Shown: positions 1-64,000, counted from the first letter of the stretch. The stretch is DNA of 64,000 nucleotides from an uncultured Mycoplasma sp. (GCA_947039505.1 CAMQYZ010000003.1:47323-111322), one strand, 5' to 3'. Numbers and translations: made by a program. Notes: a model not told the origin generated them from the sequence alone.

Positions 1-80
1 TTTCCATTTTTTTCCTAACGTTTAATTGGTATTAAATAAATTCCAATCACTTTTATAATATTTATATTATCATTCTTTAT

Positions 81-914
81 TTAATCTCAAATGATATTTG
101 TAAAGTTTAATATTTGTTGTCTAATGATTTTAAGACCTTTATTAACATCTGGTTCTCCATTTTTTATAAGTAAATTTCTTTTTTTAGTAAACTTTAATAA
201 TTCATTATATTTACCCACTTCATCTTCACAATAATCAATACCAATTTCTGTAAATTTTTCTGGAGCATGTTTGTGCATAATATTTGTAATTTCATAATAA
301 AAATCTAAATCACTTACTACTTCAGCTTTAATTGCTCCGGTAGCAACTAACTTTAAAGCATCTTTTTGATTTATTAATTTTGGCATTAATATTCCGGGTG
401 TATCTAATAGTTGAATATCTCCGGCAGAAATTCATTGCAAAGAACGTGTAGTTCCTGCAAAGTTAGCTACTTTAGTTTTTTTGGCTTGAGCCAATAAATT
501 AATCATTGTTGATTTACCGACATTTGGCATACCAACAACAAAGCACCTTAATCTTGGTTTTAATAACCCTTTTTTGGCATCTTTTTCTCTTTTTTTGACT
601 AAAACTTGTTCCAACTTTGCTAATATTTTTTTTCTAGATTGTGTTTTTTTCAAATTAACAACAACCGATAAATCATATTCATTATTAAATTTAGGTAGTA
701 TTTTATTTAACTTATCAACATTGGTATAATCACTTTTAGTAAACACAAACAATCTTGGTTTTCTTGAACCAATTTTATCAAATTCATCATTATATGAAGA
801 TAATGGTACTCTGCCATCCAAAAGCACAATAAAACAATCAACAATGTCTTGTTTATCTTTTATATCGTTAAATGCCTTTGCCATATGGCCAGGAAATCAA
901 TTTATTAAATCCAT
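81..914 (-). CDS. rbgA: Ribosome biogenesis GTPase A (YlqF/RbgA family)
   Basis: ORF pieces 87-386 and 432-884 share one frame joined by TGA. The N-terminus is MDLINWFPGHM. The GTPase order is circularly permuted: FTKSD (G4), then GMPNVGKST (G1), then DTPG (G3). The terminal TGA is read through to TAA at 81-83. Confidence 0.85.
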
Positions 915-979
915 TTTTTAATTATATCTTAATTATATGTGTAATTGTTGGTTTGTTTAAGTAGTTAACAAATCTATGA

Positions 980-1762
980 TTAATATTTTTTTAAGTAATC
1001 ATTTTTATAATCTAAAATTATTTCCGTTTCACTTGTTAATTGATCTTTTAAAAATTCATGAATTCCCTCAATAAAAACTTCTTCAACTTTGTGCGATACA
1101 ATTACAAAATTAATTCCTAGATTTTGTAATACAACTTGTTCATTTCACTTAATATCTGAAGTAACTAATAGATCACAATTATCAATCTTATTATGTTCAA
1201 TAAATTCATAGATATCTCCAGCACCAGGGGAAAAATAAATTTTTTGAACCAAAGATTCAATCGGTTGAGATCAATTAGAAATAACATAATCTAAATTCAT
1301 TTGCTTTTTAATTAAATCGACTAATGAACTAAAGGAAGAAGAATATTTAATAATTGAGTTAAATTTATAACGTTTAACAACATTATTTAATAGATTTAAT
1401 TTTTTTAATAAATAATAATCAGTTCCCATAGTGTGCATATCAAATGATGTATGGAGAGCATAAGTTGCAATGTTGTTTTTCTCCACTAAATCAAATAATT
1501 CTTTTTTTGAAGGATCCAATATAATAGCTTCTGATTTAGAGGGGGCAAAGCAAAATGGGTGATGGGAAATAATTATTGAAACATCTTCTCTAATTGCTCT
1601 TAAAATTGTTTTTTTATCAACGTCAAGAGTAATAATAATTTTCAGTTGTTTGTTTTTCGAACCAAAAAAGGAAAAACCACCAAAATCTCAGGGTTCTTGA
1701 GATTTTAATGGAAATTCTTTTTCCAATAATTTAATTAAATTTGCTTGGTTATTAATTTTCAT
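980..1762 (-). CDS. NIF3/YbgI-family dinuclear metal centre protein
   Basis: Hand-translated 261 codons with several TGA codons. Motifs include ISHHPFCF and ALHTSFD. The ATG at 1762 overlaps the rpoD stop by 11 nt, and the stop is TAA at 980-982. Confidence 0.7.
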
Positions 1763-3407
1763 TTTGGTAAAAATCTTTTAATTTCTTTCTTCTTTGAGGG
1801 TGTTTTAATTTTCTTAAAACTTTTGTTTCAATTTGACGAACTTTTTCTCTAGTATAACCTAATTCCAAGGCAATTTCATCTAGTGTATGAGATTTAATTC
1901 TCTCTCCATTAGCATCAACTCCAATACCATATCTTTTTTGAATAATTTCTTTTTCAAAATCATCTAAATGAGATTCAATCATTTCTTCTAAAATAGCTGA
2001 TAGTTCTTCTTGAGCAGCAAAATCAATTGGAGATATAACATTATTATCTTTAATGAAATCACTGAACGATGAATCATCTTCTTTTCCAATTGGTTTATCC
2101 AATGAAATAGGATCAATATTTATCCGACGAATATATTGAACTTTTTCCGCAGTAAAATCTTCACCATATCTTTCAGCAATTTGCTGGTCTGTTGGTGTTT
2201 CATTTAATTCTTGTTGTAATTCTCTTTTAATCTTAATGATTTTATTGATTGTTTCAACCATATGTACTGGAACCCTAATTGTTCTCGCTTGATCCGCAAC
2301 AGCTCTTGTGATTGCTTGTCTAATTCATCATGTGGCATAAGTAGAAAACTTAAATCCTTTTCTTCAATCATATTTTGAAACAGCTTTAATAATTCCGGCA
2401 TTACCTTCAGAAATAAGATCTATAAAAGAAAGACCTCTATTTTTATATTTTTTAGCATTATTAATAACAAGTCTTAGATTTCTTCTAATTAAGATTTCTT
2501 TAGCTTTTTTTCCGTCACGTCCACCTTTTTCAATACGTTTAGCAAGTTCAATTTCCTCTTCAGCTGTAAGCAATTGACCATATTTACCAATTCAACGCAT
2601 ATATCACTTAACAATATCACTTGTTTCAGATAGTTTGTTTTTCATATTTTTATCTGAAACTCTAATTGGTTTAATGTTGTCATGAATATCTAATTCATCT
2701 GTATCATCATAATCTTTCAATTCCAAATCATCATCCATTGAATCAAAACTTTTCAATTCAAAATCATCTGTATCAGAAGAAACATCTTCATCCATTAAAT
2801 CATTTAGATGAGCAGGAATCATATCTGACATATCAGCTTCTTGTGAAATAATTTTTGTTTCCATAAGGTGTAAAATTAAATCATCAAGATCATTATCATC
2901 AATTTCTAATTTTTTCTTTTCAAGGAACTTAAAAACTTTTTCTTGAGAAATGTGTTTATTTTTAGCATCTTTTTTGATTTGTTTTTTTAATTCTACTTCT
3001 AGTAAACCAACAATAAAATCAAATTTTGGATTAGACACAGTTGATGTATCTTTTTTTGATTTTGTTTCACTTTTAGCTTTAGTCACCTTTGGTTTAACTT
3101 CAGTTTTTGGTTTGGCTTCAGTTTTATCTTTTGTTGTCTTTGGTTTAACTTCCGCTCTTGGTTTGACTTCAGTTTTAGCTGTTTCGCTTTTAGCTTTTGT
3201 TACTTTTGGTTTAAGTTCAGTTTTTGTTGCCTTTGGTTTAACTTCTGCTTTAATTATCGGATCTTGTAAAATAGAGTCTATTTGTATGTTTGTAGGTTTA
3301 TCATCATTTGCAAAATTTGCTTCAACCGCTCTTTTTTTAATAATTGATTGTGATTTTGATATCGTTTTTTCTTGTTTTACACTACTTCTTTTTTTAAATA
3401 ACGCCAT
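1752..3407 (-). CDS. rpoD: RNA polymerase sigma factor RpoD/SigA with long N-terminal extension
   Basis: Pieces 2604-3407, 2364-2573 and 1752-2261 form one frame of 552 codons. Region 1.2/2 motifs are [24 protein letters not shown] and FSTYATWWIRQAITR (both Trp encoded as TGA). Region 4 is [30 protein letters not shown]. Confidence 0.95.
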
Positions 3408-3409
3408 TT

Positions 3410-5149
3410 TTACTTCCCTTGTTTCTTATTTTTTGTTGTGATTGAACTTTGTATTATTTTTGAAATAAAATTATCATCTGGATTTTTATCAACTGTTTTT
3501 TCTAGTTTTGATTTATTTTGACTTAATTTTATGTCCAATTTATCTTTTTCCAAATTATGAATTGTTTCCATAAATTCTTCTTCTGTATTAGGTGGATTTT
3601 TCGTTTTTTCAATTTCCTTTAATTCTTTTTCTAATTCTTCATTTATACTGAAATTTTCTTCATTTTTTTTCATTATTATATAATTTGCCAACTCCATATA
3701 TTTTGGAGTTCCCAAAAAAACGTTTTGAGATAAAAAAATTGTTATAAGTTTAGGGTTCTTCAACATTCCTAACAATAATCTATTAATATTAATAAATATG
3801 TAAGTACCTTTTATTTTAGTTGTTTTTTGTTCATTTGTAACATAATTTTTAGCAATTATTTTATTTTTTTCAATTTTTGGTGTCTTTATTGGGGTCTTTA
3901 TTTGAAGAATTTTATTTATTTCATTTACTTCTATATTTAATAAATCAGAAATTTTATTTGAATATTGTGATTTAACAATTGGATCACATAAATTTAAGTA
4001 GTTATTTATTTTTTTTAGAAAGGGTTGGATATTATTTGAATTACTAATATCAATCGAATTTATTAAAAATTGATAAATGAATTCAATTCCTGACATTCTT
4101 TCATTTAATAAATTAATGAATTTTTTTTCACCCTCATTATTTAAATATTCATCAGGATCATAATTAGAATTATTTTTGATAACATTTACACCAATATTGG
4201 CTTTCATCAACAAAAAGATCGCTTTAATGGTAGCTTTTAAACCAGCTTCATCATTATCAAAGAAAAGAACTATTGAATGTTTTTTTAATTTTGATGTATG
4301 AATTTCAGAGATAGAAGTTCCCATTAAGGCAACAACATTATCTAAACCAACTCTCGCAAAAGCAATAACATCCATAAAGCCCTCAACCAAATAAATTTCT
4401 TTGCCAGTTTCTTTTGCTCTTCAAAAATTATAAATAATTGCTGATTTATTAAAAACAATTGAATCTCCAGAATTTATATACTTATAAACTTTTTCATCTT
4501 TATTTAGCGATCTTGAAGAAAGACCTACAATATCTCCAAATTCATTTTTAATAGGGAAAATTATTCTATCTGAAATCGTTTGATTTTCTTTTTCATTAAC
4601 TAATGATGCATTAATCATTGTTGAGATATTATTATTTTTCTTTAAAAGAAATTCTTTGTAACCTTCTATTTGTTTTTCTTTAGCATAACCTAAAGAAAAC
4701 ATATTTTGGATTTTGGAATCTAAATTTCTATCTTTCAAAAACTTCAAGGCATTTACATTTTCTTTAAATGTTAAATCATAAGAAAACTTTTGTGTAACAT
4801 CATTAAAAACTTTAATAATATCTTTTTGATTTTGATTGTATCTTGAATCTTCAATGTACTCAAAATTTTTATAATCTATTTCATATTTTTTTGCCAGAAA
4901 AAGAATGGCATCTTTTTTAGACATCCCTTGAAATTTTTCTAAGAAGGTAATTACATTCCCTGAAACTCCACAAGAAAAACATTTAAAAAATTGCTTTTCT
5001 TGAGAAATTGATAGTGATGGAGATGTGTCATTATGAACAGTACAAATTCCTTTATAGTTCTTACCCACTTTAGCAAGGTTAATAAATTCACCAACAATTT
5101 CAACAATGTCTGATTTTTGCAATATTTCATTAATTGTTGATGAACTCAA
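3410..5149 (-). CDS. dnaG: DNA primase
   Basis: CHC2 zinc finger CTVHNDTSPSLSISQEKQFFKCFSCGVSGN. Toprim motifs EIYLVEGFMDVIA and FFDNDEAG. TTG start at 5149 sits 4 nt after AAGGAG. 580 codons with one internal TGA. Confidence 0.9.
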
Positions 5150-5159
5150 AATTGCTCCT

Positions 5160-6527
5160 TTATTTTTTATTTATATATTCTTTAATATCTGTGATTGATA
5201 TTCTTTCTTGTTCCATGGTATCTCTATTTCTAATCGTTACTTTTTTATCTTCTAAAGAATCATAATCAAATGTAATTGCATAATATGTTCCGATTGAATC
5301 TTGACGTCTATATCTTTTACCAATTGATCCCGTCTCATCAAAAGAAGTTGCTATATCATCTTGCACAAGATCTAGAAATATGTTTCTAGCTTCAGGAGAT
5401 AATTTTTTTACCAAAGGTAATATTGCTACTTTGTATGGAGCAATATCCTTGTCTAATTTTAAAATTATTCTTTCATCATTTTCAAGTTTTTCAACTTCAT
5501 ATGAATCAACTAAAATAGCCAATAATAATCTATCAACACCCACAGATGGCTCAATAACTGTCGGAATAATAAATTCATTTGTTTCTGGGACTAAATATTG
5601 TAATTTAGTATTAGCAAACTTATTGTGCGATGATAAATCAAATTCTTGACGATTAGAAATACCCATAACCTCACCTCAACCGAAAGGATAAAGGAATTCG
5701 ATGTCACTTGTACCTTTTGAATAATGAGCTAACTCATCTTTTTCATGAACTCTTATTGATAATGATTCTTTTTTAATTCCTAAAGACAAAATGAAATCAT
5801 GTGACTTTTGAACATAATAATTATAATCTTTTTCACTTCTATCAGCAAAAGTAAAAAACTCTAATTCCATTTGCTCAAATTCTCTAGTTCGAAAAATAAA
5901 ATTCCCCGGAGTGACTTCATTTCTAAAAGATTTTCCTATTTGACCAACTCCAAAAGGAAGTTTTAATCTTAATGATCTTTGGATATTATTGAAATTAACA
6001 AAAATACCTTGAGCAGTTTCTGGTCTTAAATAAATGGAATTTTTAGTTTCTTCCACAACTCCTTGAGATGTTTCAAACATTAAATTAAATTGCTTGATAT
6101 CAGTTCAATCAGTTTTTGAACCATCATATTCTTTCACATTATCTTTTAGAAATTTTGCTAAAAGTTCATTACTCATTCCATTTGCATTTTTCTTGCTTAT
6201 TTCTTCATAAATATGATCTGCTCGATATCTTTTATGATTAATTTTATTTTCTATTAGTGGATCAGAAAAATTAGAAATGTGTCCACTAGCTTCTCAAATT
6301 TTGGGATTAAGTAAAATTTTGGAATCAAGTCCAACATTGTTAATTTCTAAGTTAATAAAATTCTTTCATCATTCTTTTTTAATTTTATTGATTATAGCAA
6401 TTCCTAGAGGTCCATAATCCCAAGTGTTAGAAAGTCCTCCATAAATTTCTGAACTTTGAAATACAAAACCTGAATTTTTTAAATGGTTAACAATATCTTT
6501 CATGTTTTTTTTATTATTTACAACCAT
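5160..6527 (-). CDS. glyQS: Glycine--tRNA ligase (single-chain class II)
   Basis: N-terminal [22 protein letters not shown]. Motif 2 region is [35 protein letters not shown] and a C-terminal anticodon-binding domain are present. 456 codons joined across TGA codons. Confidence 0.9.
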
Positions 6528-6780
6528 ATTCCATCTTTCCCATAAATTTATTATGTATATATTTATAATTTTATATTAATATATCTTAATTATAGTAATA
6601 TTTAGGATTTGTATTATTCTTTGGTGAGTTTTATAGAAAAAATGATAAAATTTTTTTATTATGATTAACAATTTTGAACAATTTAATTTTTCTTTACCAG
6701 ATCGTGTGCCTAGCGGTATTTTCAATCTTTCTTTTTTATCTTGACAAGGTAATGCCATTAGTTTTAAAGAATCTTTATGA

Positions 6781-7650
6781 ATGGTATATTTGATTTATGC
6801 TCTATTAATAGTTAGTTGCTTTTTTGTTTTTATTTTTAAAGATAATGTTAGAAAATTTTATTTAAGAAATACAAAAAATGTTATAAATGTTACTCAGGGT
6901 TTGGGGATTTTTATTATTGCTTTATCTAGTTTTAGAATAACAATCCTAGCTGTTGGTGGTTATCCCAATTTATGAGAACTTGTTCCTTTTCACTTTTGTA
7001 GATTATTTATTCTTTTAATATCATTTTCATTAGCTTTTAGACAAATACATTTAGTAAAATATTTTAGTGTATTTGCAATAGGTGGTGGAATTATGGGTTT
7101 ATTAATTCCGGATTTAAATAACTCAGAGTATTGAACAGAATTTGGTGGAGCTGATTTAGGTATTGATAGTTATGTTTTTTGAGATTATTTCTTTATTCAC
7201 TCTGCATCTGTTTTTCTAAGTGTCTTTTTATTAACATCGCTAAAACCTGTGTTTTATAAAAGTGAAATGGCTTATACAATTATTACTATGGCTTCATTTA
7301 CAATTATTTTATTCTTGACTAATTTGGCACTTTCAAATGTACCTGATCAAAGATGAAGATCTAATTGATTTTATTTAGGAGTTCCTTCAAGTAATGGAAT
7401 AGATGATTTATTAGCGCCATTTTTAGGACCATTAGTTTCTTATCCAGCAATCTTGTTTACCTTTATGACTATTGGTTCAATCATTTATATAGGTGTAACA
7501 ATGATTTACATTAACTCTGATAGTATACAATTCGTTTTATGAGATGAAGAAAAATCTTCTCATACTTTAAAAATAAAATTCATTCCTTCAGAGAATATGT
7601 ATAAATTCAAAGTTGGTCCTCTAAAATATCGTGAAAAATATAATTTATAA
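6781..7650 (+). CDS. Polytopic integral membrane protein, family unassigned (possibly YwaF-like)
   Basis: 290 codons under table 4 with six internal TGA codons. There are multiple hydrophobic helices. This is the only plus-strand gene in the first 50 kb. Confidence 0.6.
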
Positions 7651-7796
7651 TAGCAATAGCAATCATTTTTATATACTTTATTATTGATTAATCAAAACTA
7701 CTTGAAAATAAGTTATTCAGTTAAAAGTAATCTATGTTATTTAACTGAGCTAACTAGTAAATTTTCATTTTACTAAATCCTTATCGTCAAAACAAA

Positions 7797-7822
7797 AAAA
7801 CCTTTATTGGATTAAAGGTTTT
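7797..7822. terminator. Bidirectional rho-independent terminator between convergent genes
   Basis: AAAACCTTTA-ttggat-TAAAGGTTTT forms a 10-bp stem with an A-run upstream and a T-run downstream. It lies between the membrane protein gene (+) and tsf (-). Confidence 0.6.
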
Positions 7823-7845
7823 ATTTTATTTTTTAGTCAAAATTA

Positions 7846-8718
7846 TTAGTTTGACATTTGAGCTTTAACTTCAGCTGCAAAATCAACAGATTCTTTATTG
7901 ATTCCTTCACCAACTTCAAAACGAACCATAGCTATTTCAGTTGCATTTTTTTCACCTAAATATTTAGCAATAGTTTTTCCGCCTTCAACAACATATTCTT
8001 GTTCAGTCAATGTATCTTCTGAAAGTGATTTTCTAAGCATTCCTTTTAGAATGTTTTCTTTAATAGCTTCTGGTTTACCTTGTAAAGCAGGAGATTCAGC
8101 AAATTCAGCTTTTAACTTATTTACTCTTTCAGCAGGAACTGAAGATTCATTTAAAAACTCAGGATTCATCGCAGTGATATGCATTGCAATACCTTTTAAC
8201 GCTTCATCACTTGAACCTTTAGCTACAAATAAAGCAGCTTTTTGTCCATCTGAGTGAGTATAGTTACCAATGAAAATTCCATCTTCTTTAGCAAATTTTA
8301 CAGCTCTTCTAAATGAGATTTTTTCACCAATTGTTGATGTTGCTAAAGTTGCCAATTCTTCAATTGTTTGTCCTTGAGCATTTTTCAATTTTGCAGCTTC
8401 TTCATCTGTTGCAAATTCATTAGAAATTAGAATATTTCCAATTTCATTAACTAAAGCAATAAATTTATCATTTTTAGCAACAAAATCTGTTTCTGAATTC
8501 ACTTCATAGATAACACCAAACTTGTCATTAACAAGTGTTGATACTAATCCTTCAGCAGCAATTCTTCCTGATTTTTTAACAGCTTTAGCAATTCCGTTTT
8601 CTTGTAATCACTTAATTGCTTCTTGGATATTTCCACTAGTAGCGTCTAAAGCTTTTTTACAATCAACAAAACCACTTCCTGTTAATTCTCTTAATTCTTT
8701 AATTGGATTTCCAGACAT
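7846..8718 (-). CDS. tsf: Elongation factor Ts
   Basis: N-terminal UBA-like [37 protein letters not shown]. The EF-Ts core has [10 protein letters not shown]. The ATG overlaps the rpsB stop as TAATG. Confidence 0.95.
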
Positions 8719-9692
8719 TAATTATCTCCTTCTTTTTTAGTTTTAACTTCAGGTGTTGCAGGCTTATCTTTATTTGCATAAAGAGGTCTTGGAACTCAAC
8801 CTTCTGGTCTTTCTCTATTTTCTCATGGTCTTTTTTTGTATTCTCCACCTTCAAAGTTTCTGTTAGGAGTTCTAGTGAATTGACGTCTTTCTTTATTAGC
8901 ATCAACTGGCAATACAATTTTATCATCAGGTTGGTAAGCAAATTTAACTGTTCCATTTTTAGCTTCAACAATAGCATCTGCCAAAATAGTAATAATCAAG
9001 TTTAATGATTTTACAGAATCATCATTTGCTGGTATTCCTAAATCTACCAATTCAGGATCACAATCAGTATCAATAATTCCAATAATTTTAATATTTCTTT
9101 TTCTTGATTCTTTAATAGCAATTAAATCATCCATTGGATCAGCAATAATCATAAATTGCGGAGCTGAATTCATATTTCTAATACCTTGTAAGTTTTTTTG
9201 TAATTTATCAAGTTCTTTCTTTTTAAGAATTCCTTCTTTTTTAGTATATCCTTCAAAATTTCTTTCTTCAAGTTTTTCTAAATCTTCCATTGCTCTAACA
9301 CGAGAAAAAATAGTTTTATTATTAGTTAAAGTTCCACCCAATCATCTTTCACTTACATAAGCTGAATTTGTTCTTAGGGCTTGTTCTTTAATTACTTCTT
9401 TTGCTTGTCTTTTAGTACCTACAAAGATAAAGTTAGCACCTTTTTGAGCAGCTTTAAATATTAATTTATAAGCTAATTCTAATGATTTTTGTGTTTTTGA
9501 AACATCAATAATATGAGTATTCATTTTTTGTGTATGGATGTATGGAGCCATTTTTGGATTTCACTGAGATTTTCTGTGTCCAAAATATGTTCCTGCCTCC
9601 AATAGTTTTTTTGTTGAAACAATTTCACCTGTTCCAGAAGCACTTAAACTTGTTTGTTCAAGAGAAGCTTCTTTTTGTTGGTCTTCTGACAT
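8718..9692 (-). CDS. rpsB: 30S ribosomal protein S2 with C-terminal extension
   Basis: Motifs [25 protein letters not shown] and IIDTDCDP. Three TGA codons are read through. Hand translation reaches TAA at 8718-8720, giving 325 codons. Confidence 0.95.
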
Positions 9693-9899
9693 ATATTTTC
9701 CTTTTAGTTTGTTGTTTTTCTTCCTAAAACTTCAAATCAACTAGCATCATGTTTTCACATGACACACCCAATTGAATCCGTAATAGTGCGTATTTTTTTC
9801 ATCTTAATTATTTAATGATTTAAATATCTAAAATAATTTTAACATATATAAGGATATTTGCCCATAAAATGATTTCAAATTATCATTTTCAGAATAAAT

Positions 9900-11111
9900 T
9901 TAATAAACCCTCTTGGATAGAAAATTAATCATTTTTTCATCCATTATTTCTGGTCTAATCCTAACTTTATATAATTTTAAATCATCAAATAAATATTTTT
10001 CATTTTCTTTGTTATAAATCATTTCTCCTTTAATATTAAAATTAAAATATTTTTTATCAAAAAAACGATGGTATCTTACACACATCAATAAACCATTTTT
10101 CGGATCTATTGCATATGATTTTATTGACTCTTTATCTTTGTCAATAATCTTTTTTTCTAATTCTTCTTTTATTCTTCATTTATCGAAAATATGAGCAGCT
10201 TCTAAATCATTAATTCTTGCAACTATATTATTCTCAAAATTATTTTCTTCATATATTTCTAAATCTGAATATAATTCTCCTGATTCTCCCTTTAATAATC
10301 CCAATGATTTTCTATCTTGTTCTATTGATTTTTTAAATTTGTGAATTTCCGAATTAACACTTCACTCTTCTTTTAACTCATTTTCAAAAATAATAATTTT
10401 TTGTTCATTTTTGTTTTGAATAATTTCAAAAATAAAATTGACTAAAGTTTCTAAATTTGTTTGCTTACAAGTATTTTCTACTATTTGTTTGTAAGTTTTT
10501 TTATAAGCGTCTTTTCAATTTATTTTCTCAACAAATTTTACAATATCAAATTTTTTTGAACCATCTATTTGCTTTATAACAGAAACTATTCTGTTTTTTT
10601 CACTTAATTCCATTCAATCAAATTGATAAAATTTTAAAATATTTAAGAAGAGTGAATAAGTTAATCTAACAGAAGATTTGTGAGAGCTTTCTGTTCCATT
10701 TTTAATTAATTGACAAATAACTCTTCAACTTTTATCACTTACAATCTCTTCTATTGTATTTTTGAAAGAAGAGGGTAATGAGTATGTGTCGTCTTTTTCA
10801 TTATCAAATAAAATTCCACACATTCGTAAGACTTTTATATATTGTTTTATTGCTGATTTTGACGAATACATTGTAGTTGAAATAGGGGTTACATCAACTC
10901 CATCAATCAACATTTGATATGTATCATTTTTATTATTATTTTTTATATCACTTTTAACAACTTCTATTTGATAAATATTTTTAACATCAATTTGCTTAGT
11001 TTTTTTGTAAAGTCTGGTCAATATACCAAAAGGGTCTGTACCCATATTTCAAAATTGTTTACTATTAGAAAAAGAATCTAATATAAAATTTACCTTATCA
11101 TTAAGATTCAT
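9900..11111 (-). CDS. Putative restriction endonuclease with C-terminal HNH_2 nuclease domain
   Basis: 404 codons joined over TGA codons. The C-terminus carries DLEAAHIFDKW and NGLLMCVRYHRFFDKKYF, the Pfam HNH_2-type pattern. The start ATG at 11111 overlaps the methyltransferase stop by 11 nt. Confidence 0.6.
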
Positions 11112-12387
11112 TATTCAACTCCTGTATTTTTTTAATAATTGCCGTTATTGCATATACAGCAATAGAGTTTCCAGCTTGTTGATATAATTTTTCTTTTCTA
11201 ATATTTTGCTTTTTCACATTATTAAAATCTTTGTCATCAAATCCCATAAGCAAATATGCTTCGCGTGTGGTAATAAATCGATAATTTGCTTTTACCTTGT
11301 CGGTAGTTTCTAAAATTGTATTTTTTAAATTAATAACTCCGGCATTTGGATGTCTATCTTGTTTGGTAGTTACTGTTCTAGAATATTTATAATTATCAAA
11401 GTCATTTAATTTATAATTTAAATTAAACATTCTTTCTCTAGAAGGAGTTCTATTAGGTCTTACTTCAAGCGCTTCACTCTTATAAGTTTCATTATTATAA
11501 TTTTCCTTAATGATATCCTTCAAAGTTCTTGTTTTCAATTTTGATACTTTTTTAAATTTAGTAGGAAATATTTTTTCATCAAGGTCAATAATCTCGAATT
11601 GTTTATCAACTTTATAATTGCTCTTAATGGAAATTGCATAAACTCTTTTTCTATTTTGAGCAAGTCCATGATCACGAGCATTAACAACATATGTTTTAGT
11701 TTGATAGCCCAAACTGAAAAGTTCTTTTTTTCAAGCAATGTAATCTTTGACATGACGAGAACTAATCATATTAGGAACATTTTCCAAAAGCAAAAATTTT
11801 GGAGTTTTGTCAATTTCCTTAAGTTCGTTTAAGATTCTCCCGATTTCTCACAATAGTCCTGAACGTGTTCCTTCACCCTTCGCCATACCTTGATTAAAGC
11901 CGTGAAATGAGCCTGCAACAGATAAATCTTGACAAGGAAAGGAATAAGTTATTAAGTCAATTTGGCCAATATTTTTAAATAACCCCCCCCCCTCAATGCT
12001 GAGGATACTACCCTGGTTATGTGAAATTACATGCGCCTTATAATATTTGATTTTTCGATTAAGTTCCATCGCGTATATTTTCGCCAAAGGAGTTAAATCC
12101 TTTCCTGAAAAAGAATGATCAAATCCCGATAAATATTCATTCATCTTTTTTTCAGAAACTGTTTTGATTATTGTTTCAAATTTTGGATAGTGAATAGCTG
12201 CATAAGAAATTTGAGCATCTACATCTCATTCACTTGTTCCGACAACTTCATAATTGTAATCATAATTATCTTTTAAAAATTGTAATGCTTTGTGTTGTGC
12301 ACCGATTCCCGAAAATGTTTCAAAAACCTTTAATGTTTTTGATTCAGTTATTGGTTTTTGTGACAATTTAGGTTTTGTTAAGTTCAT
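11101..12387 (-). CDS. DNA (cytosine-5)-methyltransferase
   Basis: Motif I is FSGIG, motif IV FPCQDLS, motif VI ENVPN, motif VIII QNRKRVY and motif X GNSIAV. 429 codons. Contains the G10 tract. Confidence 0.9.
11983..11992. repeat. Homopolymeric C10 (G10 on the coding strand) inside the methyltransferase ORF
   Basis: Counted directly: aaCCCCCCCCCCtc. It encodes E-GGG-L between motifs I and IV and is currently in frame. Confidence 0.95.
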
Positions 12388-12708
12388 AGTAATGATATTT
12401 TAAACTGTTTAAATGTTTTTTAACCAGTTTTGCTGACATTGAAAAAACAATAAAATTGAAGAATGATCAAACTGTGACTACTTTTCTTTTAAGAACTTCT
12501 TCAAAAAGACTTAAAAGAAAATGAATAATTTAAATAATATTATAAATTCCATTAATTCTATAATTTAAAAATAATTGATAACAAATCCTCTGGGAAAAGA
12601 GAATTTCATGTTGCAGCATTTGATAGGAAAAGTAATTGATTTTGAGATTTCTAATTTAACCAAAAAAACTATCAATTCATTCTTTATAAAAAAGAATACT
12701 TTTTAAAT

Positions 12709-14643
12709 TTATTTGATTCTAAGTAAGGTTTGTTCTATGGTATTTAATTTAACTGTAGAACCAATAGCAATTGTTACTATTGGTAATGTGTGAGAAAAAT
12801 CAAATTCTGCCAATATCGGAATTTTTAAATCATATATAAATTCTTTAATAAAATCATAGTATTTTATTCCATTAGATATTTCTTCAAATCCTTCACATTT
12901 TCCTATAATTAAACCACCAACTTTATGTAATATTCCACTATTTCTTAAAGAAGCAAAATTTTTCTCAATTTGTGCTAAATTTAAATTATTATTGCTACAT
13001 GTATCTTCAAAAAAAAGAATAGTTTTATCATCTATTTTGGGAAAATATTTTGTATTTATCATAGGGATAAAAGTATTTAAATTTCCACCTATAAGGACTC
13101 CTTCTACAACTCCTTCTACAAGAGTAATCATTTTGTTTTTTTTCATCTCTTTATTCGGTACAGGTTCATCATCAGATCAAGGAATAAATTGAGATGTATA
13201 TTTATCAGGAATAATTAATAAACCCAATTTATCATTAATACAATTATCTATTAATGATTTAAGATGAAAATCATTAATATCTTCTTGATTATCAAATCCT
13301 AAAATAAAAGAAGAACTATAATATGTTATTTTTTTAGTTATTGTATAAATGGCTAATATTAATGCAGTTGTATCACTGTGACCAATTATTTTTATTTTAC
13401 TTTTACCGATTTTTTCATAATCTAAATATTCTAATATTGAAGAAGTGTTGTTGCCACCTATTGAAGACATTAAAATATCTATATTTTCATCATTTACTAA
13501 TTTGTTTATCTCATTAGCCCTTTCTAAAGCAGTTCCTGTTCGATAATTTTTATTGGTAAATGATAAATAACCATGAATAACATCAAATCCATTATTTTTT
13601 AAAAAAGTCTCCGATCTTTTACATTTATTAGGGAATATAGAAATAATTGGAGTTGATGAATTATAAATACCTATAACAACTTTATTTTTAAAAAAATATT
13701 CTTGAATATTAAAATCTCAAAAATTAATTAATATTTTTTTGTTAATAGTTTGTGCATTTTTTTTATCAAATAAAAAACACAAAAATTCTTTTATAGCTAT
13801 CGAACTAGAAATTTTGTTTATACCCAAAAAAGAAGGTGATTGGTATCATGAATTTATTTTATATATACTTTTATTTTTAACATGAATATTTAATGCTTTT
13901 TCATATTGAGTATTTTTTTCAAAAATAATTGGACCAACAGAAATAAAATCATTTATATATCCAGCATGTATATAAGGTATTTTTTTTTCTGTAAAAAAAT
14001 TATATGCTTCAATTGCTATTGATTGCGGAGAATCAGCTGATACAAAAGCAAAATCAGGAAACTTTGACAAAACTATATTTGAACTAAATTTTTTCAAATG
14101 TTTCTCAACATAAATTTCTTTATCTCATGATTTAATATATTTTTCCATAATATCAATTTTATATTTTCCGACATCATCAAAGGTAAAGATTATCTGTCTA
14201 GTTAAATTACTTTCTTCAATTTCGTCATCATCAACTAAAATAATATTTTTGACATTTAATCTCAACAATTCAATTATTATATTATTTCCTATGCCACCAC
14301 ATCCAGCAATTAAAACTGTCTTGTCTTTTAACTTACTTAAATTAAAATTATCAAAACTTGAATCTAAAAACTGATTATGTCTATTATATAATTCTTCAAA
14401 TTTAAAAATAAAATTATCAGATTTTTCCAATATATTTTTTTCTTGTAGTTTATTTTTTATTGTTTCTCATTCACTAGTTTCTGGAATGTGTTTGGAAAGA
14501 TTGAAATCACTAAAAATTTTATATTCTTTTTTACTTAATTCAACTAATTTAATATTAATTTTAGAAGCAAAAAAATGTAAAATAAATTTTTCTTCAACTT
14601 CATCAATTTGCATTAATCTGTAATAAGGTTTAATTTTTAGCAT
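12709..14643 (-). CDS. Fusion protein: MccB-like (ThiF/E1 superfamily) adenylyltransferase + MccF-like S66 serine peptidase
   Basis: 644 aa in one frame. I checked the junctions 13146-13177 and 13470-13846 codon by codon and found only TGA, no TAA or TAG. The N-half has LYNRHNQFL, GCGGIGNN, ESNLTRQ, FVSADSP and HAGYINDFISVGP. The C-half has GHSDTTAL, FFEDT and DFSHTLP, a Ser-Glu-His triad. Confidence 0.7.
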
Positions 14644-14701
14644 TGTATATGTTTTGATAAAATAACAATAAATGAAAACTAAACTAAGAACTAAAATTTA
14701 T

Positions 14702-14737
14702 TTAGTTAAAATTAATAACTGATCATTCTATTGGCAT
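14702..14737 (-). CDS. Candidate 11-codon micro-ORF MPIEWSVINFN (possible MccA-like precursor)
   Basis: ATG CCA ATA GAA TGA TCA GTT ATT AAT TTT AAC TAA ends in Asn. It lies 58 nt upstream of the fusion gene and downstream of a TATAAT box. There is no independent support for it. Confidence 0.2.
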
Positions 14738-14768
14738 TTAATCATCTTTCGGTATTTATTCTAATTCT

Positions 14769-14774
14769 ATTATA
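14769..14774 (-). promoter_or_regulatory. Putative -10 box (TATAAT) upstream of micro-ORF and MccB-like gene
   Basis: A perfect TATAAT on the minus strand with a TTGTTG/TTTTGT-like element about 15-17 nt upstream. AT-rich context makes chance matches common. Confidence 0.3.
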
Positions 14775-14869
14775 TCAAATTATAAATACAACAAAATAAT
14801 AATTGCATTATTATTAAAATTCTGACTTAGTTAGGATTTTAATTTGCTGTCTTTTTAAAGACTATCATA

Positions 14870-16555
14870 TTATTTTTTATGTTTAATGTTGTAATCTATT
14901 AATTGTTCATCACTTACAACTGAAGGAGATTCTGACATCACATCAATTCCATTTGCGTTTTTTGGAAAGGCAATAACATCTCTGATTGATTTAGACTTTG
15001 ATAAAATCATTAAGATTCGATCAACTCCAAAAGAAATTCCTCCATGTGGTGGAGCTCCATATTTAAATGCTTCTAAAAAGAAACCAAACTGTGACATAAT
15101 TTGTTCGTCTGATAGTTGAAGTGTTTGGAAGATTTTGGTTTGCAATTCACGATCATTAATTCTGATTGAACCTGAAGATAATTCATAACCATTTAAAACT
15201 AGGTCGTATGCTCTTGCATTTACTTTCAATGGTTCTTTATCCAAATACTTTAAAGTTTCGCTTGTAGGGTGTGTAAATGGATGGTGCATTGAAGATATAC
15301 GACCTTCTACTTCTTCAAACAAAGGTCAATCAACAATTCATACAAATTTATATTCATCATCATTTGCATAGGTAAATAATTCGTTAGCTTTAGTTCTAAT
15401 AGCACCTAATGATTGATTAACATTTTCTAATTTATCAGCAACAAAGATCAATGTTGAATTAGTTATTTTAAATTGTTTAATAATTTCATTTAATTCATTA
15501 GCAATAATGGTGTTTAAATTATTTTCATTAAATTTCCCATCGGTAATTTTAATTGCAATAATTTTTTCCGCTTTATTTTTAAGAGCGATTTCTTCAAGTA
15601 CTTTAATTTCTTTTGAAGATAATGAGTGCTCAAAGTTAAGCATTTTAATTGCTTCTTTTTGAAAGATTTCTGATTTTACATTTTTAAAGATATCTGATAC
15701 TTCTAAAAGTTTTAAATCAAATCTTAAATCAGGTTTATCACAACCATAAGTATTCATTGCGTGTGCAAAAGTCATTCTTTCAAATTTTGGGCTTAACTTA
15801 TATCCAACAACACTCATAATTTCAATTCAAAGATTTTCCATTACTGAAAATAGTTCTTCTTCATCGATAAAAGACATTTCCACATCAAGTTGAGTAAATT
15901 CTGGTTGACGATCTTTCCGCATATCTTCATCACGAAACGCTCTAGCTACTTGAAAATATCTTTCAAATCCCGAAATCATTAACAGTTGTTTATACAATTG
16001 TGGTGATTGAGGAAGGGCAAAAAATTTACCATCATTTCTTGTTGGAACTAAAAAGTCTCTGGCACCCTCTGGAGTTGATTTAGAAAGCACAGGGGTTTCT
16101 ATTTCCAAAAAACCATTTGCATCAAAGAAATTTCTAGCTGCTCTTAAAACTTGATGTCTTAATAATAAGTTTGCATACATTTTTGGTCTTCGCAAATCTA
16201 AATATCTATGCTTTAATCTAGTATCTTCTTTGGCGTTTAAATCATCTTTAATTTCAAAAGGCAATTCATCTGATTTACTTAAAATTTGATAACTTGTAAT
16301 ATTGATTTCATAATTACCTGTTGGTAAATTAGGGTTAGGAGATTTACGTTTAACAATAGTTCCAATAACTTGTAAAACTGATTCTTTACTAAAGTCAATT
16401 TTGTCAGGAAAAACCAATTGAACAAACCCAGTTCTGTCTCTAAAATCAACAAAAGAAATTTGACCCATTTTTCTAATATTAGAAACTCATCCATAGAGAG
16501 TTACAGAATCATTTTCTTTTAATTTTAATATATCTATATTATTTATTTTTTTCAT
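14870..16555 (-). CDS. aspS: Aspartate--tRNA ligase
   Basis: OB-fold N-terminus. Motifs QSPQLYKQLLM and FRDEDMRKDRQPEFTQLDVEMSF (motif 2), a GAD-type insertion, HHPFTHP and GISFGVDRILM (motif 3). 562 codons. The start overlaps the hisS end by 17 nt. Confidence 0.95.
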
Positions 16556-17816
16556 TTTTAATTCCTTCTAAAATGACATTCATGACTTGATTATTTTCAA
16601 CTTCAATTTTAACATTTTTAATTATATTTTTGATAGTTATTAGTTTGTTTGATGGATTTTCAAATAATTCATAGTAAACTATTTGCTTTGCTCCAAAAAG
16701 ATTAGCATCAGCAAAAATCTTTTTTTGCTTTAAGAATTTTTTATTAAAATCAACAATAATGTTTTGTTTTCTTAGTTCACAAATAATGGGAAATAGCATT
16801 GTAAATTCTTCTTGATTATTAATCATAAAATAAACATCAACATCATCTTCTTTGATATCAGCACTATCTTTTAAAATTTCGAATAGTCTTTCCACGCCAA
16901 CTCCAAAACCAACACCAACAATATCTTGACCTGAATTTTGAATTAAATTATCATAACACCCACCACCTATGATAGTCGATTTAGTTCCTAATGATTTTGA
17001 ATCAGATTCAAATTCAAAAACAACATTGGTATAATAATCAAGTCCTCTTACCAATACGGGATCCACTTCATACTTAATTCCAAAACTTTTTAATAATGAT
17101 AAAAGTTCTTCAAAAGATTTTCTAGACTCTTCTGAAAGAAAATCATTAATTTTGGGAGCATTTAAAACAACCGCCTTTTTCGAATCAACTTTGTCATCTA
17201 AAATTCGTAAGGGATTATTGTTAATTCTTGAAATTGATAAGTTAGAAAGTTCATTTTGGTTTTGGGAAAAATAACTTGATAATTCTTTGGTAAAATTTAT
17301 CCTTTCTTCTTTTGTGCCGATATTATTGATTTTTAAAATTCAATCATTTATTTTTAAGGTTGTTAAAAATTGTTCAGCAAGTTTAATAATTTCGATTGTG
17401 GAATAAATATGATTGTCACCAACAAGTTCAGCACCAATTTGATAAAATTGTCTCATTCTTCCTTTTTGGGGTTTTTCATATCTAAACATTGGGCCAATAT
17501 AGAAAAGTTTATTAAACTTCTTATCAATTAGAAGTTTATTTTCTACCATTGCACGAGCAACAGGGGCTGTTCCTTCAGGTCTTAAGGCTAATTCTCTATT
17601 TGATAAATCTTTAAATGAATAAAGTTCTTTAACAACAATATCGCTCGTTTCGCCAGAAGTATCTTTAAATAAAGATAGTGCTTCAAAAATTGGTGTAGTT
17701 ATCTTTTGAAAATTATATGATTTTGCAAGAGATTCAAAGGAATTAAAAATCAATGAATAAATTTTTTGATCATTTCCATATATATCTTTAGTTCCCTTTG
17801 GTCTTTGTATCATCAT
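16539..17816 (-). CDS. hisS: Histidine--tRNA ligase
   Basis: Motifs RPKGTKD, LRPEGTAPVAR, FRYEKPQKGRMRQFYQIG, RGLDYYT, GGGCYDNL and GFGVGVERL. The start is taken at MMIQRPKGTKD rather than the upstream TTG in the ORF track. Confidence 0.9.
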
Positions 17817-17821
17817 ATTCC

Positions 17822-17853
17822 TTTCAAAAAATAAAAACCCACTCGGGGTTTTT
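17822..17853 (-). terminator. Rho-independent terminator/attenuator after secDF
   Basis: AAAAACCC-cgagt-GGGTTTTT on the minus strand forms an 8-bp stem, followed by ATTTTTT. It lies immediately before the hisS ribosome-binding site. Confidence 0.6.
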
Positions 17854-17907
17854 ATTTCCAACAATTAATCCCTTATGTAAATTAATTTTATCAAATAAAT
17901 ATTTGTT

Positions 17908-20403
17908 TTATTTAATATCATTAATACCTAAGAAAATTTGTTCTTGAATATTTTGTGTTTCTCAATAATTATTAAGAATTTTTTCTCTTTTTCTTCGACT
18001 TTTGAAAGCTTTAAAAATAGTGAATAAGTAAGGCAATATTATTGTTGATATCACTAATGACATTAATATAAAAATCATTAGAGGTATTGTGAACAATATA
18101 TTTTGAGCACCTGGGAATATCGTGAATATTAATAAAGTAATCATTAGTATTCCATTAGAAATCAATAATCTTTTAAAAGAATCCTTAACAACTAAATCAG
18201 TTATTCCAGTTAGCTCTGTTTTTGTTAATTCTTCTGTTTTTTTATTCTTTAATTTTTCTTTAATTCTAAACAAAATAGATAAATTATTTGATACAGCAAT
18301 TAAAATGGCTGACGATAATCCAAAGATAAAGAATGTGTTGAATGTAAAGATTTGGAATGTGAATAACACTATAAATAAAATAATAGCAGCAGTTAGTGAG
18401 AAGAACATTGCCAATGCATATGATCAATCTGTTTTAATTAGTACAAAGATTGTCATAATTATTATTGTAGCCAAAGCAATATACATCACATGCAGGATTG
18501 ATTGATTTGCATCTTTTGCCAAAATAGAATAATTTATTAAAAATAATCCTTGATTACGCAATTCTAATATTTTTTGATCATCAATTACTTTATTGGTCAA
18601 TATTTCCAACACATATGGTTTTGACGAATTTTCTGTTTTATCCGCTAATTTTAATGTTATTTCATTTTTAGAAATACCAAGTTCTTCTTGTAAAATATTT
18701 GCAAAATCTTTTGCTTGTACTTCACTCATAGAATTTGTTGACTTTAAAACAGTAGGATTGGTCAAAGCTCCAGCAGAATTAAAACCATATACTCAATTAG
18801 AACCTAAAAGACTAAATGTTGCAAATAACGTTGTTCCTACAATTGCAACAATTCCCAAGATTAAAGATAATGTTTTTTTACAAATACCTATTTTTCTAGA
18901 ACTTGAAGTTGAAGAATCAATTAGCGATGTTTGCTCTAAAGGATTAATTTGACTTTTTTCCAAATCCATATTTAGATTAACTGATTTAACTTTTGATTTA
19001 TTTCTTTTTTTGTAAATACCGAATAAGTAGATTTTGTCATCAAATACATTTGTACCTAATATCAAATTTGTCAAAATTCTAATTAATGCAAGCATGATTA
19101 TTGATGTAAAAATTGACATAATTAATATCAATGCAGAAAATGTTCCTAAATATAAAGAACCAGCAACATAAATTATAGTTGAGGTTATCATAAGACCTAT
19201 TGCTTTAGCAATTGAAGAGGACATAGTTAGTTTGTCAGCTTTTTTCAAAGATTTTTGTAAACCATTTCCTAATTTTAATTCTTTTTTCAATCTTTCGAAA
19301 AAGACAATATTAAAATCTAATCCAATTCCTACTGCAAGCATTAAGGCAGCTATTGCTTCTGCAGAATAATCACCTCTAAATACAGTTATCATCAATAAAC
19401 CAAGAAAAATCAAAAAAGCAGCACATATTGTTGATAAAGCACCCAATAATCCATAATTAACAATTAAAAATATGGCGATAAAAGAAAATGCCACAATTGC
19501 TGCAATCATCAAAAATTGTGAAGCATTATTTCCAAATGTAGGAGAAATAAAATTAGATGTTTGAATATTTAATAAATATGGCGATACCGAAAAGTCTAGA
19601 TTATAGAAAATCTCTTCCCTTTGTTCTTTTGTGATTTTTGGTGCAAAAGCAAAATCTAAATTTAAAGAAGTAGAAAATACTCCATCTTCAGGGGCGGTAT
19701 TTTTTGATATCAAGTAATCTGTAGCATTAAATCCTCCAAAAGATTCAGTTTTTAAAATCGCTTTAGGACCATTTTCTACATCTTCTATTATTCCATTGAT
19801 ATATAAAAATTTATAAGGATCTTTATTAACTTCTGCAGACGTTCATTCATCATTATATTCAGTAGAAGCCAATTTCATTAATCCTGACAAATCTTTTCAA
19901 ATCAAAATATTTTCTTTTGAATATGAAGGACTTTTTAAATCCAAAGATATTGAATCATTTGTCATAGTTGCATTACTAAAATTGAAAATTAATTCTTTTG
20001 GTTTTCCATCTAATCCCAAATTTTGTGTAGTTACAGTTGTTTTGTCTTTATTTGAAATAAATGATTTAAAAAAATTCATTTGTTCATTTGTATCAACATT
20101 TGTACCAGTAATGGTCAAAAAATCATTAGAATTTAATGTGACAGCATAACTTGAATCACCTGGAAGACTAAGTCTTAATCTTTGTTCTACTTGTCTCTTG
20201 ATAACTTCGGGAGTATCATCTAGGTCAGTTATTTTCAGAACTACTTCTGCACCTGATTTATAATTTATTGTTGGTTTATTATTGGACACTCCATAGACAG
20301 AACCCAAGGCAACACCAAGCGTCATAGAAATCAAAGAAATAGATGAAATAGTTCATCTTTTTCAATTAGATAATTTGAAAATTTTCTTAACCTTGTTAAA
20401 CAT
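17908..20403 (-). CDS. secDF: Protein translocase subunit SecDF (fused)
   Basis: Five same-frame pieces give 832 codons. It has an N-terminal TM helix, a large extracytoplasmic domain, then two six-helix bundles with the SecD/SecF-type FFERLKKEL segment. The terminal TGA at 17962 is read through to TAA at 17908. Confidence 0.8.
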
Positions 20404-20432
20404 AATATAAATTATACTAAAAAGTTATTAAT

Positions 20433-21407
20433 TTATTTGATTTTAGAATTATTGATGTTATATGTAAGCAAATATTTATAACCTTCAGAAGTCATCTTTC
20501 TACCTCTTGAGGTTTTTGAAATCAATTTAAGGGATAAAAGGGAAGCCTCAATATCATTAATAATAACTTCTTTTGATTCATTTAAAATACTAACTATTGC
20601 ATCTAACGATGTTGCTTTCATATTAAAAACTTCTTCTAATATCTTCATGTATTCAATATGAAGAATATTTAAACCATATTTAAATAAAGATAAATGATCA
20701 AATGTTTTAATGATTATTTTATCAGTAATAATTCCTTCATTGTAAAAATATGCAAAATCAATAATTCTTTTTAAAAGTCTATTTGCAATTCTTGGAGTCC
20801 CATTGGAATAAGTAGCTATTTTTATCGCTTGCTCTTTTGTTATTTGACATTTTAATATTTTTGAAGAATTAATAATAATTTGTGATAATTCTTTTTCACT
20901 ATATTTTTCTAGTTTTGATAAAATTCCAAAGCGATCTTTAATTGGTTGACTTATTTTAGAGATATTAGTCGTTGCACCAATTAAAGTAAAATCTTGAATT
21001 TTCATTCTAATTATTTTTTTATCTCCTTCAGGTCCAATAGAAATATCAATCACACTATCTTCAAGAGCGGAATATATTAATTCTTCCAAATTTTTATTAA
21101 TACTATGTATTTCATCAATAAAAATAATGTCTCCTTTATTAACATTTGCAAAAATTGCCAGTATATCTGAACGCATTACTAATAAAGAACCTTGCACAAA
21201 AACTATTTGACGATTAGAATATGTTGATATTAATTCTGCCAAAGTTGTTTTTCCTAAACCCGGTGAACCATAAAACAGCATGTGATCAGGATATTTTTTT
21301 TGTTCCTCAGCAGATTTAATCATCACTTTGAGTGTTTGCACCAACTTCTTTTGACCAATAAAACCAGAAAAACTATGAGGTCTGAGTGATTTTTTTATGT
21401 TGTTCAT
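20433..21407 (-). CDS. ruvB: Holliday junction branch migration ATPase RuvB
   Basis: LRPHSFSGFIGQ, Walker A GSPGLGKTT, Walker B IIFIDEIH, and LIGATT. The start is taken at MNNIKKSLRP. Confidence 0.95.
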   Translation of the reverse strand: MNNIKKSLRPHSFSGFIGQKKLVQTLKVMIKSAEEQKKYPDHMLFYGSPGLGKTTLAELISTYSNRQIVFVQGSLLVMRSDILAIFANVNKGDIIFIDEIHSINKNLEELIYSALEDSVIDISIGPEGDKKIIRMKIQDFTLIGATTNISKISQPIKDRFGILSKLEKYSEKELSQIIINSSKILKCQITKEQAIKIATYSNGTPRIANRLLKRIIDFAYFYNEGIITDKIIIKTFDHLSLFKYGLNILHIEYMKILEEVFNMKATSLDAIVSILNESKEVIINDIEASLLSLKLISKTSRGRKMTSEGYKYLLTYNINNSKIK

Positions 21408-21954
21408 TTGATATTGCCTTAATCGCTTGTTCGACCATCTCTTCAATAGGCAAGTTAATATCAACCTGATTTAATGCAAGAGATATTTGTTTTTTGGTAA
21501 AACCAAGTGCTTTCAAAGCATCGGCTAAATCTCCCTCATTTTTATTTACTGGATTTTTTGCCAAAATATTGTTGTATTTAGATTGAAATTCAAAAACTAA
21601 TTGTTTGGCCGATCTTTGACCAAGATGAGGCATTTGTGCCAATCTTTCTCAATCACCCAAGGCAATTAAATCTAATGCAATTTTTCAGCCTTCATTTAAA
21701 ATTGCAATTCCTGTCTTGGGACCAATCCCTTGAATTGATAAGAGATCTTCAAAAAATAATCTTTCTTTAAATTCTTTGAACCCATAATATGCATCTATAT
21801 AATCATTTTTATGATGATACATAAATACTTTCTGAAATTTATCTAATTCAAATCTTTCTATTTCTGGTGCATAAACCACAAATCCAGTATAGTTTGATTC
21901 AAACAAAAAATAATTTTTAGCAATGGAAACTATTTTCCCTAATTTGTATAACAT
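21373..21954 (-). CDS. ruvA: Holliday junction DNA-binding protein RuvA
   Basis: OB-fold N-terminus and two helix-hairpin-helix motifs (LSIQGIGPKTGIAIL and MPHLGQRSAKQLV). 194 codons with two TGA codons. Overlaps the ruvB start. Confidence 0.85.
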
Positions 21955-22057
21955 ATTTCTTCCTCCATATATATATGTTGAAAAATAGATAATTTTTAAA
22001 AAATAATAATATTTTAATAATATAACTTGTTTCTTAGCAAAAAAAAGCAAAAAAAAA

Positions 22058-22134
22058 TGGGGTAGATAACGGGATTCGAACCCGCGCATAACGGCACCAC
22101 AAGCCGCAGTGTTAACCGCTTCACCATATCTACC
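22058..22134 (-). tRNA. tRNA-His (anticodon GUG)
   Basis: Cloverleaf folded by hand. It has G(-1) plus acceptor GTAGATA/TATCTAC, anticodon stem GCGGC/GCCGT with loop TTGTGGT, T-arm GCGGGTTCGAATCCCGT, discriminator C, and an encoded CCA. Confidence 0.9.
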
Positions 22135-22166
22135 ATGATATGTTTAATAAATATTATACTAAAAGA

Positions 22167-22469
22167 TTAGTGTCTTCCTTGATAATTCATCAAAATATTA
22201 TAAGGTTTTAAATCAAATAAATTTACAATTGTTTCTGTGATATACTTTTTAATCAAATTCATTGTAATTAAAAGGTCTGAATTTTTAGTAATTGTAAAGT
22301 TAAAAGATATTTTTACGTTTTTTCCTTTTCTAACAATAGTGATCTCTGGTTCGCCTTGAACTTTTACTTCTTTTATCTTGGATGACATTAAATTAACAAT
22401 ATCTAAAAAAACTTTTTTATGAATATTAGTTGTTTGATTAATATTATTTTTAATGTTGATATATTCCAT
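22167..22469 (-). CDS. Small conserved protein, possibly Asp23/Gls24 family
   Basis: 100-aa intact ORF overlapping the efp stop as TAATG. The family call rests only on size, position and weak resemblance. Confidence 0.35.
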   Translation of the reverse strand: MEYINIKNNINQTTNIHKKVFLDIVNLMSSKIKEVKVQGEPEITIVRKGKNVKISFNFTITKNSDLLITMNLIKKYITETIVNLFDLKPYNILMNYQGRH

Positions 22470-23032
22470 TACTTCTTACCTTTTCCAACATATTTACCAG
22501 TTTCAGTAGCAACAGTGATAATTTCACCTTCTTTAATAAACATCGGCACTTCAATTTCAAACCCAGTAACTAAAGTTACTTTCTTTTGAGGATTTGTAGT
22601 TGTGTTTCCCTTAACTGCATCAGCAGCTTCAACAACTTCAAGATCAATATTTAACGGAATTTCTAAATCCAAAATTTCAGATTCAAATTTACGAACTTTA
22701 ACTTCAGTTCCTTCATTTAAAAAGTTAAGCTCTCACTTTAGTTTTTCAGAATTTAATTCAATCTGTTCAAAAGTTTCATTGTCCATTAAAACACAATTAA
22801 CCCCATCATTATAAAGAAAATTCATTGCCACTCTTTCAATATGAGCTTTTTTAACTTTATCTCCACCAGTAAAAGACTTAACCACTGTGGCATTACTACG
22901 CAAATCTTTTACTTTAGCTTTAACATTAGCTTGACCTCTTCCTTGTTTAGAATGAGATGCTTCAAGCACAATATACAAACTACCATCCATTTGGAATGTA
23001 ATTCCTGGTTTAAAATCATTAACACTAATCAT
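22469..23032 (-). CDS. efp: Elongation factor P
   Basis: MISVNDFKPGITF and HSKQGRGQANVKAKVKDL, followed by OB domains II and III. 188 codons with one TGA. Confidence 0.95.
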
Positions 23033-23044
23033 AAATTATCCTTT

Positions 23045-24085
23045 TTATTTTCTTGAGAGAACTAAGTGACCAGAATCAGTAACTAATACATCATCTTCAA
23101 TTCTTGCTCCACCAAGATTTTCAATATAAATACCTGGTTCAATAGTAATAACCATTCCTGGTTCTAAAATCATTGGCATTTTAGATGAAACACTAGGTAT
23201 TTCATGAACATCAATTCCCAAACCATGTCCTGTACTATGGATAAAATGATTTCCATAACCCATTTCAGTAATATATTGTCTACAAATATCATCAAGTTCT
23301 TTAGAACTAATTCCCGGTCTAACTGCTTCACGACCTCTTCTTGCAGCTTCTTCAACAATCTTAAGGATTTCTACAAGTTTTTGATCAACAACTGTTGCTT
23401 CTGATTTTTTGTAAATCAAAGTTCTAGTAATATCAGATGCATATCCCTTAAAAAAACAACCAAAATCAATTTTCACAATGTCACCATCTTTTAACAATTT
23501 ATTTGTTGGGTGATGATGTGGCATCGCTGAATTAGGACCAAAGGCCACAATTGATTCAAAAGATTCTTTATCAGCTCCTAATCTTTTCATTAAATAATTT
23601 AATTTATTATCAAGTTCAATTTCCGAAACACCTTCTACAATAAAAGTTTGTAGTTTATCAAAAGCTTCCAAAGAAATATTTACTGCTTTTTGAATTTTTG
23701 AAACTTCACTAGAATCTTTCAACATTCTCAATTCTTGACCTTTAATATTAATAATTACTGCACTAGGTAAGGTGTTTTTTATTCTATTATAATGAGTAAC
23801 TTCTAAATAGTCACTTTCAATAGCTATTTTTCCAAAATTCTTAGCTTGAATAAAATTATTGAAAGATTCTCCTTCTAATAAAACAACTTCAACGTTTTTA
23901 GCATGATTTTTAGCATATTCAAAATACCTTCCATCTACAAAAAGTGTTGCTTTATTTTTTTCTATTATAATATAACCTTCAGAAACCATTATTTCTGAAA
24001 ATCATAATTTTGTTTGATAAGATTTTGAAATTATTGCATCTAATTCAAATTGAACAAAAAATTCATCTAAAACACTTCTATTCAT
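23045..24085 (-). CDS. pepP: Xaa-Pro aminopeptidase (M24B)
   Basis: Metal-ligand motifs DFGCFFKGYASDITRT, HSTGHGLGIDVHE, EPGIY and ARIEDD. 347 codons. AAGGAG precedes the ATG. Confidence 0.85.
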
Positions 24086-24087
24086 AA

Positions 24088-24240
24088 TTATTTTTTCTCC
24101 TTGTGAGTTGTGTGAGTATTACATTTATGACAATGTTTTTTAATCTCTAATTTCTCTACTTGATTTTTTTTGTTTCTTGTTGTGATGTAATTTTCCATTT
24201 TACACTCATCACATCTCATTGTAATTCCAGTTGCAGCCAT
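24088..24240 (-). CDS. rpmG: 50S ribosomal protein L33
   Basis: 50 aa: [50 protein letters not shown]. It has the CxxC...CxxC zinc ribbon and the HKE ending typical of L33. It is too short for the ORF track. Confidence 0.85.
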
Positions 24241-24337
24241 TTTGTCTCCTATTTGTCATTAAAGTTTTAACACTTAAATTTATATTTTATAAATAAAATT
24301 ATATCAAAAAAAATATAATTAATTACTATTTAGACCT

Positions 24338-36692: not shown

Positions 36693-37160
36693 TTAAACAC
36701 TTACTCTTTGAGCTTCTAGCCTAATAATATCTCTTAAATATAATCAAGCATCTTTATAAGTTAAAAAATAGTGTGTTTTATTATTATAACTTAATTTATA
36801 AACAAAGTTTGTTTCATAATCTAATAAGGTATAAGTTTGATTATCATTTTTATAATAAATCTTATTAGGATCATTTTTGACAATTAATGTTCGATAAATA
36901 TTATCTAAAATTGTTCTTTCAGAATCATACATGGCATCTGAAGTTGTTTCCATTGCTAAATCATCACTTAATTGGATACCTGGATTGATAACATTACCTA
37001 AATAAATCATATATTATAATCACTTTTGCTGGATTTATTTTATTACTTGTAGATTTAACTAATTCAAGTTCCGGTTGATTATAAATTATTTTTTTATTAT
37101 CATTATTTTTTGACAATGATTCATTAAAGTCATATACTAAGGAAAGAAATTCTCCATAGT
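36693..37160 (-). pseudogene. Frameshifted 3' fragment (copy 2) of the 41207-43735 gene
   Basis: It has the same 1-nt insertion as copy 3. ORF 36744-37010 is identical in protein to 35107-35373. Confidence 0.75.
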
Positions 37161-37220
37161 GTAAAAATGGTCAAATGGTAATAATTTATTTGCAGTTATT
37201 TCATAAAATTCAATAGTTTA

Positions 37221-38348
37221 TTAATTAGTTGAGGGGATTTTTCGTACTTTATTAGTAAATATTTGTTCTGGAGAAATTCCGCCATTGTTTGCTGTAGTTA
37301 ATCCAGGTGGAAATTGAGGAATATTTGCACCAAAATTATTTCGAGCAAAAGCTTCTAATCCAATACTATTTATTTTACTATTAGTTGGTCAAATAATTGA
37401 TGATATTTGGTTAGATTTAAACGCATCTAATCCAATGCTTGTTAAGTTAGTTAAGTTAGTTAAGTCTAATTCCCCAACTATTGCATTAGCTCTAAAAGCA
37501 GCTTCAGCAATACTTGTTAATTTGTTATTAGTCGGTCAGATAATTGATGATATTTCATTTGCTCAAAAAGCTGCATTTTCAATGCTTTCTAAATTTATTA
37601 AAGGATTAAAGATTAAGTTTGTTAATTGATTGCTTGCAAAAGCGCTTTTACCAATTGATTTAATTTTACTATTATTAATTGGTCATAAAATATTTTTAAT
37701 TTTATTATAAGCAAAAGCACTACCTCCAATAGTTTCTAAATTATCACAATCTTCTAAATCTATTGAGGTTAATTTATTATTATCAAAGGCAATATCACCA
37801 ATATTTTTAAGATTATTAACACCTTTGAAATTAACTGAAGTAAGTCCGAGATTATTAAAAGCTCAAGATCCTATTTCCGTTAATTTAGTTAAACCACTTA
37901 AATTAAGGTCAATATTTAGATTTCTAGTTTCACCATATTCCATGTAAAATGCAGAATTTCCTATATATTCTAAATTAGTTAAATGCGATAAATCTCAAGG
38001 AGTAGAAATATTTTCTGTTTTTTCAACAGGAGACTTGATATTTTTGAAAGCACCTCAATTTATTTTTCTCAAAGTTTTAGGTAAAATCAATCCTTCTATT
38101 TGTTCATTTTCAAAAGCAGAATTAGCAATACTTGTAATAACAATACCGTTATATTCTTCTTTAATTTCAAGTGGACCAACATGTGTGTTTTTTGAGACAA
38201 AACCTGTTATCTCACCATCAGACCTTATCTTTAAACCTTCTGTTTCAAAGGAATATATATAATTTGGTTGTGTTGAACATGATATAGTTACTAACGGAAT
38301 AATTCCAATCGGTAATAATGCTAATGGTAATAATTTGTTTGTTTTCAT
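37221..38348 (-). CDS. BspA-type leucine-rich-repeat lipoprotein, paralog 3
   Basis: MKTNKLLPLALLPIGIIPLVTISC. The frame of 38055-38348 matches the TAA at 37221. The interior was only spot-checked. Confidence 0.65.
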
Positions 38349-38357
38349 TTCTTCTCC

Positions 38358-38837
38358 TTAAACACTTACTCTTTGAGCTTCTAATCTAATAATATCTCTT
38401 AAATATAATCAAGCATCTTTATAAGTTAAAAAATAGTGTGTTTTATTATTATAACTTAATTTATAAACAAAGTTTGTTTCATAATCTAATAAGGTATAAG
38501 TTTGATTATCATTTTTATAATAAATCTTATTAGGATCATTTTTGACAATTAATGTTCGATAAATATTATCTAAAATTGTTCTTTCAGAATCATACATGGC
38601 ATCTGAAGTTGTTTCCATTGCTAAATCATCACTTAATTGGATACCTGGATTGATAACATTACCTAATAAGTCATATATTATAATCACTTTTGTCGGATTT
38701 ATTTTATTACTTGTAGATTTAACTGATTCAAGTTCCGGTTGATTATAAAATATTTTCTTATTATCATTAGTTTTTGATAATGATTCATTAAAGTCATATA
38801 CTAAAGAAAGAAATTCTCCATAGTGTAAATTAGACAT
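38358..38837 (-). pseudogene. Intact-frame 3' fragment (copy 1) of the 41207-43735 gene; may be expressed as a 159-aa remnant
   Basis: MSNLHYGEFLSLVYDFNESLSK...YKDAW... equals the last ~160 residues of the parent. Its ATG lies inside a 9-bp inverted repeat (38830-38838 with 38850-38858). Confidence 0.6.
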
Positions 38838-38918
38838 CTTTATTCCTTGGATGTCTAATAATAATTTATTTATTTTCCTTTAAATGCTCACCATAAGATC
38901 TAAAAGATTAATAGTTTA

Positions 38919-40046
38919 TTAATTAGTTGAGAGAAGTTTTCGTAATCTATTAGTGAAAATTTGTTCTGGAGAAATTCCACCATTGTTTGTTGTTGTTAAT
39001 CCAGGTGGAAAGTTTGGCATACTTGTTCCAAAATTATTTCAAGCAAAAGCTTCTATTCCAATACTGTTTATTTTGCTATTGGTTGGTCAAATAATGGATG
39101 ATATTTTATTATTATAAAACGCCTTTGTTTCAATGCTTGTTAAGTTAGTTAAGTTAGTTAAGTTTAATTCTCCAGTAATTTCATTATATTCAAAAGCACC
39201 TTCAGCAATACTTGTTAATTTGTTATTAGTAGGTCAAATAATTGATGATATTTTATTTTCTCAAAAAGCTCCATTTTCAATACTTTCTAAATTTATTAAA
39301 GGATTAAAGATTAAGTTTGTTAATTGATTGCTTGCAAAAGCGCTTTTACCAATTGATTTAATTTTACTATTATTAATTGGTCATAAAATATTTTTAATTT
39401 TATTAGATGCAAAAGCACTACCTCCAATAGTTTCTAAATTATCACAATCTTCTAAATCTACTGAGGTTAATTTATTATTACCAAAGGCACCAACATAAAT
39501 ATTTTTAAGATTATTAACTCCTTTTAAATTAACTGAAGTAAGTCCAAGATGTCTAAAAGAACTAAATCCAATTTCTGTTAATTTAGTTAAACCACTTAAA
39601 TTAAGGTCGATATTTAGATTTCTAGTTTCATCTCTTTTCATTACAAATGCGTTATCACCTATGTATTCTAAATTAGTTAAATTTGATAAATCTCAAGGAG
39701 TAGAAATACTTTCTGTTTTTTTAACAGGAGACTTTATATTTTTAAAAGCACCTGCATTTATTCTTGTTAAAGTTTTCGGTAAAATCAACCCTTCTATTTG
39801 TTCATCTTGAAAAGCATAATTTGCAATACTTGTAATAACAATACCATTGTATTCTTCTTTAATTTCAAGTGGCCCAACATGTGTGTTTTTTGAGACAAAA
39901 CCCGTTATCTCACCATCAGAGTATATTTTCAAACCTTCTGCTTCAAAGCTATATAAATTATCTGGTTGTGTTGAACACGATATAGTTACTAATGGAATAA
40001 TTCCAATTGGCAATAATGCTAATGGTAATAATTTTTTTGTTTTCAT
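38919..40046 (-). CDS. BspA-type leucine-rich-repeat lipoprotein, paralog 2
   Basis: Pieces 39693-40046 and 39381-39641 are in the same frame as the TAA at 38919. It has a lipobox and LRR_5-like repeats. Confidence 0.75.
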
Positions 40047-40138
40047 TTCTTCTCCTTAAACACTTACTCTTTGAGCTTCTAATCTAATAATATCTCTAAG
40101 GTATTTATTATTTCAATATCTAAAATTCAAATAGTTTA

Positions 40139-41197
40139 TTAATTAGTTGAGGGGATTTTTCGCACTTTATTAGTAAATATTTGTTCTGGAGAAATTCCGC
40201 CATTGTTTGCTGTTGTTAATCCAGGTGGAAATTGAGGGATATTTGCACCAAAATTATTTAAAGCAAAAGCTTCTAATCCAATACTGCTTATTTTACTATT
40301 AGTTGGTCAAATAATGGATGATATTTGATTAGACTCAAATGAATGTTTTCCAATGCTTGTTAAGTTAGTTAAGTTAGTTAAATCTAATTCTCCAGTGATT
40401 TCATTATCTCAAAAAGCAGAATCATCAATATTTTCTAAATTTAATAAAGGATTAAGGATTAAGTTTGTTAATGGATTACGTAAAAAAGCACTATGACCAA
40501 TTGATTTAATTTTACTATTATTAATTGGTCATAAAATATTTTTAATTTTATTATTAGCAAAAGCACTAATTCCAATATTTTCTAAATTATCACAATCTTC
40601 TAAATCTATTGAGGTTAATTTATTACCATCAAAGGCACCATCAGTAATATTTTTAAGATTATTAACACCTTTAAAATTAACTGAAGTAAGTCCAAGACGA
40701 TTAAAAACATTAGTTCCAATTTTTGTTAATTTAGTTAAACCACTTAAATTAAGGTCAATATTTAGATTTCGAGTTTCATTTGATGACACTTGAAATGCAT
40801 TATCTCCTATGTGCTCCAAATTAGTTAAATACGATAAATCTCAAGGAGTAGAAATACTTTCTGTTTTTTTAACAGGAGACTTTATATTCATAAAAGCACC
40901 ATTATATATTCTTGTTAAAGTTTTAGGTAAAATCAACCCTTCTATTTGTTCATCTTTAAAAGCTCAACTAGCAATACTTGTAATAACAATACCATTGTAT
41001 TCTTCCTTAATTTCAAGTGGTCCAACATGTGTGTTTTTTGAGACAAAACCCGTTATCTGACCATCAGATCTTATCTTTAGACCTTCAGCTTCAAAAGTAT
41101 ATATATGATTATCTGGTGGTGTTGAACACGATATAGTTACTAATGGAATAATCCCGATCGGTAATAATGCTAATGGTAATAATTTTTTTGTTTTCAT
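40139..41197 (-). CDS. BspA-type leucine-rich-repeat lipoprotein, paralog 1
   Basis: Pieces 40964-41197 and 40529-40819 are in the same frame as the TAA at 40139. It has a lipobox and LRR_5-like repeats. Confidence 0.75.
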
Positions 41198-41206
41198 TTC
41201 TTCTCC

Positions 41207-43735
41207 TTAAACACTTACTCTTTGAGCTTCTAATCTAATAATATCTCTTAAATATAATCAAGCATCTTTATAAGTTAAAAAATAGTGTGTTTTATTATTA
41301 TAACTTAATTTATAAACAAAGTTTGTTTCATAATCTAATAAGGTATAAGTTTGATTATCATTTTTATAATAAATCTTATTAGGATCATTTTTGACAATTA
41401 ATGTTCGATAAATATTATCTAAAATTGTTCTTTCAGAATCATACATGGCATCTGAAGTTGTTTCCATTGCTAAATCATCACTTAATTGAATTCCTGGATT
41501 GATAACATTACCTAATAAGTCATATATTATAATAACTTTTGCCGGATTTATTTTATTACTTGTTGATTTAACTAATTCAAGTTCAGGTTGATTATAAAAT
41601 ATTTTCTTATTATCATTAGGTTTTGACAATGATTCATTAAAGTCATATACCAAAGAAAGAAATTCTCCATAGTGTAAATTAGACATCTTTATTTCTGTAT
41701 TTAATGATGGTTCAGTTAAAACCAAAATATCATTTGTATTAAGTATTAGTTTATTTTTAATAGTTTCAGGCAGTTGATTAGAGTATTTTGTCTTCAATTC
41801 TTTTAAATTCTTATTATAAGAATTAAGGGCATAATCAAAATTAGCATATGTTGGTTTTAGATCATCTCCTGAACTTGAGTTATCTTCAGGAAACAAAGAT
41901 CCTTGATACTCATCTGTTTGAATAGAAAATAATCCATCATCTTTTAAATCAATTTTAACAAAAGTATTACTACTAGATATAATGTTCCCTTCTTTGGAAA
42001 CATTATTCGAAATATTTAATAGAGATCCTAATGGATCCTTTGATTCATTATTATATTTTTCTAAAAATGTTTTATAAAATAATTCACTACTTAAAAAATC
42101 TGTTGAAACAATTGGAAAACTATCAATCCTAAAAATAGGAGATTTTTTATAAGTTAAAAAATAATTCATATTTTGATAAAATTTTAAAAAATAATGTAAA
42201 ACTGATCTATTCTTTTGAAAAAAAATAGCTTCTTTTAGTTTAATCTTAATATCAAATAGAGAATTTATATTATTATTATTATTATATTTATATGTAACAT
42301 CAAAACTTTCTCCAAGACCTTTTTCAATAAATGACTGATCTACAAAGAGTGAAATAAGATTATTTTTGAATTCTTGCTCAAGAGTAGTGATTAAAGGATT
42401 ATTTTTGACATTATTATTTGACCACAAGTTCAACAACTGTTTTTTTAATGATTGAATAAATCCGTTTTTATTTTCTAATTGGAAATTAACATCAAAATCT
42501 ACTTGATTATAATGTCAAGTTCCTTTTTGTAAAATTTGAGTATTAATACCCTGCCTAGTTTCGTGTCCATCATCACCTTGAGAAATCAGTTCAAAACTAT
42601 ACTTTTCAAGAAAGTTATTAAATCTTAGTCCGTCTGCTCTATCATATCATTCGCCATTGATTCCACCGTGTTTTTGAGTGAATCTCTCTACTTTGTTCTT
42701 AGGATTTCATGCATCTCTGTTTAGAAAAACATCGAAATCATTAAGTTCACCATAAGAAACATTGTTAAAAATCATTGAAGTTAGTTGCTGTTCATTTTTT
42801 GAATTGTAAATAGTTTTTGGAGTTTCTTGACCTATTGGTTTTAAGAAATATTCTAAGGCTTTTGGATCTGAATAATTTAATTTTATAGTTGCTATAAATC
42901 CAGAATCTTCAAGTGCTTTTTCAATAGCCATTCCAAAATTATCATTAATTTCAGTAATAAAATTATTAGGTGTTTGTGTATATAAGTTATTTAATCATGA
43001 ATCACTAGAAAGAGAGACAAAATTATCGGTTTCAGAGTTACTTTTGGCAGTATTAAACATAGGCATTACCCCAAAAGTATTTGCTGTACTTGGGTTGCTT
43101 GCTGAATGAGTCGCATTACTTAAAGTTATTGCTTTCATTTTATTGATATCTTCTTGATTCAAAGGATTTATTTTAACAGTTTTATGTTCTTTTTCATCAT
43201 ACACTTCATAAAAAACAGTTTCATCTATCTTGATACCTTTAAGAATTTCTCGTTGAGCTTCAGCATAAGAAGAGTGCAAGACACCATTTGTATCTTGGTA
43301 TTTATATTTAACTAGTCCTTCATTAACAAATGATTTTTTAGCTTTATTGAAATCTTGTTCATAACCACCAAAAGCATTTAAATATGCTGCAGAAATTCTG
43401 TTTTGGTCAAATTTTTTTAATTGATTAATATTTATTTGATTAGTTTGATGATCAAAGATAGCATTTTTAGCATTTCCATAATATAAATCATCATTGATAT
43501 ACTTGTTGTTATTAACTAATTCATTAGTAATGTCATCTAATGAATCATAATATTGGTTGTTAAACAAGTATTTAAAATTATTAGTATTACCACCGGTGTT
43601 GGCATTAGATAAATTTCCTTCTTGACTAACAACAGAGATTCCAGAACCCTGTGCAATAACAGAGATAGTTGCAATAACAGAAGAGGTGAACAATATTCCT
43701 GAACCGATTATTTTGATTTTGTTTTTCTTTTTCAT
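41207..43735 (-). CDS. Large membrane-anchored surface protein (842 aa), parent of the duplicated fragments
   Basis: Pieces 42995-43735, 42707-42931 and 41258-42436 share one frame. It has an N-terminal signal anchor KIIGSGILFTSSVIATISVIA. The terminal TGA after YKDA is read through to TAA at 41207, 9 nt before the LRR-1 ATG. Confidence 0.75.
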
Positions 43736-46700
43736 TATTTATTCTCCTTGATTGCTGTTTCTAAGATGAAATTAATAAATTCATCTTTTGAATTAAATAT
43801 TTGCCCTTGATATTCATAAATATGATTTTCTGTATTGTAAGTATAAAGAGTAAAGTTTTCTTCCGATAATAACCAATTAAAGGCATCTCCTTCACTAAAG
43901 AAGTATTTTGATAAATTATTACTTAAAGTCGCTTCATAAATATAATTGGATTTTATCGAAGAACTTAATGCACTAAACATATTATTGTTATTTATTTCAT
44001 TATTAATCACTGTTTTTGAATCAATATCGAAAGAAGCATGAAATAATTTTCTAATATTTTCTTCGACTTCTCTATCTGTAATAACTTTACCTGAAAGTAA
44101 TTCTTGATTTGGGTCAAAAATAATGTATTGCTTATTTGTTCTGTTGGTAATAAATCCTTGAGCATTTCAAGAAATTGAGGGTAATGTGTATTCGCCAATA
44201 GAACCATCATCTTCATTTGTTCCATCAATACCTTTAGGTTTGTTATTGCTCAAAATAGGCATAAGTGCTATTTTAACACTTCGAATATCGTTTATTACTT
44301 GGTCAATAATCAAACTTATATTCGCATTAATATCACTAACCGCTTGTCCATTTGCAAAAACAAATTTTTTCGAATGATATTCAGGCGCTGATCCATCTTT
44401 AGAATAATAAATTTTATTGTAAACATATTGTGATAAAGATATGTAATTTTTATCATTCGGATTCAAAATTATCAAATCATTGATATCTCCAAATTTATCA
44501 AAAACTTTATCATTTCTTATCGCAGAAGGTTTAAGGGGTGAAATATCATCAAAACTATAAACAACCTTTATATTATCATTATTCAAATTTTCAACATTAT
44601 TTAAAATTGATTTTAATTGATCTATTTTCAAAGAATCCAAATTAGTTTCTTGATATGTCTTCCCATCAAAATAGAGTTGATTTTGAACTTTTCCGCTAAT
44701 AATTTCTCAAGGTTTCAATAATTTCATGTCATCAATTGTTGTCGACGATATTTCTGCTAGACCGAAAAACATTGTTGTTTTTTGTCCGCCATTTCAAATA
44801 AAATTAGAACCTTCTATTTTATCAAAAACATATGAACTATAAGAAGTTTTTGGAATGAAAATTTGATTAATTAAATCAAGAGCTACAAGAGCCACTTGAA
44901 CATAAGGAATTCCTTTTGCAAAAAGCGCCATTTTTGGTGATGAGTTAATGGCATTCAACAACTTTGCCAATCCTTTTGCATCAGTGTTTTTTACAACGTT
45001 AAATGTATCACTTAATCCAGAAATAGATTTTTTCAACATGAATGTTGTGTCATTACTTTCAATTCAACCTTGAAGATCAATGAAAGAATTAATGAATTTT
45101 TTTCCAATTTCTAATGATTTTGAAATTATAAAAAAATTGTTAACAATTTTTGGTTCAATCACAAAGTTTATCGAATATTGTTTTAAAGGTATTTTATTAA
45201 CTATTGATTGCAATTTGACATAAAGATTTTCTTGATTACCATTAAAATTTACAAATTGATTAAGTTCTCTTGAACTAGCATTGTTGATAAACTTAATCAA
45301 CATATAATTTTCTCAACTCAAATCATCTTTCGCTCCAAGAAGCTTGTCTCCATTCAAATCTAAAACTCCATCACTCTTTTCAAAATCATCTAATAATCCA
45401 TATTTATCATTTCCTATAGAAATCTTTTTGAAATTTTCTTCAAAAATAAATTTAGCAGAACTTGAAAATAAACTATTTGTAGTTGATAGCGCAATAACTA
45501 TATTATCAAGGAAATCAGAATCAATAGTTTGACTATTTTGTTGAACAATTGTATTTTTAATAATTTCCATATTTGAAGAAGAAAACATATTTCAAAGATT
45601 TTCATATAAGTGTATATTTGAGGTTACAAAAACTCCAGAACTTTTTCCTAATAATTGTTCGATAAATTCATTTTTATAAGGAATTGTTCCACCATTATAC
45701 ATTGCATTTAAAGTAGCTTGTGAATATATTTTAATTCCTGCAATAAATTGTTTATAGTTTTTTGATATTTCACTAATAAAATATTGTATATCTGTATTTC
45801 AATCTATATTGTTGTTATCAAAACTAAATATTTCTGTTAATGATAATGTTTTTCCAGGAGTATTTGGGTTAGTTGATTTTAGTAAATCTGCAGGGAATAA
45901 TAAAGCAATTACATAATCTAGATATTCAGTAATGGCAACAAAAAGTTTTTGAACTTCTTGAATGGTGCTTTGTTTTGCCTCAGCTTCGATTAAATTATCT
46001 AAAAGAAACATAAAAGAAATTGGCAAATTATAAAAGGTATTATATTTTTGTCCTTTTCTCATTTGAATATTAAGATCGACTCATTCATTGTAAATGTATG
46101 AATGTTTTGATTTTAACATTTTATAAAAAGGATTGATGTGACTATCATTTAAATATTTTATATTGAAAGGTAAGTTATTGTCTATTGATTCATCTGCCAC
46201 TAGAATAAGATTCATTAAATTAGCAATTAAATCAACATTTTGATTTTCAGATAATAAAGGATCATTTTTCTCAATTTCATCTCACTGGTCTGGATCTGTC
46301 ATTACCTCTAAATCAGAACTACTTTTTACATAATAAGGTCCAAATAGTGAATTTGGATCTTCACGATCTAAATCAACTACATAAGTGCTTTTTCCTTGAT
46401 TAGAATGTATTCTTGTATATGAAGGATTGTTGAATGCACTTAGAAGTTCTGGATTTGGGTTTTTTAAGTCTTCTTGATTAGCGTAAAAATATTTACCAGA
46501 TTGATCTTTGAATTCAAGATATTTTTTTGCTTGATTGTTCATGCTATCCATGAAGTCTTTTTTACTTTGTAAAGAATTACCTTCTATGGAACTAAATAAT
46601 TCTTGGACATTAATTGCTGAAGAAATAATACCATCAGGACCAATGATTCCAATATTTTGACTTGCATTGGCAGTGTCATAACCATCACCACCTGGAACAT

Positions 46701-47298
46701 AATATTTTTCACTCAAGTATAATCTTAAATCTTCAATATTTTTGAAATAAATATTGTTAAAGTAATAAGCATCATGAAGAGATAAGTATGAATCTTTAGC
46801 AGCTTCTTCACTTTTGTGAATGGAATTATTTTTTCCACGATATATTTCTGTTTTTAACTGATCTTCGCTTTGGTTAAAATATAATTTAGATAAATCATTG
46901 CCACTTATTTCACCAATTCCAGAAAGATCTTGTGAAAATTTAGAAGAAGAAAGTCCGGTATAACGATTGATTCTCTTAGATAAGTGTTCTCTTAATAATT
47001 TTGGATCATTAAAATAAATCTTTTCTCCTTTGTCGTCAATTGATCAACGATATCTATTATTAACTGTTTTTGTACCTTTATAATAATTTGCTTGACCATA
47101 TTCCAATAAATCTTGTGTTGAGTTAAATGTTTGATTATCAAATGTATATCTTTGATTTAAGTTATTAGCTGTTGTTTGTGTAGATAAACCAGTAGATGTT
47201 GCAACCAAGACTGCAGAAACACCTAAAAATCCAGCACCACTCATTATTGGCAAGACTTTCTTTAATGACATTTTTTTAGTTTGTTTATTTTCTTTCAT
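43735..47298 (-). CDS. Very large membrane-anchored surface protein (1187 aa)
   Basis: Eight ORF-track pieces are all in the same frame. The gap 44011-44166 was checked by hand and holds only a TGA. It has an N-terminal anchor LPIMSGAGFLGVSAVLVATS. The stop overlaps the next ATG as ATGA/TAATG-type coupling. Confidence 0.7.
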
Positions 47299-47310
47299 AA
47301 TTTCATCCTT

Positions 47311-49137
47311 TTAATTTTTATAATTTTTCTTTTTGAAGATATAGATTGTTAAAATGTTAAGACCCACTGTAACGAAGATAATTGATAAAATGGGTAAGTA
47401 AATATTATTAAGATATGTTGTATTTTTCATTTCCATAAAATAAGAATATTTGGCAATTGAACTCGAATTTTCTCTAAAATTCATTTGAAATATATTGGTT
47501 AGTGAAGTGTTTAATTTGGCATTTAATTCTATTGCCTTATCAAGTGTAAAAGTTGAAGCATCGACAAAATCATTTCAAGTTTTTTGGTCGATGATGCTTG
47601 GACTAATTTCTTTTAACTTTTCAATAGTTGTTGGCACATATTGTTTATTTAAGTCTAAATAATGAATTGCAGTTCCGGAAAATCTGATTAAATCATTTTT
47701 GATAAATGCAACATCTTTGGCATCAGGAAGATCAACTAAGTTTTTTGATTTGGCACTTGGATAAAGTAAGTTGATGTCTCCAAAAGAACCAAATTCAAAA
47801 ACATTCATTTGAGCAATATCACTTGTTCATAAAAATGATAATAGTTTAACTAAAGAGGGATTGAACAATAATTCAATTTGTTTCATAATATCAGGTGTTT
47901 TTATTGCTAAAAGATCCTGATTGTTAAAATAATAAAACAATTGACTGAAATTAATATCAATTCCCAGTAATGCCCTAATTGTTAAAAATTCACTTTCCGA
48001 TAAGGAGTTAGATTTTCAATCAATAGAATTACTAAGCTTATTATACAATAAATCAATAATTTTTTCATCATTAAGATTAATAAATTTGGTCTCTGGATTA
48101 GCAATTTTTGTAATATTATCAATTAAAAGATTTTGATATGCTACATTATTCATCTCCAAAGGAGAAAAGTCTTCTGGTCTTGTTGAAAATAAATATTTAT
48201 TAGCCAAATTAATGTTGTTCATAGAAATATCAATAAATTGATTTTTCATCAAAGAATAATTACTGTCAATCTTGTTATTTTGAAAATTAAGATCATTCAA
48301 CAAAGATGAATTCATAGATAGAAGTATTTCACCAGGGATTAAACTTTGATAAAAAGGTGTGTTATTGAGAGTTTCCAAGATGTTTTCATCAATTTTATTT
48401 TGAGATTCATGATTTATTTCATCAACCAAGAAAGTTTTGTTGTGATCTTGGTCAACAATTGTTAGTTTAGAAAAAGAATTGTAGTTATCGTTGTTATATA
48501 AAATAGTGTTATCAAAATTATTATTTTGTAATGTTCTAGAAAGAACTGGGGCAAAACCAACCAATAAAACTACTAAAAAAGAAGATACTCCAAATCATAA
48601 AGGTTTTAAAACAATAGCCAATAAAACTAATAAAGCTGCAAGAATTGAAAAAATAATGGGAGTAATCAATAAATTGCTAATTAATAAGTAAATAATTCAT
48701 TGAGCATCATAACTAAAAGATAAAACAAAAATAGATGATATTAAGAATTGAGCGAACATGATCATCACTAGAAAACTAAAGATAATAATCATTCTTGAAA
48801 AAAATAGTCCATATTTAGATATTGGTTTGGAAAACATAATAACATCAATGCTATTCGTTTTGTTTTCAGAAAATAACTTATTAATTAAAAATATTAATCA
48901 AATCAGCGAAACTATTATAGAAACAATACTAAAGATAAAAGAAAAGTTTAATAAATCTAAATCTATAATAAAGAAGGTAATTAATGTTATTGGTTGTGAA
49001 AACAACAACAAAAATGTCAGGATTCAAAAAGAAATACTTTTTTTCAATAAAAATAAATTAAATTTAACAATTGAATAAAATTGTGGATTGAAAGGGTTTT
49101 TAACCTTATTGGTAAGTTTTACTTTAGACTTCAACAT
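47311..49137 (-). CDS. ABC transporter permease-like membrane protein with large extracytoplasmic domain
   Basis: 609 codons. It has N-terminal multi-TM segments, a central soluble region of about 300 aa (pieces 48016-48564 and 47575-47808) and a C-terminal TM helix. It overlaps the ATPase gene by 14 nt. The interior was only partly checked. Confidence 0.6.
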
Positions 49138-49843
49138 TAATAATAATCTCCTTGTATTTCTCAATTAAATCTTTCCCTGCTATTTTGCCACTTCATTTAA
49201 TCTCTCCTTTTTTAATAAAAGTAACCGAATTAATGTATTTTTTTATTTCATCCAAAATATGAGATGAAATAAAAATCGTGACCCCTTTATTATTTAAGTC
49301 TTTTAGTAATTCAAAAAATTGTAATCTAGAAGTCGGGTCTAAAAAAGCCGCCGGCTCATCTAATATAATAATTTCTGATTGTTCTAAGGCCGCTCTAATT
49401 AAGAGAATTTTCTTAACTTGTCCAGAAGATAGTTTGTTGGGATTCCGAGAAATATCTTCTTCAAGATTAAGTTTTTTAATCCAATCATTAAGTTCAATCT
49501 TGATTTGCTCTTTATCTTCTCTAACCAATAATGCTAATTGATATAAGAAATCATAAGCAGAAATATTTAGTGGAAAAGATGTTTTATCAGGAATATAACA
49601 TAATTTAGCACGAGCTTTGACATCCGTCTTTACATTTAACCCATTAACTAATAAATTTCCATCAAAATCATTGTTTAAACCAGAAATAATTTTAATTGCC
49701 GTTGATTTTCCAGCCCCATTTTCACCAATAAAGGCATGAAATTCCCCTTTTGCAACATTAAAACTAACATTCTTTAATGTAAAATCTTTGTCTTTATTTT
49801 TATATTTCATATAAATATTTGATGCGGATATAATTGTTTCCAT
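49124..49843 (-). CDS. ABC transporter ATP-binding protein
   Basis: Walker A GENGAGKST, signature LSSGQ, Walker B IIILDEP and H-loop SSHIL. The TGA at 49193 is read through to TAA at 49124. Confidence 0.9.
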
Positions 49844-50019
49844 ATTTCCAATAAATTATAACTTAAAATTAGTAAAATATGACAAGGTAAATTATTAATT
49901 TTTAAATGATTAATCATCTAAATAAAAGATAAATTCATTTTTTACCTCTTTTGATCTTTAATATATAAATATATTTATACACATTTACAATTATATGATT
50001 ATCTATATATAATTGAAGT

Positions 50020-50931
50020 ATGAGTATCAAAAGACACAATCATTTTTATCCACATTTCTTGATTAAAAATTGAATCAAAGATCCTTGATCAAAGAAAAAA
50101 AATAAACGGGTTAAATATAACAAAAGAAAAGATATGGGAGAAACAAATTATTATCCTGATGAACTAGAAAATGATTTGGCAAAAGTTGAAGGTGAGATTA
50201 GCCAAATCATCAAATCAATTATTGCTGAAGAAGATTCCTTTAAAATCTCTATCGAAGAATGAGAAAAAATAATTTTATATGTCAGAATACAATCAATTAG
50301 ATTAACTAATGTTTCTCATTTTATAACATCTCCAGATTCATATTTTCCTGGCAATAATAATTTCTTATCAGGGATATATACCACAAATAATGATGAAGGT
50401 GTTTTGAGTGCCACGAAGTATTTTGTCAACAAATATCTGACTTATACAAAATCAAAAAATTTTATTCAACAATATCTTTCTGATGATGAATTAGGAATTA
50501 TTGTTTGAAGCTCTAAGGATAGTGTTTTTGTCGCTACTGATAAAGCTGTTTTTAAAGAAGTGGATATGGATGGTTTATTTTTATTTTTGTTAATGCCGAT
50601 TTCTCCAAAGAAAGCTATATTAATCACTAAAAATAAATACTATGCATCTTTATATAAATTGCAAAATACTCTAAATATTCACAATGACCCACGCTTGTCT
50701 ATGTCTTGTGATGATGATTTTTTAATTAATCATATCAACAATAATGTTATTAAAAATTTAAACTCCAAAATGTTAGTTCCTTTTTATGAAGTTAAAAAAG
50801 AAGATGTTGAGCAAATTATTTGTGCCATGTCAAAAGATGCAGAACAACTTGTTTTTTCTGATGAAGATGATGCAGCAATAATGCAAAATATAAAGTATGA
50901 CAATCCACGAAGAAAAATATCAGAAAGTTAA
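50020..50931 (+). CDS. DUF4238-like protein, paralog 1
   Basis: N-terminal KRHNHFYPHFLIKNW resembles the DUF4238 HxxPxFxLxxF start. 304 codons with several TGA codons. It is paralogous to 53987-54880. Confidence 0.55.
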
Positions 50932-51004
50932 CCATCATCTTCAATTATTTATATTTTAATTAGAAATAATTAGTGAAATAGCAGTCTTTTCTTTTGATAA
51001 TTTT

Positions 51005-51736
51005 TTATTTCAAATTTACTTTACTGTCTAAAAGTTTTATTTTTTTAATTTTTGAAGGTATTGAGAAAATATTTTTAATTTTTTCTGCATATGACATAAG
51101 AGGTAAAATGGCAGTCATTGATGAAACTATTTCTTCTTTGATTCTACTTATCTCTTCTATTGATAACTCTTTTTTAAATTCATTAAACTCATCTTTAAGT
51201 TTAGTATGAGCTACTGATAGTAAATTAAATTTTTCTTCATTATTATTTTGATAATGAAGCATTTGTTGTTTTATTTCTTTAAAAAGTGTTGTGATGTTGT
51301 CTGAATCACTTAAATTTAATTCCATAATCTCATCATTAACTTCAAATGAAATTATATAAATTTCCCTTAGTTCAACTTCATTGTAAGTTTTCAATAAAAA
51401 TCTTAATTGTTCAATAAAATCTTGAATATCTATATTATAAAAATTATTATCATCGTTTTTAGTATATTGTTCGTATTCTTTTTTTAAATTAAAGCAAATA
51501 ATAGAGATTTCAAAAAAATCAAATTTATTATTTTTTTTTAATTCATCAAGATTATTTATTGAAAAATTTTTAATAAATCTCATCACTATATTTTCAGAAA
51601 AGTCTTCTTTAGCTCCAATAATATTTGGATTTTTAGAAGAAGAAATTTTATCAAGATTAGATAATTCAATATTACAAAATTCTATTATTTTTTTTGTTAT
51701 TTCATCACTTAAATTTGTATCAACTTTACTCATCAT
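51005..51736 (-). CDS. Hypothetical protein (243 aa), acidic and helical
   Basis: Intact ORF without TGA. No motif was recognised. It lies downstream of the nucleotidyltransferase gene on the same strand. Confidence 0.5.
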   Translation of the reverse strand: MMSKVDTNLSDEITKKIIEFCNIELSNLDKISSSKNPNIIGAKEDFSENIVMRFIKNFSINNLDELKKNNKFDFFEISIICFNLKKEYEQYTKNDDNNFYNIDIQDFIEQLRFLLKTYNEVELREIYIISFEVNDEIMELNLSDSDNITTLFKEIKQQMLHYQNNNEEKFNLLSVAHTKLKDEFNEFKKELSIEEISRIKEEIVSSMTAILPLMSYAEKIKNIFSIPSKIKKIKLLDSKVNLK

Positions 51737-51999
51737 TCACCTTTTTAAATATTTATTTTAAAATTATACCAATTATTCTTTAGTAGCATAAATAGAAAGT
51801 TCATTATAGGGTTTTTTTAAATGAATCATTAACAATGAACAAACGTTATTAGAATAATCATTACCAATGTTCCTGTATTAGTTTTAGTAGGTTGTTTATT
51901 TTTATATTTAAGAAGTCACTTTGTCATTTCGCATAAATATTTTATCAAGATATAATTATTTACATATTTTCAATAAATATATCTTAATCATAGAAATAC

Positions 52000-53208
52000 T
52001 TAATGATATTTTTTATCAAAAAAAACTTTTTGCATATCTTTCAAATCACTTAAAACTAATTTTCAAGTTTTTTTCTTATATGGATGTTCACTTAAAAAAA
52101 CATTTTTGTAATCTTTTCAATACAGTATTAATTCTTTTTTGTCAAATACACTAAAGTCTAGTTGATCAAATGGATCAAGTAAATTCGAAATTTCATATTT
52201 TGGTTTTATTGATTTAGTATCTTTAATATATTGTTGTCAATCTATACCAATTACTAGATCTAGTATATTTTTATTTTCAGTATAAATACTAATCAAATCA
52301 ATGAAATGTCTTAATTCATATGCTTCTTTAATTTTAAGAGTCTTGTTTCCATATTTTCGAAGTATATTTAATTTTTCAACAAAATTTATTTCTATTTTTT
52401 TCATTTGAAAAACTAAAGTATCTTCTTCAAAATATTTCATCTTTTTCTCTTCAAAATAATTTTTATCATTAAAAGTTGCAACTATATCAATCTCAATTGA
52501 TCTTTGATTGATAAATTCTTTATTATCTCTAATATCTTCATTTACCAAAGGAAACCTTGAATCATATAAATATTCAATAGTTTGAACAAATCCAGATTCA
52601 GAACCTTTTTTGATAAATATATTTTCGTTTTTTATCATATTTGATATTTTGAGATTTCTCTCTTTCAATTTCTTGTTCTTACCCAAATTTTGCTCAAAAG
52701 GTAGAATAACATCTATATCTTTTGACATTCTAGATAATTTGGCAGAAAAATTATTTATTATAGAGCCACCAAACAAACAAAAGTTATCAGGGGCATATTT
52801 TTGCATAATTTTAATACTTTCATATATTCTTTCTTCTTGCAAAACTTTGTCTTTAATTGATTTTCACAATCAAATTATTTCTTCTTTAAATTCTTGATTA
52901 TTATTTGACTTATCAAATTCTTCTTTTGCCATTTCAAAAATTGATATTAAAACTTTTTTATTTTTTGAAAAAATCTTATCATATTGATCTGAGAATGATT
53001 TCATATAATAAATTTCTTTGGTATTTTTGTCAAAATTCTTAGCGTTAGTTAAGTAATCAAAACTCTTTTTTATTTTTTCTAAAAAACTCGGAATTACATA
53101 TTCTTTGATAAATTTTTTATCATCCAAAATATAAAGTTCACTTTTAGGTATTTGATTGTTGCCATCTAAATAACTTTGGATTATTAATTTTTTTTGATTC
53201 TTTGTCAT
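52000..53208 (-). CDS. Nucleotidyltransferase (AbiEii/DUF1814-like) with about 120-aa N-terminal extension
   Basis: ORFs 52870-53208 and 52237-52842 are in the same frame, separated only by two TGA codons. The tail was hand-translated to TAA at 52000. The Pol-beta NTase motif is FGGSIINNFSAKLSRMSKDIDV. Confidence 0.6.
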
Positions 53209-53261
53209 AAAGCAATCATATCACAAAATATAGTTAATTTGAAATATTTTAAAATATTATA

Positions 53262-53385
53262 GTGTTATTAATAATTATATAAATATAATTATTAATAACA
53301 CTTAATTAAACCTTAATATATATAAATATATATTAAGGTTTAATTAAAATATTATTTAATACCTTTATGGTATTAAATAATATTT
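53262..53385. repeat. Three abutting perfect palindromes (19-, 22- and 17-bp arms)
   Basis: I verified each base by base. 53262-53301 has arms GTGTTATTAATAATTATAT. 53302-53347 has arms TTAATTAAACCTTAATATATAT. 53347-53385 has arms AAATATTATTTAATACC with loop TTTAT. Confidence 0.95.
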
Positions 53386-53986
53386 AATAATATTTATTAT
53401 AACATATTTTTTTTATTTTAAACAAAAAAAATAAAAAACACTTACAAAATCTCTTTTAGTGGTATAAAAATTCTGTATTTACAAACACAAAATATATGTG
53501 TTATTGATGATTTAGAAATCTTTTATTGAAAATAAAAGATAGCTTCTTGATAAAATATTTATAATGAATTAATACATTGAATTATGAATGAACGAAAATT
53601 CTATGAAATCAAGAACAAGGTATATTCAGAAGAGAAAATTTTGTTTTTGTCTAGTTTTTTGTTAAAAAGAAAACTAAGTACTAAAATTGTTTTTAAATGA
53701 ATTTAATTGAATTTTTGTTGTTTTTTCATGAATAAAAAAGCATTAAAAAATGTATTTTTTAAATATTAAAAAGATGTAAAAAAAGAAATAAATAGAGCAT
53801 TAAAATAATTGAAAATTTTAATTAAAATCACTTCTTAGAACAAAAAAAGAAATTATGAATCTAATATAGATAAATAAATATGTTCAAATTCCACTAAATA
53901 TATAGAGAGTAAATTAATTCATATTTGCACTTTAAAAACAAAGTTATCTTTTTTTACTAAACCTTATATAAGTGTATAATTTTTAT

Positions 53987-54880
53987 ATGACAGAAAAAAG
54001 ACATGATCATGTATTTCCGCATTTTTTAATTAAAAACTGACATGAAAAACCGTGATCTAAAAATGAAAATAAAAGAGTTAAGTATAAAAAAGAACAATTC
54101 ATGGAAGCAGAAAATTACTATCCAATTGAACTAGAAAATGATTTAGCAAAAGTTGAACATGATATTAGCAAAATCATCAAAATGATTTTAACACAAGAGG
54201 AATTCGAATACTCAATGGAGCAATGAGTAAAAATTATTTTATATATCAAAATAAAAGTCATTAGATTAAAAAATGTTGCTCACTACATCAGTGCTCCTGA
54301 AAAAATTTTTCCAAGAAATCATGAATTTTCATTCGGAATATATACCACCAATATCAAGGAAGAAGTCCTAAGAGAAACTAAATATTTAGTTAATAAATAT
54401 TTAAACTTTCAAAATGAAAGAAGTAAAAATAAAATATTTTCATTAATTTCTGATTTAGGAATTGTTATTTGAAGTTCTGATGATAATGTTTTTGTAGCTA
54501 CAGACAAAGTTATTTTTAAAGAAATTGATATTGATGGTAAATTCTTATTTTTATTAATGTCAATATCTCCAAAAAAAGCTATTTTAGTCACTAAAAACAA
54601 TTATTATTCATCTTCAGAACATCTATATGATTTATATGGCGACAATAATGTTTCCTTGTCTTGTTTTGATAATCTTTTAATTAACAATATTGAAAAAAAT
54701 ATTACCAAAGACCAAAACATCAAGATACCTGCTCAAATATATCAAGTAAATGAGTGAGATGTTAACAAGATAGTTTGCACTATGAGTAAAGATGCAGAAC
54801 AACTTATTTTTTCTGAAAAATCAATTGAAGAAATAATAGAACAGATTAGTTATGATGACCCATTAAGAAAGATTATTTAA
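53987..54880 (+). CDS. DUF4238-like protein, paralog 2
   Basis: MTEKRHDHVFPHFLIKNW... is collinear with paralog 1, including ISPKKAIL(I/V)TKN and MSKDAEQL(V/I)FS. 298 codons. TATAAT lies 9 nt upstream of the ATG. Confidence 0.55.
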
Positions 54881-54907
54881 TTTTATAAACCATTGTATAA
54901 CAATATT

Positions 54908-56215
54908 TTATTTGTAATTTTTAGAAATTATTTTTTGTATTTCTAAAGATGTTTTTGAGGATGAAATATTTTCTAAAATTACTATTTTTTTTGTAAATTT
55001 TAAAGCAAAATTTTCAAATTCTTTACTATGATACTTATTGTTGATATTTTTAAAAAATTCATGATTTTTTGTTTCATATTTTCTATATTCTTCAATTCCT
55101 GATCTTTCATTTCTTCTTTCCTCAATTATTGCATCATTACAAATTATTAAAAATAAAATATCAAGTTTTTGTATTGACTTTAAATAAGATAAGTATTTTT
55201 TTTCTATTACTTTTCATTTAATAACTTGATCTTGTGTGAAATTATTTAATTTTATATGAATTTCAGGAAAGATAAAATCATCTATTAAATGTCTATCAAT
55301 TATAATATTTTTAAAATTTGCAAATTTTTCAAGATCTTTTTTTCTTTGAGAAAACATTTGTTTTTGAAATTCAAAAGCATGTGTTTTCATATCTTTCATA
55401 TATTCATCAAATAATTCATTTATAGTTTCATCTCTTTCATATAAAAATGTAAAATTTTTTAAAGAATTTTCAAGTTCTTTAATGATTGTTGTTTTACCAA
55501 CGGCACCTGGACCAATTATTGCTATTTTCATGTGTTTCTTTCTTACTTTTAAGTTATAACCTGATATTATCAAAAACAAAATGTTCATAATAACTATAGA
55601 AATATTTATAACTCCAACTCCTGAAAAAAAGATAATTCCAAGAATGTTTTTGGTTATTCAAATATACCATGTTTTTTGATAATTTAAAACCATTGTTACA
55701 AATGCCACACTAGATATTGCATTTATCAAAGTATCAATAACTCGACCAGATCAATAATAAGTGAAATTTTCTCCGTATTCTGTTCCAGGAATGTTTGCTA
55801 AATTTGCTCAAAATACATTTATTATTGGAGTTAAAAAATAAAAAAATACAAATGAAAAAGTAAATATTAACATTAATATCAATAATGAATTTAATGATAA
55901 TCTTTTTTCTTGGATTTTTTGATTATTCTTAGTTTTTAATAACATAGTTATAAATATTGGGATATAAAAAAGAATGTTAATTAAAAAATCACCTGTTAAA
56001 TTAATTGATAAACTAAACAAACCAAATAAAATAGCATTGCAAATACCTCATACATAACCGTTTCTTTTATTTTTATTTATTTGCAATATAGCCATAACAC
56101 CTGTAAATGAAGCAAATCCAGATGTTGTTCCTAAAATTTTTTGGTAAAGTTCTCCAGATTCTCATATTCAACTATTAGAAGAAACTGAATACAATGAAAA
56201 AAAGATACTTACCAT
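54908..56215 (-). CDS. Fusion protein: PnuC-like nucleoside transporter + deoxynucleoside kinase-like P-loop kinase
   Basis: I checked codon by codon across 55589-55810 and found one open frame. The membrane half has GYVWGICNAILFG and QKTWYIWITKNILGIIFF. The kinase half has IIGPGAVGKTT, FEFQKQMFSQR, IIDRHLIDDFIF and ERRNERSGIEE. The first ATG is at 56215, but the frame is open to 56341 and the first helix looks truncated, so a non-ATG start upstream is possible. Confidence 0.6.
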
Positions 56216-56304
56216 TAGAAAAATAAGAATCAAAAAATACGAAATATATTTGCTATATTTCGTATTTTCTTGAATTTTTTTTAATATTCTATCAAAAATA
56301 AGTT

Positions 56305-56724
56305 TTACTTTGTTTCCAATTCTTCTTCTGTAAAGTAAATATTAAGTTCATATAGAGCTCTTTCTACTGAATCACTAGTATGAACAATATTATTTAGAAT
56401 ATCATTGGAATAATCTCCACGAATAGTACCAGGATTAGCTTTTCTAGGATCTGTAGCACCCGCTAATCCTCTAATGATAGCAACTGCATCATTTCCCTCC
56501 AAAGCCATTGCAACCACAGGTCCTGATTTAAGATTATCAATCAAAGAACCATAAAACGGTTTTCCTTCATGGATATCATAATGATGTCTTGACTGTTTAT
56601 AGTTAACATGAAGAAATTTAATGGCAATAATATTAATGCCTTTTTCTTCTATCCTAGTAATCACTTTACCAATTAAATGCCTTTTAACAGCATTTGGTTT
56701 AATCATCAAAAATGTTTTTTCCAT
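56305..56724 (-). CDS. ndk: Nucleoside diphosphate kinase
   Basis: EKTFLMIKPNAVKRHLIGKVITRIEEKG, GKPFYGSL, SGPVVAMALEG, GATDPRKANPGTIRGDY and the catalytic His in NIVHTSDS. Intact 139 aa. Confidence 0.9.
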   Translation of the reverse strand: MEKTFLMIKPNAVKRHLIGKVITRIEEKGINIIAIKFLHVNYKQSRHHYDIHEGKPFYGSLIDNLKSGPVVAMALEGNDAVAIIRGLAGATDPRKANPGTIRGDYSNDILNNIVHTSDSVERALYELNIYFTEEELETK

Positions 56725-56885
56725 ATTTCTTAATACTCCTAATTTAATTAATTATATCATTAACAACAAAATAGCTATATTCTTGTTAATTATTTTTTTA
56801 AACAAAAAGAGCATATAGTTTATTAATATCAACTTTATCAAACCAATATTTAATTTAACATTTTGATAAATCAATATTTTTAAAT

Positions 56886-58946
56886 TTATTCACTATAAAC
56901 ATTTTTGTTAATTTTAGCTTCTGGTTTTTCCGGAAAGTTTAATTGCTTGGTAAAAATATCAATAAATTCTTTAATTAATTCATCTCTTTTAATTTTGATT
57001 GTTGATTCAATTGATTGTTGATCATATATGTCAAAATGAGCTTCACTATTCAACATTTCATATGCATGATATGAAATGTTGATTCTACCTAAAATAGTGT
57101 TGAAATAATATTTGTTAATTTTTTTATCAATTTTTAAAAAATGACTCAATTCATTACTTCCATTCATTACAATTGCTAAACATTCCATAATTTTTCTGAT
57201 TAAGGGTAATTTTATTTCATTGGGAATATTATCATCATAAATAAAATTTAGCAAAGTGATGATATTTTTATAATTGAAATCTTTGACTTTTAAATAATCT
57301 ATTTGTTTCATAATCACTCGTTTTTTTTCATTACTTTGAAACATGTGATAATGAAAAATATCATTGCTTTTGCGTTTGTTTTTGAACATCATTATGTTAT
57401 TTTTTTTACTTTCTTTAGACAAGAAATAATTAAAAACAGCATCTCAGTGTGTTAAAAATATAACTTTAAAATTAGGATTGTTCTTTCTATATTCATTAAT
57501 AAAATCACTAATTTCCTTATAAATTAAATCAATAAATTGATAATCCATTGATGAAGTTATATCATCCAATATTAATAAATCAATTGATTTTTTGGTTCTT
57601 AATATTTCAATTAAATAATATTTGAAAATTATTAATTTAAATTCAGCTGTTGAAGTTCTTATTTTTTTATCATTAAATGATGTGACATATAAATCATCAT
57701 TAATTACTATCTTATTTTTTAAAAATGTATTATCTAGCATTTTATTAATTTTTTCTTTTGTTTCTTGCTTATACATATTCGAAATTTTTCTATATTCCAA
57801 ACACTTAGTTTTAATTGATGCAATTTTATCTTCAAAATTTTCATCAAAATGTTCTAAAAATTCATACATCTTTTGATTTCCATCCATGACTTGCTCATGA
57901 TTGTAAAACATATATAATTCCCTTTGCGCTTCAAAGTAAATATGGAGATGCGTTATGCCAGTTGATAACCCAACACTTTCGAATTCATTATGTGTATAAT
58001 TTTTGCTAAAAGTAAAAAATTTTTCTAATAATAAATATAAATTCGAAGAGTTCATTTTTAAATCTTTGATTTGTTTTGCTACATCATTAATATCCCCTTC
58101 TTTTATTTGATCAATTAAAGAATCATATTTATGCATTTTTGTTTTATTAAATAAAGCATCATTCTTCATCAAAAAAAGGAATTCTTGTTGTAAGCTGAAA
58201 TGTTTTTCCACTTTTTTCAAAGCAATCATATAATTTTTGGCTTGATAATTTTTAAAAAATAAGTCTAATTTTATGGCATTAAAGTAATATACGAAAATAA
58301 GCTTATACTCTCTTGATAAATCTTGTAAATTCGATTTATCACCACTTTTTTTAGCAAAAATTTCCAAAAAAATATTTGCAGCATCTTTGCTTTTAATTTC
58401 TATTGATTTCAAAGAATCATCATTATTATTTTTCATTGATTCTTGGTTGTAATCATTAATATATTTTTCAAAATTTTCAAATCTACTAATGATTTTTTCA
58501 CCAATAGTAGCCAACTGAATTTCTTTTGATAAATTTAATAAATCTTGTCCTTCTATATTTCTTAAAGAACTTTTGTATGAATAATTTTCATTAAAAAATT
58601 CAATATTTGGCTTTGGTAAATTATCATGATTTTGACTTCATTTTAAATGTCTATTTTCATCCATTACCAAAGAATTAGTTTCGATTTTGTTATCTTTGTT
58701 TAAATACTCAAAAATTATTTCTGATTTATTATTTTCATCATTACTTCAAAAAGTTAATAAATTCATATTTTTATTTGAATGTGATTTTAAGTTTGGCTTT
58801 AAGCCAATTGATTCTGTCAAGATAGATTTGCCAGTTCCGTTTCCGGCCAATATTAAGGTTAATTTATCAGAAAGAAAAAAATCAGTTTTAACATGTTGAC
58901 ATATATTCTTAATGATTATTTTCTTAAGTTCGATTTTGTTATTCAT
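56886..58946 (-). CDS. AAA_13-type (PrrC/RloC-like) ABC/SMC-fold ATPase with helical insert and C-terminal domain
   Basis: ORFs 58746-58946, 57444-58514 and 56886-57422 are all in one frame joined by TGA, giving 687 codons. Walker A is LAGNGTGKS, the signature-like segment is TSTAEFKL, Walker B is LLILDDITSSMD, followed by VIFLTH. The C-terminal ~180 aa include IRKIMECLAIV. Confidence 0.6.
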
Positions 58947-59350
58947 AAATATAAATTCCTTTTATTCAATAAAAATATTGAGTGATAAAATTATAACAAG
59001 TTATAAACCTTTAATTATTATTTCTCTTTTTAAACTATTGATTTTATATGGTGATAAATACATATCAGCATGGTTATTTCGAAACTTTTAATAGATGGAT
59101 TATCAAGGACAGCAACCTAAGGTTTTAATTCATAGATATATAATAATCACTTGAAATACAATATTATATAAAATATCTTTTAATTACCTAAGTAATTTGA
59201 CTATTAATAAAAATAAAACTTTAATAACTTCATTAATTAAAACAATTAAATTATGAAAAAAACAAGAGGAGTATCTTGGAAAATTATGCGATTTAATAAT
59301 AAATTTCATTATTATCAAAATCATGAAAAAATCTTAATTTCTCTATATAT

Positions 59351-59417
59351 CGTGATGATGATTTTTTAATTAATCATATCAACAATAATGTTATTAAATA
59401 TTTAAACTCCAAATGTT
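59351..59417 (+). pseudogene. About 67-nt relic of a DUF4238 gene
   Basis: cgtgatgatgattttttaattaatcatatcaacaataatgttattaaa...aaactcc is nearly identical to 50706-50770 of paralog 1. Confidence 0.8.
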
Positions 59418-59445
59418 GAACCCTTATCAAGGAATATATTTGATA

Positions 59446-60996
59446 CTATTTATTTAATATTTCATTTTTGTAATCTTCAACAACTTTTAATATTTGATTG
59501 TTTTTTGTCTTAATGTACAAGTATTCTTCAGCCCTTGTGAATGCAACATAATATTTTCATACATCGGATCTATTTAATTTATTTGAATAATTATTATCTT
59601 CATTATAAACAAATACACTTTTAGCCTCTAATCCTTTTGAGGCATGAATTGTCATTATTTTATTTTTTCCTTCACTTCTAATATATTTGTTTCTATATTC
59701 ATCATTTAATAGAAATGATGAAACACTTTCAAAAGTACTTTCTTTTATGTGGATATTTAAAATATTCATTACATTTCTCAAGTAACTTCCAGGTTCAATT
59801 TCTATATTTTGCAAAACTTCTTTTTCTTCTTTATTGAAATTTATTTTTTCAATTAAATTATCACTTATCAACATATCCATATATTGACTAAATGGATAAA
59901 TAAATTTTTTTATATCATTCTTAAAATTAAAATAAAAGTCTAGTATTTGATTTAATAGTTCTATTTTTTCATCTAACTCATTTAATGTCATTTCCTTAAT
60001 TATTATTAATTTATGATTTATTTTATTAACTATTTTTTTATAAACTTCTGTAATGCCAAATTGTTTATCGCACAAAATAAAATAGCTACCTTTAGAGTTT
60101 GCAATATTCAACAATTCAAACTCAATATCACCTATCAAATATACTCTTTTTTCTGGGTTCAAAACAAGTATGTTTGCATTCTCATTTTTTAAATCATTAG
60201 AACGAAGGAGTTTGTTTGCAACATATACAATGTTTTCGTTAGTTCTAATGTTTTGATCAATATAAAAAGTCTCATATTCTTTTATTATATCTTCTAATAA
60301 ATATTCATGAGCTCCTCTTCATTCATATAATCTTTGATTTCTATCTCCCACCATAAAAATATCAAGAGAGCATTCTTTAGAAATTATTTCAATAAATTGG
60401 TGTTGATGTTCATTTAAATCTTGAACTTCATCTATAAAAATAGAGTCATATTTAGATATAATGTATTTTTTAAGAACAATTAAATCTTTTATCATTTGTT
60501 TTGCAGCCAAGTATGAAGGAAAAGCGAAAACATAATTTCCTAAAATGAGTTCTTTAGTTCAATTTTCTCAACCAATTTTTTCATTAATTTTATCTTTTAT
60601 TCCATTTAACTTATATTGATTATTTTGCGGAAATACTTTAACTAAATTACCTAATTTCAAATTGTTTTTTTTATAGATAAATCACCTATTTTTAAACGAA
60701 TTTACAATATCATAAACAAAAGAATCTAATGTTCCAATAAATATATTTTCTATATTTATTCCTCTTTTTTCTATTTTTATTTTTAAATCATTAGCTGAAT
60801 TTTTTGTAAAAGAACAAATGATAGTTCCTTTAGCTAATTTATTATTTTTATATTCGGTTATTATTTTCAATCTCTCTATAAGAGTATGTGTTTTTCCACT
60901 CCCCGGACCGGCCAAAACTAGAATCTTTTTTTCTGTAGAGTAAATTGCTGGTTTTTGTTGTTCATTAAGTAATTTAAGTATTTCTATTTTATCCAT
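59446..60996 (-). CDS. gajB: Gabija GajB-like UvrD/Rep superfamily 1 helicase
   Basis: Motif I is AGPGSGKTHT, motif II IFIDEVQD, motif III VGDRNQRLYEW, motif V TIHASKGLEAKSVFV and motif VI VAFTRAEEYLYI. Three same-frame pieces plus a read-through tail end at TAG 59446. It overlaps gajA by 13 nt. Confidence 0.75.
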
Positions 60997-62693
60997 TTTT
61001 CCTCAATAAAATTGACTAAAGAATTGGTTATATTTTCATTATTTATTTTAAGTTTAATGCCGTTCTTCACAATAAATGAATGCAAATTTTTCAATTTTGC
61101 ATCTTTTGATATTTTAATAAAATCCGTTTTACTAACTATACTTTCATCAAAATTGCAATTAATGATAAAATCATAGAAATCACCTTCAAATCCATCATGA
61201 TTCTCTGAAATTATTACACTATTTTCTTTAAAAATAGCAAGTATTTGTTTCATATTTTCTTCAATATTTTGATCAACATTTTTCTCTATAGAAAAATTAA
61301 ATAGTTCTTTCAATTCTTCATGATAGTCTTGTTTTCCCAAAATTGTTTTTATTTTTTGTTTTTTATCTTCTGGCAAACACTCTAAAACTCTCTTTATACC
61401 AGCATACTGTTTTAACTGTTTTCTGCTAACTTTATAAATATCATTATCAGTTTTAATAATTACATTAATGCCCAAATTTTCTAACATATTTTTAATTCTA
61501 TGAAAGCCAATTCCATATACACAAAAAACACCAGCATTTGTATCATATAAATATTTACTAAAGTTATCATCTTCCCTTTCCAATTGGTTGTAAAAATATT
61601 TCTCAGTTCATCCTTCTACCAAAATTACCTTATCATAAAAAAACATTTCTGTAAACTCAGGGAATATTTTTTCACCTAATTCTTCAAAATCACTTTTTTT
61701 AATATTTAAAGAGAAGAATTTTTTTTCTGAATTGGGTGATAACTTAATTATTTGATCTGTTTTTTTAAGGTCTATTATATATGGAGAGTGAGTTGTATAA
61801 ATAACTTGATCAAGACCCAAACTTGATATAACTTGAGAAAATCTTCTTTGCATTATTGGATACATATTGTTTTCAGGTTCCTCAATTATAAATATATTTT
61901 CTTTGTCTTTGTTACTTTTAATATATTCTAAAACCAGGGATAGAACCTTGCTTTTACCATCACCTATATTTTTTAAACTATTATTTTTATTTTGTTCAAT
62001 TATTAGTTTTGGAATCACATCTAACGACTTATACAAATTAGACACATCTATATTGCTTGATATTTCAAATCTTATATCATCAAAAATTTCCTTAAAATTA
62101 GTTTTATTTAAATCTCTATTTAATTTAGCAACATCAGAATCTGAATTTATAATTTCATTTAAATCTTTTATTTGCTTAGTTACATCTACTTTTATTAAAT
62201 CATCATCATTTGTATATTTAAAAAAGGATTTTTTAGATTTTTCTAAATTATAATTTGCATTAATATAAGTAAATGAAAGAATCTTATCTAAGGGGTTTGA
62301 GTAAGAAGCAGGAAAGGAAAACTCATCATTTTGTCCAAAAATTATTTTTTCTTTATAATTAGAAATGGTTTGATCATATTCTCCAATATAATTTACACAC
62401 AATATTTTTTCATCTTGTTCAACATATTTTGCAATTTCTGAATAATTAACTGGATTAATTTTTGAAAAATCAAAGTAAATACTAATTTCTATATTTTCTT
62501 TATTATAATTTGTAGAATCACTATCTTCTAAAGGTATTTTTCTTACCGAATAATTCAAAACCTTATTTATAGCATGACAAAGATTTGATTTTCCAGAATC
62601 ATTTTTACCAATAATTAAAAAATCACTTTTCAAATTATCTAATTCAATATCAATACCTCTAAAGTTTTTTATTTTTATATATTTTATATGCAT
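60984..62693 (-). CDS. gajA: Gabija GajA-like OLD-family ATPase-Toprim nuclease
   Basis: IKIKNFRGI, Walker A GKNDSGKSN, IFIIEEPENNMYP and YTTHSP, then Toprim VILVEGWTE and IKTDNDI. 570 codons with one TGA. Confidence 0.75.
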
Positions 62694-62744
62694 ATTTTAA
62701 TCCTTTGTGTAATAAAATAATAACTTATATCATTACTTTTATCT

Positions 62745-63110
62745 CAATTCTTCTTTTGTAAAGCTCATGTAAGGTTCTTTCACTAAATCACTAGTAATGA
62801 AAAATGTTATTTTAACATATCATTAAAATATTCCCCCACGAACAGTTCTTAGATTAGTTTTAACTAATTAATATACAATCGCTTTATTTCTTTTTATAAA
62901 AGGCACTACAAAGGGTTCTGATTGAAGGTTTTAAATTAATGAATAATAAGTGTTTTTTTTCATGGATTTCATAGTGATGTTTAACTTGCTCATTACTTAC
63001 ATCAAGATATTTAATTGAAAGAATATCATTTTTTCTTTTTTAGTAATTACTTTACTAATCAAATGTCTTTTTACAGAATTTGGATTAATCATTAAAAATA
63101 TTTTTTCCAT
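62745..63110 (-). pseudogene. Decayed copy of ndk
   Basis: It starts MEKIFLMINPNSVKRHLISKVIT, matching intact ndk MEKTFLMIKPNAVKRHLIGKVIT. It then frameshifts to an early TAA. The 3' end (...caattcttcttttgtaaag) also matches the ndk end. Confidence 0.85.
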
Positions 63111-63184
63111 ATTTATACAACCACTTAGTTGTTTCTATAATTAAAGGTCAAGACAATTAAAGAATATATTCAAAAATAAACTTA

Positions 63185-63832
63185 CTAAGTGTCAAAATAT
63201 TCTTTTGAAATTTCAAGATTTATTTTATATTTTTCAGTATCTAAATCCTTAAAATGTGGTGCGCCCAAATTCCTAGACAAAGCAATAATGTGTTTTTCTT
63301 CAACTATTGTTTTACTATAATTTTCAAAAGAATCAAAGGAAAGTTTTGCATTAACTTCTTTAGTGACAATATCATCTATAAATAAAAGGATGTTATTTTT
63401 TTCCGGATTTATATGTCCACAAACTCTATATTTAAAATCTTGAATATTTAAAGAACATATACTCAATACCTCTTTTTGTCACTCTTCTTGGTGATTTGTG
63501 TAGAAATCTTCAGTATATGTATAAAAAAATATAATTTCACTATCAATTTGTCTAATAATGGGTTCGAAAGAGGCCATTCTATTAATTTCATAATATAAAC
63601 CTTTATTCTTTGTAGCAGGGAAAACAATTATTATATTCTTTGACTTTTTTTGTGATTCAAAAATTATTATTTTTATTCTATTCATAAAATCATTGTATAG
63701 ACTAGGCATTTTGTCTTTAATTTCACTAGCATAATTTATAGATTTGCTTTTTAACAAATTAAAATTTTTCTTTTGTTTCTCAGTGTAGTGACTATACCAT
63801 ACACAAGCTTGTACTGATGTATAATTGCTCAT
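63185..63832 (-). CDS. Hypothetical protein (215 aa); weak PRTase-like segment
   Basis: Two same-frame pieces joined by TGA. The start is coupled to the upstream stop as TAATG. NNILLFIDDIVTKEV loosely resembles a PRPP-binding loop but lacks the TTG-x-T part. Confidence 0.5.
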
Positions 63833-64000
63833 TAATCAATCTCCACCAAATATTGTATTATTTTCTCTGTTCATGAATTTTTCTTCAAGAATTCTAAATT
63901 TTTTTTATAAACGTTACTTGGTAATTTTATAACTTTATTGCTAGGTTTTTTTGATACTTCATACATTTGAGATAATGTTCCTGATTTGTTTTCAAAAAAC
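63832..64000 (-). CDS. Hypothetical protein, 3' end only (5' end outside window)
   Basis: The open frame ...FENKSGTLSQMYEVSKKPSNKVIKLPSNVYKKNLEFLKKNSWTEKIIQYLVEID ends at TAA 63832-63834. Confidence 0.4.

What the first reader, a model, noticed from the sequence alone, without database searches (positions are those of the whole stretch)
12709..14869. MccB-like adenylating enzyme fused to an MccF-like peptidase, preceded by Asn-terminated micro-ORFs, immediately downstream of aspS
Under table 4 the four ORF-track fragments between 12709 and 14430 are a single 644-aa protein. I checked the junctions and found TGA only.

Residues ~105-330 carry an E1/ThiF adenylation core. Its motifs are the variants I associate with microcin C synthetase MccB rather than ThiF/MoeB: LYNRHNQFL, GCGGIGNN, ESNLTRQ, FVSADSP and HAGYINDFISVGP. 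This core sits behind a ~100-aa N-terminal domain, where MccB has its peptide clamp.

Residues ~330-644 are an S66 peptidase with an intact Ser-Glu-His triad (GHSDTTAL, FFEDT, DFSHTLP). A wall-less Mollicute has no murein tetrapeptide for an LD-carboxypeptidase. An MccF-type role, hydrolysing an aminoacyl- or peptidyl-nucleotide for self-immunity, is therefore the more economical reading.

MccB substrates are tiny ribosomal peptides ending in Asn, and the 226-nt spacer up to aspS contains two such ORFs:
- MPIEWSVINFN (14702-14737) lies behind a TATAAT at 14769-14774. Its stop sits inside a weak AT-rich hairpin at 14689-14707, 58 nt before the enzyme start. This is the same layout as mccA-terminator-mccB in E. 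coli.
- MIVFKKTAN (14839-14868) starts 1 nt after the aspS stop.

Processed microcin C is an aspartyl-adenylate mimic that inhibits AspRS, and the adjacent gene is aspS. No MccC-type exporter is nearby. I am not aware of a described MccB-MccF fusion or of an mcc-like locus in Mollicutes.
Basis: partly seen in the sequence, partly recalled or inferred. Interest (0 to 1): 0.85.

Follow-up and report, generated by a model that had tools for sequence, protein, structure and literature searches.

The report
Exporter-less microcin C module in a mycoplasma
An uncultured mycoplasma carries a two-gene version of the microcin C "Trojan-horse antibiotic" system: a conserved 11-residue peptide gene followed by one gene that fuses the antibiotic-making enzyme to the self-protection enzyme, with no export pump, an arrangement not described before.

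Summary
Under genetic code 4, window 14643..12709 (minus strand) is one 644-aa ORF. Its N-half belongs to the MccB clade of ThiF-like enzymes. Its C-half is an MccF-type S66 peptidase with the catalytic triad and the adenine-stacking Trp intact.

The decisive new evidence is comparative. In seven intact loci whose enzymes are only 38-73 % identical, an 11-12-codon ORF lies directly upstream. All seven peptides fit P-x-x-W-x4-[F/L]-N-stop; in the window it is MPIEWSVINFN. The nearest stand-alone relatives of the N-half sit in classical mccA-mccB-MFS clusters.

MIVFKKTAN is a chance ORF. The aspS adjacency is incidental: the module lies in a 5-kb variable defence-island slot (window 9869-14868) that holds other genes in a relative with 93 % identical EF-Ts.

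No locus has an exporter. The N-terminal "clamp" could not be shown to be homologous to MccB's. MccB's zinc site is absent.

Several lineages keep the peptidase half but have lost or degraded the synthetase half, as expected for immunity against a diffusible toxin.

Verdict: a real, previously undescribed variant of a known kind of system. The chemistry is inferred, not shown.

The parts
14702..14737 (-). mccA-like precursor gene: ATG CCA ATA GAA TGA TCA GTT ATT AAT TTT AAC TAA = MPIEWSVINFN-stop. The Trp is encoded by TGA.
   Evidence: Sequence read directly. Equivalent 11-12-codon ORFs fitting P-x-x-W-x4-[FL]-N-stop lie directly upstream of every intact fusion gene found.
12709..14643 (-). 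Single 644-aa gene (code 4) encoding the MccB-like / MccF-like fusion protein, stop codon included.
   Evidence: Table-4 translation; Pfam ThiF + S66 + S66C; PDB matches to MccB and MccF.
14389..14643 (-). N-terminal domain, aa 1-85: four beta-strands followed by helices. It occupies the position of MccB's peptide clamp, but homology is unproven.
   Evidence: AF2 models. hhalign against a canonical clamp profile gives probability 4.7 %. The domain-only model has no significant fold match. Its first strand carries the motif [IL]K.[YF][YC]RLM that is conserved within the fusion family.
13690..14388 (-). MccB-type adenylation (ThiF/E1) domain, aa ~86-318. It has GCGGIGNN, NLTRQ (R149), K162 and S202-A-D204, and lacks the Cys4 zinc site.
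   Evidence: phmmer: MccB 2.8e-27 against PaaA 1e-13, ThiF 1.5e-9, MoeB 1e-5. Residue mapping to E. coli MccB. NJ tree.
12709..13689 (-). MccF-type S66 serine peptidase domain, aa ~319-644, plus the stop codon.
   Evidence: phmmer: B. anthracis MccF 1.4e-58 and E. coli MccF 1e-51, against LdcA-type 6e-15 or weaker. Foldseek TM 0.92, rmsd 1.8 A to MccF. Residue mapping.
13375..13377 (-). Codon of Ser423, the predicted nucleophile (= E. coli MccF S118, B. anthracis S112).
   Evidence: Alignments.
13177..13179 (-). TGA codon of Trp489 (= MccF W186/W180, the residue that stacks on the adenine).
   Evidence: Role of W186 from PMC8323819.
13006..13008 (-). Codon of Glu546 (= MccF E243). It is followed by a subclade-specific 4-aa insertion, and the Lys equivalent to K247 is missing.
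12790..12792 (-). Codon of His618 (= MccF H311).
14769..14777 (-). TGATATAAT, an extended -10-like element 31 nt upstream of the peptide ATG. The same nonamer precedes the peptide gene in L002.
   Evidence: Sequence. Not statistically distinguishable from background in this AT-rich DNA.
14689..14707 (-). Weak 7-bp hairpin (AACTAAA-TAAAT-TTTAGTT) spanning the peptide's stop codon; a possible attenuator or terminator.
   Evidence: -3.8 kcal/mol, z = -1.3. L002 has a hairpin in the same place, z = -1.9. The other loci have none.
9869..14868 (.). 5.0-kb variable island between aspS and rpsB. It carries the mcc module plus a C5 DNA methyltransferase (11101-12387) and an HNH protein (9900-11111).
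   Evidence: blastn against L020: homology runs over window 1-9868 and 14869-18077 (84-94 %) and is absent in between. Gene contents.

Best explanation
This is a minimal, accessory microcin-C-type (peptidyl-nucleotide) module of an uncultured Metamycoplasmataceae bacterium.

Proposed mechanism:
1. The 36-nt gene at 14737..14702 is translated into the leaderless precursor (f)MPIEWSVINFN.
2. The MccB-like N-half of the 644-aa protein binds the peptide and activates its C-terminal Asn with ATP. As in E. coli MccB, the reaction would pass through a succinimide to a peptide-isoAsn-N-P-AMP phosphoramidate. AMP is likelier than CMP, because all known cytidylating MccBs carry a methyltransferase domain that is absent here.
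3. After uptake by a competitor, probably through an oligopeptide permease, and degradation of the peptide, the released aspartamide-adenylate would inhibit aspartyl-tRNA synthetase.
4. The MccF-like C-half hydrolyses the carboxamide bond of any toxic processed product in the producer's own cytoplasm. Fusing it to the synthetase guarantees that production and immunity are inherited and expressed together in a minimal genome.

Shown here: domain identities, catalytic residues, the conserved precursor, accessory-island status, and the existence of immunity-only derivatives.
Inferred: the chemistry, the nucleotide used, the target, release without a dedicated pump, and the ecological role.
For: Single ORF under code 4.

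N-half:
- phmmer hierarchy MccB 2.8e-27 >> PaaA 1e-13 >> ThiF 1.5e-9 > MoeB 1e-5, aligned over the whole adenylation domain.
- ATP-binding residues conserved.
- The fusion N-halves form one clade (100/100 bootstraps) nested among MccB-like enzymes including E. coli MccB.
- The nearest stand-alone relatives sit in classical clusters: MIGPSHN or MFGFGGFGN, then a hairpin, MccB and an MFS pump, or MccB followed by an S51 immunity peptidase.

Precursor:
- Seven intact loci carry MPIEWSVINFN, MPIEWIIVGFN, (V/M)PITWFNITLN, MPISWFNLTLN, MPGSWFVSIFN, MIPSTWAVNVFN and MLPTTWSINAFN.
- Most have AAAGGAG-type Shine-Dalgarno sites. The gap to the enzyme start ranges from 86 nt to a 14-nt overlap.
- The pattern is found only there: 7 hits against 0.08 expected.
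- The surrounding spacers are not alignable.

C-half:
- MccF 1.4e-58 and 1e-51 against LdcA-type 6e-15 or weaker; TM 0.92, rmsd 1.8 A.
- S423/E546/H618 triad, W489 = W186, N523 = N220, and the MccF-specific loop that LdcA lacks.

Immunity-only derivatives:
- L008: internal deletion of the ThiF core.
- P0028: stand-alone S66, 66 % identical to the C-half.
- P0029: adenylation motifs destroyed, S66 triad intact.

Accessory status: presence/absence polymorphism at a conserved backbone site.

Literature: all MccA peptides end in Asn and target AspRS (PMC9239234). Peptide parts of 10-12 residues are taken up well, and the Yersinia product is an 11-mer (PMC8323819).
Against: - None of the eight loci has an export gene, although export is considered part of the minimal mcc gene set (PMC9239234, PMC6385645).
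- MccF enzymes cleave intact as well as processed McC (PMC9239234), so a fused MccF might destroy the product.
- The window's subclade lacks the Lys equivalent to MccF K247 and has a 4-aa insertion next to the catalytic Glu.
- The N-terminal domain shows no detectable homology to the MccB clamp by profile (probability 4.7 %) or by fold search.
- The clamp residues that read fMet/Arg2 in E. coli are not conserved, and the Cys4 zinc site is absent.
- The invariant Trp and Pro have no role in known McC chemistry.
- There is no expression or biochemical evidence, and all members come from MAGs or metagenomes.
Confidence: 0.72

Rival explanations
1. Same enzymes, different biology. The module is not an exported antibiotic but an intracellular toxin/immunity pair. 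It could be an addiction module, or an abortive-infection-type defence in which the peptidyl-nucleotide or its warhead accumulates and shuts down AspRS when the balance between the two activities is disturbed, for example by phage infection. No pump would then be needed.
For: No exporter in any locus. Several loci lie in defence-island contexts: in the window, an MTase+HNH pair in a slot that holds GmrSD in the close relative L020, with GmrSD, MTase+HNH and a Thoeris TIR protein upstream of rpsB in L022/L023. L008 lies between an Eco47II R-M system and AbiEii, and L006 lies next to hsdS. Synthetase and detoxifier are physically fused.
Against: Lineages that keep an intact S66 half after losing the synthetase (L008, P0028, P0029) are expected for immunity to an external toxin, not for an internal pair. 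PADLOC gives only generic E1 Rossmann hits (1e-11). Bacteriocin loci also commonly sit in variable islands. No phage contig carries the module.
Confidence: 0.14
2. The ThiF-like half performs a different RiPP reaction on the peptide. One possibility is adenylation of the C-terminus followed by attack of the conserved Trp indole or another nucleophile, giving an IndF/GrcB/PaaA-type macrocycle. The S66 half would then act as a processing peptidase rather than a nucleotide-directed immunity enzyme.
For: Trp is invariant exactly six residues before the C-terminus, and Pro three residues before the Trp; neither has a role in McC chemistry. ThiF-like RiPP enzymes catalyse several different reactions, including Trp-to-C-terminus indolylamide formation (PMC12150305). 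The N-domain is unlike the canonical clamp.
Against: The C-terminal residue is invariantly Asn, the MccA hallmark needed for the succinimide route, whereas IndA ends in Ile and has a leader, a protease and a transporter. The adenylation domain is far closer to MccB than to PaaA, and its nearest relatives are in mccABC clusters. The C-half retains the nucleotide-binding Trp and loop of MccF and superposes at TM 0.92.
Confidence: 0.1
3. Housekeeping reading: a ThiF/MoeB sulfur-carrier adenylyltransferase fused to an LD-carboxypeptidase, with the upstream micro-ORF irrelevant.
For: Pfam and NCBIfam name the domains ThiF and muramoyltetrapeptide carboxypeptidase.
Against: All NCBIfam equivalog scores are far below their cut-offs: ThiF 74.7 against 159, MoeB 53 against 449, LdcA 95 against 378. 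MccB and MccF are much better matches. The island has no ThiS or MoaD partner. Mollicutes are wall-less and have no murein tetrapeptide (established knowledge). The gene is absent from close relatives, and the micro-ORF is conserved.
Confidence: 0.02

Closest known systems
E. coli microcin C7 cluster mccABCDE + mccF (plasmid-borne; compared directly with NZ_CP009074, locus L012)
   Same: A short leaderless precursor ending in Asn lies immediately upstream of an MccB-type adenylating enzyme, and an MccF S66 peptidase is the self-immunity determinant. The ATP-binding residues of MccB are conserved, as are the S/E/H triad, W186 and N220 of MccF.
   Different: Here MccB and MccF are one polypeptide. 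There is no MccC pump and no MccD/MccE. The precursor is 11-12 aa with conserved Pro and Trp rather than the 7-mer MRTGNAN. The Cys4 zinc site is absent and the clamp residues are not conserved. The host is a code-4, wall-less Mollicute.
Minimal mccABC clusters of Helicobacter, Streptococcus and Lactobacillus (Bantysh et al. 2014, PMC4010828), and the metagenomic relatives L016 and L018 found here
   Same: Small gene count, unmodified peptidyl-nucleotide expected, and an Asn-terminated peptide with a strong Shine-Dalgarno site. These are the closest stand-alone relatives of the N-half.
   Different: Those clusters always include an MFS or ABC exporter and usually no MccF. Their peptides are mostly heptamers and are followed by a clear GC-rich hairpin.
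Yersinia pseudotuberculosis and Bacillus amyloliquefaciens MccB with a C-terminal methyltransferase domain
   Same: They are a precedent for MccB carrying an extra enzymatic domain at its C-terminus. The Yersinia end product carries an 11-residue peptide (PMC8323819).
   Different: The fused domain there decorates the nucleotide (carboxymethyl-cytidine). Here it is the immunity peptidase. The Yersinia precursor is 42 aa and needs proteolysis.
Stand-alone MccF homologues (for example B. anthracis BA_1949, PDB 3gjz/5k99)
   Same: Best sequence and structure match of the C-half (1.4e-58; TM 0.92). They act as orphan resistance genes, like L008 and P0028 here.
   Different: They are not linked to a synthetase. 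The window's subclade lacks the K247-equivalent Lys and has a 4-aa insertion after the catalytic Glu.
IndF/IndA indolylamide RiPP system of Streptococcus pneumoniae (PMC12150305)
   Same: A ThiF-like enzyme acts on the C-terminus of a Trp-containing peptide.
   Different: IndA has a leader and ends in Ile, and its cluster has an M16 protease and a transporter. Neither a terminal Asn nor an MccF is involved.

Membership tests
MccB (microcin C-type peptide nucleotidyltransferase, ThiF/E1 superfamily) | ThiF-type adenylation domain with an intact nucleotide-binding loop and catalytic Arg/Lys/Asp | tested here: met
   Pfam ThiF 7e-24. GCGGIGNN, R149 (=R157), K162 (=K170) and S202/D204 (=S212/D214) are conserved.
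MccB (microcin C-type peptide nucleotidyltransferase, ThiF/E1 superfamily) | Closer to validated MccB than to PaaA, ThiF or MoeB | tested here: met
   phmmer: 2.8e-27 (MccB) against 1e-13 (PaaA), 1.5e-9 (ThiF) and 1e-5 (MoeB). In the NJ tree the fusion clade nests among MccB-like enzymes, and the ThiF+MoeB split has 100/100 support. PaaA was not in the tree.
MccB (microcin C-type peptide nucleotidyltransferase, ThiF/E1 superfamily) | N-terminal peptide-clamp / RRE domain | tested here: inconclusive
   A ~85-aa domain with a beta-sheet followed by helices occupies the right position, and full-length Foldseek alignments span about 345 columns of MccB. But hhalign against a clamp profile gives probability 4.7 %, and the domain-only fold search has no significant hit.
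MccB (microcin C-type peptide nucleotidyltransferase, ThiF/E1 superfamily) | Cognate short precursor encoded directly upstream, ending in Asn | tested here: met
   Seven intact loci have 11-12-mers ending in Asn. The pattern is specific to that position.
MccB (microcin C-type peptide nucleotidyltransferase, ThiF/E1 superfamily) | Structural Cys4 zinc site (present in E. coli MccB; probably not strictly defining) | tested here: not met
   C257/C260/C343/C346 equivalents are absent in all fusion proteins.
MccB (microcin C-type peptide nucleotidyltransferase, ThiF/E1 superfamily) | Forms a C-terminal N-P phosphoramidate peptidyl-nucleotide | not testable with these tools
   Needs an in vitro reaction and LC-MS.
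mcc biosynthetic gene cluster (minimal mccABC) | Export gene (MccC MFS or ABC) in the cluster | tested here: not met
   None is present in the 5-kb island or in any of the eight loci. The literature defines the minimal set as including export (PMC9239234, PMC6385645).
MccF (S66 microcin C immunity peptidase) | S66 fold with a Ser-His-Glu triad | tested here: met
   S423/H618/E546; TM 0.92, rmsd 1.8 A to MccF structures.
MccF (S66 microcin C immunity peptidase) | MccF clade rather than LdcA clade; MccF-specific loop with an adenine-stacking Trp (W186 Ec / W180 Ba) | tested here: met
   1.4e-58 and 1e-51 against 6e-15 or weaker for LdcA-type chains. The loop is present, with W489 aligned to W186, whereas LdcA has a ~30-residue gap there.
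MccF (S66 microcin C immunity peptidase) | N220 and K247, the two residues mutated together with S118 in the E. coli MccF active-site mutant (PDB 3tly) | tested here: inconclusive
   N523 = N220 is conserved. The K247 equivalent is present in L004, L006 and L010 but absent in the window, L002, L008 and L009. The presumed role of these residues in recognising the acidic side chain rests on my recollection of the E. coli MccF structural work.
MccF (S66 microcin C immunity peptidase) | Hydrolyses aspartamide-adenylate or aspartyl-sulfamoyl-adenosine and confers McC resistance | not testable with these tools
   Needs an enzyme assay or a resistance assay.
LD-carboxypeptidase LdcA | Equivalog-level similarity and a murein tetrapeptide substrate | tested here: not met
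   NCBIfam NF008424 scores 95.2 bits against a cut-off of 378. The host is a code-4 Metamycoplasmataceae, which are wall-less by established knowledge.
ThiF / MoeB sulfur-carrier adenylyltransferases | Equivalog-level similarity and a ThiS/MoaD partner | tested here: not met
   ThiF 74.7 against a cut-off of 159; MoeB 53.4 against 449. The island has no small ubiquitin-like partner gene.
IndF-type indolylamide RiPP system | Leader-containing precursor, M16 protease and transporter; C-terminal residue not Asn | tested here: not met
   The peptides here are leaderless 11-12-mers ending in Asn, and no locus has a protease or transporter.
CBASS Cap2 / E1-E2 defence proteins | Full-length match to E1-E2 models | tested here: not met
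   Only the Rossmann segment (~aa 100-190) matches, at 1e-11 or weaker.

The most novel reading that the evidence does not exclude
The exporter-less mccA + mccB-mccF module may be a self-contained intracellular toxin/antidote device carried in mycoplasma defence islands. In this reading the cell makes an AspRS-poisoning peptidyl-nucleotide and continuously destroys it with the fused MccF domain. Perturbing that balance, for example by phage infection or loss of the island, arrests translation. That would make a RiPP antibiotic pathway repurposed as an abortive-infection or addiction system, and the first RiPP-type natural product pathway in Mollicutes.
Probability: 0.14. Interest if true: 0.85.

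Novelty: new variant of a known kind. Interest (0 to 1): 0.62.

Why it matters
Microcin C-type Trojan-horse antibiotics are a well-studied model for RiPP biosynthesis and for aminoacyl-tRNA-synthetase inhibitors. The field defines the minimal cluster as precursor + MccB + exporter. Published genome mining has required a neighbouring transport or modification/immunity gene, so this family may have been filtered out. It is also hidden by TGA-encoded Trp residues in both the peptide and the enzyme.

If the module works as inferred, several things follow:
- It would be the smallest known complete production-plus-immunity unit, 2.0 kb with two ORFs.
- It would be the first such pathway in wall-less, genome-reduced bacteria.
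- It would be a natural single-polypeptide synthetase-immunity fusion.
- It would raise testable questions: how the product leaves the cell, how the fused MccF spares the intact product, and what the invariant Pro/Trp do.
- The immunity-only derivatives would suggest ongoing chemical warfare among uncultured mycoplasmas.

Practically, it offers a compact cassette and new peptide carriers for AspRS-targeting warheads directed at Mollicutes, which are intrinsically resistant to cell-wall antibiotics.

Tried and rejected
- MIVFKKTAN as a second precursor: rejected. It has no counterpart in any other locus, and 10 % of micro-ORFs end in Asn by chance.
- Functional linkage to aspS, as a resistance copy or by co-regulation: rejected. 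aspS is the backbone orthologue in strains that lack the module, and the module sits elsewhere in other genomes.
- mccA-terminator-mccB attenuator: the hairpin is not significant, the terminator scan found none, and most loci have no room for one.
- Promoter scan: uninformative in 25 % GC DNA, 25 sites against 24.2 expected.
- Clamp homology by profile-profile comparison and by domain-only fold search: nothing significant.
- Plasmids, phage contigs and JGI metagenome contigs: no fusion found.
- Searching metagenomes with the peptide's DNA pattern gave 51 chance hits, none next to a ThiF-S66 gene.
- Rfam: nothing in the region.
- PADLOC: no defence-family membership for the fusion.
- Literature searches for Mycoplasma/Mollicutes with MccB, MccF, microcin C or RiPP, and for MccB-MccF fusions, found nothing relevant. 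The supplementary table of the 2019 survey has no Mollicutes. The figure-only tree of Bantysh 2014 and the supplement of the 2021 review could not be read.
- The first tree script timed out and was re-run.
Full report
**1. What is in the sequence**

The window has 25 % G+C, and its genes are interrupted only by TGA, so it uses code 4. EF-Ts, encoded 4 kb away, is 84-89 % identical to proteins of MAGs labelled Metamycoplasmataceae bacterium and only 63 % identical to the nearest named species, Mesomycoplasma moatsii. The organism is therefore an uncultured Mollicute.

On the minus strand, 14643..12709 translates under table 4 into one 644-aa protein. It has five TGA (Trp) codons and no other stop. 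Pfam places ThiF at residues 97-249 and the two S66 peptidase domains at 324-442 and 514-633.

**2. Identity of the two halves**

*C-half.*
- Against all PDB sequences, residues 323-640 match the microcin immunity peptidase MccF of B. anthracis (1.4e-58) and of E. coli (1e-51). Murein LD-carboxypeptidases reach only 6e-15 or weaker.
- An AlphaFold model (mean pLDDT 86.9) superposes on MccF structures at TM 0.92 and rmsd 1.8 A.
- Aligned with E. coli MccF taken from a real mcc plasmid, the triad S118/E243/H311 maps to S423/E546/H618. The adenine-stacking W186 maps to W489, which is a TGA codon. N220 maps to N523.
- The long MccF-specific loop that LdcA lacks is present.
- One difference: the window's subclade lacks the Lys equivalent to K247 and has a four-residue insertion after the catalytic Glu.

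*N-half.*
- Residues 103-311 align with E. coli MccB 114-331 at 2.8e-27, against 1e-13 for PaaA, 1.5e-9 for ThiF and 1e-5 for MoeB.
- The nucleotide-binding loop, R149, K162 and S202/D204 are conserved. All four zinc-binding cysteines of MccB are missing.
- All NCBIfam ThiF, MoeB and LdcA equivalog scores are far below their cut-offs.
- In a neighbour-joining tree, the N-halves of six fusion proteins form one clade (100/100 bootstraps) nested among MccB-like enzymes including E. coli MccB. ThiF and MoeB fall outside.

*N-terminal ~85 residues.* These fold into a beta-sheet followed by helices, at the place where MccB has its peptide clamp. I could not show homology: profile-profile probability is 4.7 %, and the isolated domain has no significant structural neighbour.

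**3. The precursor peptide**

A single Asn-terminated micro-ORF means little here, because 10.2 % of the window's 812 ATG micro-ORFs end in Asn. I therefore collected relatives. Fusion proteins are rare. The word-indexed search of 5.8 billion proteins found six. An exhaustive HMMER search of 1.84 billion representatives found only four that span both halves: P0029, P0030, P0006 and P0033. There are none on 72,556 plasmids, none on phage contigs and none in JGI metagenome contigs.

Their contigs are all low-GC, code-4 Mollicute DNA, several labelled uncultured Mycoplasma or Metamycoplasma. Every intact fusion gene is preceded by an ORF of 11 or 12 codons:

| Locus | Peptide |
|---|---|
| window | MPIEWSVINFN |
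| L002/L003 | MPIEWIIVGFN |
| L004 (GTG start) | PITWFNITLN after the initiator |
| L010 | MPISWFNLTLN |
| L006/L007 | MPGSWFVSIFN |
| L009 | MIPSTWAVNVFN |
| L011 | MLPTTWSINAFN |

- The common core is P-x-x-W-x4-[F/L]-N-stop. The Trp, almost always a TGA codon, is always six residues before the terminal Asn.
- Most of these ORFs have AAAGGAG-type ribosome-binding sites.
- The distance to the enzyme start ranges from 86 nt to a 14-nt overlap.
- The enzymes are only 38-73 % identical, and the spacers are not alignable. The ORF is therefore maintained by selection on the peptide.
- In six-frame translations of 131 kb of non-redundant sequence, the pattern occurs seven times, always at this position, against 0.08 expected.
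- As a negative control, the bare DNA pattern has 51 chance hits in the JGI collection, none next to such an enzyme.
- The second ORF, MIVFKKTAN, has no counterpart anywhere.

**4. Relatives point to microcin C chemistry**

The closest stand-alone relatives of the N-half lie in textbook clusters:
- MIGPSHN, GC-rich hairpin, MccB, MFS pump.
- MFGFGGFGN, hairpin, MccB, MFS pump.
- MccB followed by an S51 peptidase, a known McC immunity type (PMC9239234).

All known MccA peptides end in Asn and all tested compounds target AspRS (PMC9239234). All known cytidylating MccBs carry a methyltransferase domain (PMC8323819), which is absent here, so adenylation is the likelier reaction.

The alternative Trp-directed chemistry of IndF involves a leader-containing precursor ending in Ile, plus a protease and a transporter (PMC12150305). 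None of these applies here, but the invariant Trp and Pro remain unexplained.

**5. Genomic setting**

The module is accessory.
- A relative with 93 % identical EF-Ts (L020) has the same secD-hisS-aspS ... rpsB-tsf backbone at 84-94 % nucleotide identity. Window 9869-14868 is replaced there by DUF5677, GmrSD and another methylase.
- Two further relatives carry GmrSD, an MTase+HNH pair and a Thoeris TIR protein upstream of rpsB.
- None of these relatives has the fusion gene or the peptide.
- In the window the island also carries a C5 methyltransferase and an HNH protein.
- In other genomes the module follows an ABC transporter operon, pheST, uvrA or sugar-metabolism genes.

The aspS adjacency is thus a by-product of an integration hot spot, and aspS is the ordinary housekeeping copy. 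No locus contains an exporter.

**6. Decay patterns**

- L008 retains the first ~75 residues joined directly to an intact S66 half. Nucleotide similarity to the window covers only 14512-14676 and 12761-13675, so it is an internal deletion. It has no peptide gene.
- P0028 is a stand-alone S66 protein, 66 % identical to the window's C-half.
- P0029 is full length but has GTNEIANN for GCGGIGNN, NLSIPF for NLTRQF and Y for the conserved Arg, with the S66 triad intact.
- L005 has lost the peptide's stop codon (TAA to CAA), has an altered glycine loop and an apparent frameshift in the S66 half. An assembly error cannot be excluded.

Repeated loss of the synthetase with retention of the peptidase is what one expects if the peptidase protects against a compound that also arrives from outside.

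**7. Interpretation and limits**

The best-supported reading is a minimal microcin-C-type production-plus-immunity module. The steps that are shown and those that are inferred are listed under the best explanation.

Open problems:
- There is no pump.
- MccF is known to cleave intact McC (PMC9239234).
- The K247 equivalent is missing in this subclade.
- The N-domain is unrecognisable.
- The zinc site is absent.
- There is no experimental evidence at all.

I found no paper describing an mcc-like locus in Mollicutes or an MccB-MccF fusion. One published survey required a transport gene in the cluster (PMC6495379), which would have excluded this family. The figure-only tree of Bantysh 2014 and one supplement could not be inspected.

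I therefore rate it a new variant of a known kind, of solid interest to the RiPP, microcin and mycoplasma fields.

Noticed in passing
window 9869-14868; L020 3209-8799; L022 and L023 ~1500-8800: The slot between aspS and rpsB-tsf is a hypervariable defence-island hot spot in this Metamycoplasmataceae lineage. Different strains carry GmrSD type IV restriction, DUF5677, C5-MTase+HNH pairs, a Thoeris ThsB-TIR protein and an ABC-ATPase there.
   Followed up: partly
window 11101-12387 (-) and 9900-11111 (-): A C5 DNA methyltransferase (PADLOC type II/orphan MTase, 6e-52) overlaps by 11 nt a 403-aa protein with a weak HNH_2 hit. This is a probable R-M pair, and the same pairing recurs in L022/L023.
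   Followed up: partly
window 12435-12543: A 111-nt stretch in the spacer downstream of the fusion gene is 78 % identical to the inside of the DUF5677 gene of L020 (4056-4163). It looks like a remnant of earlier cargo in the island.
   Followed up: no
window 59446-62693 (-): A Gabija anti-phage system: GajA (60984-62693, PADLOC 8e-54) and GajB (59446-60996, 1e-61). A neighbouring 686-aa P-loop protein (56886-58946) has no defence-family match.
   Followed up: partly
window ~32400-41200 (-): A tandem array of at least six paralogous lipoprotein genes (MKTKKLLPLALLP(L/I)GIIPL(I/V)TISCS...), interspersed with two 105-aa ORFs that share the same first 40 residues (35056-35373, 36693-37010). It looks like a variable surface-lipoprotein locus.
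   Followed up: no
window 50020-50931 (+) and 53987-54880 (+): Two paralogous ~300-aa genes (M..KRH.H.FPHFLIKNW...) flank a 402-aa gene of unknown function (52000-53208).
   Followed up: no
P0104, P0106, P0152, P0130: Other MccF-like S66 fusions exist outside Mollicutes: about 750-aa high-GC proteins with an unrecognised ~420-aa N-terminal region, S66+HD and S66+DUF952. They suggest that S66 nucleotide-directed peptidases are often recruited into fusions.
   Followed up: partly
window 14870-16555 (aspS) and L004 1127-4521 (pheST): Two of seven independent module insertions lie directly downstream of aminoacyl-tRNA synthetase operons. This is probably chance or a preference for operon ends, and it was noticed post hoc.
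   Followed up: no
L009 4940-4978, L011 3896-3934, L005 ~5975-6010: In the 12-mer subfamily, the enzyme's ATG lies inside the peptide ORF in another frame (14-nt overlap). This implies translational coupling rather than the attenuator layout of E. coli mccA-mccB.
   Followed up: partly
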